NCBI GenBank assembly: GCA_023248155.1
Contig: JAHFFE010000001.1
Span: 314,603 to 378,602, forward strand
Origin: Candidatus Omnitrophota bacterium
GTDB lineage: Bacteria > Omnitrophota > Gorgyraeia > 1-14-0-20-64-10
Direction: 5' to 3'
Length of the DNA stretch: 64,000 nt
In this document: one piece after another, positions 1-64,000 of the stretch
How positions within the stretch are numbered: position 1 is the stretch's first letter
Layout: every line of letters begins with the position of its first letter
Program-made: the position numbers and the translations under genes
The notes under the pieces: model-generated
The model's input: the letters and a program-made list of their open reading frames with translations, nothing else
The model's database searches: none
Told to the model about the DNA's origin: nothing

Positions 1-60
1 CCGCCCGCCGGACCTGACCAGCAGTTTGAGCGCAGTACGGTTGCCGCCGAATTAATACGG

Positions 61-3000
61 GTGTTGGGGCTTCCTAACGGAGAAGGGTATCCGCTGTTTA
101 TTGCCTTGATGCAGAAGATGGCGTTGCTTACTACGCCACAGTACGGGAACTTGACGCCGCTTTTGGGTACCCAAACGGAGTGGGGCAATGATATACCGCC
201 CAGCGTTGTCACGGCTGATCTTTCCCGCATCTTCAGCGATCTGGTCCGGTTTCGTTGGGATTTAAAACCTAAATTGTATGACTGGCTGGTCCGTCTCGCG
301 TTATCGAAAGAACTGGACTCGGCCGCCATTCAACTGGCCGTCGATATTTTGCGCAGTGCCGAAGTCGGTGAGATTGTTTTGGTCGGTTTGCAATCGGCCT
401 ATTCTTCCAATACCGGCGGCATGGGACCCTATACGCTGGAGTTAACCCGCGGCCTGGCGAAAATGGGCATTAATGTCACGGTGATCGTTCCGATGTTTCA
501 GGAAAATAAAACAAAAATTTTGGCCGGACGATATCCGCGAGATACGGGCCGGTCGGTGACGGTGCCGTTTGTGGGAGGCGAGCAGGCGGTACTGCGTCTT
601 TACGAAGCCCGCTCAGAAGAAGGCGTCCGCGTAATCTATTTCGAGAACGACCGCTACTTCCAGAAACTTGCCAAGCGGCCGAACGAACCGGAAGGCGCCG
701 GGGTGTATGGTTCATCGGGTCCGTTTCAATTGAGGGTGGCGCGCGTACTGTCGCTGGGCGCTTTGCTGGCCATCCGGGAACTGCGCATCCATCCGAGTGT
801 TATCCAAACGAACGACGATCACTCGGGTCTTTTGGCGATGTACCTGCGGCAGGGTGAACGGGATGATGCCCATCCCGATACGCGCGGTGACGATGTCGAT
901 ATCAATATCCGGTTTTCGAACGATCCGTCATTGAATCAGACCCGTGTTGTTCATGTGATTCACGCGCTGACTGATGGGTACAACCTCGAGGTGAATGTCC
1001 CCACAGCACAGTGGCAGGATATTGTTCTGCATGATTTGGGCCGCGACTGGCATTTGCGTGATCTCGACAGCTTGAACCATCCGGCCTGGTCCAGCGGAAC
1101 TGAAAAGACAATCAGCCCGCTGCACGCGGCTATTGTCCACGCCGACGAAGTCCTTACCGTCAGCGGCGGGTTTTATAAGGACAGTTTGACTCAGCCCGGC
1201 CGGTTCCATGGGTTTACCTCCGTGTTGCAGTGGAAAGCCGAGCAGGGCGCCTATCATTTTGTTCCGAACGGCTTTGACACGATCGGGCTGCAAAGGCATT
1301 ATTTCCCGGAATTGCCGCAAACATTTCTTGAAATGGGCGTTGAGGCCGGCCGGCGTTGGTGGGCATGGCACCGCCTTTTCTATAATTTTGACGGCCAGGG
1401 AATACCGGTGGTTAATCGAGGCCTCGGGCTTGTGTCTCTTCGAAAGCGAGCGTTGCAAGAAGCGTTTAATTTCCCGCAGGATGGTCCCGGTGTCGACGCG
1501 TTTCTTTATTCCACGCTGGCGCGCGTGGAAGAGGTGAAAGGTCACCATCTTTTGACGGCGCCAATCTGGTCTGTGAATCATCCTGAAGAGATCAGTTATT
1601 ATCAGGGCGATCATCACGGTTATAAAGAAAAACCGTTTATGTTTGAAGGCCATAAGAATGAGCCGGTCTCGGATGAAAATCAGAAAAAACTGACGGCCTA
1701 CGCTCGTCGCCGGGGACTGGAAAGCTTGAGCGCGCTGGAAGTGGCGTTGATTTTAATGCCGAATCTACAAGTGCTGATCGCCGGTCCGGCCGATCTTTCG
1801 GCGAACAATCTCAACGGAGAAATCGCGCGTGATCTGCAAGCGATTCAACAGCGGTTCGCCGCAGATGAGCCGAGCCGCAGGCATTTTGCTTTTTATCCGC
1901 GGGGCGTTTACAAGGGACGCGATGCCGCCTATAACCTGATCTATACCGGCTCCACTGTTTTTGGCATGCCGTCCAAATCAGAATCGTTCGGACTGGCGGC
2001 GCTCGAGGCGATGGCCGGCGGCGTGCCGACGCTGCAAAGCAATCGCGGCGGGCTTCGGGATATGGCGGTTCATTTGCAGAGGATACAATCCGATTTTGAG
2101 ACCTACCACCCCATCTCATGGCTGATGCATTTGAGCCATTATTACGATGCTTATTACGGTGACCGTGATTTGTGGGATGAGTTCCGCTATTGGTCGGTGG
2201 CCGAACGCGATTTTCGCGGCCAGCCGCGCGGGTACCGGAATGTTTACCGGACGATGTGGCAGAGAGTGCTTCATGGCGGAACGATTCCCGACGCGCATGG
2301 CGAGTGGGATGTGGAGCTTCCGGTTTTTGAAATGTCCGCGGCAATCAACCGCTCTATCTCTGCCAGAAAATCACACTCCGCGGATGAATTGAAAGCAGCC
2401 GGGTTTTCCGTTCAGGACGCGAATAACGCGTTGGTTGTGGCGATCCGTGATTCGGTCCGGCCGGATTTTCTACATACGGTGATTGATCGTTTCTTGCCGA
2501 CGCTGGCCCGTATTCCGGACCCGAAGCTTCAGAGCGATTTGCTGAATAGAATAAATACTGCGATTGACAGCGCGGATATCGCCGGAAATTCAGATGCTAA
2601 AGGAAGATTGATTTGGGCCAAAACCAACTATTGGAAAGCGGTTGGTCAAGCCGGTGCGGAAGAATCGATTGCCGAGGCGCCGAAACAGACGCGCGCGGTG
2701 CTGGCCGAGTTCTCACCCAGCGCTATCAGCCGCCGGCAGATCCACATTTTTGATCCGATCAATGCCGATCTGGGACTTTTGGTCAGCGCCATTCAGAAAG
2801 ATCCCGTCGTGATTATCGCCGAAAATGAAACCCAGGAGCGGGCGATTCATCAATCCGGCTTTTTGGGAATGACTGTCAACCAGGAGTTATATCCTGATTT
2901 GCCGGCGGCGCGGGAAGCAGCTCTTGTACTGGTCAGGGATAACCTGGAATTTTCCGGTTTCTCGCCGTTTTATTACACGGCCGAGCAGCGCGCTTCCTGG

Positions 3001-3105
3001 AAAATCTGGCTGGCCGGTATTTTGGAACATTACGAAATTACCGCGTTAAGCCTTGATCAAGCGGCCCAGATCGTCGAATCACTTGCCACTCTTCAGTCCG
3101 CCTAA
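61..3105 (+). CDS. Large glycosyltransferase. The N-terminal ~500 aa is glycogen/starch-synthase-like (GT-B, GT5/GT4). The C-terminal ~500 aa is of unknown function. The frame is open to nt 1, so the true start may lie upstream of the window.
   Basis: GGMGPY glycine loop near the N-terminus typical of GlgA-type synthases. SKSESFGLAALEAMAGGVP (E-x7-E) motif of retaining GT-B enzymes. No in-frame stop between nt 1 and the GTG at 61. Confidence 0.6.
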   Translation: MLGLPNGEGYPLFIALMQKMALLTTPQYGNLTPLLGTQTEWGNDIPPSVVTADLSRIFSDLVRFRWDLKPKLYDWLVRLALSKELDSAAIQLAVDILRSAEVGEIVLVGLQSAYSSNTGGMGPYTLELTRGLAKMGINVTVIVPMFQENKTKILAGRYPRDTGRSVTVPFVGGEQAVLRLYEARSEEGVRVIYFENDRYFQKLAKRPNEPEGAGVYGSSGPFQLRVARVLSLGALLAIRELRIHPSVIQTNDDHSGLLAMYLRQGERDDAHPDTRGDDVDINIRFSNDPSLNQTRVVHVIHALTDGYNLEVNVPTAQWQDIVLHDLGRDWHLRDLDSLNHPAWSSGTEKTISPLHAAIVHADEVLTVSGGFYKDSLTQPGRFHGFTSVLQWKAEQGAYHFVPNGFDTIGLQRHYFPELPQTFLEMGVEAGRRWWAWHRLFYNFDGQGIPVVNRGLGLVSLRKRALQEAFNFPQDGPGVDAFLYSTLARVEEVKGHHLLTAPIWSVNHPEEISYYQGDHHGYKEKPFMFEGHKNEPVSDENQKKLTAYARRRGLESLSALEVALILMPNLQVLIAGPADLSANNLNGEIARDLQAIQQRFAADEPSRRHFAFYPRGVYKGRDAAYNLIYTGSTVFGMPSKSESFGLAALEAMAGGVPTLQSNRGGLRDMAVHLQRIQSDFETYHPISWLMHLSHYYDAYYGDRDLWDEFRYWSVAERDFRGQPRGYRNVYRTMWQRVLHGGTIPDAHGEWDVELPVFEMSAAINRSISARKSHSADELKAAGFSVQDANNALVVAIRDSVRPDFLHTVIDRFLPTLARIPDPKLQSDLLNRINTAIDSADIAGNSDAKGRLIWAKTNYWKAVGQAGAEESIAEAPKQTRAVLAEFSPSAISRRQIHIFDPINADLGLLVSAIQKDPVVIIAENETQERAIHQSGFLGMTVNQELYPDLPAAREAALVLVRDNLEFSGFSPFYYTAEQRASWKIWLAGILEHYEITALSLDQAAQIVESLATLQSA

Positions 3106-3152
3106 TTGTTCGAGCGCCGCACAGGGGTGTTGCTCCCGCACCGTTCGTCTCA

Positions 3153-3312
3153 GGCGTCTTCGGGTCCTGCCGCTCGGGGACACTCTCCGCCGTCCGTGCT
3201 CGCTTCGCTGCGCGCGTGGCGGCGAAGGCCTCTCCCGCCCGCGTCACCCGAAGACGCCTTAGCTATCAGTCGGAAGAGGCAGTTCGGGATATGGGGCAAG
3301 TGGACCTTGGCG
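3153..3312 (+). repeat. Intergenic repeat copy A. A ~106-nt hairpin (3153-3258) is followed by a conserved 27-nt block GGGATATGGGGCAAGTGGACCTTGGCG (3286-3312). A second copy lies at 57649-57797.
   Basis: 82 nt are identical between copies (3166-3245 vs 57659-57738). The closing stem is GGCGTCTTCGGGT/ACCCGAAGACGCC here versus CGCTTCGGGT/ACCCGAAGCG in copy B; the flanking stem positions differ but stay complementary. ORF-track ORFs inside it on both strands give the same spurious peptide. Confidence 0.7.
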
Positions 3313-3348
3313 TAGACGGCAAACGCCCTCATTTGTTACAATAAAAGG

Positions 3349-4344
3349 ATGGATCGTTTGACGCGCCAACGGGTTAAGGAAATTTTACAGCGGATGAGCC
3401 GCGCCCGCCTGATGGTCATCGGAGATTTGATCCTCGACGAATTTATCTGGGGAAAAGTCGATCGGATCTCGCCCGAGGCGCCCGTTCCGGTGGTTCGCGT
3501 TGAGCGCGAATCGTTGATGCCCGGCGGCGCGGCCAATGTCGCCAGCAATGTGCAAACGCTCGGCGGCACCGCCTGCCTCATCGGCCTTGTCGGCCAGGAC
3601 GACGGCGGCCGGCGCTTGAAAACGGAACTGACCGCGCTGGGCATTCCCACCGATTCCATCGTCACCGATCCCGATCGTCCGACCATTTCCAAAACGCGCG
3701 TCGTGGCCCATCATCAGCAAGTAGTGCGCATTGACCGCGAACAAGATGAAAAAGTCTCCGGCGCTGCATTACAAGCCATCCTCGAACAGATCCGTGAGCG
3801 GATCATGCAGGTCGATGGAATCATTATTGAAGATTACGGCAAGGGACTCATTCATCCGCAGCTGCTCAAGCCGGTCGTCGCGTTGGCCAAAAAACACAAA
3901 AAAATCATCACCGTCGACCCGAAAGAAGAGCACATCGCCTATTACCGCGGCGTGACGGCGCTCACCCCGAACCGCAGCGAAGCGGCGGCGGCTTCCGGAT
4001 GTCCGATTACCGATGACGTCAGTTTGAATCGTGCGGCCGGCATTCTGCTGAAGAAACTCAAGCCGGAACTTTTATTGGTGACGCTCAGCGAAGACGGCAT
4101 GGCTCTCTTTTTTGGAAACGGCAAGAAACCGGTGAGAATCCCAACGGTGGCGCGCGAAGTATTTGATGTGTCGGGTGCCGGCGACACCGTGATTGCCGCG
4201 TTTACGCTGGCACGCGCGGCGGGCGCTTCATTTTTGGAAGCGGCGCAATTAGCCAACGCGGCGGCCGGCGTGGTGGTTGGAAAAGTGGGAACGGCGACCT
4301 GTTCGCCGAAAGAACTGGAAGCGCGGATTTTTGGGAAAAGATAG
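3349..4344 (+). CDS. hldA: D-glycero-beta-D-manno-heptose-7-phosphate kinase (PfkB-family kinase domain of HldE/RfaE; kinase only, 331 aa)
   Basis: N-terminus LMVIGDLILDEFIWGKV...PGGAANVA and C-terminal DVSGAGDTVIAAF are typical of RfaE domain I. No adenylyltransferase domain follows. Confidence 0.8.
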   Translation: MDRLTRQRVKEILQRMSRARLMVIGDLILDEFIWGKVDRISPEAPVPVVRVERESLMPGGAANVASNVQTLGGTACLIGLVGQDDGGRRLKTELTALGIPTDSIVTDPDRPTISKTRVVAHHQQVVRIDREQDEKVSGAALQAILEQIRERIMQVDGIIIEDYGKGLIHPQLLKPVVALAKKHKKIITVDPKEEHIAYYRGVTALTPNRSEAAAASGCPITDDVSLNRAAGILLKKLKPELLLVTLSEDGMALFFGNGKKPVRIPTVAREVFDVSGAGDTVIAAFTLARAAGASFLEAAQLANAAAGVVVGKVGTATCSPKELEARIFGKR

Positions 4345-4368
4345 AACCATCATTACAAAACTGAGTGG

Positions 4369-4430
4369 TCATCCTGAGAGGGTAGTTGCTCAGGATCCTG
4401 AAAGATTCCGAGCAGGTGCGATCTCGGAAT
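4369..4430 (+). repeat. Tandem double-hairpin element copy 1. Hairpin 1 is ATCCTGAG-N10-CTCAGGAT (4371-4396); hairpin 2 is ATTCCGAG-N10-CTCGGAAT (4405-4430).
   Basis: Both stems are perfect 8-bp inverted repeats. A 27/30 identical copy of hairpin 1 lies at 22663-22690, followed by a different 8-bp-stem hairpin at the same spacing. Confidence 0.55.
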
Positions 4431-4444
4431 GACAGTCGGAGCGT

Positions 4445-7646
<3,202 letters not shown>

Positions 7647-7730
7647 CCGAAGAACAGAAACTTGCTGTGATTACCCCAATCCGGATAGTGTGCTCGCTGA
7701 GGACAATCGCTGAAATGAAAGGACGAGATT

Positions 7731-7763
7731 TTGTTAGACATTATGTCTAACAAATGTTATACT
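7731..7763 (+). promoter_or_regulatory. Promoter with overlapping palindromic operator for the TA operon
   Basis: 23-nt perfect palindrome TTGTTAGACAT-T-ATGTCTAACAA (7731-7753). It overlaps a -35-like TTAGAC, an 18-nt spacer and a -10 TATACT (7758-7763). SD GGAGGTG lies 6 nt upstream of the ATG at 7782. Confidence 0.6.
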
Positions 7764-7781
7764 TCTTTCGGAGGTGATTAA

Positions 7782-8012
7782 ATGAAAGCCGTGAATATCC
7801 GAGAACTCACGCACCACTTTTCCAGCTATCTTAGGGTTGTAAAGCGGGGTGGACGGATCGTAGTGATGGATCGAAGTTCGCCGGTGGCGGATATCGTTCC
7901 GCATAATGAAAATGTCCAAAAACCGGCATGGAAACGGCCCATTCAGAAAATCCGCGTAAAAGGGGAAACGCTTTCTCAAACAACCGTGCGACTCAGGGCT
8001 GAAGAAAGGTGA
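7782..8012 (+). CDS. Type II antitoxin, Phd/YefM-like (76 aa)
   Basis: Small protein immediately upstream of, and overlapping by 4 nt, a PIN-domain gene. N-terminal KAVNIRELTHHFSSYLRVVKRGGRIVV resembles Phd/YefM. Confidence 0.65.
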   Translation: MKAVNIRELTHHFSSYLRVVKRGGRIVVMDRSSPVADIVPHNENVQKPAWKRPIQKIRVKGETLSQTTVRLRAEER

Positions 8013-8425
8013 GGGCGTTTATTGATACTTCATCGCTTTTCAAAAAATATGTAGAGGAAAGCGGATCGGAAGAGATGGATAAAATGCTGGATAAAATTTC
8101 CGAAATCACGGTTTCGCCGACTGCTTGGGTTGAATTTAATTCGGTGGCTTCCCGATCCCTGCGCGAAAAAAGAATGACATCGCAAAATTTTTCGCAGTTG
8201 TTATCAGAGGCGAAAAGGGATTTTCAATCTTATTCCAAGGTGATTTGGAGCGAGACGTTGGAAACCATCGCAGCCGAGTTGACTCATCGTTGTTCTCTTT
8301 CCACGCTGGATGCGATTCAACTTGCGTCAGGGCTTCTTTCGAAGTCGGATCTTTTTGTGACATCAGATCAAAGATTGTTTAGCGAGGCGCGAAAAACCAT
8401 TAAAGCAGTGCGTTTTATCGGATGA
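8009..8425 (+). CDS. vapC: PIN-domain ribonuclease toxin (VapC-like, 138 aa)
   Basis: FIDTSSL N-terminus, LDAIQLASGL and FVTSDQRL acidic-residue motifs of PIN domains. Confidence 0.75.
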   Translation: MRAFIDTSSLFKKYVEESGSEEMDKMLDKISEITVSPTAWVEFNSVASRSLREKRMTSQNFSQLLSEAKRDFQSYSKVIWSETLETIAAELTHRCSLSTLDAIQLASGLLSKSDLFVTSDQRLFSEARKTIKAVRFIG

Positions 8426-9396
8426 AAAAAACCGTCTCTGCGCTGAACGAAGGCAAGCGCGTTTTGCGCGTCGAAGAAAAAGCAGTCGGCCTGCTGGCCC
8501 GCCGGCTGGATCGTTCGTTCGAGAAAGCGGTCGATCTGATGAGCCGTTGTTCCGGCCGGATCGTGCTGACCGGCATGGGCAAGCCCGGCTTCATCGGCCA
8601 GAAAATCTCGGCCACATTGTCATCGCTTGGAATTCCGTCGATCTGGCTGCACCCGGCCGAGGCCGCGCACGGCGATCTGGGCCGTGTGACGCCGCAGGAT
8701 GCTGTGGTAGCACTCTCGCATTCCGGCGAGACCGCCGAAATCATTCATTTACTTCCGGTCATCAAGCGTCTGGGCGCCAAAATTATCGCGATCACGGCCA
8801 ACCCGCGCTCGAAAATGGCGCAGCAGTCGGATGTGGTGCTCAACACGCACGCTACGAAAGAAGCGGTGTCGTGGGGACTGGTGCCGACGGCTTCCACAAC
8901 GGCGATGCTGGCGCTCGGTGACGCGCTGGCCGTTGTGCTGGCCGGCAAGCGCGGGTTCACGCAAAAAGATTTCGCGGTGCTGCATCCGGGCGGATCGCTG
9001 GGCAGAAAATTGACGTTGCGCGTCGAGGATTTGATGCGGCAGGGCAATAATAATCCGGTGGTCAAATCATCGGACCCGGTCAAAAAAGTTTTGCTGCGGA
9101 TTACGCGCGCGCGGGCCGGGTCGGCCAGCGTGGTCGATGCGCGCGGCCGGCTGCTCGGCATTTTTACCGACGGCGATTTGCGGCGCCACCTGAAAAACGA
9201 TTCGCAGATTTTAAGCCGCCGGGTTGCATCGGTGATGACGCGTAATCCGAAGTCGCTGCCGGTGGGGCATATGGCGGCCGAGGCGCTTAAATTATTACAG
9301 CAGTATCATATCGACGAAATTCCAATCGTGGATAAGAAGAAAAAACCGGTCGGCCTGCTGGATATCCAGGATCTCCTGAAGGCCGGCCTTGTTTAG
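8422..9396 (+). CDS. kdsD: Arabinose-5-phosphate isomerase (SIS + tandem CBS domains)
   Basis: GRIVLTGMGKPGFIGQKISATLSSLGIP SIS motif. C-terminal CBS pair. Genomic context with kdsC/lpt genes. Confidence 0.9.
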   Translation: MKKTVSALNEGKRVLRVEEKAVGLLARRLDRSFEKAVDLMSRCSGRIVLTGMGKPGFIGQKISATLSSLGIPSIWLHPAEAAHGDLGRVTPQDAVVALSHSGETAEIIHLLPVIKRLGAKIIAITANPRSKMAQQSDVVLNTHATKEAVSWGLVPTASTTAMLALGDALAVVLAGKRGFTQKDFAVLHPGGSLGRKLTLRVEDLMRQGNNNPVVKSSDPVKKVLLRITRARAGSASVVDARGRLLGIFTDGDLRRHLKNDSQILSRRVASVMTRNPKSLPVGHMAAEALKLLQQYHIDEIPIVDKKKKPVGLLDIQDLLKAGLV

Positions 9397-9406
9397 GAGC
9401 GTGACG

Positions 9407-9583
9407 ATGATGGTGCGCAAGTTAAAACCAAAAACGAAAGTTGCCGAAAAATCTGTTCCGCATGAATTGATCGCGCAGCGTGCCTATGAAAAATTCGTTC
9501 GCCGCGGCGGGCAGCATGGCCGGCACGCGCAGGACTGGCTGGAGGCCGAACGCGAACTGAAGTCCGAATGGTCCGAAGAATAA
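9407..9583 (+). CDS. Small DUF2934-like protein
   Basis: HAQDWLEAERELK motif. AGGAG RBS upstream of the ATG at 9407. The ORF-track TTG at 9389 is a less likely start. Confidence 0.5.
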   Translation: MMVRKLKPKTKVAEKSVPHELIAQRAYEKFVRRGGQHGRHAQDWLEAERELKSEWSEE

Positions 9584-10122
9584 AAAAAGAAACCGCCTCC
9601 GGCATTACGCGCCGCGCGCGGCGGATCCGTCTGCTGATTGTAGACGTTGACGGCGTGATGACCGACGGCAGGATGATCGTCGATTCCAACGGCACCGAAA
9701 TCAAACTGTTTGATGTCAAAGACGGGCTGGGGCTGGTTTTTGCCCGTCAGGCCGGTTTGAAAACCGCGATTATTACGGCGGAACGGACGCCGGTGGTTTC
9801 GAATCGGGCGCGCCGCCTTAAAATCGGATGGGTGGCCCAGGGCGCCAAAGATAAATCGGAGGCGCTGGACCGCTGCCTGAAATTTTTCCGGATGACCGAA
9901 GCGGAGACCGCTTACATCGGAGACGATCTTCTCGACGGGCCGGTGCTGGTTCGCGTCGGGCTTTCGGCGGCCGTGGCCGATGCGCGGCCTGAAATCAAAA
10001 ACTGCGTTCATTGGGTCGCGCGCGCGCGCGGCGGCCGCGGGGCTGTGCGCGAATTTACGGAATTGATCCTGCGCGCGCAGGGGAAATGGACGCCGATCGT
10101 GAAAAGGTATCTGCGGTCCTGA
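9568..10122 (+). CDS. kdsC: 3-deoxy-D-manno-octulosonate-8-phosphate phosphatase (HAD family)
   Basis: IRLLIVDVDGVMTDGRMIVDSNGTEIKLFDVKDGLG...YIGDDLLDGPVL motifs. Confidence 0.85.
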   Translation: MVRRIKKETASGITRRARRIRLLIVDVDGVMTDGRMIVDSNGTEIKLFDVKDGLGLVFARQAGLKTAIITAERTPVVSNRARRLKIGWVAQGAKDKSEALDRCLKFFRMTEAETAYIGDDLLDGPVLVRVGLSAAVADARPEIKNCVHWVARARGGRGAVREFTELILRAQGKWTPIVKRYLRS

Positions 10123-10619
10123 TGAGCAACGGCATCGCCGGAAAACATCGCCGCAACGGCGGATGGCTGCTGGCCATTTTGCTGCTGGCCTATTTTTTGC
10201 TGAAACTTCAGGCGTGGAACTATTCGCGCGGCGCGCAAGAGCTGGAGCGGGAACTGAACAGTCTGCGTCCCGCGCTTTCTTCGGTCGCGTTGCAGGAACA
10301 TTTGCAGAGTGACAAGCAGGAATATCTGCGCCTGTTTGAGCAAGTCCGCCGCAAGCGGGTTCCCGCCGAATCGATGTTCCGGCATTTTTCGCATACGCTT
10401 CCTCCGTCGATCGCGCTGCGCCAGTGCGTGCTGTTTTCCCCGTCGGAATTTTCCATTTCCGGCGATTTTTATCCGGGCATTCGTGAACCGGAAGAAGCGC
10501 TGATCACCTGGCTTTCGCCGTTTCAATCCGATGACATGCAAATCCGGATCCGGTCAATCGGTCCGTTGGCGGATGGTTCCAGCCGGTGGCGTTTTGAGCT
10601 CGAGGTGAAAAATGCTTGA
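10122..10619 (+). CDS. Hypothetical membrane-anchored coiled-coil protein (PilN-like topology). The start is inferred at the ATG overlapping the kdsC stop.
   Basis: Short basic N-terminus, one TM helix (WLLAILLLAYFLL), then a coiled-coil. The ORF-track start at 10011 overlaps kdsC and is implausible. Confidence 0.4.
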   Translation: MSNGIAGKHRRNGGWLLAILLLAYFLLKLQAWNYSRGAQELERELNSLRPALSSVALQEHLQSDKQEYLRLFEQVRRKRVPAESMFRHFSHTLPPSIALRQCVLFSPSEFSISGDFYPGIREPEEALITWLSPFQSDDMQIRIRSIGPLADGSSRWRFELEVKNA

Positions 10620-11523
10620 GCTGGGCCATCGCGAAAAACATCTTTTGGGCGCGGTCTGGCTTCAGGTGGCGTTGATCGGATTGATTGTTTTTGCTTATAC
10701 GCAGGCGGTCCGCCAGCTCAATTACCAAAAAGAACGGCAAATCCGTTTGCAGGAACAGCTGGTGATGGCGCGCGAACAGGTTTCCAAGCAGGCTGCTGCG
10801 CCACAGAATCTGGAAGCGCTTCAGGATGAAGTTTCCGATTTGCGCAGCCAGATGAGTCTGCTCGAAGAATTGCCGGAGATTGGCCGGCGCGTGAAAGAGT
10901 TGGGTGAGAAAAAATACGGGCTTTCGATGTTGCGCATGAAAGAAGGCGACAGCCCCGTCGGGACGCTCGATTTTCCGCTGCAGGACCGGCAGAACCAGCG
11001 TATTGATCTCTATCTGCTTGATTGCTGGGGCAAGGGAAGCAGCCGGCAGATTGCCCGGTTCCTGGCGCATCTGAATCATGTGAAGTTCCGTCCGTTAATG
11101 GCGCTGGTTTCGTTGAATTGCAGCGGCTCCGAGGAGAAATCGGAACCGCTCGTCGAATTTACGGCGCAATGGGTCGTTCCGATCTCGTCCGATGCCTCTG
11201 AACGAAAACCACAAACCCCTTTTGAGGACGAAATTTCACTGGAATGGTTTGACCGGCTGGAACCGTTTCGTTCTCCTTTTCAGGATCCTTCGGCTTTTGC
11301 TCAGGATTTGGCCGGTTTTCCGCGCTGGACCGGTCTTCAGCTGCAGGGCGAAATTCCGCTGGCCGAATTGAACAGCCGCTGGGTCAAGCCGGGGGACCGG
11401 CTGGAGGACTGGCGTATCCTCTATATAGGGAAGGAAGGAATATTATTTCAAACTTCGGAAGGCAAAGAACGGTTTCTTCCGGCTTCTGCAATGGCTGTCC
11501 CCGCTTCATCTCAAATTAGTTAG
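10612..11523 (+). CDS. Hypothetical membrane-anchored coiled-coil protein (PilO/GspM-like topology)
   Basis: N-terminal TM (VWLQVALIGLIVFAY) followed by a long coiled-coil. 8-nt overlap with the upstream gene. Confidence 0.4.
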   Translation: MLELGHREKHLLGAVWLQVALIGLIVFAYTQAVRQLNYQKERQIRLQEQLVMAREQVSKQAAAPQNLEALQDEVSDLRSQMSLLEELPEIGRRVKELGEKKYGLSMLRMKEGDSPVGTLDFPLQDRQNQRIDLYLLDCWGKGSSRQIARFLAHLNHVKFRPLMALVSLNCSGSEEKSEPLVEFTAQWVVPISSDASERKPQTPFEDEISLEWFDRLEPFRSPFQDPSAFAQDLAGFPRWTGLQLQGEIPLAELNSRWVKPGDRLEDWRILYIGKEGILFQTSEGKERFLPASAMAVPASSQIS

Positions 11524-11593
11524 TCGAGACACAATCCTATAGTCCTCTTTTCGTTGACATTTAAGGCAGGTCTGTTAGAGTGAGCTTTCCCTT

Positions 11594-12451
11594 ATGAGCG
11601 TCCTTTCGGGTCAAAAAAAGATTTGGATCACCGGTACGGTGATCTTAATCGGAGCGGGGATCGGCTGGGGATGGAACCGGAAATCTTCGACGGAGAAACC
11701 GGTCATTTCGGCTCCTGATACCCAGGCACCCGGCGGCGATCAAGTTTCTATTTTTACGCTGGTCGGACATACCGAAACCGGACGCCGGAAATGGGAAGTG
11801 CAGGGCGAAACGGCCGATTTGGCGGGGCAGATGGTTCAGCTTTCCCCGGTCAAGGCGATCAGTTACGGCAAGGTTGATATTCAGATCACGGCCAACCGCG
11901 GCCGGTTCCACAAAAAAAGCAAAAATGTTCATTTGCGCGGGAACGTCGTGGCGGTTACTTCCGATGATTCCCGGCTCGAAACCGAAGTTCTCGACTGGAA
12001 CCAGCTCCGTGAATCGGCCACCACGAAGCGGCATGTCAAAGTGCTGCGCGTCGGCATGACGGCCAACGGCACCGGTGCCGTGGCGTACCCCAAACGCAAA
12101 TGGGTGAAGCTCTTTGAGAAGGTGACGGTGACGCTGCGTGATCCAAAAGGCAGCAACACAGTGGTCACCTGCGATGGGTCGATGGAAGTCGACTACGCGC
12201 GCAACAAAGCCCGTTTCTGGAAAAATGTCAAAGTGGCCGACGCTCGGGGAATAATCACTTCCGACCGGCTTGATTTGAATTTGAACCCGAAAACGCACCA
12301 GATGGACCGCGCGATTTTTTCCGGCCGCGTCCGGATTGATCACGGAAACGAAGTGGCGTACGCCAATCAGGTCAATTACTGGCAGCCGCAGGGATATGTT
12401 CGTCTGATCGGGCATCCAAAAATGGTGTTGACCCCGGAGCAGGAACCATGA
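11594..12451 (+). CDS. lptC: LPS transport periplasmic protein, LptC/LptA (OstA-like) family, membrane-anchored
   Basis: N-terminal TM, then OstA-like beta-jellyroll repeats (HLRGNVVAV...VTCDGSMEVDY...FSGRVRIDHGNEVAYANQVNY). Immediately upstream of lptB with a 4-nt overlap. Confidence 0.65.
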   Translation: MSVLSGQKKIWITGTVILIGAGIGWGWNRKSSTEKPVISAPDTQAPGGDQVSIFTLVGHTETGRRKWEVQGETADLAGQMVQLSPVKAISYGKVDIQITANRGRFHKKSKNVHLRGNVVAVTSDDSRLETEVLDWNQLRESATTKRHVKVLRVGMTANGTGAVAYPKRKWVKLFEKVTVTLRDPKGSNTVVTCDGSMEVDYARNKARFWKNVKVADARGIITSDRLDLNLNPKTHQMDRAIFSGRVRIDHGNEVAYANQVNYWQPQGYVRLIGHPKMVLTPEQEP

Positions 12452-13185
12452 GCGACGCTCAGTCCGCATTGCTGGAAGCGGCCGATTTACAGAAGAGTTA
12501 CGGCCCCCGGCGCGTGGTCGACGGCGTAACGCTGACCGTCGGGCGCGGCGAGATTGTAGGGCTGTTGGGCCCCAACGGCGCGGGGAAAACAACCACTTTT
12601 TACATGGTAGTAGGATTGATCGCCCCCGAGCGGGGCGTGATCCGGTTTGACGGCGGTGATATTACGCCGCTGCCGATGCATTTGCGCGCGCGTTCCGGCA
12701 TCGGGTATCTGGCGCAGGAGCCGTCGGTTTTCCGCCGGCTGACCGTGCGCGAGAATATTCTGGCGATTTTGGAAACGCTGCCGATCTCCGGCGCGGAGCG
12801 CAAGAAGCGGTTGGCCGAACTGCTGAACGAGCTGGGGCTGACGCAGTTGGCCGGCGCGCGGGCCGATACGCTTTCAGGCGGAGAACGGCGGCGATTGGAA
12901 ATTACGCGGGCGCTGGTGACGCGGCCCAAACTATTGTTGCTTGATGAGCCGTTCAGCGGCATCGATCCGATCGCGGTGGCGGAGTGTCAGGAAATTATCC
13001 GAACGCTGCGCGACCGCGGCATGGCGATTTTACTGACCGATCATAATGTGCGGGAAACGCTGGCCGTGACCGACCGCGCCTATTTGATGGCGGAAGGGCG
13101 CGTGCTGATTGCGGGCACCGCCCAGGATTTAATCAACGACCCGAAAGCGCGTGAGATTTATCTGGGCCCGCGCTTTTCAATGTAG
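12448..13185 (+). CDS. lptB: LPS export ABC transporter ATP-binding protein
   Basis: Walker A GPNGAGKTTTF, signature LSGGERRRLEI, Walker B LLLLDEPFSG. Confidence 0.9.
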   Translation: MSDAQSALLEAADLQKSYGPRRVVDGVTLTVGRGEIVGLLGPNGAGKTTTFYMVVGLIAPERGVIRFDGGDITPLPMHLRARSGIGYLAQEPSVFRRLTVRENILAILETLPISGAERKKRLAELLNELGLTQLAGARADTLSGGERRRLEITRALVTRPKLLLLDEPFSGIDPIAVAECQEIIRTLRDRGMAILLTDHNVRETLAVTDRAYLMAEGRVLIAGTAQDLINDPKAREIYLGPRFSM

Positions 13186-13200
13186 CCGAAGGAGTTTTCG

Positions 13201-13512
13201 ATGCGAATTGAAGTGACCGCCCGACATTTGGTGCTTCCGGAAACGGTGCAGGAGATGCTGCACGCCAAGCTTGAGAAATTGAGCCGGTTGGATGAAAAAA
13301 TTTTGTCGGTGCACGCGATTTTCGGAAAACAAAAATATCTGTTTACGGTGGAATTGACGCTGGCCGGACGAGGGCTTCGCCTGGTTGCCAAAGGCAGCCA
13401 TGCCAAGGATTTATTGACGGCGATGGAGCAGGCGCTCGCCAAAATTGAACGGCAACTGAAAAAAGAGGAAAAGAAGCGGACGGAGTCGCGCCGGCGCACG
13501 GCACACCGCTAA
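13201..13512 (+). CDS. hpf: Ribosome hibernation promoting factor / sigma-54 modulation protein (RaiA/HPF short form)
   Basis: MRIEVTARHLVLPETVQEMLHAKLEKLSRL N-terminus. 103 aa with a basic C-tail. Confidence 0.8.
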   Translation: MRIEVTARHLVLPETVQEMLHAKLEKLSRLDEKILSVHAIFGKQKYLFTVELTLAGRGLRLVAKGSHAKDLLTAMEQALAKIERQLKKEEKKRTESRRRTAHR

Positions 13513-13530
13513 ATCGAAAAGAAAGCAGAT

Positions 13531-14799
13531 ATGGAAACATCACTGGCATTAAAATCCACATTGAAAGAGATCGGCCCCTGCGAGAAAGAACTGCGCGTCG
13601 AGGTTCCGGCCGAAACGGTTTCGTCGGAGTTCGACGAAGTTTACCGCCAGTTCAAAAAATTCGCGGCGGTTCCGGGGTTCCGCGTCGGGTTCGCTCCGCG
13701 CGATCTGCTGGAGCGGTATCACGGCGTGAAGGTTCAGGAAGAAGTGGTCCGCCGGCTCGTCGGCCGTTCACTCGATGAGGCGCTGGAATCCCAGAAAAAT
13801 CTGGATGTCGTCGGTCGGCCGCATGTCTCCGATCTGACGATCGAAAATAACAAGCCGCTTTCGTATGTCGCGCACCTGGAGATTTCTCCCGAGGTGCCGG
13901 TCGGTCCCTATAAGAAATTGAAATTAACGCGCGCCAAGACCGACCTGTCGGACACAGCCATCAACGATGTGCTGACCCGCATTCAGGAACAGCAGGCGCA
14001 GCTGGTGCCGGTGACGGAAGATCGTGCCGCGCAAGAGGGCGATTTTTTGATGGTCGATCTGACCGAGAGCCAGCCAAAGAAATCGCCGCGCCAGCAAAAA
14101 GATCTGACGATTCAACTCAATACCGGGAAGGACCCCGAAGGCGTTCTCAAAGGGCTGCTCGGCATTCGTCCGTCGGAGACGCGCAGCTTTAAATTAAAAA
14201 ACGATGTTTCATTGACGGTCCAGCTGAAGGCAATTAAAACCAAACTGATGCCGGCAATCAACGATGATTTCGCCAAAACGGCCGGCGCCTATGAAAACCT
14301 GGATGCGCTGAAAGAGGCGATCCGAAAAAATATGCAGGTGGAGTCGGACGCCGCGCAGCGCCGCGGACTGGAAGACCAGATCGTGCGCCATTTGACCGAC
14401 GAGTGGAATTTTGAAGTGCCGCCCTCGCTGGTGGCGTCCCAGGCGCGGCGCAACCTGAAAGAGCGGGCCATGGAACTGCTGCAGCAGGGCGTGGTGCCCG
14501 ATCAGGTGCAGCAGCAGGCCGGCGCGCTGACCGACATGGCGAAGCTCGAGGCGCTCAAGCAGGTGAAGCTCTTCTTCTCGCTTCGCAAGATCGCGCTGGT
14601 CGAGAAGATGGAAGCGTCCGAAGCCGAAATTCAGGAAAAATTGCAGTCGCTGGCGGTCCGGTTTAACAGCACGCCGGAAGCGGTCCAGCAGGATCTGGAA
14701 CAGCGTGATCTGATGGAAGAATTAATCTGGAATATTCTGCGTGCCAAAGTGTTTGATCTGCTGGTCAAAGAAGCCGAGATTACGGAGGAAAAGAAATGA
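13531..14799 (+). CDS. tig: Trigger factor
   Basis: N-terminal ribosome-binding region ([34 protein letters not shown]...). Followed by clpP. Confidence 0.9.
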
Positions 14800-15395
14800 A
14801 CGAGCGCGGACAATTAATCCCATTCGTTATCGAGCAGACCGGCCGCGGTGAGCGGTCGTACGACATCTATTCGCGGCTTCTCAAGGACAGGATCATTTTC
14901 ATTGGCTCGCCGATCGATGACATTGTCGCCAATGTGGTGATCGCCCAGCTGCTCTTTTTGCAGATGGAAGACGCGAAAAAAGACATCAACATCTACATCC
15001 ATTCGCCGGGCGGATCGGTCACGGCCGGTCTGGCGATCTACGATACGATGCAGTTCGTAAAGCCCGACGTCGCCACCTTCTGCCTGGGTCAGGCCGCGTC
15101 GATGGGCGCCGTGTTATTGGCCGGCGGCACCGAGGGCAAGCGCTACAGCCTGCCCGAAGCGCGCATCATGATTCATCAGCCCTGGGGCGGCGCGCAGGGA
15201 ACGGCCTCGGACATTTCAATTCAGGCCAAGGAAATTTTGCGGCTTAAAGAACGGTTGAATCAAATATTGGCGTTGCATACCAAGCAGCCGCTGGACAGAA
15301 TTCACAAGGATACGGACCGCGACTTTTTCATGTCCGCCGACGAAGCGAAAGCCTACGGGCTGGTGGACGAGGTAATCAAAGGAAAACAGAAATGA
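14796..15395 (+). CDS. clpP: ATP-dependent Clp protease proteolytic subunit
   Basis: [17 protein letters not shown]...[19 protein letters not shown]...[14 protein letters not shown] catalytic Ser motif. Confidence 0.95.
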
Positions 15396-16504
15396 GCCAA
15401 GAACCGATTTTGCTGACACCGGGCCCCAGCATTGTTCCATTGCCCGTTCGCGAAGCGTTGGGCCGCCCGATCATTCACCACCGCACCAAAGAGTTTCAGG
15501 CGATCCTGAAAGAAGCCGAAGCCGGTCTGCGCGTTTTATTCGGCACCTCCCAGGAGGTATTGATTCTCACTTCGTCCGGAACCGGCGCGATGGAAGCGTC
15601 TGTAATCAATTTGCTTTCAGCCGGTGATGAGGCGATCGTAATTCGCGGTGGAAAGTTCGGCGAGCGGTGGGGCGAAATCTGCGAAGCGTTCGGAATTAAA
15701 GTGATCAATGTCGATCCGGTCTGGGGCAAGCCGCTCGACCTGGCCAAATTTCAGCAGACGCTCCAGCAAAATCCGAATGTGAAGGCTGTTTTTTCGACGC
15801 TGTGCGAAACCTCGACCGGTGTCCGGTTCGATATCGCCGGCATCAAGAAGGCGATCACGCAGGCCGGTTCCAAGGCGCTGCTGGCCGTCGACGCGATCAG
15901 CGGTCTCGGGTCCGATCCGTTCTCGATGGATGCGTTCGGCGTCGATGCGGCCGTCTCCGGTTCGCAGAAAGGGTTGATGCTTCCGCCCGGCTTGGCGTTT
16001 ATTGCGTTGAGCGCGCGTGCCTGGGAAGCCGTGAAAGCATCGAAGACCCCCAAATATTATTACGATCTGAATTTGGCCAAAAAAGCGTGGGAAAGCACCG
16101 ACACGCCGTTTACACCGGCCGTCGGCCTCGTGATCGGCCTGGTTGAAAGTTTGCGGATTATTTTGAAAGACAGCGCCGAGAAATTCGCGGCCCATCATGG
16201 CGCTAACGCGCAGTATGTGCGTGACGCCGTCAAGGCGATGGGGCTGGAACTCTACGCCGATCCTTCCTGCGCCAGCAACGCCGTTACGATGATCAATGTG
16301 CCGGCCGGCGTGGATGGAAAAGAATTAATCAAACAGATTCAGTCCAAGCACGGCGTGATTGTGGCCGGCGGACAGGGTAAAGAACTGGTGGGCAAGGTAA
16401 TTCGGATCGCCACGATGGGAGCCGTCGGGCGGACCGAGTTGGACGCAGGACTTAAAGCGCTTGAAAGCGTATTGAAGGAGATGGGTGCAGCAGCCCAGAA
16501 ATAA
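15392..16504 (+). CDS. Class V PLP aminotransferase (serine-pyruvate / phosphoserine aminotransferase family)
   Basis: [17 protein letters not shown]...[12 protein letters not shown] pyridoxal-lysine region. Adjacent to serA, which suggests a phosphoserine aminotransferase role. Confidence 0.7.
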
Positions 16505-16505
16505 G

Positions 16506-18101
16506 ATGGCCAATCCAGTTAAAATATTAGTTTCCGACCCGTTGTCCGAAGAAGGCATTGAAATGCTCAAGTCGATCGACGGGGTCCAGGTCGACACGAA
16601 ATCCAAATTAAAACCGGAAGAACTTCTGGCCATCATCGGCGAGTACGAAGGTCTGGTGATCCGCTCCGGCACGCAGGTAACCAAAGAGGTTCTCGCGAAA
16701 GCCAAGAAACTCAAGGTGATCGGCCGCGCCGGCGCGGGCCTCGACAATGTGGATGTGGAGACCGCGTCCAAGATGGGCGTTGTCGTGATGAACGCTGCCG
16801 GCGGCAACACCGTTTCCACGGCCGAGCATACGATGTCGATGCTGCTGAGCATGACGCGTAAAATTCCGCAGGCCTGCGCGTCGCTGAAAGCCGGCAAGTG
16901 GGAGCGGACCTCATTCATGGGCGGCGAGCTGTACGGAAAATATCTTGGCATCGTCGGCATGGGCAAGGTCGGCACCGAAGTGGCCCGCCGCGCGCATGCA
17001 TTCGGCATGCGGCTCGTGGTGTTTGATCCGTACCTGTCGCTCGAGCGCGTGCAGGAACTGGAAGCCGAGCCGGTCAAGGAATTGAACGAACTATTCAAGA
17101 AATCCGATTACATCACCATTCATACGCCGCTCAACACCGAGACCAAAGCGTTGATCGGCGCTGAAGAACTGGCGATGATGAAAAAGGGCGTGCGCATCGT
17201 CAACTGCGCGCGCGGCGGAATCATCGACGAGAAAGCGTTAACGGCCGCGATCCAGTCCGGGCATGTGGCCGGCGCCGCGATCGATGTGTTCGAGCAGGAG
17301 CCGCCCGTTTATACCGATATTATCCAGCTGCCGCAGGTGGTGGTTACGCCGCATCTGGCCGCTTCCACCGAAGAAGCGCAGAAAAATGTGGCGCGCGAAA
17401 TCGCGCTGAGCGTGCGTGATTTCCTGCAGGGCAAAGGAATCCGCAACGCGGTGAATGTTCCGTCGGTCGACGCTGAAACGCTGAAACTGATTGATCCGTA
17501 CCTCAAACTAATCGAGCGGCTCGGCATGATGCAGGGCCAGTTGATCGACGGCGCGATTAAAGAAGTTCACCTGAAATTCGTCGGTGAACTGACGCGCTGG
17601 AGTTTGGCGCCGCTGACGGTCGCGTTCATGAAGGGATTGCTCTCGTCCGTCATGTCGGAATCGGTCAACTATGTCAACGCGTCCATGATCGCCAAAGACC
17701 GCGGCATCAAAGTGATCGAGACCAAGGCGACCGACGGTGAAGATTTTGCCAACTTAATCGCCACGACCGTGATTACCGACAAGAAAACTTCGCAGATTGA
17801 CGGCACGCTGTTTACCCGTTCCGATCCGCGCATCGTGCGCGTCGACGAATTTTATGTCGATGCGGTTCCGGCGGGCGCCATGTTGATCGTGCGCAATCAG
17901 GACAAGCCGGGCATGGTCGGCCGCGTCGGTACCATTCTGGGATCGCACAACATCAACATCGGCTGGATGTCTCTGGGACGGCGCACGCAGGGCGGCGACG
18001 CGTTGATCGTCTTGAACCTCGATCAGCCGTTGTCCGATGAACTGTTCGCCGAGATCAAAAAAGAACCGCTCGTCATCGATGTAAAGCGGGTTCAGCTGTA
18101 A
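16506..18101 (+). CDS. serA: D-3-phosphoglycerate dehydrogenase with C-terminal ACT domain
   Basis: KILVSDPLSEEG, NAD-binding GIVGMGKVG, catalytic RGGIIDE...H. The start is taken at MANPVKIL just after the upstream stop. Confidence 0.9.
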   Translation: MANPVKILVSDPLSEEGIEMLKSIDGVQVDTKSKLKPEELLAIIGEYEGLVIRSGTQVTKEVLAKAKKLKVIGRAGAGLDNVDVETASKMGVVVMNAAGGNTVSTAEHTMSMLLSMTRKIPQACASLKAGKWERTSFMGGELYGKYLGIVGMGKVGTEVARRAHAFGMRLVVFDPYLSLERVQELEAEPVKELNELFKKSDYITIHTPLNTETKALIGAEELAMMKKGVRIVNCARGGIIDEKALTAAIQSGHVAGAAIDVFEQEPPVYTDIIQLPQVVVTPHLAASTEEAQKNVAREIALSVRDFLQGKGIRNAVNVPSVDAETLKLIDPYLKLIERLGMMQGQLIDGAIKEVHLKFVGELTRWSLAPLTVAFMKGLLSSVMSESVNYVNASMIAKDRGIKVIETKATDGEDFANLIATTVITDKKTSQIDGTLFTRSDPRIVRVDEFYVDAVPAGAMLIVRNQDKPGMVGRVGTILGSHNINIGWMSLGRRTQGGDALIVLNLDQPLSDELFAEIKKEPLVIDVKRVQL

Positions 18102-21615
<3,514 letters not shown>

Positions 21616-21895
21616 AAAAACGTTTTATCTGAGCGTTTTCTTTTGCGTTCTGGCGCTGGCTTCAACGGCCGGCGCTGAACAGGCGAGTTCTTCGAAGAGT
21701 AATTTTTCATTCGGAAAGAAAAAACCAGCGGTTGAGCAGTCGACTTCTGCCGCAAAGCCGCTTAAGCCAAAAGCAGTCTCCGAAACGATCACGCATACCC
21801 CAACGGAAGAAACAAATAACGAAACAGTCATTCCACCCGTTGCCACCCAGCCGCTTCAACCCAGGGCTGTTTCAGAGACCATCACCCATACTCCG

Positions 21896-22459
21896 ATGGA
21901 AGAAACCGCCCCCGCTCCAGACGAAGCAATCTTGCTGCCCTCGTATTGGCTTGATGGCGCGCTGCCGTCTGAAGACGATATTGAGGATGGAACCTGGATC
22001 TGGGAACCGGACTATTTTCCGGAAGGAATTATACGCGTTCACTCGCACCCGTCCGGCAAAGGCGTTCACTTTCACGGCTTCCGCAACAGCCCGATCCATA
22101 TGGTGGGGCATCCGATGATTACGCAGGAGGTCTGGCTCGATCCGGCTGATCCGCCGCGCGGCATCATGGTGAAATTTGTCTTAACTTCGGGTGATGAGAT
22201 TGGCGTTTATTGGGAAGGGGAAGAAGAGGTTTTCTTTCCGCTGATCGAAAAAGAAGGCCCGATGGAAATCTGGTATTACGGAATGCTGCCGGAGCTGGGC
22301 AAATGGACGCCGCTGACGATTCTGGCCGAAGACCTGGCGTTGGAAGACCAGGATGTTGTCGGCTTGAAATTCGTCACCTATGACGGCCGCGCATTGTGGG
22401 GCCGCACCAGTGTTTCCGAAGCGCCCGCCCCAGAAGAAAACAATACACCTGTCTCGTAA
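21896..22459 (+). CDS. Hypothetical protein, probably secreted. The frame is open upstream to 21578 and encodes a signal-peptide-like segment but has no ATG/GTG/TTG there.
   Basis: Upstream in-frame translation KTFYLSVFFCVLALASTAGAEQ resembles a Sec signal peptide. It is followed by a diverged tandem repeat AVSETITHTP(T/M)EET x2 and a Trp/Tyr-rich C-terminal domain. Confidence 0.5.
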   Translation: MEETAPAPDEAILLPSYWLDGALPSEDDIEDGTWIWEPDYFPEGIIRVHSHPSGKGVHFHGFRNSPIHMVGHPMITQEVWLDPADPPRGIMVKFVLTSGDEIGVYWEGEEEVFFPLIEKEGPMEIWYYGMLPELGKWTPLTILAEDLALEDQDVVGLKFVTYDGRALWGRTSVSEAPAPEENNTPVS

Positions 22460-22496
22460 AGAGCAACAAGTCTCAGAAAAAAATAATTTTTATCTA

Positions 22497-22525
22497 TTGA
22501 CAAAAAGACGATTATCAGCGATAGT
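22497..22525 (+). promoter_or_regulatory. Candidate sigma-70 promoter upstream of giant gene 1
   Basis: TTGACA-17 nt-GATAGT within a local AT-rich tract. Confidence 0.4.
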
Positions 22526-22637
22526 TCATTTCAAGAGGACTACAACTAGAAAACCAAATCCCTTTCAGGGATTTTATTTTCCAGCGATTCTTTAGCGTTC
22601 AATAAAAGATAAACATATGTCATTGCGAAAGCAGGCT

Positions 22638-22721
22638 GTCATCCTGAGATAACAACGGCATGTCATCCTGAGAGTGTACTTGCTCAGGATCTAAAGATGC
22701 TGAACAGAAAATTTTCAGCAT
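22638..22721 (+). repeat. Double-hairpin element copy 2. A half-site GTCATCCTGAGAT (22638-22650) precedes hairpin 1 ATCCTGAG-N10-CTCAGGAT (22665-22690) and hairpin 2 ATGCTGAA-N9-TTCAGCAT (22697-22721).
   Basis: Hairpin 1 is 27/30 identical to 4367-4396. The 3' arm of hairpin 2 contains the ATG (22720) of giant gene 1. Confidence 0.55.
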
Positions 22722-25700
22722 GACAAAAAATAAATCTATGAGAATAAAAAAATACAATCAAGTTTCCATCGCAACCTTTCTGCTAATCAGCCTGGTCGGG
22801 ACATCCTCCGTTCCGGCCGTCTCTCTTCCTATATATACGTTGCGCCCGCTTGCTTCCGCGCAAAATAAATCCGGTGCCGAAGAACTAACCAATGCCCTTA
22901 AGCGTCAAAATGATTCTAATGCCAATCAACCGCTTACCAACCAGGCCGTTTTAGACAAAGCGCAAGCTGGCCCATTGCTCAGCGAAACCAAAGAGTTGGC
23001 TGACGCCGCTGCGCGTGCCGCACTTGGCATTACTGCTGGCCAGGAGGAGAAGATTGAGCAATTTACTCGCGACAGAATTTTGTTGCGCTTGAACACCGGA
23101 AGGGAAATACCAACAGTTCCATACAAAACCGGGTTTTTGGCCGGTTTAGCCCAGGCCATTGCCGACCCAGGGCTTTCCGGTACCGCTGAGAGTTATTTAG
23201 TTCAGGAACTTCCACCAGGCCTTCGCGATGTGGTTCAGACAACGGCTGATCTAATTGGCAGAAATCGATTTACAAAGATGGACATGAAAGTGGCTCAAAC
23301 CGACACAGGGTCTCCGTTGACTGGTATTGCCGGCGAGACGATCATGGAAATTCTTTACAATGCGTTTTCACGGGGTTTTGGGGTAGGCCTCCCTCTGAGT
23401 GATAAAGGATATACGGCAATAGTCGTCAGCGGTACTCCCGGTTCTGATCTTTCGGTAGTATCCATTCCTGAGATTGGTCCCGATTTTCAAGACAGCCAGT
23501 TTGCCCGTTCATTAGCCAATCATGTTGTTGATCAACAGCCTACCGTTTTGGGAGTTGACCGGAGAGCAAAATACACTCTTTATGAAATAGGAACCGGCAA
23601 CACGGACTATGCGCTTCCAAAATATCTAGCGGGTGAGCAAGGTAGGAGAGGCTCATACCTTTTGCTTCAAATCGATCTGCCCATAAGTTTCGCCGGCGCG
23701 GAAGAGCGTGGGTGGTTTTCTCGCAATAAAGGTTTTTTTGGCATGGTTGCTTTGTCAGTGGCAGTCCTTGGATTTGCTGCTTACCAAATTGCCGGAGACC
23801 AGATTGCGGAACAATATTATCTTTATCGCCATCCTCCTACAGTAAAACAAGCGGCTGTTATGCCGTCCGGGTTGCATGTTCAGCTGCCTCCTGAAATGGC
23901 GGGTAAATATGCGGTGGCTTATCTGGAAACCGACCGTTTTTATCCGCAGGTCATAACACAGGTATCTGCTGACGGGACCGCTGCGTTTCATGTGGAAGTC
24001 CGGCCCCCTAACCGGCCCGGATGGATTGCCGCTCGCGGACGAGTGGTTGCGGTGGTTAATTCCAAGCAAGCGGCGAATGTAGCTTTCAGGGAAATAAAAG
24101 ACCCGTCTGCTTTGAATCGATTAAATCCGGCCGCTGTTTTAACAATTGATTCCGACGGGAAGGTGACTTCTGATAAGGATCCGTTGGGTAATCAAAACGC
24201 CGGGCAGGAAGAATCTGTTGCAACGGCCATTGATCAGCTTGTTTCGAACAGTTTTGGAGCAACCAATGTAATAACTACAGAAATGCTTTTCAATAATTCA
24301 AACGGAATGGTGACTTTCCAGAATTCAAGTTATTACGGGGATCAGACCTATGAATTAACGCTCCGTCCGTGGGTGAGTCTTTTAAGTGATCATCCAGAAG
24401 AGAACGTTGATTTCAGAGTTCGTGTCAGTCTGCAGAGAAAAGATTTCGCAGTTTTATCAGCTGCGGAACGAAAAGCCATGGCCAGCTACGAATTCAGAGT
24501 CAAAGGGTTTCCTTCTGCGGAGTTTCAATCCGGGTGGACAGCGCTTTCGCCTAATCCGCAACCCAAGAACTACTATGATCCTGGCGCGGGTCCTAACACC
24601 CCTCCAGGGTTTGTCATTCCTGCGGGTGCTGATATGGAAACGTGGATACCCATTCCGATAGTCTCGGACGCTTTCAGAGGAGAAAAGCTTGCCGAGTTGC
24701 AGCGACGCGACCCGGCTCAGAGAAGCATAACCATCCAGGTTAGGAAAGCCGGACAGGAAGAGACGGTTGTCGTTGGGCGGATACTTACTTTGCAGGCCGC
24801 GATGGAAAAACTGCGTACATTGTTAGCCGGTTCCAACCATAAACAAATCGTTTTTAATCCAGAGCAAAACGAAAGCTTAATAGAACGTACTGAAACCGCA
24901 TCAGTAAAAGATGTTTCGGATTTAACCGGGCCTGTTCGCCTCATTGGTCAATACTCGCCCAACTTTGATAATGGTCAGGGGGAAGGGCTGGTCGATATCC
25001 GTACCCGAAACGGCATCATTTATGTGAATCCTTTTCCATACAAAGCGGAAGAACTTTCTCTGAAAGTTACGCAGCTGTTTCGAAGAGGCGATATTTTGGT
25101 GGACCAAACTACGGGTGTCCGTCATTTTGAAGTTGCTGACAATCAAGGAAACGCTGTTGATGCTGTTCCTCTGGTTTCAATTATCAACGGATACACAGCT
25201 GATTCTAAGGTGACGCGTGTTCCTGCCGCGGATCTTCGGCTTCGCTACCGCGTGATTCGTGCCGTTGCCGCCGGGGCGGAAGAAAATGTTGAGGAATTGG
25301 CCGCTCGGTTAGGGGATGAGCCAATTAAGGTCGTGGAAACACTTCCTTCCTCTGCTCTTTTGACTGCCGATGCGAAAGCAGATGTGGTCCGTTACTTGCG
25401 GGGAGAGATTGAAGAGGCTGAGCTTCTTGGCATCTTGGACCGCTTAGGAATAGTGGAGATTCAGTCAGGCGGCAATTTCATGAACCAGGCGGAGCTCATT
25501 CGCGCCGCGGCGAAAGAGCGGGCCTTGGTGGAGAGAGCGATTGCGGAAGACCGTTTGGGAGAGTTTATTCCTATTGCCGATGGGAAATCCGCGGCTGTGG
25601 TGGAAGTGGATGTCGTCTCGAGTCTGCCAAAGGTTTATCTGCAGAATGGTTTGTCTTCGCCGGTTGCCGCGCCCGATGACATAGCGATCATTCCTTTAAG

Positions 25701-26025
25701 CGGCGATATTGCGGAAGTTTCTGATCAGTGGTTGAATGGGGCAGGTTCTGAGTCCGATCTGGTTATTTTGAATAACCAGCTGGATGGCGTGGCCGCTATG
25801 CCAGGTTCCTGGCTTCCGGCGGTAGCTCCAAGGCCAGCCGCGGTCCGCATGAGCCCGGTAACCTCGACGGAGCTTTTTTCAGGCGACGCCATTCAGGTGG
25901 GCCGCAACTTGCGCGCTATGGCGGCGCTCTCTCTGGCAGTGCACGGAGTACCGGATATGGATATAAACGGAATTACCTTTGTTGATCTGGCCGGAAAAAC
26001 CTATGCGGTTATTACCTCTGCCTAA
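22720..26025 (+). CDS. Giant secreted protein, AG-x-EE motif family member 1 (1101 aa)
   Basis: Signal peptide. Six AG(A/Q)EE-type motifs. A GDILVD...ADLRLR module shared with member 2. A conserved C-terminal module ending DLAGKTYAVITSA. Confidence 0.8.
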   Translation: MTKNKSMRIKKYNQVSIATFLLISLVGTSSVPAVSLPIYTLRPLASAQNKSGAEELTNALKRQNDSNANQPLTNQAVLDKAQAGPLLSETKELADAAARAALGITAGQEEKIEQFTRDRILLRLNTGREIPTVPYKTGFLAGLAQAIADPGLSGTAESYLVQELPPGLRDVVQTTADLIGRNRFTKMDMKVAQTDTGSPLTGIAGETIMEILYNAFSRGFGVGLPLSDKGYTAIVVSGTPGSDLSVVSIPEIGPDFQDSQFARSLANHVVDQQPTVLGVDRRAKYTLYEIGTGNTDYALPKYLAGEQGRRGSYLLLQIDLPISFAGAEERGWFSRNKGFFGMVALSVAVLGFAAYQIAGDQIAEQYYLYRHPPTVKQAAVMPSGLHVQLPPEMAGKYAVAYLETDRFYPQVITQVSADGTAAFHVEVRPPNRPGWIAARGRVVAVVNSKQAANVAFREIKDPSALNRLNPAAVLTIDSDGKVTSDKDPLGNQNAGQEESVATAIDQLVSNSFGATNVITTEMLFNNSNGMVTFQNSSYYGDQTYELTLRPWVSLLSDHPEENVDFRVRVSLQRKDFAVLSAAERKAMASYEFRVKGFPSAEFQSGWTALSPNPQPKNYYDPGAGPNTPPGFVIPAGADMETWIPIPIVSDAFRGEKLAELQRRDPAQRSITIQVRKAGQEETVVVGRILTLQAAMEKLRTLLAGSNHKQIVFNPEQNESLIERTETASVKDVSDLTGPVRLIGQYSPNFDNGQGEGLVDIRTRNGIIYVNPFPYKAEELSLKVTQLFRRGDILVDQTTGVRHFEVADNQGNAVDAVPLVSIINGYTADSKVTRVPAADLRLRYRVIRAVAAGAEENVEELAARLGDEPIKVVETLPSSALLTADAKADVVRYLRGEIEEAELLGILDRLGIVEIQSGGNFMNQAELIRAAAKERALVERAIAEDRLGEFIPIADGKSAAVVEVDVVSSLPKVYLQNGLSSPVAAPDDIAIIPLSGDIAEVSDQWLNGAGSESDLVILNNQLDGVAAMPGSWLPAVAPRPAAVRMSPVTSTELFSGDAIQVGRNLRAMAALSLAVHGVPDMDINGITFVDLAGKTYAVITSA

Positions 26026-26065
26026 AATCAATCGTTAGTAGTAGAAAACTTCGCCGTTATTTTTA

Positions 26066-26096
26066 TTGACAAAAATAACAACCCCAGCGCTATAAT
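26066..26096 (+). promoter_or_regulatory. Sigma-70 promoter for giant gene 2
   Basis: TTGACA-19 nt-TATAAT. Followed about 25 nt later by CAGCGGTCTTTTTTT, which resembles a block downstream of the member 3 promoter. Confidence 0.55.
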
Positions 26097-26215
26097 GGCA
26101 AATAACCTTGAATTTCGCAGCGGTCTTTTTTTGTCCGTCATTTTTTACAGATTTAGATAAGATCTGAGACAGCTTTTATGAACCCATATAAAAACTCGGC
26201 CAGATAAAGGAAAAA

Positions 26216-29200
26216 GTGATGCGGACAAATTTAAACCAGTTCCTGGCCGCCCTGCTTCTCGTTGGTCTCTCTTTCGCGAATATTTCTCCCGTCCCTCAGC
26301 TGTTCATGGTGAGTTTATCGAACCATACTCTGCGTGCCGTTGGTTTAGAGGAAGGCACCCAAAAGAATTCTTTATCTGACGCTTTAAAAAATAATGCCTC
26401 CGGATTAGAGGAAGCGGTTGTTTTGGACGCGTCGGTTCCTTATCAATATCCCTGGCGGACTGCCGAATTCGACGAGCTTTGGCCAAATGCCGATGATCGT
26501 GATCCCAAGCTGGAACGCTTTCAAAGATTGTTCAACCAGGATTTGGACGGCCATCCGGAAGGGGAGATTCAGCTCACATCGCCCAACGGAAACCCCGATG
26601 AGTTGGCCCGCTGGATTGCTGAAAACAATATGACTCCGCAGCGGGTTGCCGAAAGCATTGAATGGATCCATAAGATGCACCCCTACGATAAGGAACGGTT
26701 TATCTCTCTTCAGCAGTTGCCCAGCATTCAGGCGTTTCTTGCCGCTCATCCGGAAGCCCGTTTCAATTTAATCGGCGTCCGCGAAGATGAGAGCAAGGTC
26801 GGTTCCTTCAAAATCGGCCAGTATATGGATGAATATCTGCAGAAGATCCTCAAAGCCGGCCATCGAGGAGATGTAAATTTCCCGGGCGCCGTGATGTACT
26901 CCTCGGGAAACGCCATTCAGGGAGATGTCGAGACATTGGCCTGGCTCAAAGAGCAGGGGTTGGTTCCGCAAGATTTCAAGATCACAATGGTGGCAATGGC
27001 TTACCTGAAACCCAAAAAGCGGAAAATGATCGAGGATTTTAAAAAGCGGGGATTGGTTGACCGAATTGTTACCCCCGAAGAAATTGCCGCCGAGTATCTT
27101 GCCGATTCAGAGGGGGGCAGCGTACCGGTTCAGCATCAGGACTTGGCGGTTGATCCCGTGGCGTTGGATGACATCAATCAGGTTTTGAAACTTTTGGATT
27201 GGTGGTCGGAGAAACAGGGCCGGGCCCATATTTACGCTTCCAACAGCTTAAGCGCCGTCGTGGGCGGGGCCAGAATCTACTACGATATTAATCGGGCATT
27301 TACGCAGGATCGTGAATACCTGCAAGCGTTGTTGGGGGATGCCGCCGAAACTTTGCCGGCTCAGCCCGATGGTATTGTCATGCCTGCCGCGGGCGGCGGA
27401 CCGTTCGGGGGAATACCGTTTTGGGCGCGCCAGCTTGGGCATGCCACCAAAACCATCGGACCGATCCCCACCATCCGGACCGGCAGCATCGCGGAAGGTC
27501 TGGGCATTCAGATGATTCAGGAACTCGCGCGCAATCTGGCCCGTTTATTGGGAGTAAATCAGATGCAGCTTACCGAGGTATCTGAGCGGGCTATTCTAAA
27601 AGCGTTTGTGGAACTGCATGACGCCGGAATTGAAGTGGAGCCCAGCTCTGCCATCGCCTACGCGCAGGTGCTGTACCTGATGGAAAACAAACCTGAATTT
27701 TTCTCTCAATTTTTGGCTGAGAACGGCCGGCCGATGACGCTGGTGGCCATATTAACCGGGCGCAATTTTGAACCATCGGATGCCGCCTGGGCTTGGGCGA
27801 AGGTTCAAGAGCTTCGCCTGAAGGAGCCCCATGCCCTCAGAGCCGATCCAACCCAAAGGCAGGCGGCCGTTCCTCCGGCGAATGGGCTGCAGCAGGTTGT
27901 CGTTTTGAGTTCAGGCACCGAGCAGGCAATGGGCAGAGCGCTGCGCCAGGCGGTAATCGATTGGCGCGCGTCCCAGCCGGCAAATCTGAAACCAACCGTA
28001 ACGGCTGTCTACAATCCTCCCAAAGATCTGGATTGGCTTAAAAAGATAAAACCGGATGTCATTCTTGTGGCGGCTACTGCCGAAGAAGCCCAGCAGGATG
28101 GTTTACTAAGGAATGCCATCACAGTTCTTGGCGATGCCGGCGTTCTCATTCGTTATGTTCCTTTCCCCAGCAAGGTAGCAAGATCTTTGAATCCGCTGGC
28201 AAAATCTCTGCCAGGGAAGCTTCTAAAAATCGGCGAGCTGTTTCAGGGAGGGGATATTTTGGTGGATTCGACAACCTCCAAGCCCCGTTTTCGGGTAGTT
28301 GCCGACCAAGCAAACACCATCAGCGCTGTTTCTCTCCAACCAATTGATGAGCAGGGCAATTCCGCGGGGCCGGAAACCGCTGTCCCCGTCGCGGATCTAC
28401 GCCTGCGTTTTCAAGTGGTTCGCGCCGGCTTAGAGGAGCAATTGCTCACCGTTACGGTTCCTCCAAGCCAGCCGGTTTGGCTCACGGCGGCAGATGGAAT
28501 CCAATTGCTGGAACGGTTGCTGCAAGAAGGGGAGTCCCGCTCGATTTACTCTGTTAAGCACGGGGCTGATTTTCTTGTGCCTCGTTACAGAGCGGTAGTT
28601 TCAAAAGAGGGAGGTGTCATTAAAGTCCGAACAGTCGGTAAATTTTCGATGTCACTTGAGTTCGTCATGACGCGCGTCGAGGGTTATTTTATCGTGAAGC
28701 CGGATGGAAACATCTTCGTTATTGATGCCGAAGATGGAAACCAGAGAGCGAATATTTATTTGCGCAAGAATTTTTCGACTATTTCCGTTGATTCTCTCGC
28801 GCCTGCCGCTGTCGAGGGCTGGGTTCAGCGACCTTCCGCGGAAGAAGCGGCGGCCTATATCCGGGAGCTTGTTCCACAAGGCGTTTCTGCTGTTCAAATG
28901 GGAGACGCTGAACATTCTCCGGAATCTGACCGTTTGGTTGATGATCTCACTCAGTTTCAGGGGGGAGCTGGCAGCGGCCGGATTTTCTATTTGAGAAGGT
29001 CCAACCAAAATGTAGAGGTGTTGGCGATCACTGCGATGGATTTTGACGCCAGATCCATTGGGGAGTTCCATCAATTGCCGATGGGTGAGTTGTTGAAGAA
29101 GATCGCTCAGCTGGGAGCGAACTGGTTCGTCCAGGTCGGTTTTTCGAATTCGGCAGCGCGGGTATATGCGACAGACACCTCTGGTTTGCAGAGACTTTTG

Positions 29201-31267
29201 CGTGGATATCCCAATACGACGGGTTTCTACGCCCTGTCCCTTCGCGCAAATCAGACTGCTTTCGTGAGCAACAGCTCGAATCCCAATTCTTCCGGATTGG
29301 AGGAAGATTTTCGAGATGCTTTCTCGGATGGGATGGCCGCTCAGCATTATTTGGACCAATTGGCGGGTTTTGCCGATATTGTTTTATTGAATCAAACCCA
29401 AGAGGCTTTGGGTAGAGTCGACGCCCATTCAAGGGATTATCTGGATCCGAAGGGAATTTATCCTTCCACCAGAGAAATTATTCCCAAGTACGCTCAAGCC
29501 AATCCTGTCGAATTAGACAGTGCTCATCGCGAACGGTTGAAAGAATTTCTTTTTTCGGTTTGGGAGAACGAGCGCCGTATGCGGAACGAACCGCAAGGTT
29601 CTGCTCGAACAGGCAGGCCAGTGGTTGATGTGGAGTCAGCCATGCTTCCTGAACTCATAGAGCAGGGACGTGCTGCTCAGCGGCTGGCGTTGTCTGGCGG
29701 GCTGGAAGAGCGGGTGAATCTTTTGGTTATTCGGGATTCTAATGACGCGGCAACCAAACAAGCGCTGCTAGGTATCGTTCCTGGCTGGGCTAAAACAAAA
29801 GCTTCGCAGGAAATCGATGTGGTTTCTTACGGCACCCTGGATAAGGGGCTTGCCGCCTCGCCTAAGAAAGGCCGATGGAGCGGGATCCTGATGTTGCGGC
29901 ATGTTGCGACTGAAGCCGATGTCGATGAGATTGAGCGCCAGATTACCGGCCTTAAGCCCGTTTCGGATTCTGCGGCGATACCGGTTGCGCTGATCGTCTA
30001 CGCGTCGGACCAAAAAGTATACGAAAAACGGTTGCTGGGTTCGCTGCAACTCCTCAAAGGAAGCCAGGGTATCGTCACATTTTTTGTTCATCGTTTATGG
30101 CAAGACAAACCTGCTTCTCAGCCCGCCGTCGCGGATTCACCGGAACCCACAGCGAAACCGGCAGTGCCGCCGGCAGGAGTCTTCACGGGAGTTCTGGATC
30201 AATTGCTGGACTCCGCGGCTAAGTACGCTGTGGCTGTCGGTCTGGAAGAGCGGGGAGCGCTGCTTCCCGATGTTTTCTTTCGGCGTCCAGGGTTCCAGTT
30301 CCTTATGGAAATGGGAAGAGCAAAAATCCTGCCGGCGGATTTCGATGTCCGGGATAAATCTCTTCAGGTTCGAATCGGCCGGATCGTAGGCCGCTGGGGG
30401 TTCAGCCGTTGGCTGGAAGAACTCCCGCTGGCAAAGGTTCTTGAGAATAGCCCCAATGGGCACAATGACCTGGCCGCGGTGGAAGCGTTTATTGCAAGGG
30501 CACAAAATATTCCGCCGGATTATTTTGGGATAGCGGCAGGAACCACCCAGTGGTCGCCCAAGAAGACGCCTTCTTGGCCGGCGGTTCAGCCATTAGTGAT
30601 CGAGGCGGTAGCGGGTGCTCGTCAAAATAAAAATTTCGAATTACAGTACACCCCTGCTGCGGTAAGCGAATCGGATGTGACTGATCAAAGCGACGGTAAA
30701 ACCTACCATCATGTTGAAATAGTTTCGCCTCCGAAAATTCAGCTTCTTCCTGCCGCCGGGCTGGAGGAATGGACCGTTTCCGATCTGTTCTTGCGCGAAG
30801 TGGTTACCACGCACAATTTTTACACGCGATTTGCGCAAGAAGACGGTTCCCAGCTGATTGTGGTGCCGATGGGACAGAATAAAGTTAAGCCGGCGAATCT
30901 TTATTTGCAGGAGGGGCTTGAGAATCCCATTTCGCGCCTGGTTCCAAACCCTGTTCGTCTGGGAAGAGAAAAGGAGGACGTTCGGGGGCTCTTCCGCCAA
31001 AACCCCGCGGGTCCCAACGATGTCATTGTTCTCAACTCCGATATAGTGAGGGGTGATCCGTTGTCCTGGTTTTCAGCGGGCGGCGCGAATACTCAATATA
31101 AGGTGCGTATTTCACCGGCGTTAGCCATGAAATTCAACAATGATCTGGATACCCGATTCATGGAAGTGGTCGCGTTGGCCGCGCGGGTGGGTAATGGAAT
31201 GTTATTGCTGGACTACACGTATCAGGCGGTGGATGACCAGGTGTACTTGATCCTGCGCTCCGCGTAA
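26216..31267 (+). CDS. Giant secreted protein, AG-x-EE motif family member 2 (1683 aa). The N-terminal domain resembles a fold-type-II PLP enzyme.
   Basis: Seven GLEE motifs. A GSFKIG lysine motif, an AAGGGPFGG glycine loop and GIEVEPSSAIAYA recall threonine synthase/TrpB-family enzymes. The C-terminus ends YLILRSA. Confidence 0.8.
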   Translation: MMRTNLNQFLAALLLVGLSFANISPVPQLFMVSLSNHTLRAVGLEEGTQKNSLSDALKNNASGLEEAVVLDASVPYQYPWRTAEFDELWPNADDRDPKLERFQRLFNQDLDGHPEGEIQLTSPNGNPDELARWIAENNMTPQRVAESIEWIHKMHPYDKERFISLQQLPSIQAFLAAHPEARFNLIGVREDESKVGSFKIGQYMDEYLQKILKAGHRGDVNFPGAVMYSSGNAIQGDVETLAWLKEQGLVPQDFKITMVAMAYLKPKKRKMIEDFKKRGLVDRIVTPEEIAAEYLADSEGGSVPVQHQDLAVDPVALDDINQVLKLLDWWSEKQGRAHIYASNSLSAVVGGARIYYDINRAFTQDREYLQALLGDAAETLPAQPDGIVMPAAGGGPFGGIPFWARQLGHATKTIGPIPTIRTGSIAEGLGIQMIQELARNLARLLGVNQMQLTEVSERAILKAFVELHDAGIEVEPSSAIAYAQVLYLMENKPEFFSQFLAENGRPMTLVAILTGRNFEPSDAAWAWAKVQELRLKEPHALRADPTQRQAAVPPANGLQQVVVLSSGTEQAMGRALRQAVIDWRASQPANLKPTVTAVYNPPKDLDWLKKIKPDVILVAATAEEAQQDGLLRNAITVLGDAGVLIRYVPFPSKVARSLNPLAKSLPGKLLKIGELFQGGDILVDSTTSKPRFRVVADQANTISAVSLQPIDEQGNSAGPETAVPVADLRLRFQVVRAGLEEQLLTVTVPPSQPVWLTAADGIQLLERLLQEGESRSIYSVKHGADFLVPRYRAVVSKEGGVIKVRTVGKFSMSLEFVMTRVEGYFIVKPDGNIFVIDAEDGNQRANIYLRKNFSTISVDSLAPAAVEGWVQRPSAEEAAAYIRELVPQGVSAVQMGDAEHSPESDRLVDDLTQFQGGAGSGRIFYLRRSNQNVEVLAITAMDFDARSIGEFHQLPMGELLKKIAQLGANWFVQVGFSNSAARVYATDTSGLQRLLRGYPNTTGFYALSLRANQTAFVSNSSNPNSSGLEEDFRDAFSDGMAAQHYLDQLAGFADIVLLNQTQEALGRVDAHSRDYLDPKGIYPSTREIIPKYAQANPVELDSAHRERLKEFLFSVWENERRMRNEPQGSARTGRPVVDVESAMLPELIEQGRAAQRLALSGGLEERVNLLVIRDSNDAATKQALLGIVPGWAKTKASQEIDVVSYGTLDKGLAASPKKGRWSGILMLRHVATEADVDEIERQITGLKPVSDSAAIPVALIVYASDQKVYEKRLLGSLQLLKGSQGIVTFFVHRLWQDKPASQPAVADSPEPTAKPAVPPAGVFTGVLDQLLDSAAKYAVAVGLEERGALLPDVFFRRPGFQFLMEMGRAKILPADFDVRDKSLQVRIGRIVGRWGFSRWLEELPLAKVLENSPNGHNDLAAVEAFIARAQNIPPDYFGIAAGTTQWSPKKTPSWPAVQPLVIEAVAGARQNKNFELQYTPAAVSESDVTDQSDGKTYHHVEIVSPPKIQLLPAAGLEEWTVSDLFLREVVTTHNFYTRFAQEDGSQLIVVPMGQNKVKPANLYLQEGLENPISRLVPNPVRLGREKEDVRGLFRQNPAGPNDVIVLNSDIVRGDPLSWFSAGGANTQYKVRISPALAMKFNNDLDTRFMEVVALAARVGNGMLLLDYTYQAVDDQVYLILRSA

Positions 31268-31313
31268 AGGCCCATTGAAAATGTTAGTCGTAGAAAGTTT
31301 CATGATTTAAATG

Positions 31314-31343
31314 TTGACATTTTTGCACTTTCTCAGGTATAAT
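31314..31343 (+). promoter_or_regulatory. Sigma-70 promoter for giant genes 3-5
   Basis: TTGACA-18 nt-TATAAT. A weak hairpin plus GGCTCTTTTTT lies about 35 nt downstream. Confidence 0.6.
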
Positions 31344-31453
31344 TTTCACAATACGCTGGTTTTGTCTTCCAAGCCAGCGGCTCTTTTTTACCCTGCATTT
31401 TTACTTATTTTGGATAACTTAAACAAAGCAAACATTCGGGAGGAATACAAGTA

Positions 31454-34400
31454 ATGCGATTTGATTTCCTGCGCTCAATCTCGGTGGTAGTCCTGTCTGT
31501 TTTTTCTCTGTCGTCTGTTTCTCCTGCATTTGCTCTGCGTGCCGCCGGCTTAGAGGAAAACGCGGAAAAGGGTACGGTCACCAGGAGGCTTCTTGAGGGC
31601 AACCGCGGAAATTTTTCGGGCGGTCTGCAGAAAAACTCCACCTCCGGTCTGGAAGAGATCCGGATCCTGCTGGTGGCGGTTTCTGACGAAGCTCTCGCTA
31701 AAAAAATGGGAGAGATGGCACAGGCCTGGCGTTCGGAGTTGGACGTAAGAATTGTTCACACTGCAGACGAGGCTCAGGTTTATCTGAAAGCGCAGCAAAA
31801 TCCAAGGCCGGATGCGGTCATCTGGGAATTATCCACAATGGGAACCGAGACGCTCATAGATCCAAGCCAGCTTTCTTTCAATGTACCCGTGGCTCTGGTA
31901 GGCGAGGGGGCGATGGGCGTGGTTGGAGAATGGATCGCATTGTTCAACAACCGTCCCGTTCCTGCCCCTTTTCAGGAGACTCTTCAACAAAAAGCCAAGA
32001 AGGATGGGTTTTCGAGAACTGCTCGCTTGTTATTTGGTGATGATCTAGTAAACAGGCGGCCCCTGCGGCTCCTGAGGGGAACTGAAAATTATGAGTTATC
32101 TGCTTTCACGCATAATCTGGACATACTGAATAGGGATTTCAGGAGCCGTTCCGCTGGGCTGGAGGAGGCGTGGGATCGCGACACCGCGGACAGTTGGACG
32201 ATTTTAAGTGGTACAGTTTCCACCCAACTTATCCAGCAGTTGCTTCAACAAACTCCCGCGCCGGCAATCACCGATCTGGGCAATTTTTACTGGACCAAGG
32301 GAACGCTTTCACAATTGACTCCCGGCATGGTGAATAACATTTTGAATGTTGCACCGTCGCGTCACCTATTGGCAATCTCGAATGGACAGGTTGCCTTGAT
32401 TCGTCAGGGAGAATTGGAATCGGCCGACCAGGACGGTGCGAAAGATGCAACCAATTGGTATGGGAAATTGGCGACACGCGCCGAGACAGTGCTGACTCCT
32501 CAGCATTTACAATCCGCCGGCTTGGAGGAAACGCCCGCGCAAGTCATCGCCAAGCAAAAAGCGATGGCAGTCATTGCAGTTCCCAGTGTTCAAGTTGCTG
32601 CCGGTATCGGTGCAGTGGTTGCGTACAAGGGAATAATTCCCGAAATTACATTTCGGGGGAATGAAGCCGATGTTTTGCAGGCGATCAATGCACTTTTCGG
32701 TCTGTCGTCGAGCAAGCGAATGCCGGTAGCGGCCGGATCTGTATTGACGGCCGATCAGGTGGAGAAAGCTGTACGGGCGGGTGCTAAGATTATCGTCAGC
32801 CCCGGCTTGATTGATGAAGTTATTCTCAAGGCCCAGGAATTGGGAGTTTTGGTAATCCCAGGCGTGGCATCGATGTCTGAGGCAAAAACAGCGGTCGAGG
32901 TTTACGGCCTTTCACTGTTGAAATTTTTCCCATTCTCTTTTGTCGATCAGGCTGATTTTATCAAATCAATCAAAGCGCCATTGCCGCCAAATCTTCAGGC
33001 CGTGGTGGACGCTAAGGTAACATGGGGAGATTCCGGAGAAGTCGCCACATTTACAAAAATTCTTGAATTTGTCCTGAGTAATCCGACAGCATCAAAGCAA
33101 TTCCAGCTTCCCAAGAAAAAAGGATTGGAAGCGCTTCATCAATTGGGCGTGAATCCGGCAGTTGCCAATGCGCAGTTTATTCCAACCGGTGGTATTACGC
33201 CGGAGATGATCCCGCAGTTGATAGGGAAGGAAAAGATCGTCGCGGTAGGTTTATCCATCGGCGGAGATAATCCGGCGGTTCTTGCGAAAGCCGATGCTAT
33301 TGCGAAAGCGGTTGCGCAGATTGCTGGTGCCGAGGAGGGAGTGGTTGCCGTTGTTGCATCGGAAGATAATTTTCAGGCAGTCGCTGGTTATGTGCGTAAG
33401 TATGCGATTGGGCAGGGCAGAAAAGCCCCTCAAATGGTTCACCAGCATTTTGATGATGCTCGGCAGAATGCCAGTCGCGGTTTTGTGACTGCCATCGTGG
33501 CGATTTTTCCAAGCGCGGATGCTGATCAAATTGCGTGGATCGAAAGAACCAAAGAACTTGCTCCTAACGTTCCAATCGCCGTGATTTATTCCGGCAATGG
33601 AAACGAGGTTCGCCGCGTCTCAACTAAAGCACTGAGCAGTAGAGAGTTGAGCCAAGATGCGGTTGGTGAAATGGTTTTCTCCCTGCTTCCCACCGCTGGT
33701 GCGGAAGAATCAACCGTGCTTCTTCCAACCCCGCAAAACTCGTTTCCTGCAAGTCGAGGAGCTGTCTCTCCGGACGGGGATTCACTATTAGCGTTGAAAG
33801 AGACACCGGAGGTTCGCTGGGCAACGATGGTGGGCCGTACGGAAGGGTTTTCTTCGGGGCGATCTTCCGACGGTTTGGTTCACGCGCAGGGATTGGTGGA
33901 TCGTCTGGAGATCAAAGCCGGATTTACAACTGGCATTGAAAATGAACTGAATATTGTCGAATCGTATCGAGCTGGGCAATATACGCTGGCGATTCTCGGA
34001 GCACCCGTTGCTACAAGCGCTAGGCCGATTATCCAAGGTTTTAAGTATGAGGTTACAGGTGCTCCTGGGGTTAATCGCGTACTGACACTTTCCGTTGATC
34101 AAAACGCTGTTTCCCCTAAGGTAATAAATAATCTTGTCGCTCAAAATTTACCATCAGGCAGCCCAAAACCGTTGACGGTTGTTATCGAAGCCGCCGCTGG
34201 TCTCGAAGAGACGGTTTACACGGGCATTGACCAGGTTGTAGCGGCGATTACTCAACCTGAAGGCGAAGACAGCATCCGGGCTCTTGTCTACTCTCTTCCG
34301 GATGGAACAGAACAACGCGCGGTTCTTGCCCCAGGTGAATGGACTCCTGCGCAGGCGGTTCCCGGTGCTTTTCAAGCAATGGAACTCCGTCCTGTTTCCG

Positions 34401-37225
34401 GCAGGGTAACAATTACTATTAGTGGAAGCGATGTTGTTCTCCGCAAAGCGCCTGAGGAGCCAGTAATTGTTGCTCCGGTTAAGACTGCTGTGAAACTTCC
34501 GTTGACGGCGCGGCTGGCCAATATGTTTGGCGTATTCCGTTTCTCGGTGGACGCCACGGACAACATCAGCAATGAATTTGTTGATTATGTCGGTTCTGTG
34601 GGTGGTGATAAAGGGACGCTGAACCCATCCTCTGTCGGGAAATCCGCGGAGACCGGGCAGATGAATTCGTTGGTTCGTGAATTTGTTTCTTCTACGGTAA
34701 GAGGCGCGAATCTGCTCTGGCAATTGGTCAAGCGGCATGTCAGCGCGGTTTTCCTTCCCCGCGTGGAGACCAGTGTTGAATTGGATCCAACCGTTCCCTC
34801 GGTTTACGCGTTGACATTGGATGGTAAAAATCCTGTGGTTGTCAAAAAGAGCGAGGAAATCGTTGTTGACGAGATCGCTGTTGTTGTTGACAAGATCGTT
34901 GTTAAGGAAGAGTTCCAGGCCATTGTCGGCAAGAAGACCTTGAAGCCGGGCGAAAAACTGACGCCCGCGCAGGCGCGTCAGGTCCATAGCTTAATGGTTC
35001 GGCAATGGGTGGCGCAGGCGCTCGAAATCCATCGGCTGGGTGACAAAGCGACGGTAAAAATCGGCCACACGAAGTCGTTGACGCCCATCATGGGCGATTG
35101 GGGCGTGCGCGTTGGGCTGGATGTGCTGCATATTTTGTCGGTGCTGGGCATTCACCGCAACTTCACGCTGGGTTTTACCGAAGAAGATGCCAATCTGGCA
35201 TTGCAGGCCGACCGCGTCGTGCAGGCGGAGCTGGACGCGGTGAAAACATTGGATCTTCAGACAGTTTCTGCGGACCAGGTCATTTCCGCGCTGGACGCGC
35301 TCTATACGCCGGAGATTCGAGGGGATTTCAAGAATGACCCTTTGCCGCTGGGTCTCTTAGACAAAACTTCTCCGGTCATTCTTCCGGGCCAGCGCGCGGC
35401 CAAGGGCTACCGTCCGGCCGGGCGTTCTTATTTCAGTTTGTTCGCAAGCCGGGTCGATGCCAAGGTGAACAGCGCTGAATGGAAGGGAGAGTTTACCGAC
35501 GATCAGCAGAAATATTTTGGCATCGTGAACTTGCTGTATGTCATGGTGACGCATTACAACGATCAGGTTCCCTGGAATAAAGCCCATGGTCAGGTCGTGA
35601 TTCCGGCCAGTTTGGAGCCGAAAGTGGCCGGTCAGCCGGGTGATTTCTACTTTACTCCGCTGGTGGGTTGGGGGTATCAGGTTGTGCCGACCGCCTCTAA
35701 AAAAGTGATCGACGCGTTTAATGCTCGGACAGTGACCGATGAAATTACCGGTCAAGAGCGAGAGCTCAGTGAGGCGGAGCTATATGAAATCGCAATGCGG
35801 ACCCAGAGAATGAAGCAGGACTACGCGGATAAATTGGCCGCGCAAGGGCCGTTGTCTCCGGTCATTGATCAGGCCGCGGCGATCGATGTAATTGCCAAGC
35901 GTTTCGTGCAGGAAGGGTTTTACGCTGATTTTGACACGGCCCGCGCTGTGGTTGAGAGCATCGTTACGTACAGGCAGAATAATCCGCAGGGCTACGACAA
36001 AATGATGAACCAGTTGTATCCCGAGGGGGATGATAAATTTACCGGCCCGCATCTGCTCGGTGTTCAGAGCGTGAACCAGAAAATTGAGGTGGTGGCTGCC
36101 AACCGGCAGAGCGCGCAATTGGTTGGTACGCTTCGGGAAATCAACTATGTTCCCACGAGAATCCTCAATGAAACAGGCAGCCAAACGGTGCTTGATAACT
36201 TAACGGATGTCGCTAATTTGTTGGAAAGCGACGATTCCGCTGTTGTAGCGTTGAGTCTGGCTGAAAATTTGTTGATTGTTCGTACCGGCAAAGTGGAAAG
36301 CATCGCTCTTGCGCAGGCCGATCTGTCGGCTTTGTTGTCTCTTGCGGGACCATTGGCTCCGCTGAAAGTTGCTGCACAACAAAGAGCGGAAGCAGAAGCC
36401 AAAACCGCTCTGCAGAACGCGTTTGGAACTTTACCGTTGGATACCGCCGGCACGCGTGTTTATTCCGGCCCGGCCGCTCTGCGCCAGTTGTCGGAACTGT
36501 TTTCCGGAGATGTGGCGGTGATTGGGGCCAGATACGAAGAAGGGAACCCGGCGTCGGTTATTACTACCCCGCGGAACACGGCCCGTCTTTCTGTGAGCGC
36601 TAATCCGAACAACTATCTGGTGATTCAAGCTCCTTCCGGCCAGTTAGCGCTTGTGCGCAAAGAGGAATTGGAATCCAAGGATAGGAGAGCTACAGCTGAG
36701 GCGGCTGCTAGAGCTAAAACCGCTGTTCCGGGTACCGGTGGCGAGGTTATCGCCCCGGTTGCGCCGACATTGCTGGAGCGGATCGTTGCCAAAGTGGGTG
36801 TTCCGATCACTGCAACGGTTGTCAAACTCGATGAAAAGCAACTGGATCTTCCGTCCAGGCTATGGCTGCACAATGGTTTGTTGCAGCCGAGCTTCATTGC
36901 TAGGGAACAGATTACCGATCTCCCGGCTGACAAAGCGGGTGTTGTGGCTGTCTGGTCTGGCAAGCAGGCCCAGATTCAATCCACCGACCTGGTTCTACTC
37001 AACGCCAACACGGTTCCTTCGGCGGAAGTAGATCAGTGGCTGGTAGGATTGCCCGCGGATCGCAAACCGGTTGTTTTACGGCTTTCAAACAATGACATTA
37101 ATATCGCCAGGAATCAGAATATTTTGGCTGCGTTAATCGAGATTGCCCGGCAACAGGGCGGGTATCTGGATGTCATCGGTATGACCTACGATCCGGCTAC
37201 GCAGGTGTTGTCGGTCCAGGCTTAA
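31454..37225 (+). CDS. Giant secreted protein, AG-x-EE motif family member 3 (1923 aa). It has receiver-like, KDPG-aldolase-like and transaldolase-like domains.
   Basis: Signal peptide plus an ALRAAGLEE box. Seven motifs, all in the N-terminal ~900 aa. Eda-like motifs (PVAAGSVLTADQVEKAVRAGAKIIVSPG...IPGVASMSEAK...LLKFFPFS...FIPTGGITPEM) and transaldolase-like motifs (VKIGHTKSL...GIHRNFTLGFT...SYFSLFASRVD). Confidence 0.8.
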   Translation: MRFDFLRSISVVVLSVFSLSSVSPAFALRAAGLEENAEKGTVTRRLLEGNRGNFSGGLQKNSTSGLEEIRILLVAVSDEALAKKMGEMAQAWRSELDVRIVHTADEAQVYLKAQQNPRPDAVIWELSTMGTETLIDPSQLSFNVPVALVGEGAMGVVGEWIALFNNRPVPAPFQETLQQKAKKDGFSRTARLLFGDDLVNRRPLRLLRGTENYELSAFTHNLDILNRDFRSRSAGLEEAWDRDTADSWTILSGTVSTQLIQQLLQQTPAPAITDLGNFYWTKGTLSQLTPGMVNNILNVAPSRHLLAISNGQVALIRQGELESADQDGAKDATNWYGKLATRAETVLTPQHLQSAGLEETPAQVIAKQKAMAVIAVPSVQVAAGIGAVVAYKGIIPEITFRGNEADVLQAINALFGLSSSKRMPVAAGSVLTADQVEKAVRAGAKIIVSPGLIDEVILKAQELGVLVIPGVASMSEAKTAVEVYGLSLLKFFPFSFVDQADFIKSIKAPLPPNLQAVVDAKVTWGDSGEVATFTKILEFVLSNPTASKQFQLPKKKGLEALHQLGVNPAVANAQFIPTGGITPEMIPQLIGKEKIVAVGLSIGGDNPAVLAKADAIAKAVAQIAGAEEGVVAVVASEDNFQAVAGYVRKYAIGQGRKAPQMVHQHFDDARQNASRGFVTAIVAIFPSADADQIAWIERTKELAPNVPIAVIYSGNGNEVRRVSTKALSSRELSQDAVGEMVFSLLPTAGAEESTVLLPTPQNSFPASRGAVSPDGDSLLALKETPEVRWATMVGRTEGFSSGRSSDGLVHAQGLVDRLEIKAGFTTGIENELNIVESYRAGQYTLAILGAPVATSARPIIQGFKYEVTGAPGVNRVLTLSVDQNAVSPKVINNLVAQNLPSGSPKPLTVVIEAAAGLEETVYTGIDQVVAAITQPEGEDSIRALVYSLPDGTEQRAVLAPGEWTPAQAVPGAFQAMELRPVSGRVTITISGSDVVLRKAPEEPVIVAPVKTAVKLPLTARLANMFGVFRFSVDATDNISNEFVDYVGSVGGDKGTLNPSSVGKSAETGQMNSLVREFVSSTVRGANLLWQLVKRHVSAVFLPRVETSVELDPTVPSVYALTLDGKNPVVVKKSEEIVVDEIAVVVDKIVVKEEFQAIVGKKTLKPGEKLTPAQARQVHSLMVRQWVAQALEIHRLGDKATVKIGHTKSLTPIMGDWGVRVGLDVLHILSVLGIHRNFTLGFTEEDANLALQADRVVQAELDAVKTLDLQTVSADQVISALDALYTPEIRGDFKNDPLPLGLLDKTSPVILPGQRAAKGYRPAGRSYFSLFASRVDAKVNSAEWKGEFTDDQQKYFGIVNLLYVMVTHYNDQVPWNKAHGQVVIPASLEPKVAGQPGDFYFTPLVGWGYQVVPTASKKVIDAFNARTVTDEITGQERELSEAELYEIAMRTQRMKQDYADKLAAQGPLSPVIDQAAAIDVIAKRFVQEGFYADFDTARAVVESIVTYRQNNPQGYDKMMNQLYPEGDDKFTGPHLLGVQSVNQKIEVVAANRQSAQLVGTLREINYVPTRILNETGSQTVLDNLTDVANLLESDDSAVVALSLAENLLIVRTGKVESIALAQADLSALLSLAGPLAPLKVAAQQRAEAEAKTALQNAFGTLPLDTAGTRVYSGPAALRQLSELFSGDVAVIGARYEEGNPASVITTPRNTARLSVSANPNNYLVIQAPSGQLALVRKEELESKDRRATAEAAARAKTAVPGTGGEVIAPVAPTLLERIVAKVGVPITATVVKLDEKQLDLPSRLWLHNGLLQPSFIAREQITDLPADKAGVVAVWSGKQAQIQSTDLVLLNANTVPSAEVDQWLVGLPADRKPVVLRLSNNDINIARNQNILAALIEIARQQGGYLDVIGMTYDPATQVLSVQA

Positions 37226-37241
37226 CAGAACGGAGAGAAAA

Positions 37242-40200
37242 ATGCGGTTTAATTATCTGCGAACAATTTCGGCAATCGTTCTGACTGCTTTTTCTCTGTC
37301 AGCGGCTACGCCTATGCCTGCGTGGGCTTTGCGCGCCACTGGCGCCGAGGAAAGCGCCACCCAGCCTATTTTGGCTCGCGCGCTTCAATCCGGCAATAAA
37401 GGTAATTTTGTCCGCGGAGTTGATTCCCGCTTAGTTGCCGCTGGTCAGGAAGAGAATGTTCATGTGCTGGGTATTGAGGGCAAGCCGACCAATTCCCGCG
37501 AGGGTCTGACCGCTTATGACAACCAGCCCGATTTGCAAACGGCGGTCCGTGCTTACGTGCAGGCCTCGTCCGTTCTGGTGACGATTACGTCCATTCAGCA
37601 GAGAGATGGAACAACGGATGAGTTTCTTGGAAAACCGTTTGTTTTTGAAACCTATCGTTTTGCGCCAGGAAAAGATCCTCTCGACCCTAAAGATGGCAAT
37701 TGGGGCGGCATGACCTGGCAACTGCGCCGTTTTTCTATTCGATTAAACGGACTTAGTCGGGTGGGCAGCCCTCTTCCGAATATGTCACACACGCTGAATC
37801 GGTTTCGCTTAATTGAAACATCGCCGGGACAACTTGTCATCGAACCAGTTTTTGACGCGGCGCTTGCGCCGCGATTGAAGACCCTTTTGCCCGATGTGGC
37901 TTTAGAGACGATTCAGGGTTGGTTATCAAAGGGCCAATACGCGCAGATCCTTTCTTTAGCTGAGAGTGGTGCTAACGAGAGAACAGATACTCGGAATCTG
38001 ACGCAAATCCGGAATATGCTCAATGCCATGCTGGATGTTTCTTCCGCCGCTGGGGCCGAAGAGAGATTTGAGGTTTCTGTCCGCAGTACGAGTGATGGCA
38101 CTGAAAACTTCGATCGAATCGAGCTTATGTCCAGGAGCGAAGAAACAGATCGGTTAGCGAATGCACTGGGCTTGATTAAAGGGCGTTCCTTGCTTTTGAT
38201 ACGCCAAAAGGCGCCGACTACCGCCACGGAGGCATTTCCCTTTTTTGCCGTGTCCGATGGGGCAAAGGTGATTCTTTTGTCCGGGGCTGGATCCGATGGC
38301 GCGCAGCTTTGGCGTTCCTATGCGGAAGAAAAAATAAAACGAAGCATAGTTTTTTCATCTATGCGGTCATTTCGTACTTTAGAAAGCCCCGTTAATGTTC
38401 AAATTAGTTCTCCCCTGAGTATTCCTCAATATGATCTATTGCAGGTAACGATCTCTGCTGGGCAGGAAGAAAAGTGGTCGAATCCGTTTATGGGTCCAAA
38501 CCGCGTCAATTTAATGTCTGGCGATTACGCGGCAAAATGGATTTCGCAAGGCGTCTTGGCTGCGAAAATTGCTTCTGTCGCGGTTCATCCGAAAGAGGGT
38601 TCTCCCGTTACGCTTTCGCTGAATCAAGTCAACACAGCTCGAAAATTGCTTCGCCAATTTAAACGCGACGATTGGGTTAATGTGTCCTGGGCAGAAAACG
38701 GTTCCGCTCGGGGAGAAATTCGTGTTGATGTCCGGCCCGTTGATGTTTTGTCCGATGGGATGCCTGTTCCGCCCGTTGGCGAATTTACCAGCGTAATCGG
38801 TTATCTGACCATTACGACGACCCCTTACACCGCGGCCAGGGCCATAGCAGCATCCGCGGCAGAGATTGCTTCCGTTGAAACTCTAATTTCTTTTACGAGT
38901 GACCCCGGCTATTGGAGCGGTTATGGCCACGCAAGCACCGATTGGAACGCCGTGGCTGAACAGCATGCCAAGGTCTATGTGGCTGCCGGCCTGGCTTCAA
39001 TAAATCCGGCTATTTTATCGGCCAAAGTTCAGTTTCTGGCGAATCTCGAACCGCTATTTCTCGCTGGGCAGGAGGAAACTTATTTCTATTCTCCTGCTGG
39101 GGCTACGCTCAAGTCCAACGATCAGACGCAGCCCGATCTTCCTATCGCTGTTGGGGATGTCTTCCGAATTTATCTGGCTCAGAAGCGAGTCAAACCCGAT
39201 GATCGCAGCGACGAGACTTATCTGCTTCGGCTCATGGAGAACGGGCAGCTTGCTCTAATGGAACGGCCGCCAGCCGGCAGAACATTCAGTGAAATGACCG
39301 AAAACGAAGACCAATTTGTTCAGTTGGCCATCGGCTGGGATCAGGCACATCAGCGGGGTGAGCGGGTGACCATAAATACCCTGTATGGACCCGTGAGCAT
39401 TTCACTGAACGCGGGAAAAACCCAACTTGCCTTCGAGCATGCTTTCCGAGAGGAAAATATAGAGGAACGCATTGGCTCTAAAGTAAATATTTATCCTAGC
39501 TCTCTCTACGACCTCGGCTTCAATCGCCTTATTCCAGCTGTTGGGTTGCCCGCCGTCAGGGATTTTAAAGCCGCTTATCGCCGTTTCTATAAGAATCAGC
39601 AAAACGGAGACGCCGCCGCGCGGTTAGAAGCGGCCCGCGTAGCTTTAGTGGTGCTGGCCAATACGGAAGATCAGACACGGTTTCGTGCGGCCTATGCCTC
39701 TTTTGAAAAGGCTCTTTTGAATGAGCTGCAAACGGCTCCTTACACTCTTGTCAAGGGCGTTCCGGGTTTCGATAAACCGATTTTTGCAATAGATTATGTG
39801 AGTCACACCCAGCGTCAGCTCGTCGATGAACTCACCGCGATTCGATCCCTTTCAAATGCCGCCGGGGCGGAGGAAACTTACCGCAACTACGATTCCAGCG
39901 GTTGGCATGTCACATTACCCGCAGGGCAAGCCGTCGCGCAGCCGGTTACGGTGGCTACTAATCCGGGAGATATTCTGCTTCTGCAGTGGGCGCCCCAAAT
40001 TCCGAATCAGGAAAATAGGCTGTTCGCGCTGGTTCGGGTTTCTGATGATGGAAAAGAAATTTCCGTCTTGGATCAGCTCGATTCGCAATTCAGATTGAGT
40101 AGTTTTTATCGGGCGGGTGTTCAGGGTATGACTGGAGCAGAAGTGCCTGGCGATGTTATCCGGAGCGTGGAGTGGGGACCGGCCGCTTCGGAGGCGAGAA

Positions 40201-42056
40201 TTTCTGAGGCTGGAATTTCTTTTCAGAGCAATCCCAATAATTCGTTGAGTGTTACCCTGTCGTCGAATAATTATTTAGTTGTTTCCCGTCTCCAGCCGGC
40301 CGCCGGCGCTGAGGAGAAACTGATACTTTCCCGTTCCGAACTGCTGGATCGTGTGGAGGCTTTAGCTCAGATACAACATACGGGAGGCGGGTATGCCATC
40401 GGCCGGGTGGGGTATCTTCGTGCTGGAGAGGTAGTGCCGATCGAGGTATCCCGGGCAGGCATAGACCAAGGGGAAATTCCGGGAATTATTCCTGCAATGA
40501 CGAATCGATTAATTGCTCGGATCGAATCGCTGCGAGATGGCCGACACGCTTTGCAAATTCAGAGTTCATCAAATGGCGGCCAATTTGCAGTAACTCCGCA
40601 CGGGCTTCAGGTTCAGAAATTTTGGGAGTTACAGCAGATTCACGCCGGATACCCGTTGGAATATTTATCAGATCCTTCCATATTACAGGGTAACAACAAG
40701 GTTGCCGTCACGCGCAATGGCCGCCCGGTTAATTTTGCCGATTATGAGCGGCTTCAGGATCAATTGGTGGGGGCGCCGGGACAAGCATTGCCAATGACCC
40801 TGCTGATCACCGCCCAAGGGGTTGAATTGGTTCCCGCTTATCTTGTTTCGAGTGGCCAGCCGGCAAAGGTTCAAGGTCTTTTTGAACTTGAGGTGGCCCC
40901 GGAATTTACAGCGCCTCCTTCAGGACAATTTCCCCTTATTAATGAAACCGTTTTTGTAGAGCGTTTAGCAGAGGTTCCGAATAATCCTTTTGATTTGGCG
41001 CTTGGGTTCGCTCCGGAAGCCCCCGTTCGTTTATTCCGCCTGCTGGATTCGCCGTTCTCTGTGGCAACGGATGGCAATCGTGTTGTTTATTTCTCCCCGG
41101 ATGCCGAGCCATTGGCGAGGGCCGTGGCGAAGGCGGGAAATATCTCGACAGTTCTCTCCGCGTCGAAAGATCTTAAATTGCGAATCAGAATTGAAACGCC
41201 TGATCAAACCCAATCGGGTGATAAGTTACTGGTATCGGTTCAAGAAGCTCGTGCCGGTGCGGAGGAAAACTGGAATAATCTGGCGCCGAATGAAAAACAT
41301 CCGGTTTTTGTCGGCCAGGCCGTGCAATGGATTTCCGCGGCGGGTGAGTCAGGGAAAGTGGCCGGCATCCGCGTGGGCAATGACCCAAGCCAGGAAGCCG
41401 TTCTGTTGGCGAATCAATTTTCTAACCCGATTGCGCTGGAGCGTCAGTTTAATTCGGTCGCGATGCAGGGGAGCGTTGGCTTGTTGTGGCGCCCTGCGGC
41501 GGGAACCGCTGTCGGCTCTGGAATGATCGCGCTGGAAATTTCTTCTCCGGAAGCCGGCGCCGAGGAAGGCGTCACGCGCCTTTCTGCGGAGGAATTGGTT
41601 GGCCGGGCAATGCTTTCGGATGAAGAGGGTGTCGTCCAGTTCTCTTCCGGAGACTTGGTTATTCCGATCAGCACTAATTTGCCGACTACCGGAACGCTGT
41701 ATCATCAGCCGGGGCTGGCACTGCCGAATATCGACGGATTGAATCAGGTTGTTATTGCCGGCAGCGCGGTCGATGTTCAGAAAATCTGGGATCAAACGCC
41801 TCCGATACCGGGTGATTTGGTCATGCTCAACAACGATACCGTTGGCGACGGGTACAAAGACTTTCTGCCGACTGTGTTGGTAGAGGGCGCTCTCTTTTTG
41901 CGTGTTAGTGCCGCAGCGTCGGCCAAGCTGACACCGGAACTGCTGGCCGGTATCCTTGCGGTTTCTCAGCAGCTAGTAGGGCAGGTACTGTTGATTAATG
42001 ATCTGGAATATGTCACCGTAGAAAATCAGACCTACGCGGTTCTGCGCTCGGCCTAA
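37242..42056 (+). CDS. Giant secreted protein, AG-x-EE motif family member 4 (1604 aa)
   Basis: The N-terminus is paralogous to member 3 (MRF..LR.IS..VL..FSLS...ALRA.G.EE...GN.GNF). Nine AG(A/Q)EE motifs. The C-terminus ends QTYAVLRSA. Confidence 0.8.
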   Translation: MRFNYLRTISAIVLTAFSLSAATPMPAWALRATGAEESATQPILARALQSGNKGNFVRGVDSRLVAAGQEENVHVLGIEGKPTNSREGLTAYDNQPDLQTAVRAYVQASSVLVTITSIQQRDGTTDEFLGKPFVFETYRFAPGKDPLDPKDGNWGGMTWQLRRFSIRLNGLSRVGSPLPNMSHTLNRFRLIETSPGQLVIEPVFDAALAPRLKTLLPDVALETIQGWLSKGQYAQILSLAESGANERTDTRNLTQIRNMLNAMLDVSSAAGAEERFEVSVRSTSDGTENFDRIELMSRSEETDRLANALGLIKGRSLLLIRQKAPTTATEAFPFFAVSDGAKVILLSGAGSDGAQLWRSYAEEKIKRSIVFSSMRSFRTLESPVNVQISSPLSIPQYDLLQVTISAGQEEKWSNPFMGPNRVNLMSGDYAAKWISQGVLAAKIASVAVHPKEGSPVTLSLNQVNTARKLLRQFKRDDWVNVSWAENGSARGEIRVDVRPVDVLSDGMPVPPVGEFTSVIGYLTITTTPYTAARAIAASAAEIASVETLISFTSDPGYWSGYGHASTDWNAVAEQHAKVYVAAGLASINPAILSAKVQFLANLEPLFLAGQEETYFYSPAGATLKSNDQTQPDLPIAVGDVFRIYLAQKRVKPDDRSDETYLLRLMENGQLALMERPPAGRTFSEMTENEDQFVQLAIGWDQAHQRGERVTINTLYGPVSISLNAGKTQLAFEHAFREENIEERIGSKVNIYPSSLYDLGFNRLIPAVGLPAVRDFKAAYRRFYKNQQNGDAAARLEAARVALVVLANTEDQTRFRAAYASFEKALLNELQTAPYTLVKGVPGFDKPIFAIDYVSHTQRQLVDELTAIRSLSNAAGAEETYRNYDSSGWHVTLPAGQAVAQPVTVATNPGDILLLQWAPQIPNQENRLFALVRVSDDGKEISVLDQLDSQFRLSSFYRAGVQGMTGAEVPGDVIRSVEWGPAASEARISEAGISFQSNPNNSLSVTLSSNNYLVVSRLQPAAGAEEKLILSRSELLDRVEALAQIQHTGGGYAIGRVGYLRAGEVVPIEVSRAGIDQGEIPGIIPAMTNRLIARIESLRDGRHALQIQSSSNGGQFAVTPHGLQVQKFWELQQIHAGYPLEYLSDPSILQGNNKVAVTRNGRPVNFADYERLQDQLVGAPGQALPMTLLITAQGVELVPAYLVSSGQPAKVQGLFELEVAPEFTAPPSGQFPLINETVFVERLAEVPNNPFDLALGFAPEAPVRLFRLLDSPFSVATDGNRVVYFSPDAEPLARAVAKAGNISTVLSASKDLKLRIRIETPDQTQSGDKLLVSVQEARAGAEENWNNLAPNEKHPVFVGQAVQWISAAGESGKVAGIRVGNDPSQEAVLLANQFSNPIALERQFNSVAMQGSVGLLWRPAAGTAVGSGMIALEISSPEAGAEEGVTRLSAEELVGRAMLSDEEGVVQFSSGDLVIPISTNLPTTGTLYHQPGLALPNIDGLNQVVIAGSAVDVQKIWDQTPPIPGDLVMLNNDTVGDGYKDFLPTVLVEGALFLRVSAAASAKLTPELLAGILAVSQQLVGQVLLINDLEYVTVENQTYAVLRSA

Positions 42057-42060
42057 AACT

Positions 42061-45000
42061 ATGAAAAAAACAGACTGGTTTAAAATAAGCGGTTTTCTGG
42101 GGCTGGCGCTGCTGCTGGCTGTTCCCGCGCCCGTATACGCTCTGCGCGGGGCGGGTGCCGAAGAAAGCTTGGAAAAAACGGATTTAACGCGGGCACTCTC
42201 CCGAGCGGGCAACCGCGGTTACTTGAAGCGTGCCGCCGGATTGGAGGAAACACCCTGGACAATCATCGGCCGGGGAGAGGGCACGCCGGTGGCGATGGCG
42301 CTGGATGATTCCGGTGACGCGCTGGTTCTGTCCCGGATCGCGGCCGGCGAACTGCGGCTTCAAAGAATAAGCCCGGCTGGAAAAGCAGAACCCATAACGC
42401 CGGTTCCGTCTTTGGCGGTTCCAATGCCGCCGGGTTCCGGCGGAGATCCGGCCAATCCGTCCGCTGCTTCTGTTTTCGCCATTCTTCCGTTCCGCGATCA
42501 GGTTCTTGTTACCGATGGCGGCCAGCAATTTTATCCGATAGAGATTTCATCCTTAGGGCAAACGGTTCCCGACCTCCAATCGGCGGCTAAGCCGGTTCCG
42601 CTGGCTAACGTAAGCCGGATCGATCAAATGATTGTCCGGCCTTCCGACGGAATGCTGATTATCGTGGATAAGCAGGGAGACGATGCCGCTTCAAAATCCA
42701 ATTCCATTGTTCGGTTATTTGATGTAAAGCAAATGCCGCCTGTTGTTAGAGAAGCCGTTGGGGTGGGAGAACCCGTCGTGACTGCACCGGCAGTAGCCAG
42801 AAACCGTCTTTACCTGGCCCAATCATTCCCGTTGAGCCCCGCTGCGGCAGTGCCGGCGGGTACCGGGACGCAGACTCAGCGAGAAATTCGCATCCGCGGG
42901 TTTAACATCTCTAACGGCGGGGATGGGAGCGTCGAAACGCTGAGAATTCAGGGACCCAAAACCTTCGTTCGGTCGGATGTGGCCGGTTTGGCGGCTGGCT
43001 TAGTGGATGGAAAACCATTTTTGTTTTCGCTGGAGAGCCGCCAACGCAAGGGTCCAGGAGTTGAAGCCGCCCAGCCGCTTCGTCTGGCGGTTTATTCTCT
43101 CGAGAATCAGGCGCAGGTTGGTTTCTTTGATCTGCCGGCCAATGTTCGGCAGATTACTTACGATTCAAAGAACAGCCAGGTACTGTTGGCCGCGGGCGGC
43201 GCGCCCGAATCCAATTCTTATCAAATCACCGCGGCGCCCGTCGCACAACTCATCCCGGCCGTTCAGCAACGGCCTGTTTCTGGATCTGGTTTAGAGGAAG
43301 CCCCTCAGCCTCCACCCGCCCAGCGCACGCAAGGGATTCATTCTCGGCTTGCCCGGATCTTCATCGAAGGAGTGCTTGCCCGTTATACGCCTTCAGGCAA
43401 TGAGAATTCTGATTTCACCGTCAAATATTTCGGAGAAACAGAAGATGAATCCTTGCTGTTTAATCCGGAGCTTTTCCTTGGGGTTGTAAGAAAATCCCAG
43501 GTTTCGCACCATGTTTGGGTCAATGTAAATCCAGCCACAAAAATCATCGAGGTTCATCCCGTTCAAATCCGCGAAGAATTGAAAAAACCGGTGATTCTTC
43601 TGGATTCTCAAAATACAGTGAACTTTATTCTCAACGCGGCTCTTCCAGAGCCGGTTCTTGGGGTCGCCTATCGGGAAGCAGGGCATCTTCAGGTTTTATC
43701 GGGGGCCTTGTTGGGCAACGCGAGTTTGCTCCCCCGGATTCTTCAGATGGTTAACATCAGTCAAACTATTCTCTTTTTGAAGGAACCCTTTGAAATTCCT
43801 GCGAATTCAGACGCAGAACAGTCTGCCCAAAAAGGATTCTTGCTGCGGCTGGCTTATGTGCCATCTCAAAGGTCTTTGCGTGCGGTCGCGTGGAGAACCA
43901 TTGATCAGTTTGTGCAGGAGTTTTCCGGTTTTGCAAAGGCAGGCCAGGCATCGGTTCTTTATTATCATACGCCTGCCGGGGTTTATCTTCTGGAAGGACC
44001 GGAGAATCTGCAGAATGCCGACTTTCTTCGTGCCGCGGCCGAACAGGTGGCCAGCGGTTCCTACGTGCTTGCCTCAAAGGAGGGCGCTGACGGAAAAGAA
44101 TTTCATTTGTACGCGCCTGAGTTTGCAGGTTTGGAGGAAACGGCCGTAGCAGAAAACGCATTGCCCTCAATATCCAGCCGTCCGGTTATTTCCTCGCCAT
44201 CCGGATTCTCGACGACAGTAGCTGGGCCTGTTTTTCCCGCTTATTCGGCGGTGATCTCCGCGGCAGGCAATGGTCCTTCCGCGTCAGCGAATTCCGTTTC
44301 TTCTTTGGCGGTTTCCGTGAGCAGTCCTCTGAATGCTCCGGCGGTTATTGAGCCGGTTACCGGCGAGCGGGCACCGGAACCGGTGGTTTTCTCGACGGTG
44401 GAAGAGGTGATTGCTTATTTGAACGCTTTGCCGGATGATCAGCCGGTTATTGTGGGCGGTGTCGAGATTCCTTCGCTAAGAGACACTCTTTTTCCGGTGA
44501 AATTAGACGAACTGGCCCGCAACAATCCGGGCCAGAATTTCTTAATCCGGCCCGCCGGCCCCGGCGCCGTTTTGCGCGTTGACCTGCAGGCGCCGGTCCG
44601 CACGCTCAGCGCGACGGAATTGTTTGGTGATACTACCGCAGTTTCGGTCCGATTTGACCTGGCCGAAGCTTCCGATGCCATGATTGCCGCGCAAATCGCC
44701 CAGGCCAATAAGCTGGGCCAGCCGGTACAGATTTCCCGTTCCGGCGAGTTTGCGGCTGTCTTTGAAAAAACTCCAACACTTTCGCCATCGGTCCTTTACA
44801 TACAAGATGATTTGGATCTGCCGCAAGATATGTCGGAATCCGATGGAACGGTTGATGTTCGCCGGATTCCGGCCGATCCCGAGCTGGCCCAGGAATTCTG
44901 GGAGCTGCAGCAGACCCTCTTACCCGGCTCCGTCGTGATTTTAAACAGCAACCTGCTGGCCAATCAGCGGCTCGATCCGCGCCAGTGGCTGCCCGCGAAT

Positions 45001-45177
45001 CTCGATCCGCAGATTCCGGTTTTAATCATGGGAGAAATGGCCGCGCAAAACTGGAATAAAGATTCGCTCGCTTACCTGGTGACGCTGGCTGCTCATTCCC
45101 GCGGAATTTTGTTTATCCGCCAGATTACTTATCCGACGGTAAACGAACGGGAGTTTGTCGCTATCCGGTTCGTCTAA
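42061..45177 (+). CDS. Giant secreted protein, AG-x-EE motif family member 5 (1038 aa)
   Basis: Signal peptide plus an ALRGAGAEE box. Four motifs. A FWELQQ module shared with member 4. The conserved C-terminal module begins VVILNSNLL. Confidence 0.8.
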   Translation: MKKTDWFKISGFLGLALLLAVPAPVYALRGAGAEESLEKTDLTRALSRAGNRGYLKRAAGLEETPWTIIGRGEGTPVAMALDDSGDALVLSRIAAGELRLQRISPAGKAEPITPVPSLAVPMPPGSGGDPANPSAASVFAILPFRDQVLVTDGGQQFYPIEISSLGQTVPDLQSAAKPVPLANVSRIDQMIVRPSDGMLIIVDKQGDDAASKSNSIVRLFDVKQMPPVVREAVGVGEPVVTAPAVARNRLYLAQSFPLSPAAAVPAGTGTQTQREIRIRGFNISNGGDGSVETLRIQGPKTFVRSDVAGLAAGLVDGKPFLFSLESRQRKGPGVEAAQPLRLAVYSLENQAQVGFFDLPANVRQITYDSKNSQVLLAAGGAPESNSYQITAAPVAQLIPAVQQRPVSGSGLEEAPQPPPAQRTQGIHSRLARIFIEGVLARYTPSGNENSDFTVKYFGETEDESLLFNPELFLGVVRKSQVSHHVWVNVNPATKIIEVHPVQIREELKKPVILLDSQNTVNFILNAALPEPVLGVAYREAGHLQVLSGALLGNASLLPRILQMVNISQTILFLKEPFEIPANSDAEQSAQKGFLLRLAYVPSQRSLRAVAWRTIDQFVQEFSGFAKAGQASVLYYHTPAGVYLLEGPENLQNADFLRAAAEQVASGSYVLASKEGADGKEFHLYAPEFAGLEETAVAENALPSISSRPVISSPSGFSTTVAGPVFPAYSAVISAAGNGPSASANSVSSLAVSVSSPLNAPAVIEPVTGERAPEPVVFSTVEEVIAYLNALPDDQPVIVGGVEIPSLRDTLFPVKLDELARNNPGQNFLIRPAGPGAVLRVDLQAPVRTLSATELFGDTTAVSVRFDLAEASDAMIAAQIAQANKLGQPVQISRSGEFAAVFEKTPTLSPSVLYIQDDLDLPQDMSESDGTVDVRRIPADPELAQEFWELQQTLLPGSVVILNSNLLANQRLDPRQWLPANLDPQIPVLIMGEMAAQNWNKDSLAYLVTLAAHSRGILFIRQITYPTVNEREFVAIRFV

Positions 45178-45274
45178 TCATCCTCGCAGTGGTTAATCAA
45201 AATATAGTCTTTGATATTCTGTATTGATTTTTAATAAGCTCATTGGGTATAGTTCGTATATAGACACAAAAACA

Positions 45275-47677
45275 ATGAAAATCCAGGTTCGTAAGATAAT
45301 TCTTTCAGTGATGGCGATGGCGCTTTTAGTCTCTCAGGCGTCACCGGCCATGGCGTTGCGTGCCGCGCAGCCTGCCAATGCAAATGAGAAAGCCGCGCTG
45401 GGTACTGCGTTAACCGAAGGGGCCGGCGCCGAAGAAAAAATGAACGCTGTGGTTTGGATCGGCCCGGACGGTATTAGCACCGGTTTGTTCAGCCGTAGAG
45501 ACGGCATTTTTGGCGATGATAGAAATCAGCCGGCATCGATGGGTTTGGAAGAGATCCCGGTACTGATTCCGGGGGTCGGTTTAACCCCCGCACAGCGGTT
45601 TTGGCAGGCCGCTCGGTCGCAGGTGATAAACGCGGTTGATTATTTTGGGTTGAGACCAAGTCAGGTCGATCGGGTGATTATCGCGCGGCCCGAAGCGCTG
45701 CCCGCCGGGTTTGAGGAAATGGGAGATCTGCAGTTGGGAATGGAGTTGGAATTGAGATTTTATTTCGGACGCCCGATTTCGGTTCAGATTATGGGCCAGC
45801 CGCCCACAGTTTCAGCGTCGGCCCCTGTCATACAGCGGTTCGCCGCGGTTGTGGCGTTGGCCGGCCAGGAAGAAAAACCCGCCTACCGGATTCCAAAAGA
45901 CAGACAGGGCAGCGGCCCGGTGGCCATTGTGGCGAAAGTGGGCGGCACAAAATTTCATGCGACGTTGGCCGATGCCAAAGGGTTATGGGAAGAAACCGAT
46001 GTTGTTGCCGCGGCTGTTCCTTTTGACGGAGCTAATCAAGACCAGATTTTTAATCATTGGGCAGACCAAATTGTTCAGACAGCCCGCCGCGCGAATGTTT
46101 CTGCAGACCGAGTTATTCAAATCCATATATCGTGGCCCGGTTATTTTGATGAAGAAGGAAATTTGACCCAGCCTCAGGAAAATATTCGCGGTATTCCGGC
46201 CGGTGTAAATATGGCGAAGCAACTTCAGGCACGCGTCAACCAACTTTTGTCGAGGCATCCCAGTCTCGGTGAAATTCAGGTGATCGGCGTGCACGACGGC
46301 ACCGGCCATGCCCTGGGTGAGCTCAGTCCGTTCGGGGCTTTCCCCGGTGAGAAATCATTGCATTTGGTTGGTCCGGGCACCGGTATTGCCAATCGCACTA
46401 TGGTTCGCAGGAACCCGTTCTTGGGTGGTCCTGAAGTTGATCTTGTAGCGAATGAAGCTCCGAATATGTTGGCCTGGGATATTGACAGGAAAGATTATCA
46501 ATTGGTGATTTTTGATACACGCGGGTATCCTCTGTCGCGGGCAACTTTAGCAAATGGCGATCCGAATCCCTATTATGGGCGGCAGAGTATGGAAGACCGG
46601 ACGGCCGGTCCCGGCATCGCTCGATATGTGGTGGAGTTGTTGCGCGCCAATTTGACTGCGCCTGCCGCAATCGATTTTTTGGATGCTCTGTCAATTGAAT
46701 TGGCGGATAAAATTCGAACGAATACGGAATTAAAGAGAAACGATCTCGATCAGGTCATGCACACTACTGGAATTTTAGCGACAAGAGTGAACCCGAATCT
46801 CATAGCACTGACGGCTGTGGCCGAGCGAGCCTATGAGCTGGGTGTTGGAACGGCGGTAACGATCGTGGAATATCATCGCCACTATGGAGAAGATCAGTAC
46901 CCTTATCCGAAGCATATTGTGCTTGCCGGCGGCGTCAGTACAATTGGTGAATTGTACGCGACCAATTTTAAGGCCGGTTTGCGGGCAAGAATTGAGCGGT
47001 ACCGGACGGAAGCGAATGCTCCTGCTGATATGCCGGATCCGCAAGAATTTGTTAACCGTGTTGGAACCTCCACGATTCTGGATGGCGACCGGGAACTGCT
47101 GGCCGGGTTGCTGACGGCAGACCAGATTGCCGCACATCAGAAGTTGCTGGAGAGCGTTACTCCTGTTGCTTCCTTAAATTGGTTGAGTCAGTTGACCGAG
47201 CACTGGAATGCCGGCACTCCGTCCCAGGCACAGTCCGATCGGCGCGGATTGATTTTGGATGCTTCAAAAAATCCGAAGGTGGCGCGCATTGCGCAAGCGA
47301 TGGCAATTTTAATGCGGCAGGAAAACAATCCATTTGGAGTGGAATTTCGATTAGTGATTTTCGAGGATCAGCGTCAGCCTCTGTTGGATGAGTTGCGACA
47401 GATTAATTCCGAAGCCGCGTCCATTTTGGAAAGCCGGATTATTTCTTATGCCGAAACCAATGATTATGATGAAGCTCGTCTTTTGGCACGGCAGCAATTA
47501 GCCACCCTTTTTGGGTACTCTAATCCCGACGAGATGCCGAATACTGTTTATGGTGTCATCACCGATGTAACGCCACGGATGGCGCAGGAATTAAACGCTT
47601 TCTTCGTGGCCGGCGGTTTGCAATTCCTCACTTCCGACGCAATCACTCGCCTCGAAGCTCTCTTCACCTCCGCATAA
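45275..47677 (+). CDS. Secreted protein, AG-x-EE motif family member 6 (about 800 aa) with a ROK/ASKHA sugar-kinase-like central domain
   Basis: The start is inferred at MKIQVRKIILSVMAMALLVSQASPAMALRAA; the ORF-track start at 45224 adds 17 non-signal residues. Four motifs. IVAKVGGTKFHATLADAKG and VIGVHDGTGHALGE resemble ROK phosphate/adenosine motifs. Confidence 0.7.
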   Translation: MKIQVRKIILSVMAMALLVSQASPAMALRAAQPANANEKAALGTALTEGAGAEEKMNAVVWIGPDGISTGLFSRRDGIFGDDRNQPASMGLEEIPVLIPGVGLTPAQRFWQAARSQVINAVDYFGLRPSQVDRVIIARPEALPAGFEEMGDLQLGMELELRFYFGRPISVQIMGQPPTVSASAPVIQRFAAVVALAGQEEKPAYRIPKDRQGSGPVAIVAKVGGTKFHATLADAKGLWEETDVVAAAVPFDGANQDQIFNHWADQIVQTARRANVSADRVIQIHISWPGYFDEEGNLTQPQENIRGIPAGVNMAKQLQARVNQLLSRHPSLGEIQVIGVHDGTGHALGELSPFGAFPGEKSLHLVGPGTGIANRTMVRRNPFLGGPEVDLVANEAPNMLAWDIDRKDYQLVIFDTRGYPLSRATLANGDPNPYYGRQSMEDRTAGPGIARYVVELLRANLTAPAAIDFLDALSIELADKIRTNTELKRNDLDQVMHTTGILATRVNPNLIALTAVAERAYELGVGTAVTIVEYHRHYGEDQYPYPKHIVLAGGVSTIGELYATNFKAGLRARIERYRTEANAPADMPDPQEFVNRVGTSTILDGDRELLAGLLTADQIAAHQKLLESVTPVASLNWLSQLTEHWNAGTPSQAQSDRRGLILDASKNPKVARIAQAMAILMRQENNPFGVEFRLVIFEDQRQPLLDELRQINSEAASILESRIISYAETNDYDEARLLARQQLATLFGYSNPDEMPNTVYGVITDVTPRMAQELNAFFVAGGLQFLTSDAITRLEALFTSA

Positions 47678-47686
47678 TTTTTTAAA

Positions 47687-48090
47687 GAGCCGGCCCGGGC
47701 ATTCAACTTGGTTCGAGAGCCGCAACCTCTGCGTTCCCGCTTCCGTCAGGCAAGGCGTTCGCAGGCCGTTTGTCAGCCCCTGCGAGTCTGACTGCACTAC
47801 GGTCAACCCTTCGCTCTCTCCGCCATTGGCGGAGAACCATGCCCGCTCAGGGTTTCCAGTGCCTGCTCAGCCTTATCCTGCACGGAATCGCTCACGCAAG
47901 CATTGGTAAGAGGCGGTTCGGGAGATGGGTCAAGTGAACCCTGTTGAGGCCGTTTCAGCAGGGTTTTAGGTAAGGCCGAAACCGGAGCGAGAAATCGGTA
48001 GTCGATTTCGAGCGCGTTCACGGACCCGCTCCCGGACTGACTCGAAAATAATGTCTTGCTTGGTTGAGTGCCCGGGCCGGCTCTTCCATG
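47687..48090. repeat. ~400-bp GC-rich non-coding element bounded by 23-bp terminal inverted repeats (MITE-like or a large structured RNA)
   Basis: AAGAGCCGGCCCGGGCA(T)TCAAC at 47687-47709 is the reverse complement of 48068-48090 with one mismatch. No convincing ORF inside; only antisense low-complexity ORFs. Confidence 0.5.
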
Positions 48091-48106
48091 ATAAACTAGG
48101 GGAACG

Positions 48107-49273
48107 ATGAGTGAGAAAATCAATATTGGTCTAAGTATCGGCGGAACAAAAATCGCCGCCGGCGTTTTAAATGCGTCCGGTTTGGTCGGGACGCCCGACG
48201 ATCAGCCGGAACCGGTGACCTGGCAGCAGCTCGAACAAGCGCACCCGAACCTTCCTCCGTTTGACCGCGCGTTAACCGGCATCGTCGAGGAAATCGACAC
48301 GGCGCTGAAAAAATTCAAAATTAAATCCGATGCGTTATCCGGCGTTGGGATCTCCTGGGCCGGGCCGGGTGATTACGCGGCCGGCAAAATCAAGAACGAT
48401 AAAATTCCCGGGTTCCAGACGATGGTTGATTTAAAAACGCCGCTGCAAAATCTAATTTCCAAAAAATTTGGCAGAGCAGTTCCCATCGAGATTATGCATG
48501 ACGGGGCGGCCGGCGCCGTCGGAGAACACCGTTTGCCCAACGGCGCTTTGCACGGCCAGCCGCACGGAATCGCCGTGATTGTCGGCACTGGTGTCGGCGC
48601 CGGATTTATCGAGAATGGGCACCCCGTCTATGGCGTATGCGGCAAAGCCGAGGCATTCATCGGCGAGATCGGGTTCCATCTGATTCGTTCGTCCGACGGC
48701 AGTTATCGTTATCGCGGCAACGGCGCCAATTGGGATCATCCGGTTCCGTATGATCCGGACCCGGCCAAAGGCGAGGTCCGCCTTGAACAGCGCGTGGCCG
48801 GTCCCTGGGTGGCGGCACGGTTCGTTGAGTTTTTGCGGGCCGCGGGGGAACCGGACCAAAAACGTTTCGGCGTAGAAATTCCATTGGGACCCGATGCGCT
48901 GCCCTCGGTACAGCGGCCGATTGTGACCGATGCCGCGTTGCAGGCGGAACTGCTGGCCTCGATCACGCAGTGGGCGATCGATATGAAACATGCCGGGCAT
49001 GTCGCCGCGCGCACATTTATTCAAGAAGTCGGGCTGGAGCTGGGCCGTGCTCTGGCGGTATTCCGGGCCGAGTATGCCGACCGTCCGTTTGTTAAGGAAG
49101 GGCGGATTGTTTTAATCAGCACGATGGGCGAAAAATTCGGGGAAGGGGTTTTGGATTCGCATGGCCAGGACCTTTTTCTGAAGGCGGTTCGCCGCGGGGC
49201 GGGGTTTGAAAATATCGTCCGTTCCCGGATCGGCGTTGAGCGCGAATTCGCGTTCGCAATGCCTCCCGTTTGA
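48107..49273 (+). CDS. ROK-family sugar kinase (glucokinase/N-acetylglucosamine-kinase-like) with a C-terminal extension
   Basis: IGLSIGGTKIAAGV phosphate-1 motif and MHDGAAGAVGE ROK signature. Confidence 0.75.
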   Translation: MSEKINIGLSIGGTKIAAGVLNASGLVGTPDDQPEPVTWQQLEQAHPNLPPFDRALTGIVEEIDTALKKFKIKSDALSGVGISWAGPGDYAAGKIKNDKIPGFQTMVDLKTPLQNLISKKFGRAVPIEIMHDGAAGAVGEHRLPNGALHGQPHGIAVIVGTGVGAGFIENGHPVYGVCGKAEAFIGEIGFHLIRSSDGSYRYRGNGANWDHPVPYDPDPAKGEVRLEQRVAGPWVAARFVEFLRAAGEPDQKRFGVEIPLGPDALPSVQRPIVTDAALQAELLASITQWAIDMKHAGHVAARTFIQEVGLELGRALAVFRAEYADRPFVKEGRIVLISTMGEKFGEGVLDSHGQDLFLKAVRRGAGFENIVRSRIGVEREFAFAMPPV

Positions 49274-49286
49274 CTTCCGGTTCCGG

Positions 49287-49316
49287 TTGACACCTCTTTT
49301 TTTGCGGTGCTACAAT
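49287..49316 (+). promoter_or_regulatory. Sigma-70 promoter upstream of the peptidoglycan-binding protein gene
   Basis: TTGACA-18 nt-TACAAT. Confidence 0.5.
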
Positions 49317-49385
49317 AAAAGGATAATCCCTCTAGCAGGGCAACTCAATCACTCAAACTCAAACTTTTTTTAGGAGAATACGTTC

Positions 49386-49904
49386 ATGGCGCAAGGAAAA
49401 GCAGGCTGGTTGATCGCGGGGCTGTGCGCGGCGATTGTTTTCACATCGGTCGGGTACGGCATGGGCCGCAAGGCGGCTTTGAAATCGATTCAGGATTCTG
49501 TCGGGCCGACACCGGCCGGTTCTCCGCTGCCGACGATTCAAATTGAACCGGTCCAGCCGCAGGAAGAGCTGGCCGCTATTTCGTCGCCGTCTTCTTCGGT
49601 GCCTGTTTCCACCACGGCGCAAACGTTTTCCGCCGCGATTACCCCGGCAGGACAAGAACCAGCCGCGGCTGCCGGAGCCGGTTCCTCCAAAGATGTTCAG
49701 CTGGCGTTGAAGGCGGCCGGATTTGATCCGGGTTCCACGGACGGGAAAATGGGGCCGCGCACCAAGGCGGCCATTCGTGATTTTCAATTGGCCAACGGCC
49801 TGCAGGCCGACGGCAAGGTAGGTCCGCGGACATGGGCGAAACTGCAAACCTATTTGAAGAGCGGGACCGTTGCATCGGCCCCCGCGCAAAAACTAGGCGA
49901 CTAA
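49386..49904 (+). CDS. Membrane-anchored peptidoglycan-binding-domain protein
   Basis: N-terminal TM. Pro/Ser-rich linker. C-terminal PG_binding_1-like repeat (DGKMGPRTKAAIRDFQLANGLQADGKVGPRTWAKL). Confidence 0.7.
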   Translation: MAQGKAGWLIAGLCAAIVFTSVGYGMGRKAALKSIQDSVGPTPAGSPLPTIQIEPVQPQEELAAISSPSSSVPVSTTAQTFSAAITPAGQEPAAAAGAGSSKDVQLALKAAGFDPGSTDGKMGPRTKAAIRDFQLANGLQADGKVGPRTWAKLQTYLKSGTVASAPAQKLGD

Positions 49905-49935
49905 TTCTACTTATTGTTTGAGAGAGGAGATATTC

Positions 49936-50646
49936 ATGATGCGTGGGATGAAGAGTTTGGTGGTGGCGGTCGCGGCAGCGCTGGCGTTGACCGGCTGCGG
50001 ATTGAATTTTTATGCGGGGCGTCCGACGGATGTTCGCCGGATTCACGAATTGTCCGAGGAGCTCGAACGGCTGCGCCGCCAGAAACAGCAGGAATCCGAC
50101 CAGTTGTCGCAGGCCAAGTCGATGCTGGAACGGCAGCTGCAGGATGAAATCGCCGATAAGCAGGTCAAGCTGGATATGGCTGACCGCGGGTTGGTGATCA
50201 CGTTTGTCGCTGAAGTGCTGTTTGATTCCGGAAAGGCCGAATTGAAATCGACGGCTATTGAAGCGTTGGATAAGGTAGGCTCGGTCATTAAGCAGAAGGT
50301 CGCCGATCGCGACATCGGCATCGAGGGGCATACCGACAACCAGCCGATCCGCGTATCGGGATGGAAGTCCAACTGGGAACTTTCCACGGCGCGCGCGATC
50401 AGCGTGCTGCATTCGCTGGAAAATGCCGGCGTTAAGCCCAACCGGATGGTGGCTTCCGGCTATGGCGAATACCGTCCCGTGGTTTCCAATGATGATGCGT
50501 CCGGCCGTTCGAAGAACCGGCGCGTGGAAATCGTGATTCTGCCCAAGAAGCTGACCAAGCGCCAGCAGGAAATCGTGCGCGAGGCCGCTGCTTCCGGCGA
50601 ACCGGACATGGTTGCGCAGGCAAAGGAATTCGAGTCGTACAAGTAA
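49936..50646 (+). CDS. OmpA/MotB-family lipoprotein (Pal-like) with an N-terminal coiled-coil
   Basis: Lipobox LALTGC. OmpA_C motifs GHTDNQPI...NWELSTARA...NRRVEI. GAGGAG RBS 6 nt upstream of the ATG at 49936. Confidence 0.8.
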   Translation: MMRGMKSLVVAVAAALALTGCGLNFYAGRPTDVRRIHELSEELERLRRQKQQESDQLSQAKSMLERQLQDEIADKQVKLDMADRGLVITFVAEVLFDSGKAELKSTAIEALDKVGSVIKQKVADRDIGIEGHTDNQPIRVSGWKSNWELSTARAISVLHSLENAGVKPNRMVASGYGEYRPVVSNDDASGRSKNRRVEIVILPKKLTKRQQEIVREAAASGEPDMVAQAKEFESYK

Positions 50647-50688
50647 TTATTTCGGTGCCAGGTTTAAACCCGGCACCCTTCCTTAGCG

Positions 50689-50730
50689 GGGTCAGACCTC
50701 TTGAATGAGCGGGGTCTGACCCTTGCTCTT
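50689..50730 (+). terminator. Candidate intrinsic terminator after the OmpA-like gene
   Basis: 10-bp GC-rich stem GGGTCAGACC / GGTCTGACCC with a 13-nt loop, followed by TTGCTCTTTAT. It is preceded by a second hairpin GGTGCCAGG...CCCGGCACC. Confidence 0.45.
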
Positions 50731-50750
50731 TATGGGGAAATCTAAAGAGA

Positions 50751-51476
50751 ATGAGCGCGCCGGCCATTGATCTTGCACGGATTCCTCGGCATGTCGCCGT
50801 TATCATGGACGGCAATGGCCGCTGGGCGAAAGCGCGCGGTCTGCCCCGGATTTTAGGGCACCAGGCCGGCGTCAAAACTGTTAGGACCGTCTGCGAGACG
50901 GCGCGTGAGCTGGGCGTCGGCGTACTGACGCTGTACGCGTTCTCCGTTGAGAACTGGAAACGCCCCGAAGAAGAAACCTCGGCGCTGATGGGGCTGCTGA
51001 ATGAATATTTGCGCCGCGAATTATTAACGATGATGAAGAATGAAATTCGTCTTGGCGTGGTGGGGGATCTGGCCGGTCTCCCGGAAGATGTCCAGAAACA
51101 GTTGAACTCGGTTATTGAAGAAACCCGCGGCAACAATAAAATGCTGCTGAACCTGGCGCTCAACTACGGCGGCCGCGCCGAGATCGTGCAGGCGGTACAG
51201 AAAATCGCGCGCGAGGTCAAAGCCGGCCGGCTGAACCCGGAGCAGATCGATGAAGAGACGATCAACCATTCGTTGTATACCGCCGGCCAGCCCGATCCGG
51301 ATTTATTGATCCGTACCAGCGGCGAGATGCGCGTTTCCAATTTTTTACTGTGGCAGATTTCGTACGCGGAAATTTATATCACCCAAAAACTGTGGCCGGA
51401 TTTTACGCGGGATGACCTTATCAAGGCGATCGCCGAATATCAAAAGCGCGACCGCCGGTTTGGAGCCTCGGAATGA
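50751..51476 (+). CDS. uppS: Undecaprenyl-diphosphate synthase
   Basis: HVAVIMDGNGRWA and LTLYAFSVENWKRP motifs. Confidence 0.95.
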   Translation: MSAPAIDLARIPRHVAVIMDGNGRWAKARGLPRILGHQAGVKTVRTVCETARELGVGVLTLYAFSVENWKRPEEETSALMGLLNEYLRRELLTMMKNEIRLGVVGDLAGLPEDVQKQLNSVIEETRGNNKMLLNLALNYGGRAEIVQAVQKIAREVKAGRLNPEQIDEETINHSLYTAGQPDPDLLIRTSGEMRVSNFLLWQISYAEIYITQKLWPDFTRDDLIKAIAEYQKRDRRFGASE

Positions 51477-52312
51477 AAAACGGATCGCAATTAACCAAGC
51501 GGCTGTTGACCGGAACGGCGCTGATTTTGTTTATCGCGTTGGTGCTGTTTCGCGCACCGCTGTGGGTGTTCGTGCTGGTGCCGACGTTATTGATCGGGCT
51601 TGGGTTAAACGAATTTTTTACGCTGGTCGATCGAAAAGGGATCCACATCGAGCGCTGGATCGGTCTGGGCGTTGGATTAATGATCCCGCTTTCCATTTAT
51701 AACGGTTTCGAGCCCACGAAAGGGTGGGACCTCTTTTTTATGGTAATGGCGCTGTTGACGCTGTTTATTATCCAGCTGCGCCGCAGGGACAGTTCACACG
51801 CGATTATCGGTATTTCCACGGCGTTCTTCGGCATCTTTTACATTTCCTGGTGTTTTAGTTATTTGATCAAGCTCCGTTTTCTGGAAGGGGGTCCGATTCC
51901 CGACGGACGCTGGCTGATTGTTCTGCTGCTGGTGGTGACCAAGGGCGGTGATATCGGCGCTTATTTTGTCGGGTCGTGGATCGGGAAACACCCATTGATC
52001 CAGCGCGTCAGTCCGGCCAAAACATGGGAAGGTTTCTTTGGCGGTCTGTTGTTTAGCGTTGCGGCCGCGCTGGCGCTCCACCCGGTTTTTCCGCAGGTTG
52101 CCTGGATCCATTTCTGGGTGCTGGGCTTAATGTTGGGCGTTCTGGGCCAGCTGGGTGATTTGTCGGAATCAATGATCAAGCGCGACTGCCATGTGAAAGA
52201 TTCCGGCGATTTGCTGCCGGGCATGGGCGGCGTTCTTGATGTGATCGACAGCCTTTTGTTTACCGCGCCCATCTGTTATTTTTATGTGCGCAAGTTTCTG
52301 ATCGGAGTGTAA
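51473..52312 (+). CDS. cdsA: Phosphatidate cytidylyltransferase
   Basis: Multi-TM protein with the C-terminal CTP-transferase signature SMIKRDCHVKDSGDLLPGMGGVLDVIDS. Confidence 0.85.
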   Translation: MKNGSQLTKRLLTGTALILFIALVLFRAPLWVFVLVPTLLIGLGLNEFFTLVDRKGIHIERWIGLGVGLMIPLSIYNGFEPTKGWDLFFMVMALLTLFIIQLRRRDSSHAIIGISTAFFGIFYISWCFSYLIKLRFLEGGPIPDGRWLIVLLLVVTKGGDIGAYFVGSWIGKHPLIQRVSPAKTWEGFFGGLLFSVAAALALHPVFPQVAWIHFWVLGLMLGVLGQLGDLSESMIKRDCHVKDSGDLLPGMGGVLDVIDSLLFTAPICYFYVRKFLIGV

Positions 52313-52320
52313 GAATCGCA

Positions 52321-53484
52321 ATGAAGAAAGTCGTGGTGCTGGGATCAACCGGTTCGATCGGCGTGAACACGCTGAATGTCGTGCGTGAGCATCCGTCGGA
52401 ATTTGAGGTCGTCGGGTTGGCGGCCGGCCGCCAGATTGAACCGTTTGCCGCGCAGATCCGCGAGTTCAAACCAAAGCTCGTCGCGATCCAAGATGCTTCG
52501 CTTACCGATGCGCTTCGAAAATTAATCGGTCCTTCCTGCCCGGAAATTTTAACCGGTGAAGAGGGCGTTTCAAAACTGGCTGCCATGGATGGCGCTGATA
52601 TGGTGGTGGTGGCGATTACCGGCGCTGCGGCGCTCAAGCCGACGCTGGCCGCGATCGCGAAAAAACGGATGATCGGTTTGGCCAACAAAGAAAATCTCGT
52701 GATGGCCGGAGAACTGGTAATGAGCTCCGCGAAAGCCAACGGCGTCGAGGTATTGCCGATCGACAGCGAACATTCGGCGATTTTTCAATGCATGAAAGGC
52801 CAGAAGCGTTCCGAAGTCCGCAAATTGCTGCTGACTACGTCGGGCGGTCCGCTGCGCATAATCCCTTTGGAGAAATTCGGACAGCTGACAAAAGCTGAAA
52901 TCATGAATCATCCGCGCTGGAAAATGGGCCCAAAAATTACCGTCGATTCGGCCACCATGATGAATAAGGCGCTGGAAGTGATTGAGGCGCGCTGGCTGTT
53001 TGACCTGCCGGCCGACCAGGTTGAGGTGATTGTTCATCCGGAAGCGATTGTCCATTCGATGGTCGATTTTATCGACGGATCGGTGCTGGCCCAGCTGGGC
53101 ATTACTGATATGCGTTTGCCGATCCAGTACGCGATGACTTATCCGGACCGGCTGGGCTGTTCGCTGCCGCCGCTTGATCTGGTGGCGCTGAAGCAGTTGA
53201 ATTTCGAAGCGCCCCAGCGTGAAAAATTTCCGTGCCTCGGATTTGGCTACGAAGCGGCCCGTGTCGGCGGAACACTGCCCGCTGTTTTGAATGCCGCCAA
53301 TGAAACCTGCGTCGAAAACTTTCTGGCCGACCGCCTGCCGTTTACGCAAATCGCGCCGACAATCCGCCGCGTGATGGACGCGCATGCCTGCGTTGAACAT
53401 CCCGGGTTGGATCAGATTTTGCGGGCCGATGCCTGGGCGCGCGAACAGGTTCGGCAGCAAATGCTTTTGGGTGTCAGCAAATGA
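52321..53484 (+). CDS. dxr: 1-deoxy-D-xylulose-5-phosphate reductoisomerase
   Basis: VVLGSTGSIGVNTL NADPH motif and LANKE...DSEHSA active-site motifs. Confidence 0.95.
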   Translation: MKKVVVLGSTGSIGVNTLNVVREHPSEFEVVGLAAGRQIEPFAAQIREFKPKLVAIQDASLTDALRKLIGPSCPEILTGEEGVSKLAAMDGADMVVVAITGAAALKPTLAAIAKKRMIGLANKENLVMAGELVMSSAKANGVEVLPIDSEHSAIFQCMKGQKRSEVRKLLLTTSGGPLRIIPLEKFGQLTKAEIMNHPRWKMGPKITVDSATMMNKALEVIEARWLFDLPADQVEVIVHPEAIVHSMVDFIDGSVLAQLGITDMRLPIQYAMTYPDRLGCSLPPLDLVALKQLNFEAPQREKFPCLGFGYEAARVGGTLPAVLNAANETCVENFLADRLPFTQIAPTIRRVMDAHACVEHPGLDQILRADAWAREQVRQQMLLGVSK

Positions 53485-54569
53485 TTTCCTGGCTTGCGTT
53501 TATTTTCACGCTCGGAGCGATTGTGATGATCCACGAATGGGGGCATTTTATTGTGGCCCGTTTCGTCGGCGTGAAAGTAGAACGGTTCTCATTTGGATTT
53601 GGCCCCGTGCTTTGGAAAAAACAGGGAGCCCAGACGGAGTATGTGCTGAGCCTTTTGCCGCTGGGCGGCTATGTGAAGCTGGCCGGCGAAACCGATAATG
53701 AAAAACGGGGACCCGCCAAGCCGTGGGAGTACCGCGGCCGGCCGATCGGCGACAAGGCCGCCATTATCCTGGCCGGACCGCTGATTAATTACCTGCTTGG
53801 GTTTACGCTCTTTTTCACCGTTTTTGTTCTGGGCACCGGCACGCTGACGCCGCGCGTCGGCCGGCTGATGAAAGACTATCCGGCGGCGGCCGCCGGTTTG
53901 CGGGTGGGCGATCTGATTACGGCGGTTAACGGCCGGCCGGTCCAGACATGGGAAGAGATGACGCATGCTGTTCAGAATTCTCCCGACGGGGTTACGCTGG
54001 CCGTCGACCGTGACGGCACTCATTTTGACAAAATAATTCAGCCGAAAATTTCGGAACAGCCGCCGTTGTTCGGAAAAGCAAAACGGATTGGGATGATCGG
54101 CGTGGCTCCGTCGGGTGAAGTGGTCGTTCGCCGCTATTCAGTTCCGCGTGCTTTTGTCAAAGCGGGCCAGCAGGTCTGGCTGCTGACGACTTCCACGATT
54201 TTTGCACTCTGGAGTATGGCAACCGGCGCGATGCCGCTGAAGGAATCGTTCACAGGCCCGATCGGTATTTTTCAGATTACCGCGTCGGTGGCGCAGAAGG
54301 GGATTATTCCGCTGCTGCAGCTGATCGCTATTTTAAGCACCAGTATCGGATTTTTTAACCTGCTGCCGGTGCCGGTACTCGACGGCGGGCACCTGCTTTT
54401 TCTGGTTCTTGAAAAATGGCGCGGCAAACCGGTCAGCGAGCGGGCGCAGGAAAACTGCGTAAAAGTGGGTATGGGTCTTTTGCTGGCGCTGCTGGCGGTG
54501 GTGACCTACAACGATCTGGTCCGCATGGGCGTTTTTGCGCGTCTCACCCAGTGGTTCAGCCGCGGTTAG
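53481..54569 (+). CDS. rseP: Site-2 protease family zinc metalloprotease (RseP-like) with a PDZ domain
   Basis: HEWGHF zinc motif, a PDZ segment, and C-terminal LDGGH. Confidence 0.9.
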   Translation: MISWLAFIFTLGAIVMIHEWGHFIVARFVGVKVERFSFGFGPVLWKKQGAQTEYVLSLLPLGGYVKLAGETDNEKRGPAKPWEYRGRPIGDKAAIILAGPLINYLLGFTLFFTVFVLGTGTLTPRVGRLMKDYPAAAAGLRVGDLITAVNGRPVQTWEEMTHAVQNSPDGVTLAVDRDGTHFDKIIQPKISEQPPLFGKAKRIGMIGVAPSGEVVVRRYSVPRAFVKAGQQVWLLTTSTIFALWSMATGAMPLKESFTGPIGIFQITASVAQKGIIPLLQLIAILSTSIGFFNLLPVPVLDGGHLLFLVLEKWRGKPVSERAQENCVKVGMGLLLALLAVVTYNDLVRMGVFARLTQWFSRG

Positions 54570-54602
54570 TACCCCGAGAGTGACAGGATCCGAAGTGATA
54601 TA

Positions 54603-56306
54603 ATGGAAAAAATGAAAACCCAAGAACACGAAAATAAAACCGCTGCAATTCGGCGGAAAAGCTGGCCGGTTCAAGTCGGCTCCGTTCAGATCGGCGGCGA
54701 TGCCCCTCTGCGCGTGCAGTCGATGACGACCACCACGACGCAGGATATCGATGCCACCGTTGATCAGACGGCCGCGCTGGTGAAAGCCGGCTGCGACCTG
54801 GTCCGCATTACGGCGCAGACTTCCGTCGAGGCCAAGGCGTTGGCTCAAATCAAGCAAAAACTGGCGCAGCGCGGCATCACCACGCCGCTGGTGGCCGACA
54901 TCCATTTCAATCCGAAATCAGCGCTCGATTCAGCCGACCATGTTGAAAAAATCCGGATTAATCCCGGCAACTTTGCCGATTCCAAACAGTTTGCGCAGCG
55001 CGAGTATACGCAGGACCAGTACAAGGATGAGCTGTCGCGCATTTCCGAAAAATTCAGTCCGCTCGTCGAGAAATGCAAGCAGCTCAAGCGCGCGATGCGC
55101 ATCGGCACGAATCACGGTTCGCTCTCCGACCGGATCATGAACCAGTTTGGCGATACGCCGGCCGGCATGGTTGAGTCGGCGCTGGAATATTTGCGCGTGG
55201 CTGAATCACTTGGTTTTGGGGACATTGTTTTTTCGATGAAGGCGTCGAACCCCGTTGTGATGGCGCATGCCAACCGATTGTTGGTCGACGCGCTGGAAAA
55301 GCACGGCACCCGCCGCTATCCGTTGCATTTGGGCGTGACCGAGGCCGGTGAAGGGGAAGACGCGCGAATTAAATCAGCGTTGGGCATCGGCGTTCTATTG
55401 GCTGAAGGGATCGGCGACACGATCCGTGTTTCGCTGACGGAAGATCCGGTGGAGGAAGTTCCGGTTGCCGCGGCGATGGCGCGTTGGGCCGAGGCGCGTT
55501 GGGCCGCCGGCAAGCAGGTGGCTCCTCCGATCCGTCCGTTTGAATGGTCCCGCCATCCGACGAATGCCGCGCTCCATGAAACCATTGTTATCGGCGGTGA
55601 AGATCTGGTGAAGGTCGGTTTGTTCCAGGGTGATTATCCCCATCCGCGGCAGGCCGGCACTAAAGATACGCCGTGCGAATTTTTAATCGGTGATGATGCG
55701 GCGCTGCTCGGGAAGTTCCACATCGTGCAGGCCGAGGAACTGCTTAATGAAGGCCGTTTGCTGGCGCGCAAACTGGAAGCGGCCGGCGACAAACGTCCGA
55801 TCATTCTGGTTTGGGACGCGCGCCGTTTTGAAAAAGACAATCTTGAATTTTTGATTGAAGCGGGCGTGCAGGTCGGCGGGTTGCTGATGGACGGCATCGG
55901 CGATGCCGTCGTGATCCGCTCGAAACTGCCGGCGTCCCGCATACTCACATTAACTTACAATATTTTGCAGGCGGCGCGGGTCCGGTCGGTCAAGACAGAA
56001 TACATCGCTTGTCCCGGCTGCGGCCGCACATTGTTCGACCTGCAGTCGACCACGCAGCTGATCAAATCGCGCACCGGGCATCTCAAAGGCGTCAAGATCG
56101 CCGTGATGGGCTGTGTTGTGAACGGTCCCGGCGAAATGGCCGACGCTGATTTCGGTTATGTCGGCGGATCTCCGGGCACCGTCAATCTGTATGTCGGCAA
56201 AGAAGTGGTTCAGCGCGCCGTTCCGACGGCGCAGGCCTGCGACAAGCTGGTTGAATTGATCAAACAGCACGGCAAGTGGGTCGATCCTGTCGAAGAATCG
56301 GTCTAA
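54603..56306 (+). CDS. ispG: 4-hydroxy-3-methylbut-2-enyl diphosphate synthase, long form with an inserted domain
   Basis: PLRVQSMT N-terminal TIM-barrel motif and the C-terminal Fe-S cysteines CPGCGRT...GCVVNGPGE. 567 aa. Confidence 0.9.
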   Translation: MEKMKTQEHENKTAAIRRKSWPVQVGSVQIGGDAPLRVQSMTTTTTQDIDATVDQTAALVKAGCDLVRITAQTSVEAKALAQIKQKLAQRGITTPLVADIHFNPKSALDSADHVEKIRINPGNFADSKQFAQREYTQDQYKDELSRISEKFSPLVEKCKQLKRAMRIGTNHGSLSDRIMNQFGDTPAGMVESALEYLRVAESLGFGDIVFSMKASNPVVMAHANRLLVDALEKHGTRRYPLHLGVTEAGEGEDARIKSALGIGVLLAEGIGDTIRVSLTEDPVEEVPVAAAMARWAEARWAAGKQVAPPIRPFEWSRHPTNAALHETIVIGGEDLVKVGLFQGDYPHPRQAGTKDTPCEFLIGDDAALLGKFHIVQAEELLNEGRLLARKLEAAGDKRPIILVWDARRFEKDNLEFLIEAGVQVGGLLMDGIGDAVVIRSKLPASRILTLTYNILQAARVRSVKTEYIACPGCGRTLFDLQSTTQLIKSRTGHLKGVKIAVMGCVVNGPGEMADADFGYVGGSPGTVNLYVGKEVVQRAVPTAQACDKLVELIKQHGKWVDPVEESV

Positions 56307-57598
56307 TGCGCGCGACCGAGTCGTATTTTCCCACCTTAAGAGAAGTTCCCGCGGAAGCGGAAGTCATCAGCCACCGGCTGATGCTGCGCGCCGGGCTGGT
56401 GCGCAAATTGTCGGCAGGAACTTACTCGTATCTTCCGATGGGTATGCGTGTGCTGCTGAAAGTCACGCAAATTATTCGCGAAGAAATGGCCAACGCCGGC
56501 GCGTTGGAAGTTTTAATGCCGGCGCTTCAGCCGGCCGATGTCTGGAAAAAATCGGGCCGCTACGACAAGATGGGCCCGGAGATGATCCGGTTCCGCGACC
56601 GGCACGGCAAGGAAACAGTGTTGGGCCCCACACACGAAGAAATTATTACCACGCTGATTTCCGGCGAGCTGCGTTCCTACCGTGATCTGCCCAAAACCTT
56701 TTTCCAGATTCAGACCAAATTCCGTGATGAAGCGCGGCCGCGGTTCGGTGTGATCCGTTCCAGCGAATTCATCATGAAAGACGCCTACAGTTTTCACCGC
56801 GACGAGAAAAGCCTCGATGAAATGTACAAAAAAATGTACGCGGCTTATACGCGCATCTTTCAGCGCTGCGGCATGAACGCGATTCCCGTCGAGGCCGATA
56901 CCGGCGTCATGGGCGGCGACAATTCGCACGAGTTCATGATTCCGGCTTCCTGCGGCGAAGATTTCGTGGTTCGCTGCAAGGCCTGTTCATACGCCGCTTC
57001 CATGGATAAAGCTGCCAAGAAAATGACACCGGCCGGAGCCGCTGAGCCGGTTGTTCCGAAGAATGGCGACGCCTGTCCGCAATGCGCGCAGCCGCTTGAA
57101 ATCCTGCCGGGCATCGAGGTGGGCCATATTTTCAAGCTGGGCACCAAATATTCCACATCGCTCGAAGCGATGTACCTCAACGAGGACGGCAAACAAAAAG
57201 TCTTTATCATGGGCTGCTACGGCATTGGCGTCACGCGGATTATTCCGTCGATCATCGAGGCCAATAACGATGAGGCCGGCATCCGCTGGCCGGTTTCGGT
57301 GGCTCCGTATACCGTGGTGGTGATCCCGGTCAATCCGGATGACGCTGTCAAACAGGCGGCCGAGTCGTTGTATCACGATTTGCAAAAAGCTGGCATTGAA
57401 GTGCTGCTGGATGACCGAGACCTGTCGGGCGGCGTCAAAATGAAAGATGCCGATTTGATCGGGTTCCCGCTGCGCGTGGTGGTCAGCAATAAAACACTGC
57501 AACAGTCGGCCGTTGAGCTGAAAGTCCGCACCGAACCGCAGTTCTCTCTGGTCCCGCTTTCCGAAATCGTTTCCCGCCTCAAATCCATCCAAAACTAA
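56306..57598 (+). CDS. proS: Prolyl-tRNA synthetase, short form lacking the bacterial INS editing domain, with a Cys4 insertion
   Basis: Class II motifs FRDE...RPRFG. CKAC...CPQC zinc-ribbon-like insert. The start is the ATG overlapping the ispG TAA. 431 aa. Confidence 0.85.
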   Translation: MRATESYFPTLREVPAEAEVISHRLMLRAGLVRKLSAGTYSYLPMGMRVLLKVTQIIREEMANAGALEVLMPALQPADVWKKSGRYDKMGPEMIRFRDRHGKETVLGPTHEEIITTLISGELRSYRDLPKTFFQIQTKFRDEARPRFGVIRSSEFIMKDAYSFHRDEKSLDEMYKKMYAAYTRIFQRCGMNAIPVEADTGVMGGDNSHEFMIPASCGEDFVVRCKACSYAASMDKAAKKMTPAGAAEPVVPKNGDACPQCAQPLEILPGIEVGHIFKLGTKYSTSLEAMYLNEDGKQKVFIMGCYGIGVTRIIPSIIEANNDEAGIRWPVSVAPYTVVVIPVNPDDAVKQAAESLYHDLQKAGIEVLLDDRDLSGGVKMKDADLIGFPLRVVVSNKTLQQSAVELKVRTEPQFSLVPLSEIVSRLKSIQN

Positions 57599-57648
57599 AT
57601 CAGCCCTAGGAGTTTTTCGAGTCAGCCCGGGATACCCTAAATCGTCTT

Positions 57649-57797
57649 CGCTTCGGGTCCTGCCGCTCGGGGACACTCTCCGCCGTCCGTGCTCGCTTCG
57701 CTGCGCGCGTGGCGGCGAAGGCCTCTCCCGCCCGCGTCACCCGAAGCGCCTGCGTGGGTAGAGGCGGAACGGGATATGGGGCAAGTGGACCTTGGCG
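57649..57797 (+). repeat. Intergenic repeat copy B (hairpin 57649-57748 plus the conserved 27-nt block 57771-57797)
   Basis: See copy A at 3153-3312. Confidence 0.7.
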
Positions 57798-57813
57798 GAG
57801 GCCGACGCGCCGC

Positions 57814-57843
57814 TTGACAGCGGCAGTCGCTCCGACGGATAAT
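57814..57843 (+). promoter_or_regulatory. Candidate sigma-70 promoter of the rimP-nusA-infB operon
   Basis: TTGACA-18 nt-GATAAT immediately downstream of repeat copy B. Confidence 0.5.
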
Positions 57844-57893
57844 AATAGGGTAATGCCGTAATAGGTTCTTCCCCGGAGTCCTCAGGGGATGCG

Positions 57894-57926
57894 AGTGGGA
57901 TACCAACGATTGGTCCCACTTTTTTG
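57894..57926 (+). terminator. Terminator-like hairpin plus T-tract in the rimP leader (candidate attenuator)
   Basis: Stem AGTGGG...CCCACT enclosing CCAA-CGA-TTGG, followed by TTTTTTGTT. It lies between the candidate promoter and the rimP start. Confidence 0.45.
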
Positions 57927-57958
57927 TTCTCTAAAAGCTGAAAAAAGGGATTTTTTCG

Positions 57959-58435
57959 ATGGCGTCGATGCACCAGGAGCAGTTGCTGCAGAAGATCCGG
58001 GAATTGATTGAACCGGTCCTGCGCGCCCGACAAATAGATTTGGTCGATATTGCCTGCCATTTTGGCAGTGGGCGCACGATTATCCGCTGTTTGGTCGATA
58101 CGGCGCGCGGAATCAAGCTGGATGAACTCAGTTCGGCCAACCGCGTGATCGGCGTTTTGCTCGACGAGCATGACCTGATTCCGGAGCGGTATTTGCTGGA
58201 AGTCAGTTCGCCGGGCCTGGACCGTCCGCTGAAAAAGACCGCCGATTTTGAGCGCGTCATCGGCCGCCGGATTCGCGTCGTGACATCGGTTCCGATCGAT
58301 GGCCGGCAGGAACATGTGGGTGAATTGCTGGGCGCCAATGAGGAGGCAATCGTCCTGAAACTCGATTCGGGCGATAAACTGCAGATTTTGCTTCCACAGA
58401 TTGCGCATGCGGTACAGGAGATTGAATTAAAATGA
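57959..58435 (+). CDS. rimP: Ribosome maturation factor RimP
   Basis: LEVSSPGLDRPL motif. Position upstream of nusA. Confidence 0.9.
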   Translation: MASMHQEQLLQKIRELIEPVLRARQIDLVDIACHFGSGRTIIRCLVDTARGIKLDELSSANRVIGVLLDEHDLIPERYLLEVSSPGLDRPLKKTADFERVIGRRIRVVTSVPIDGRQEHVGELLGANEEAIVLKLDSGDKLQILLPQIAHAVQEIELK

Positions 58436-58520
58436 CCCCACCACCTTTTGGAATGAAACAGATGTTTCATGAATTTGCTTCAGCAAATTCAAAACCGTTG
58501 GTTTTACAAGAGGTGGTGGG

Positions 58521-59756
58521 GTGAACAGCGAACTGTTGTCGGTACTCGATAATTTAAGCCGCGAAAAAGGGATCGACCGCGAGGTCATCCTCGAGGCGAT
58601 CGAGTCCGCTTTGGTCAGCGCCGCGCGCAAGTCGCTGGGATCATTGACGGCCGATGTGACCGCGACGATTGACCGTGCGACCGGCACGATCCTCGTGATC
58701 GCCGAGGGGAAAGAACTGGCCAACGCCGAATTTGGCCGCATCGCCGCGCAAACGGCCAAGCAGGTTATTTTCCACAAAATTCGCGAAGCGGAACGCAGTG
58801 TGATTTTTACTGAATTTTCGCCGCGCGCCGGCACCATGCTGACCGGCACCATGCAGCGGTTTGACCGCGGCGCGATCGTGGTCGATATCGGGAAAACCGA
58901 AGCGGTTCTGCCGAAGCGCGAACAGTCGCCCAAGGAAACTTTTCGTCCCGGCGATCGTGTCAGCGCCTATTGCATCGAAGTGAACAAGACGGCCAAGGGT
59001 CCGCAGATTATTCTGTCTCGGTCGCACCCGAGTTTTGTTTTGGAACTGTTCAAGATGGAAGTTCCAGAGATCGGGCAGGGCATCGTCGAGATCAAATCGG
59101 TTTCGCGCGAGGCCGGCGACCGCGCGAAGGTGGCCGTCTACACCAAGGACGAAAAGATCGACTGCGTCGGCGCTTGCGTCGGAATGCGCGGCACGCGCGT
59201 CAAGGATATCGTGCGCGAACTGCACGGAGAAAAAATCGACATCATCCGCTGGAGCCCGAAGCTGGAAGAATATGTGGCCGCGGCGCTTTCTCCGGCGAAG
59301 GTCGTTGAAATCCAAATGTCACCCGATCGCCGGCAGGTGCAGGTCATTGTGGATGAAGATCAATTGTCGCTGGCCATCGGCAAGCGCGGCCAGAATGTGC
59401 GCCTGGCGGCGAAGCTCGTCGGCGTTGATATTGATGTCCGGACCCGCGTGCAGCTCGAGAAATTGGCGCAGTGGTCCGTCGGGGAGGTGGCTGGTATCGG
59501 GCCGAAGATGCGCGAAGCGCTGGAAGAAGCCGGGTTCAATAAAGTGGACCGGCTTGCGCGCTCATCGGTGGAAGATCTCACCCGGGTAAAGGGAATTGGA
59601 GAGAAAATCGCGGAGCGGTTGATTGAAGAAGCTAAAAAATTTATGACGCAGCTGGAGGCGGAAGTTCCGCCGCCGGCCGAAGAAATTGCACCGGCCGCTC
59701 CAGCGTCGCCATCGGAGGATTCGAATGCCAACCCCGCGCAAGAGCAGCAGCCCTAA
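58521..59756 (+). CDS. nusA: Transcription termination/antitermination factor NusA
   Basis: S1 and KH domains (VKSVSREAGDRAKVAV...GACVGMRGTRV) and a C-terminal acidic tail. GTG start. Confidence 0.9.
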   Translation: MNSELLSVLDNLSREKGIDREVILEAIESALVSAARKSLGSLTADVTATIDRATGTILVIAEGKELANAEFGRIAAQTAKQVIFHKIREAERSVIFTEFSPRAGTMLTGTMQRFDRGAIVVDIGKTEAVLPKREQSPKETFRPGDRVSAYCIEVNKTAKGPQIILSRSHPSFVLELFKMEVPEIGQGIVEIKSVSREAGDRAKVAVYTKDEKIDCVGACVGMRGTRVKDIVRELHGEKIDIIRWSPKLEEYVAAALSPAKVVEIQMSPDRRQVQVIVDEDQLSLAIGKRGQNVRLAAKLVGVDIDVRTRVQLEKLAQWSVGEVAGIGPKMREALEEAGFNKVDRLARSSVEDLTRVKGIGEKIAERLIEEAKKFMTQLEAEVPPPAEEIAPAAPASPSEDSNANPAQEQQP

Positions 59757-61968
59757 GTCAAAAACCGTAAAAACGGTGAAGCCGAAAGCCGCCGTCAAAG
59801 CGGCCAAGCCGGTGAAGGCCGTTAAGCCGCCGGCCAAGCCCGTCAAGCCGGCAAAACCGGTTGTTTCGGTTGCCAAGAAAAGAAAAGTTGCGCCCGTTAC
59901 CATCAAGCCGATTCCCGGCATGGAGCGGACCGTTGCTCCGGAGATCAAGAAACCGGCGGCAGTCGTTCCTCCACCGGTTTCAGTTGCGCCTGTCGCAGCG
60001 CCGCGCGTAGTGGCGCCGCCCCCTCCGGTTTCCAAACCGGCCCCGGTACGACCGTCCGTCGTTGTTGCGCCTCCGCCTCCATTTTCCCCGCCGCCGGCCG
60101 CTCCCGTGGCTGCCACGCCGGTGATTCCGAGCGTGCCTGCGCCTGTGGTACGGCCGCCCGCGCCGCCGCCTGTTCCGGTCGCGGCCAAGCCGGAAGTTCC
60201 TGCGGCCCCGAAGAAAATTCTGAAATTAACGATCCCTTTGACAGTCAAAGAACTGGCCGACAAATTATCGATTTCACCGGGAGAATTAATCAAGCATTTG
60301 ATCGGAATGAAGGTCATGGCGACGATCAACCAAATGCTGACCGAAGAACCGGTTGAGAAATTAGTGACGCTCTACGGGTACCAGTACGAACGGCTTCCGA
60401 CGCTGGAAGAAAAAATGGAAGCGGTTCACGAACAAAAAGATGATCCGCTCAAGCGAATGTCTCGGCCTCCGGTCGTGACGTTCATGGGCCATGTCGACCA
60501 CGGTAAAACATCTTTGCTCGACGCGATCCGCGAATCACGCGTCGTTGAAGGCGAAGCCGGCGGCATCACGCAGCATATCGGCGCCTACCGCGTCACGATG
60601 GCGCGCGGCACGATTACCTTTTTGGATACGCCCGGCCATGAAGCGTTTACGGCCATGCGCGCGCGCGGCGCGAATGTGACCGACATCGTGGTTCTGGTCG
60701 TCGCTGCCGATGACGGCATCATGCCGCAAACAAAAGAAGCGGCCGATCACGCGCATGCGGCCGGCGCGACGATCGTCGTGGCGATGAACAAAATCGACAA
60801 GCCGACCGCCAACGCCGAGCGCGTCAAAAAACAGTTGTCCGAAATCAATCTGCTGCCCGAAGACTGGGGCGGCAAAACAATTGTGGTGCCGGTTTCCGCG
60901 AAAACCGGAGAGGGCATTGATCAATTGCTCGAAGCGATTTTGCTGGAAGCCGAAGTGCTGGAATTGAAAGCCGATCCGACCCGTTCGGCGCGCGGCGCGG
61001 TTCTCGAAGGCAAGCTGACCAAGGGCGGCGGTCCCGTCGGTCATTTGCTGGTGCAGAACGGAACGCTGCGCGTGGGCGATGTGCTGGTGAGCGGAACGAT
61101 CGTCGGCAAGGTTCGCGCGCTGATGGACGTGCGCGGCCACCGGCTCGTGGAGGTGGGACCGTCTTCTCCGGTTGAAGTGCTCGGCTTAAGCGGCGTGCCG
61201 CGGGCCGGCGATGTGTTCATGGTGGTTCCCGATGAGAAACAGGCGCGCGAAATTGTTTCCAAGCGCGTGGAAGAGCAAAGAATGGCAGCGGCCGCTCCGA
61301 TCCGCCGCGCGGTTTCGCTTGAGGAGTTCCATCTTCAGCTGACGGCCGGAAAAATAAAGGGATTGAACCTCATCCTGAAATCCGATGTGCAGGGTTCTCT
61401 CGAGGCGATTCAGGACGCGATTTCAAAACTGTCGACCGAGCAGACCAATCTGAAATTTTTGCATATCGGCGTGGGTGATATTACCGAGCCGGATATTTTG
61501 CTGGCCGAGGCGTCGAACGCCGTGGTGATCGGGTTCAATGTAAAGACCACGCCGGAAGCCGAAGTGCTGGCCAAGGAAGAGCAGGTCGATGTCCGCGTTT
61601 ATAAGATCATCTACGAGGCCGTCGCCGATGTGAAAGCCGCGCTGGAAGGCCTCCTCGAGCCGAAGCTGGTCGAACAGTTTGTCGGCCGCGTTAAAGTGCT
61701 GCAGGCGTTCAAGGTTTCCAAGGTCGGCACCATCGCCGGTTCCCAGGTCATCAAGGGCAAGGCACAGCGCGGCGTCATGGGCCGGGTTATGCGCGGCAAA
61801 GAAAAAATATTCGAAGGCAAAGTCGATTCGCTCAAGCGCTTCAAAGAAGATGTGAAAGAAGTGGCTGAGGGCGTGCAGTGCGGAATCGGGCTGGCCGGGT
61901 TCGGCGGTTATGAGCCGGAAGATCTGATCGAACTGTTCACTGTTGAAAAGGTGGCGCAGCGGTTATGA
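59725..61968 (+). CDS. infB: Translation initiation factor IF-2 with a Pro/Ala/Lys-rich N-terminal region
   Basis: [12 protein letters not shown] and DTPGHEAF G-domain motifs. The start is taken at the ATG at 59725, which is preceded by GGAGGA; the ORF-track start at 59686 lies further inside nusA. Confidence 0.9.
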
Positions 61969-62951
61969 CGACCCCGCGTCCGCGGATCTTAAGCGGTATG
62001 CGGCCGACCGGCCCTCTGCATTTGGGGCATCTGGTGGGCGCTCTGAGCAACTGGGTTGAGCTTCAACAGCAGTACGACTGTTTCTTTATGGTCGCCGACT
62101 GGCACGCGCTGATGAGCGAGTACGAACGCCCCGGTGAAATGGCGCAGCGCGTCGAGCAGATGGTCAGCGACTGGATTGCCGGCGGTGTCGATCCTAAACG
62201 TTCGGTAATTTTCCGGCAGTCGGATGTTCCGGAACATCTGGAATTATACATGGTGCTCTCGATCCTGACGCCGTTGGGTTGGGTGGAGCGCGTTCCAACC
62301 TACAAAGAACAGCTGCGCGAAGTGACCGGGCGCGATCTGGCGACCTACGGATTTTTGGGATACCCGGTTCTGCAGGCGGCCGATATTCTGCTCTATAAAG
62401 CCAATGCGGTTCCGGTCGGCGAAGACCAGATTCCGCACCTGGAATTGACGCGCGAGATTGTGCGCCGGTTCAAATTTTTGTACAACACCGATATTTTTCC
62501 GGAACCCAAACCGCTGTTAACCGAAGAGGCGCGTCTGCTGGGTCTGGATGGGCGCAAGATGTCGAAGTCGTACGACAATTACATCGGCCTATCCGAAGAT
62601 CCGGAATCACTTCGCAAGAAGGCGCAGAAAATGTTCACCGATCCCAAGCGGATCAAGATGACCGATGCGGGCCATCCGGAAGAATGCAATGTCTGCCATT
62701 ACTGGCAGGTGTTCGCGCCGAACGAGGCGCCCGCTGTCTGGGAAGAGTGCCGCACCTCGAAGCGCGGATGCACGAAGAACAAACAGGAATTGGCCGAGCG
62801 GCTGGTGACGCTGACCGAACCGTTCCGCAAGAACCGCAGCCAGATTCAGTCGGGCGCTGTGCGAAAAATTTTGGATGAAGGCGCCGAGCGCGCCCGCGCG
62901 ATTGCGCGCGAGACGATCCGTGAAGTCCGTCAGGCCGTGGGGATGTCGTGA
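61965..62951 (+). CDS. trpS: Tryptophanyl-tRNA synthetase
   Basis: HLGHLVG (HIGH-class motif) and KMSKS motifs. Confidence 0.95.
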   Translation: MTTPRPRILSGMRPTGPLHLGHLVGALSNWVELQQQYDCFFMVADWHALMSEYERPGEMAQRVEQMVSDWIAGGVDPKRSVIFRQSDVPEHLELYMVLSILTPLGWVERVPTYKEQLREVTGRDLATYGFLGYPVLQAADILLYKANAVPVGEDQIPHLELTREIVRRFKFLYNTDIFPEPKPLLTEEARLLGLDGRKMSKSYDNYIGLSEDPESLRKKAQKMFTDPKRIKMTDAGHPEECNVCHYWQVFAPNEAPAVWEECRTSKRGCTKNKQELAERLVTLTEPFRKNRSQIQSGAVRKILDEGAERARAIARETIREVRQAVGMS

Positions 62952-63664
62952 GCTATAAAATCTCGCTCGAAATTTTTGAAGGACCGCTCGACCTGCTGTT
63001 GCACCTGGTCAAGCAGAACCATTTGGAAATCGAGACGATTCCGATCGCCAGCATCACCGACCAGTACCTGCGCTATCTGGAAATGATGGAAGCGCTTGAT
63101 CTGGAAGTGGCCGGCGAATTTCTGGTGGTGGCTGCAACGCTGATGCAGATTAAATCGCGCGCGCTGCTTCCGCCCGAGACGCTGCCTCCGGCCGATGCCG
63201 AAGAGCCGGACCCGGCACAGGAACTGATCGCGCGGCTGAAAGAATATCAGAAATTTAAGCAGGCGGCCGAACAGCTGGCCGGCAGGGAGAAGGAACGGAT
63301 GGTTCAATATGTCCGTCCGGTCGCCCGCGAGGATGTTCCGTCGGAGACGGAAGAGTTTATTGATGCCAGTTTGTTTGATCTGCTGACGGCATTCTCGCAG
63401 TTCATGTCCGCGGATATGGCGAAGGCCGCGCATGAAGTTTTGCAGGAACAGTTTACTGTAGAAGATAAAGTCGCGTATCTGCGGCAGATTGTGTCTGAAA
63501 AGAAGCGTTTGAGTTTTACGGATTTGTTCCGCCGCTCGCGCAGTAAACCGGAAGCGATTGCGACCTTTTTGGCATTGTTGGAGTTGATCCGCATGAAAGA
63601 GTTCGGCATCGTGCAAAGCCAATTATTCGGCGACATTGAAATTGTTTTACGGGAGGCGGCATGA
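62948..63664 (+). CDS. scpA: Segregation and condensation protein A
   Basis: FEGPLDLLLHLV N-terminal motif. Confidence 0.85.
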   Translation: MSYKISLEIFEGPLDLLLHLVKQNHLEIETIPIASITDQYLRYLEMMEALDLEVAGEFLVVAATLMQIKSRALLPPETLPPADAEEPDPAQELIARLKEYQKFKQAAEQLAGREKERMVQYVRPVAREDVPSETEEFIDASLFDLLTAFSQFMSADMAKAAHEVLQEQFTVEDKVAYLRQIVSEKKRLSFTDLFRRSRSKPEAIATFLALLELIRMKEFGIVQSQLFGDIEIVLREAA

Positions 63665-64000
63665 TCGATAGCGAAATCAAAAAAATTCTGGAAGCGCTGC
63701 TATTCGTTTCCGATAAACCGTTGATGGTGGCGCAGGTGCGCGAGGTGTTCGGGCCCGAAATTTCTTCGGCCGACCTGGAACGGCTTTTCGCGGAACTGCG
63801 CGCCGATTATGAACAGAACGACCGCGCGCTGCGCATTGTCGAAGTGGCCGACGGATTCCAGATGGTGACGAATCCGGCGCTGGTTGACTATGTTGCCAAA
63901 TTAAACCGCAAAGTGCGCCGGATCCGTCTGACGAAACCGTCATTGGAAACATTGGCGATCATCGCGTACCGCCAGCCGCTCACGAAAGTGGAGATGGAAC
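63661..64000 (+). CDS. scpB: Segregation and condensation protein B (3' end truncated by the window edge)
   Basis: The window-end translation MIDSEIKKILEALLFVSDKPL...TKPSLETLAIIAYRQPLTK matches the ScpB winged-helix N-terminus. It is not in the ORF track because it runs off the end. Confidence 0.8.
   Translation, partial: MIDSEIKKILEALLFVSDKPLMVAQVREVFGPEISSADLERLFAELRADYEQNDRALRIVEVADGFQMVTNPALVDYVAKLNRKVRRIRLTKPSLETLAIIAYRQPLTKVEME

Follow-up and report, generated by a model that had tools for sequence, protein, structure and literature searches.

The second of six tandem genes for giant proteins (817–1,923 aa each) lies in the window, the 64,000-nt stretch of Candidatus Omnitrophota DNA analysed here, and its product (G2) probably carries a genuine, highly divergent fold-type II PLP-dependent enzyme module of the Ser/Thr-dehydratase and serine-racemase branch. 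The module occupies residues ~67–549 (about 26417–27862) and is the first large module of the protein. A fold-type II PLP-enzyme-like domain had been proposed at this place from three short motifs, and the proposal is borne out by a Pfam PALP match (E = 7e-9), by a family profile compared with the sequences of solved structures (E = 1.7e-8) and by a structural search with the predicted model (E = 2.5e-15). Omnitrophota are bacteria of ultra-small size that have not been cultured and mostly depend on a host. Their long proteins are poorly understood and have few annotated domains (PMC10066038). Standard annotation overlooks this apparently intact enzyme module, which offers a concrete biochemical handle on such a protein, one that can be cloned and tested.

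Gene and upstream region

The ORF list enters G2 as 26216..31267 on the plus strand, with a GTG start at 26216 and 1,683 aa. The true start is probably the ATG at 26219. An AAGGA sequence lies ~8 nt 5′ of this ATG (by eye), and P0001 in the public protein library is identical to G2 counted from it. Residues are numbered here with the GTG codon at 26216 as residue 1. The promoter-like site upstream of the gene (Table 1) is missing from the list of the promoter scanner because its spacer exceeds the 16–18 nt that the scanner accepts. The upstream region of G2 is paralogous to those of G1 and G3, and Rfam gave no match between positions 21600 and 32000.

Table 1. Features of the G2 gene and its PLP-like module. 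All are on the plus strand.
Feature	Position	Strand	Residues	Remarks
Promoter-like site	26066..26096	+		TTGACA 26066-26071, spacer 19 nt, TATAAT 26091-26096; read from sequence
G2 gene	26219..31267	+		1,682 aa from ATG; ORF list and translation
Signal-peptide-like N-terminus	26219..26278	+	8-27 (hydrophobic core)	Charged n-region before the core
First delimiter, AVGLEE	26336..26353	+	43-46 (GLEE)	
Second delimiter, ASGLEE	26396..26413	+	61-66	Directly before the PLP-like module
Helical N-terminal part	26417..26692	+	~68-159	Before the canonical core; family motif F-x-R-L-F...EG
Canonical fold-type II PLP core	26693..27862	+	~160-549	Pfam PALP, PDB profile search, AlphaFold, Foldseek
GSFKIGQ	26801-26821	+	196-202	
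Lys199 codon, AAA	26810..26812	+	199	Predicted Schiff-base lysine, within GSFKIGQ
SSGNAIQG	26900..26923	+	229-236	'Asparagine loop', S229-S230-G231-N232
AAGGGPFGG	27386..27412	+	391-399	Glycine-rich, predicted phosphate-binding loop
GIEVEPSSAIAYA	27626..27664	+	471-483	
ILTGRNF	27749..27769	+	512-518	LTGRN at 513-517
Degenerate delimiter, ANGLQQ	27878..27895	+	555-560	C-terminal module boundary
Delimiter, RAGLEE	28421..28438	+	736-741	Next canonical one; closes the second module

Motifs and extent of the module

The three motifs of the original prediction (GSFKIGQ, AAGGGPFGG and GIEVEPSSAIAYA) are real, and all lie in the plus-strand ORF 26216..31267 in the canonical order. When the family profile is aligned with PDB sequences, K199 falls on K56 of serine racemase and on the lysine of the SFK motif in tomato threonine deaminase (3IAU); it is kept in all 14 homologues that cover its column. 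The asparagine loop, in which N232 stands 33 residues past K199, aligns with S83-S84-G85-N86 of serine racemase and reads S(S/T)GN in 14 of 14 covering homologues. AAGGGP (residues 391–396) pairs with GGGG, the loop of both serine racemase and threonine deaminase, and is conserved in 12 of 13, P0005 being the degenerate one. The GIEVEPSSAIAYA block matches LIEPTAGVGLA of serine racemase, with its glutamate kept in all 12 sequences covering it, and ILTGRNF matches VLSGGNV of the same enzyme. At this last block 11 of the 12 covering homologues have L(S/T)GxN and P0015 has ASGGN, giving S or T in all 12. From the alignment, T514 is the predicted contact to the cofactor's pyridine nitrogen; in serine racemase the serine of the LSGGN block, S313, makes the N1 contact. 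The key residues persist in homologues of as little as 25% identity.

SSGN (229–232) and LTGRN (513–517) are hallmark blocks additional to the three noted before.

The interval first proposed for the domain, 26700–27700, covers the catalytic core but leaves the N-terminal extension and the ILTGRNF block outside. Likewise, residues 60–740, put forward earlier for a family search, comprise two modules, the first of which is the PLP-like one and ends at ~549. The N-terminal helical part is conserved across homologues, and in the AlphaFold model it forms four helices and a hairpin ahead of the strands leading to the lysine block. Searched alone against Pfam, the extension gave only a chance-level match to WCX (E = 0.083). 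The spacing of the blocks departs from that of canonical enzymes: 194 residues separate the lysine from the glycine loop in G2 against ~130 in serine racemase, about 64 extra, and further helices precede the core.

Sequence and structure matches

With the whole of G2, Pfam PALP (PF00291) scored 33.6 bits (E = 3.5e-8), just under its gathering cut-off of 35 bits; the excised module scored 35.8 bits. The match to this family is marginal on Pfam's own cut-off and clear on E-value. Ten of 15 homologues also match PALP (best E = 6.5e-11), with alignments that reach the lysine region in P0009 (profile positions 34–275) and P0007 (24–275). When a profile of the 15 homologues was compared with PDB sequences, the best 20 matches were all fold-type II PLP enzymes, threonine deaminase giving the E-value of 1.7e-8, and the alignments set the Lys, SSGN, Gly-loop, EP and LSGxN blocks against the corresponding canonical ones. 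The two checks put forward for the domain came out in its favour: a PALP-family match exists, and the conserved lysine falls on the catalytic lysine of enzymes with known structure. Single-sequence searches were less sensitive: phmmer against PDB sequences gave no match with the first 595 residues, and with residues 319–515 gave weak matches only (E = 0.4–1.2), all of them to fold-type II enzymes.

AlphaFold modelled the module well from the 15-sequence alignment (pLDDT 87.8, pTM 0.88); from the single sequence it gave no usable model (pLDDT 40.6). The model shows the fold known from threonine deaminase and serine racemase, the tryptophan-synthase-beta type with two alpha/beta domains. Foldseek returned 411 PDB matches to this model at E < 1e-3 (best E = 2.5e-15). 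The best 50 of the 411 are all fold-type II enzymes. At the top stand threonine deaminases, TdcB, IlvA, and serine, aspartate and D-serine enzymes, with target TM-scores of 0.65–0.77 and identities of 14–19%.

Homologues of the module

The module is rare. An exhaustive HMMER search of 1.84 billion proteins found 15 clusters carrying it, a genome scan with a 4-sequence alignment found two loci, and a word-indexed protein search with residues 40–600 found no match. All homologues with an organism named by the source come from Candidatus Omnitrophota/Omnitrophica, and one locus is labelled Planctomycetia; the public names of the named homologues are hypothetical, LpqB-family or Bud32. In homologous long modular proteins the position of the module varies, and it is flanked there by lineage-specific delimiter motifs. 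P0008 is a stand-alone module and P0006 a minimal version (signal, leader, module and short tail), indicating that the module is autonomous.

Likely chemistry

PLP would be held as an internal aldimine on K199, and the module may carry out alpha/beta chemistry on a small amino acid, for instance deamination by beta-elimination, or racemisation, with a substrate resembling serine or threonine. Assignment of a reaction type is weakened by the replacement of several motifs typical of dehydratases: SFKxRG-A by SFKxRQ-F/Y, and P-F-D...G-Q-G-T by A-S-N-S...G-G-A. G2 reached no NCBIfam cut-off for a named Thr ammonia-lyase, Ser dehydratase or Ser racemase; its best score was 14.2 bits where 421 are required (IlvA, NF006390). 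The best E-value among its homologues was 4.5e-7.

Such altered substrate-side motifs would also fit a pseudoenzyme, in which the PLP fold is kept as a ligand-binding, regulatory or structural unit of a surface or scaffold protein and catalyses nothing. The extreme divergence of the module (~15–19% identity to solved enzymes), curated subfamily scores far below threshold, the degenerate phosphate loop of P0005 and the six remaining modules of G2, which carry no enzyme signature, point in the same direction. However, homologues that share no more than 25–35% identity retain the lysine, SSGN, the N1-contact Ser/Thr and, in 12 of 13, the Gly loop, which is hard to account for without selection on cofactor chemistry, and loss of catalysis is considered unlikely.

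Export of G2

The signal-peptide-like N-terminus proposed for G2 was confirmed as a single hydrophobic segment, the sole one found in a Kyte-Doolittle scan of all 1,683 aa. Motif reading places a possible cleavage site at SFA/N, after residue 21, and homologues have A-x-A-LR behind the hydrophobic core. Twin-arginine (Tat) export was rejected, as the N-termini have no RR motif (by eye). All six tandem giants are without cysteine (0 in 8,166 aa, where the window's remaining ORFs have 0.71%; P = 5e-26), which supports their export; P0008, the stand-alone homologue that has no signal, contains 5 Cys in 506 aa (~1%). The Sec-type signal sequence, the lack of a second hydrophobic segment and the absence of cysteine, as in the five neighbours, together suggest that the enzyme-like module of G2 would act outside the cytoplasm, following Sec-type export. 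An exported fold-type II PLP enzyme would be unusual in itself.

Counting against export, a Sec-exported PLP enzyme must take up its cofactor outside the cytoplasm. Precedent for PLP enzymes in the periplasm is provided by BsrV of Vibrio cholerae and Alr of Pseudomonas putida, both of which have the fold-type III, alanine-racemase fold. These are PLP-dependent amino-acid enzymes that are exported by signal peptides and active in the periplasm (BsrV, PMC7890096; Alr, PMC6034422), but they are single-domain proteins, not homologous to the G2 module, and resemble it in location only.

PLP enzymes are overwhelmingly cytoplasmic, and the hydrophobic N-terminus could instead anchor a metabolic multi-enzyme protein to the cytoplasmic side of the membrane. 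Many Omnitrophota long proteins are read in a 2026 preprint as membrane-anchored and facing the cytoplasm (10.64898/2026.06.07.730766), and West-Roberts et al. warn that glycolytic domains might be assigned to the outside of the cell through a topology error (10.1101/2023.11.21.568195). Against such a location stand the 8,166 cysteine-free residues, set beside ~1% in the signal-less homologue. Under the positive-inside rule, moreover, positive charge before a lone N-terminal hydrophobic segment leads to translocation of most of the protein, with or without cleavage of the segment, and this arrangement in G2 predicts translocation. A cytoplasmic module is thereby rendered improbable, and export of G2 is the preferred reading.

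Relationship to known enzymes

The original prediction was right in placing the module in the PALP family, but the threonine synthase and TrpB relatives that it named turned out to be marginal; Ser/Thr dehydratases and serine/aspartate racemases are the nearest. A threonine-synthase-like or TrpB-like enzyme, performing beta-replacement or gamma-elimination, would draw on a few weak model matches. For threonine synthase, NCBIfam gave E = 0.026–0.17 over ~40 residues only, with 0.026–0.04 for the G2 module, and PDB entry 1uim gave E = 0.062; for TrpB, the one hit was to a TrpB-like model (E = 0.039), from one of the 15 homologues. None of these is significant, and no TrpB entry is among the PDB sequence or fold matches listed. 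By contrast, every strong sequence or fold match is to Ser/Thr dehydratases or to serine, aspartate and D-serine enzymes, and the lysine block GSFK(I/R)RQ is much closer to the GSFKIRGA of serine racemase, so an enzyme of the threonine synthase or TrpB kind is very unlikely. Chance co-occurrence of three motifs in an unrelated protein, for which nothing speaks beyond the shortness of the motifs, is refuted by three independent methods (E = 1e-8 to 1e-15) and by two further canonical blocks.

With serine racemase and the Ser/Thr dehydratases (threonine deaminase 3IAU from tomato, 2GN0 or TdcB from Salmonella, serine racemase 3HMK from rat and 3L6B from human, 1TDJ or IlvA from E. coli) the G2 module shares its fold and the order of its cofactor blocks (S-F-K, S-S-G-N, Gly loop, E-P, L-S/T-G-x-N). 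It differs from them in having an N-terminal helical extension and a lysine-to-Gly-loop stretch ~64 residues longer, in lacking a regulatory ACT-like domain, and in lying after a signal sequence within a protein of several modules.

The giant or long proteins described from Omnitrophota (10.1101/2023.11.21.568195; 10.64898/2026.06.07.730766) are likewise long, with an N-terminal signal and enzyme-like domains predicted to be extracytoplasmic. G2 resembles them in its signal, its several modules and its embedded enzyme domain. It differs in having no internal transmembrane helices, and the six giants here reach 817–1,923 aa rather than tens of thousands. The word 'pyridoxal' is absent from the text of both preprints.

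Delimiters and neighbouring giants

The AG-x-EE delimiters reported for these proteins are real, although the motif is better written as (A/S)G(L/A/Q)EE, of which the six giants contain 36 copies. A repeat at the DNA level was rejected as their source, since the codons differ between copies. Homologues P0002, P0005, P0006 and P0007 carry a delimiter at the columns of ASGLEE, a stretch with pLDDT < 50 in the model. The columns of ANGLQQ, which belongs to the model's disordered tail, hold AGQEE, AGLEG, AGLEE and AGLEA in P0004–P0007. At RAGLEE the collinearity of G2 with P0002 breaks. Variants in relatives include AGVEE, AGQEE and AGLEA, with (A/G)ARL(A/S) in a homologue of 7,416 aa.

Elsewhere in G2, six modules gave neither a Pfam match nor an enzyme signature, and the PLP-like module is the first, and the sole recognisable, cargo module of the protein. 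Enzyme domains had also been proposed in the third and sixth giants. Pfam confirmed KDPG-aldolase and transaldolase domains in the third (G3), but the ROK match in the sixth is weak (E = 0.026).

It is possible, if somewhat doubtful, that the six tandem genes encode Sec-exported, Cys-free enzyme polyproteins whose modules (PLP enzyme, KDPG aldolase, transaldolase) are released, or have been swapped in evolution, at the delimiters. If so, the delimiters would be the cleavage points that are stated to be unknown for Omnitrophota giant proteins (West-Roberts et al. 2023, 10.1101/2023.11.21.568195), and Omnitrophota would put amino-acid and sugar-phosphate enzymes in the envelope or at the host interface. 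The 2026 preprint (10.64898/2026.06.07.730766) contains no words starting with 'cleav' or 'linker', and a literature search for the delimiter strings found nothing relevant. A search of the window for a delimiter protease gave no candidate, only ClpP, which is a housekeeping protease, and an M50 protease of the RseP type, which sits in a conserved uppS-cdsA-dxr-rseP-ispG cluster. Exact module boundaries, stand-alone relatives and Cys-free hosts now make both an extracellular function and cutting into separate enzymes testable. In homologue P0010, the PLP-like module is followed by a PGM/PMM-like one.

The G2 gene and its surroundings

Giant protein 2 (G2) is encoded by the second of six large ORFs in the same orientation (G1–G6), with a G+C content of about 0.51 vs 0.56 in the flanks. 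The cluster lies between housekeeping genes, with tig, clpP, a class-V aminotransferase, serA, purA and H+-PPase upstream, and ROK kinase, OmpA-family, uppS, cdsA, dxr, rseP, ispG, proS, nusA and infB downstream. Residues of G2 are numbered here from a GTG codon. Since an ATG lies one codon further downstream, with AAGGA about 8 nt upstream of it, and a public protein of 1,682 aa (P0001) is identical to G2 from this ATG onward, the true start is probably 26219.

G1, G2 and G3 have mutually paralogous upstream regions (22460-22722, 26026-26221 and 31268-31456), each with a strong sigma-70-like promoter; no Rfam family was matched in them. The first ORF of the window (61-3105; 1,014 aa) has starch-synthase and GT4/GT1 glycosyltransferase domains, a class found among the sugar-metabolism modules of long proteins in a 2026 Omnitrophota preprint (10.64898/2026.06.07.730766).

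Window coordinates of the giant ORFs, G2 delimiters and predicted upstream elements
Feature	Position	Orientation	Details
G1	22720-26025	co-oriented with G2	
G2 promoter site	26066-26071, 26091-26096		TTGACA, 19 nt, TATAAT
G2 ORF	26216..31267	+	1,683 codons counted from GTG
G2 canonical delimiter sites	26342, 26402, 28427, 29294, 29699, 30239, 30758		
G3 promoter site	31314-31343		score 12/12
G3 leader hairpin then T-run	31354-31379		
G3	31454-37225	co-oriented with G2	
G4	37242-42056	co-oriented with G2	
G5	42061-45177	co-oriented with G2	
G6	45224-47677	co-oriented with G2	

A fold-type II PLP-enzyme-like module

The original prediction placed a fold-type II PLP-enzyme-like domain at the N-terminus of G2 on the basis of three motifs, all of which are present: GSFKIGQ (residues 196–202), AAGGGPFGG (391–399) and the EP block GIEVEPSSAIAYA (471–483). 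Whole G2 matches Pfam PALP (PF00291) with E=3.5e-8 and 33.6 bits, the gathering score being 35. Because this match is restricted to residues 377–485, the C-terminal half of the profile, it does not by itself establish the homology of the lysine block. The excised module (residues ~67–549) scores 35.8 bits, and PALP is matched in 10 of 15 homologues, including P0009 and P0007, whose Pfam alignments begin at profile positions 34 and 24 and so include the lysine region.

The module was aligned from all 15 proteins and the profile run against PDB sequences. Every one of the best 20 matches is a fold-type II PLP enzyme; tomato threonine deaminase (3IAU, E=1.7e-8) and rat serine racemase (3HMK, E=3e-8) score highest. 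Family motifs align with those of serine racemase: GSFKIRQ with GSFKIRGA (K56), SSGNAIQG with SSGNHGQ (S83–N86), the glycine loop with VPVGGGGM, VEPSS with IEPTAG, and L(S/T)GxN with LSGGN. The lysine, the S(S/T)GN loop and the Ser/Thr at the N1-contact position of L(S/T)GxN are retained in every homologue covering those columns, and the glycine loop in all covering homologues except one.

AlphaFold modelled the module with a pLDDT of 40.6 from the single sequence and 87.8 (pTM 0.88) with the alignment. Foldseek returned 411 PDB matches at E<1e-3, the best 50 of which (target TM-scores 0.65–0.77) consist of the threonine deaminases 3IAU (2.5e-15), 8ZKV, 8Y1J, 1TDJ and 2GN0, together with serine racemases, an aspartate racemase, D-serine dehydratase and serine dehydratase. 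The Pfam, PDB profile and structural results support the predicted fold class, and the module is almost certainly homologous to fold-type II PLP enzymes with the cofactor site retained. Four helices and a hairpin precede the first core strands of the model. The model is disordered over its first 5 and last 27 residues, precisely the stretches in which the short motif GLEE and a degenerate copy, ANGLQQ, respectively lie.

Enzyme class and relatives

At every level the closest families are Ser/Thr dehydratases and racemases. Threonine ammonia-lyases are the NCBIfam models matched most often, every score being far under the curated cut-off, and matches to threonine synthase and to TrpB-like enzymes are marginal. 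The predicted motif blocks and their order hold, but the spacing is not canonical: Lys to Asn is 33 residues vs 30 in serine racemase, and Lys to the glycine loop 194 vs ~130. Several substrate-side motifs are substituted. Given these spacings and replacements, the module is placed by its sequence in a distinct clade, so far only from Omnitrophota wherever an organism is named. By analogy with its relatives, the default reading would be that it deaminates or racemises a small hydroxy-amino acid, the sequence giving neither reaction nor substrate; that the module is a working enzyme is quite likely.

A word-indexed protein search with G2 gave no match; exhaustive HMMER searching, which covered 1.84 billion cluster representatives, recovered 15 proteins (P0001–P0015), G2 included. 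Closer relatives share 84%, 73%, 48%, 40%, 36% and 35% identity, and remote ones 27–35%, within proteins as long as 7,416 aa; P0008 is a stand-alone module of 506 aa without a signal sequence. Where the source names an organism (MDO8730022.1, PIQ81901.1, MFT5206367.1), it is Candidatus Omnitrophota/Omnitrophica. A genome scan found two loci, in one Omnitrophota MAG and one MAG labelled Planctomycetia. Judged from these relatives, the window itself is probably Omnitrophota DNA. The homologues are named 'hypothetical protein', 'LpqB family beta-propeller domain-containing protein' or 'Bud32', and none of these names recognises the PLP-like domain. Inspection by eye shows that P0009, P0010 and P0013, the most distant of the long homologues, have a common N-terminal region with (I/L)IQD(A/V)H(T/L)N, unrelated to the N-termini of G1–G6, and contain protein-kinase, methyltransferase or PGM-like modules.

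Enzyme-like domains have already been reported in giant proteins of this phylum, whose giant ORFs are described as poorly understood and having few annotated domains (Seymour et al., PMC10066038). West-Roberts et al. (bioRxiv 10.1101/2023.11.21.568195) described glycolytic-enzyme-like domains in those parts of Omnitrophota giant proteins that are predicted to be extracellular, and the 2026 preprint catalogues sugar-metabolism modules and long proteins with only a signal peptide; a term search of the latter found no word starting 'pyridoxal', 'cleav' or 'linker'. The PLP-like module thus extends a known phenomenon by a new case.

Delimiters and modular architecture

The motif (A/S)G(L/A/Q)EE, here called the delimiter, occurs 36 times in G1–G6 (22873-45874), where less than one copy per variant is expected by chance (GLEE alone, 16 seen vs 0.22 expected). 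Codons differ from copy to copy, and no in-frame copies were found outside the G1–G6 genes. Delimiters mark both edges of the PLP-like module: one lies directly ahead of it in G2, P0002, P0003 and P0005–P0007, and directly behind it in P0004–P0007, the same rear columns in G2 and P0002 holding a decayed (N/K)GLQQ. Relatives also use AGVEE, AGQEE or AGLEA. In P0010 (7,416 aa) the module is flanked by (A/G)ARL(A/S), at residues 4218 and 4804, a motif present 18 times in that protein.

The PLP-like module is all that G2 has in common with P0003 (module start at residue ~523), P0004 (~387), P0005 (~28) and P0007 (~770). Between G2 and P0002 the difference is ~340 residues that hold two delimiter-bounded modules; judged from this pair, module gain and loss occur exactly at delimiter sites. 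Proteolytic processing of such giants has been suggested, with cleavage points called unknown (West-Roberts et al., 10.1101/2023.11.21.568195). It is rather doubtful that the delimiters are processing sites. From a crude literature search, the delimiter system appears undescribed.

Probable export and cysteine content

G2 has a single hydrophobic segment (residues 8–27). A charged and hydrophobic N-terminus is found in G1–G6 and in full-length homologues, usually followed by A-x-A-L-R and then the first delimiter. None of the 8,166 residues of G1–G6 (22720-47677) is cysteine; across the window's 28 remaining ORFs the count is 79 of 11,118 (0.71%; binomial P=5e-26). The long homologues have almost none (2 in 7,416; 1 in 3,943), and the signal-less P0008 has 5 in 506. 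Since bacteria that avoid disulfide chemistry are known to exclude cysteine from their exported proteins, its absence supports a predicted extracytoplasmic location of the giants, independently of the signal sequence. The balance favours the module acting outside the cytoplasm. PLP enzymes are known in the periplasm, such as BsrV (PMC7890096) and P. putida Alr (PMC6034422), but their fold differs from that of the G2 module.

Other modules of the giant proteins

G3 contains a KDPG/KHG-aldolase domain (residues 364–510, E=1.5e-21) and a transaldolase-like domain (1182–1457, E=1.2e-7), behind a signal and delimiter arrangement like that of G2. The module following the PLP-like one in G2 (residues 561–737; 27896-28426) has no Pfam match; towards its C-terminus it shares 42% identity with G1 residues 769–857, inside the G1 region of residues ~678–857 (24751-25290). 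By eye, this module (VVVLSSGTEQ...) and the fifth (1167–1341; VNLLVIRDS...) have strand-helix-like starts, with comparable stretches also in P0002 and P0004. G2 residues 1512–1683 are 28% identical to G4 residues 1436–1604. Almost every full-length family member has a similar C-terminus (e.g., 31244-31264), such as ITSA, LRSA, SVQA, LRSA and FTSA among G1–G6 and LVQA, IMQA, FRSA, EQSA, LRAA and ITAA among the homologues. The resemblance may reflect a common module at the C-terminus or a sorting signal at the end of the protein.

Follow-up and report, generated by a model that had tools for sequence, protein, structure and literature searches.

A pentapeptide motif delimits whole-enzyme cassettes in a rare protein family that is encoded at a conserved, hypervariable locus. 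The window (the whole stretch of 64,000 nucleotides of a Candidatus Omnitrophota bacterium that was analysed) has an island of six tandem paralogous genes, m1 to m6. Member 3 (m3) has two modules related to class I aldolases, which are a complete KDPG/KHG aldolase (Eda) and a divergent transaldolase-like (TAL-like) module. The delimiting role of the motif was absent from the original prediction, which had described the domains of m3. Our assessment is evenly balanced on whether m3 is a string of active, exported central-carbon enzymes, a mosaic of cassettes that are bracketed by the motif and probably cleaved.

The island and the member 3 gene

The GC content of the island is 0.49-0.55 versus 0.55-0.59 in its flanks, which consist of housekeeping genes. 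The island is located between a H+-pyrophosphatase gene and the OmpA/UppS genes, and the conserved neighbours include the envelope genes PG_binding and OmpA. An island occupies the same site in about 16 metagenome loci, whereas the flanks of more distant relatives are the same but enclose no island. Loci L096 and L105-L110 are among those without it. The small gene that borders the insertion site upstream (Table 1) is present in 23 metagenome loci, whether or not an island follows. Since it is also found at sites without the island, it was rejected as a dedicated partner. The island was also considered as a mobile element, but there is no tRNA, there are no flanking direct repeats beyond the motif-coding sequences, and no integrase was found among the ORFs scanned with Pfam. 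No Rfam family matched the hairpin in the m2-m3 spacer or any structured RNA in the island.

The m3 gene encodes 1923 amino acids in one frame and begins with a signal peptide layout, as the original prediction had stated. A protein identical to m3 is recorded in an NCBI assembly, on a contig of 381,716 bp. On sequence reading, the N-terminus is MRFDFLR-SISVVVLSVFSLSSVS-PAFA, with LR following the predicted cleavage point, and has the n/h/c layout of Sec signals. The n-region is basic and the h-region is short (~15 residues). The A-x-A site is conserved and is followed by L-R/K. The hydropathy scan shows only one other hydrophobic window, at aa 371-389 within the aldolase barrel, and no second TM segment. 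A signal-like N-terminus is present in 6/6 island genes, and sequence reading finds the layout kept across the m3 paralogues and more than 20 relatives, in every family member. These sequence features suggest that m3 is exported.

Table 1. Features of the island and of m3, with positions given in the window
Feature	Position	Strand	Basis or remark
Conserved small gene at upstream edge of insertion site	21896..22459	+	not island-specific
Island, six tandem paralogous mosaic genes, ~25 kb	22720..47677	+	ORF list, GC, signals, motifs
m1	22720-26025	+	island paralogue
m2	26216-31267	+	island paralogue
Promoter-like site before m3, TTGACA-18-TATAAT, 12/12	31314..31343	+	consensus scan; consensus match only
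Hairpin + T-run, m2-m3 spacer	31354..31389	+	m2 terminator or m3 leader element (alternatives)
m3 ORF	31454-37225	+	1923-aa mosaic protein; ORF list and translation
m3 Sec-type signal peptide, aa 1-27, predicted cleavage between AFA and LR	31454..31534	+	sequence reading and hydropathy scan
Motif copy 1, AGLEE, aa 31-35	31544..31558	+	directly behind signal peptide
Motif copy 2, SGLEE, aa 64-68	31643..31657	+	motif scan
Module aa 66-235, alternating strand/helix pattern (predicted as receiver-like)	31649..32158	+	P0002 paralogue
Motif copy 3, AGLEE, aa 234-238	32153..32167	+	motif scan
Motif copy 4, AGLEE, aa 355-359	32516..32530	+	N-terminal boundary of Eda module
Complete KDPG/KHG-aldolase (Eda) module, aa 360-623	32531..33322	+	Pfam, TIGR01182, PDB matches, residue mapping
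Motif copy 5, AGAEE, aa 624-628	33323..33337	+	C-terminal boundary of Eda module
Motif copy 6, AGAEE, aa 748-752	33695..33709	+	motif scan
Motif copy 7, AGLEE, aa 915-919	34196..34210	+	last in m3
Divergent transaldolase/FSA-like module, aa 1019-1556	34508..36121	+	PF00923 and colinear signature blocks
Family C-terminal domain, aa 1764-1923	36743..37222	+	consensus ..LYLQxGL..DLIVLN..WLP..YAVIRSA
m4	37242-42056	+	island paralogue
m5	42061-45177	+	island paralogue
m6	45224-47677	+	island paralogue

Modules of member 3

The original prediction had assigned an Eda domain to m3, and this assignment stands. The Pfam profile PF01081 matches the module with an E-value of 1.5e-21 and 77.2 bits versus a cut-off of 27.8, in two separate stretches (aa 364-510 and the part that includes PTGG). 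TIGR01182 gives an E-value of 1.8e-26 and a score of 92.8 bits, which is under the NCBIfam subfamily cut-off of 156. KDPG aldolases in the PDB also match the module (best E 4.7e-17), and its EITFR and LKFFP blocks match PDB entries 4e38 and 2yw3 as well. The Eda blocks GxGS/T, SPG, IPG, KFFP and PTGG are all found. In the alignment the module retains Glu397, Arg401, Ser429, Lys490, Phe492, Thr578-Gly-Gly and Ser601. The first five align with E45, R49, T73, K133 and F135 of E. coli Eda, and T578-G-G and S601 with T161-G163 and S184. The Schiff-base lysine, whose conservation had been singled out for checking, is Lys490 (codon at nt 32921-32923) and is kept along with the whole catalytic set. 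The phosphate-binding loops with PTGG and S601 also align, and the set is complete. The retained residues suggest that m3 carries a catalytically competent KDPG/KHG aldolase. The related protein P0003 likewise keeps all catalytic and phosphate-binding residues of Eda, and the Eda module of the distant relative P0004 is without the equivalents of the Schiff-base Lys and Arg49. Compared to the free class I enzyme, the m3 module has full-length homology and the Glu/Arg/Lys set, but it sits inside a 1923-aa protein that is probably exported, misses the subfamily cut-off, and has a ~60-aa insertion between the Lys strand and PTGG, which is common to P0003.

The second aldolase claim, a transaldolase-like domain, is confirmed at the profile level. 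PF00923 (cut-off 27 bits) scores 31.8 bits on the whole of m3, 35.1 on the module alone, and 38.4 when two insertions of ~50-60 aa each are removed, with the alignment limited to profile positions ~90-266. The orthologous modules of P0002 and P0017 score 31.5 and 22.2 bits, respectively. Both class I aldolase assignments therefore survive, as each predicted family is recovered by profile searches with a score over its curated cut-off. Six TAL signature blocks, mostly matched by eye, are colinear in m3 with plausible spacing: FSVD1033ATD, TLN1057PS, SVE1109LDP, VK1202IGHT, N1236FT1238L and S1328LFASR1333VD. These are presumably the counterparts of D17, N35, E96, K132, N154/T156 and S176/R181, which would make Lys1202 (nt 35057-35059) the putative Schiff-base residue. 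The catalytic Lys, Asp and Glu thus have putative colinear counterparts, but an HMM made independently from 34 transaldolases aligned only the last, Ser..Arg block (SxFSLFxSRxD), the others being placed by eye.

A comparison of the TAL-like module by hhalign with the canonical TAL module of P0023 recovered only SxFSLFxSRxD, with a probability of 1.6%, and an AlphaFold2 model based on three aligned sequences has a pLDDT of 46.6, which is too poor for a fold search. No transaldolase in the PDB was matched by phmmer or hmmsearch with the module, a 3-sequence profile or an insertion-trimmed version, and no NCBIfam model matched the module. The assignment comes from one Pfam profile and motif inspection, and a TIM-barrel fold is putative. 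The module is 77-92% identical to its counterparts in P0002 and P0017, and its dN/dS is 0.073 versus 0.2-0.3 in the adjoining segments. It is like the transaldolase/FSA family in its profile score above the gathering threshold and in the putative counterparts of the Asp, Asn, Glu, Lys, Asn-x-Thr and Ser..Arg blocks, but unlike it in being very divergent, in its two insertions, and in having no NCBIfam or PDB sequence match. The module may be a divergent but constrained aldolase of the transaldolase family. Since the catalytic sets appear intact and the dN/dS is as low as 0.07, an enzyme reading of the modules is favored over a pseudoenzyme or binding role, which the original prediction had also considered.

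The receiver-like domain that had been predicted near the N-terminus (aa 66-235) is not confirmed. The W-E pair at the phospho-acceptor spot is present (W124-E125), with Glu at the acceptor position itself, but the identity of the module as a receiver has no profile support. Response_reg (PF00072) has no match in m3 at E<=1 or in aa 66-235 at E<=10, and there is no receiver among the PDB structures that match aa 66-235. P0002 has a paralogous module (37.5% identity, E 4e-10) with L-D at the same spot. Compared to response-regulator receivers, both this module and the family C-terminal domain are without a profile match, and the acidic pocket is not conserved. The C-terminal domain has an α/β, CheY-like fold and ends most of the six island paralogues. 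Its dN/dS is 0.12 versus 0.2-0.3 in adjoining segments. The readings of the domain as a protease or as a β-sandwich or β-barrel secretion domain were rejected, given its α/β fold and the lack of an invariant catalytic residue.

The pentapeptide and the exchange of cassettes

The motif [AS]-G-[LAQ]-E-E occurs 31 times in the island versus 0.11 expected in shuffles (maximum 2). Together the six paralogues have 37 G-x-E-E motifs, and the form across the relatives is [AS]-G-[L/A/V/Q/M]-E-E. The copies are spaced 100-350 aa apart with domain-sized modules between them, and one copy is always directly behind the signal peptide. In some relatives the motif is also found inside the C-terminal domain, at the start of a helix. 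The middle residue depends on the locus; loci L084 and L085 have mostly GLEE, L086 and L095 have mostly GAEE or GVEE, and others are mixed. Variant repeats also occur in relatives, with ARLA[EG] in P0004 and AGLEG in P0016 and P0033. The claim that the motif disappears from the C-terminal ~1000 aa of m3 proved correct, as no copy is present past residue 916. In P0017 an AGLEE directly precedes the orthologous TAL module, and m3 has none there. Some other junctions show a similar decay of the motif with no loss of the ORF, such as AWGQGR in P0002 at the position of AAGLEE in m3.

Synonymous codons vary among the motif copies; therefore, selection seems to act on the motif peptide. A role purely at the DNA level, as a repeat or a recombination signal, was rejected because of this variation at synonymous positions, though imperfect micro-homology of 20-23 nt is present. 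An internal Shine-Dalgarno sequence with restart of translation was also rejected; GAGG is found in about half of the copies, and no consistent in-frame start codon follows. A full-text literature search for Omnitrophota and polyprotein gave no paper, and a search for 'AGLEE' gave noise only.

The family is rare, with 32 relatives among 1.84 billion representative proteins, and no relatives of m3 were found in species-representative genomes. Its members are 529-3907 aa in length and belong to a groundwater lineage that is probably Omnitrophota. In the single marker PurA, the best matches are Omnitrophota MAGs at 60-63% identity, and a MAG labelled Planctomycetia reaches 62%. Assemblies from NCBI, Logan, ENA and JGI each show the same architecture independently. 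Enzymes in the relatives include transketolase, malate synthase, formate-THF ligase (FTHFS), SHMT, FBPases (GlpX, FBPase_3) and sugar kinases (PfkB, ROK), and further domains are 2-Hacid_dh, HAD and PALP. Proteins of the same family also contain WD40 propellers and many modules without a Pfam match. The FTHFS of P0018 is located between motifs at residues 862 and 1406 and scores 565 bits, and an SHMT cassette reaches 317 bits, with profile positions 3-399 of 399 covered. Some cassettes in the relatives begin with their own twin-arginine (Tat) signal. Several of the enzymes found as cassettes depend on ATP, CoA, THF, NAD or sugar phosphates. None of these is expected outside of the cytoplasm, which weighs against the exported-enzyme reading.

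The locus of a sister strain (L002) shows the exchange of cassettes. It has malate synthase in place of Eda, and the modules s4-s5-s6 of m2 are permuted to s5-s6-s4, with the breakpoints at the motif. The swapped and permuted cassettes of sister strains represent a natural experiment, and the motif may show where puzzling long proteins are cut or recombined.

Interpretation and known systems

In the proposed explanation, m3 would be a Sec-exported 'beads-on-a-string' protein in which the beads are whole proteins captured as cassettes that work independently of their order. The cassettes would supply central-carbon, serine and C1 enzyme activities beyond the cytoplasmic membrane; the place could be the periplasm, the cell surface or the contact zone with a host cell, and the substrates may be phosphorylated metabolites of the host. 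Most probably the pentapeptide would serve in processing, as the recognition site of a protease that frees the cassettes. Its coding sequence could also provide in-frame micro-homology for cassette swapping. A more specific version, which is rather doubtful, is that the motif is the cut signal of a dedicated system by which an episymbiotic or predatory bacterium turns Sec-exported polyproteins into free, active central-carbon and C1 enzymes outside its cytoplasm. In this version the island would encode a metabolic toolkit that is exported, varies among strains and acts on the contents of host cells, and the enigmatic Omnitrophota long proteins would have their first defined cut-site code. If the motif is a processing site, it would support the idea of host-dependent bacteria deploying metabolism outside their own cytoplasm, and would be directly useful in proteomics, in peptide cleavage assays and in the computational segmentation of giant proteins.

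It is possible, if on the whole unlikely, that the protein is uncleaved and the pentapeptide is a favored inter-domain hinge and in-frame recombination joint, resulting in a multi-enzyme string tethered at the envelope. The swap and permutation breakpoints at the motif agree with this, as does the motif-coding DNA, which forms the only repeat families of the island (20-23 nt, 74-91% identity). The loss of the motif at junctions where the ORF stays intact points the same way, and Pfam and NCBIfam found no protease in the island or in any module. However, hinges are normally compositionally biased, whereas the motif is a fixed pentapeptide with an invariant Gly and Glu-Glu, and the free synonymous variation weakens DNA homology as the selected feature. 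A copy directly behind the signal peptide is at a place where no domain junction exists, and the locus-specific middle residue suggests co-evolution with some factor that reads the peptide. Even as a recombination joint only, the motif would still be an unusual route to mosaic proteins from whole genes. The enzyme-derived modules could also be non-catalytic, being kept for their folds as oligomerising, ligand-binding or adhesive parts from which a surface layer or a scaffold for host contact is built. This is made unlikely by the complete catalytic and phosphate-binding residues in the Eda modules of m3 and P0003, by the six putative TAL signature blocks kept at a dN/dS of 0.07, and by the FTHFS and SHMT scores, which are like those of ordinary enzymes. 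Points in favor of a scaffold are that ATP, CoA and THF are missing outside of the cytoplasm, that WD40 propellers and modules without a Pfam match are found in the same proteins, and that the P0004 Eda has lost Lys133 and Arg49. Many of the parent enzyme families are also oligomeric.

A cytoplasmic location for the bulk of the protein is improbable. The N-terminal segment would then be an uncleaved anchor or mis-read, and the proteins would form membrane-tethered cytoplasmic metabolons, for which the cofactors would be no obstacle. A 2023 preprint cautions that an extracellular placement of such domains may reflect overlooked topology (10.1101/2023.11.21.568195), and a second preprint describes 46% of long Omnitrophota proteins as TM-only with a cytoplasmic bulk (10.64898/2026.06.07.730766). 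Yet the basic n-region, the ~15-residue h-region and the A-x-A followed by L-R/K are typical of a cleaved Sec signal with the bulk outside, and m3 is without a further TM segment. The cassettes that carry an internal Tat signal stem from exported proteins, and the conserved neighbours PG_binding and OmpA are envelope genes. The data are all metagenomic and the cassettes resemble whole genes, as would be seen if separate genes had been merged into long ORFs by assembly or gene calling in a metagenome-assembled genome. An artefact of this kind is nonetheless extremely improbable given the independent recovery of the architecture in four sets of assemblies, the long uninterrupted frames in six adjacent genes, a dN/dS well below 1 across stretches that contain junctions, and a junction peptide that is conserved, unlike random intergenic sequence.

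Giant proteins of Omnitrophota have been described as having glycolytic and gluconeogenic enzyme domains, a predicted extracellular location and unknown cleavage points (10.1101/2023.11.21.568195), and a later preprint describes 'multi-enzyme metabolic' long proteins with signal peptides (10.64898/2026.06.07.730766). In one of the two preprints the missing knowledge of cleavage points blocked the structural analysis, and both leave open the site of action as well as whether and where cutting occurs (10.1101/2023.11.21.568195; 10.64898/2026.06.07.730766). The best reading of m3 is a medium-length version of these 'multi-enzyme' long proteins of Omnitrophota. Like those proteins and the Archaeovorins, m3 has a signal peptide and tiled, unrelated metabolic-enzyme domains (aldolases, FBPase, ROK kinase and HAD for the group), its location is predicted to be extracytoplasmic, and post-translational cleavage is suspected. 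The reported proteins are 10-147 kaa with a catalogue threshold of 10,000 aa, whereas the m3 family is 0.5-3.9 kaa, has only signal peptides without TM bundles, and has no detected C39/S8 peptidase, dockerin or HEAT. The pentapeptide delimiter, the C-terminal domain and the fixed hypervariable locus of the m3 family are not found in the passages of the two preprints that were consulted. The locus is a tractable small-scale version of the Omnitrophota long-protein puzzle, with proteins of 1-4 kaa, whole-enzyme cassettes that keep their active sites, and a sharply defined pentapeptide at the cassette boundaries.

Two other systems have a comparable layout. MARTX toxins are giant secreted mosaics with short linker sites between the modules; their effector modules vary among strains by recombination, and an internal cysteine protease domain releases the effectors from the polyprotein. 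The m3 family is similar by analogy only, as a probably secreted mosaic with a strain-variable repertoire of modules and short sites between them. However, Pfam and NCBIfam show no RTX repeats or cysteine protease domain in the family, the signal is Sec rather than type I secretion, and the modules are housekeeping-type enzymes rather than toxins. The gingipain-type polyproteins of Porphyromonas (RgpA/Kgp/HagA) have a signal peptide, modules that are processed at defined sites, which are Arg/Lys, and a conserved C-terminal domain, which is the β-sandwich type IX secretion signal of Bacteroidota. The m3 family shares the signal peptide, the multiple modules and a conserved C-terminal domain, but in this family the domain is of the α/β, CheY-like type.

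Enzyme modules of m3

The gene m3, third of six tandem paralogues (m1-m6), is present as an open reading frame of the predicted extent and has an Eda (KDPG/KHG aldolase) module in aa 360-623. The Pfam KDPG/KHG aldolase model matches it with an E-value of 1.5e-21 (77 bits, cut-off 27.8), and NCBIfam eda models match to 1.8e-26, yet under their subfamily cut-offs. The module also matches 45 distinct KDPG aldolase sequences in the PDB (best E 4.7e-17), with EITFR and LKFFP aligned residue for residue. Aligned with E. coli Eda, it retains Glu397, Arg401, Ser429 (for Thr73), the Schiff-base Lys490, Phe492, Thr578-Gly-Gly and Ser601, which is the entire catalytic and phosphate-binding set. The prediction of an Eda-like domain is borne out. 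About 60 residues are inserted between the lysine strand and PTGG, as in the related protein P0003. Since the module starts right behind one copy of the boundary motif and stops right ahead of the next, it corresponds to a complete Eda protein.

A distant relative annotated just as Eda, P0004 (MBI4433018.1, 1350 aa), is without the Schiff-base Lys and Arg49 in its Eda domain. It carries six copies of a different short motif, A-R-L-A-[E/G/S], and its gene adjoins toxin-antitoxin genes.

The evidence for the transaldolase-like (TAL) module is weaker than that for Eda. The Pfam transaldolase/FSA model matches m3 with an E-value of 1.2e-7 (31.8 bits, cut-off 27); aa 1019-1556 alone score 35.1 bits, or 38.4 bits after manual removal of two insertions, and only profile positions ~90-266 are aligned. 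All six signature blocks (FSVD-ATD, TLNPS, SVELDP, VKIGHT, NFTLGF and SLFASRVD) are colinear with reasonable spacing, and are presumably the counterparts of E. coli TalB Asp17, Asn35, Glu96, Lys132, Asn154/Thr156 and Ser176/Arg181. There was no usable match to PDB sequences, nor in a profile-profile comparison with the canonical TAL module of a relative. An HMM from 34 ordinary transaldolases aligned only the SYFSLFASRVD block, and the AlphaFold model, built from three near-identical sequences, was unusable (pLDDT 46.6). The module is 77-92% identical in two relatives and is under strong constraint, with a dN/dS of 0.073 against the sister-strain orthologue and 0.2-0.3 in flanking segments. 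The predicted resemblance holds for the Pfam score and the blocks, while the structural and profile comparisons added nothing to it; the segment is quite likely a TAL-family barrel.

The receiver-like domain predicted in aa 66-235 was not supported; Response_reg gave no match at thresholds up to E<=10, and the solved-structure matches did not include a receiver. The Trp-Glu pair is located where it was placed. At this position the paralogous P0002 module (E 4e-10) carries Leu-Asp, which is suggestive, although it is not a test.

Boundary motif and fixed locus

All six proteins have a signal-like N-terminal segment followed by (A/T)-L-R. They contain 37 copies of G-x-E-E, and 31 of these fit [AS]-G-[LAQ]-E-E, compared with 0.11 expected (maximum 2) in composition-preserving shuffles. 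The Gly and both Glu are invariant, Ala precedes the Gly in 27/37 copies, and there is no other conservation nearby. The spacing of 100-350 residues is domain-sized, and one copy is invariably a few residues from the signal-peptide site. The DNA repeats within the island are motif-coding stretches only. The synonymous codons of the motif vary freely; therefore, selection acts on the peptide.

The island has a GC fraction of ~0.51 versus ~0.57 in the surrounding housekeeping region. The islands always occupy one site, 3' of a conserved small gene that itself follows the H+-pyrophosphatase gene, and 5' of PG-binding, OmpA and UppS genes. No Pfam family matches the small protein (..VYWEGEEEVF..WYYGMLPELGKW..). 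As a marker, its gene identifies 23 metagenome loci (L088-L110) with or without an island downstream; motif-bearing giants follow it in ~16, and in more distant loci it is followed directly by housekeeping genes. In the loci without an island (L096, L105-L110) the marker gene precedes a basic protein of ~280 aa, an enzyme of ~530 aa, then UppS, CdsA, Dxr and RseP. The ~280-aa and ~530-aa genes are not present in the window; the start of the enzyme (..LHGHLPYIRHPE..) resembles glycoside hydrolase family 57.

In a sister strain (locus L002) the genes keep their order and differ in what they contain. Malate synthase takes the place of Eda in the m3 orthologue, m4 has no counterpart, and m2 is represented by two genes. 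The m2 modules s4-s5-s6 are found there as s5-s6-s4, with the joins exactly at G-L-E-E motifs.

Features of the island, its surroundings and related loci (window positions unless another locus is named)
Feature	Position	Strand	Remark
Upstream neighbours			LptC, trigger factor, ClpP, SerA, PurA, H+-pyrophosphatase
Conserved small gene	21896-22459		Between H+-pyrophosphatase gene and island
Island, m1-m6	22720-47677	+	
Hydrophobic segment of m1	23734-23790	+	aa 339-357
m2	26216-31267	+	
Sigma-70 consensus TTGACA-18-TATAAT	within 31314-31389		Perfect match, 110 nt 5' of m3; consensus match only
Hairpin, 9 bp, plus T-run	within 31314-31389		~10 nt or less past the sigma-70 match, 5' of m3 start
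m3	31454-37225	+	1923 codons
Antisense ORF	34154-34987	-	277 aa, entirely within m3
Secretin_N-matching segment of m3	36395-36658	+	aa 1648-1735
m6	45224-47677	+	Second C-terminal ending
Free-standing ROK gene	48107-49273		Downstream of island
Downstream neighbours			ROK, PG-binding protein, OmpA, UppS, CdsA, Dxr, RseP, IspG, NusA
m2 counterpart, L002	3307-9827		Two genes
P0004 gene, L003	42-4094		
Relative, L084	12405-17438		Second C-terminal ending
Relative, L086	13905-23453		Second C-terminal ending

Relatives and a proposed route of export and processing

Word matching against 5.8 billion proteins returned only four, the query among them. With the C-terminal 160 residues common to the family as a profile, 32 proteins were found among 1.84 billion cluster representatives; the listed match is at the extreme C-terminus except in the weak hit P0031. 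PurA, encoded upstream of the island, has its best matches in Candidatus Omnitrophota MAGs (60-63% identity), a single marker that makes an Omnitrophota origin probable. The relatives, on contigs from groundwater metagenomes, have the same signal, A-L-R/K and motif as m1-m6; GAEE/GVEE is favoured at some loci and a few proteins use AGLEG. Their modules include whole enzymes: formate-THF ligase (565 bits), SHMT (317 bits), malate synthase (E 3e-39), a transketolase of three domains that adjoins a transaldolase more canonical than that of m3, FBPases of the GlpX and class V types, 2-hydroxyacid dehydrogenase, PfkB and ROK kinases, a HAD hydrolase and a PLP enzyme. WD40 propellers and many modules unmatched in Pfam are also present. 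Internal segments resembling twin-arginine (Tat) signals (TRRDFLKSVAAGAAALGAAA) are at or near module starts in P0017 (aa 56-90), P0022 (~aa 350) and P0023 (aa 56-90). Since some cassettes start with their own twin-arginine signal, this suggests that whole genes or exported proteins were captured with their signals.

One sub-clade (P0019, P0021, P0026, P0030) has the motif, as G-A-G-L-E-E-V-L, also inside the C-terminal domain, in a loop and the start of helix 64-73 of the model, so that its occurrence is not restricted to inter-module linkers.

Long proteins of Omnitrophota with signal peptides, many metabolic-enzyme domains and suspected cleavage are already on record in passages of two preprints (10.1101/2023.11.21.568195; 10.64898/2026.06.07.730766), so the m3 family is not a new kind of thing. 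No defined boundary motif, dedicated C-terminal domain, fixed hypervariable locus, between-strain cassette permutation, or embedded aldolases keeping active sites under purifying selection was found in those passages. Among modular secreted polyproteins, MARTX toxins and those of the gingipain type offer useful analogies, but all their testable defining features are absent here.

Residues 1-27 of m3 contain two Arg, a ~15-residue hydrophobic core and Pro-Ala-Phe-Ala followed by Leu-Arg, an arrangement that by sequence is typical of a cleaved Sec signal. The hydropathy scan found one other hydrophobic window, within the aldolase barrel. The conserved signal features suggest that the protein would be exported by Sec, and the permutation between strains shows autonomous cassettes whose function would be independent of order. 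With their active-site residues intact and purifying selection on them, the two aldolase cassettes at least are probably catalytically competent; the rival reading is that the modules form a non-catalytic scaffold.

Codon variation shows that the pentapeptide is recognised as a peptide. Its reader would most likely be a protease that processes the protein and releases the cassettes, because the motif sequence is fixed and marks all boundaries, even the one right behind the signal peptide, with a locus-dependent middle residue. Difficulties for this proposal are that Pfam/NCBIfam scans of the island and modules identified no protease and that the motif is decayed at some junctions; alternatively, the string would stay uncleaved and the motif would be a hinge and recombination joint. 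The freed cassettes may act in the periplasm, at the surface or in a host-contact zone, supplied with host-derived sugar phosphates and other metabolites, the site that a passage of the 2023 preprint proposes for glycolytic domains of Omnitrophota giant proteins (10.1101/2023.11.21.568195). A further difficulty is that the cofactors of several cassette enzymes are not expected outside the cytoplasm, and a cytoplasmic-facing topology is the corresponding rival. An assembly artefact is a further, very unlikely alternative.

Transcription signals and minor features

A ribosome-binding site (GGGAGG) precedes m3. The hairpin and T-run with the promoter-like site may be an m2 terminator overlapping the m3 promoter, or a leader attenuator. 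The intergenic gaps m3-m4, m4-m5 and m5-m6 are 16, 4 and 46 nt, and m3 to m6 are probably a single operon. Antisense ORFs comparable to the one within m3 are found across the whole GC-rich window, and it is treated as a chance ORF. The m3 segment that links the TAL module to the C-terminal domain has a weak Secretin_N match below threshold (E 0.0042, 17.7 bits vs 28.2).

In m1, a strongly hydrophobic 19-residue segment (FFGMVALSVAVLGFAAYQI) starts 13 residues past a motif copy and may be a transmembrane helix. Similar segments in m2-m6 are only the N-terminal signals and short windows in the m3 Eda barrel and the m4 C-terminal domain. In m2, aa 377-485 have a partial match to PALP (PLP-dependent enzyme) of 33.6 bits (cut-off 35) and weak threonine-synthase matches; the L002 orthologue scores 34.5 bits for PALP. 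Instead of the ..YAVIRSA domain, some members have another ending specific to the family, ..F(F/V)xxGGLxF(L/V)..L..SA. The orthologue of m6 clearly contains a ROK domain (E 1.6e-11); ROK also occurs as a gene of its own downstream of the island.
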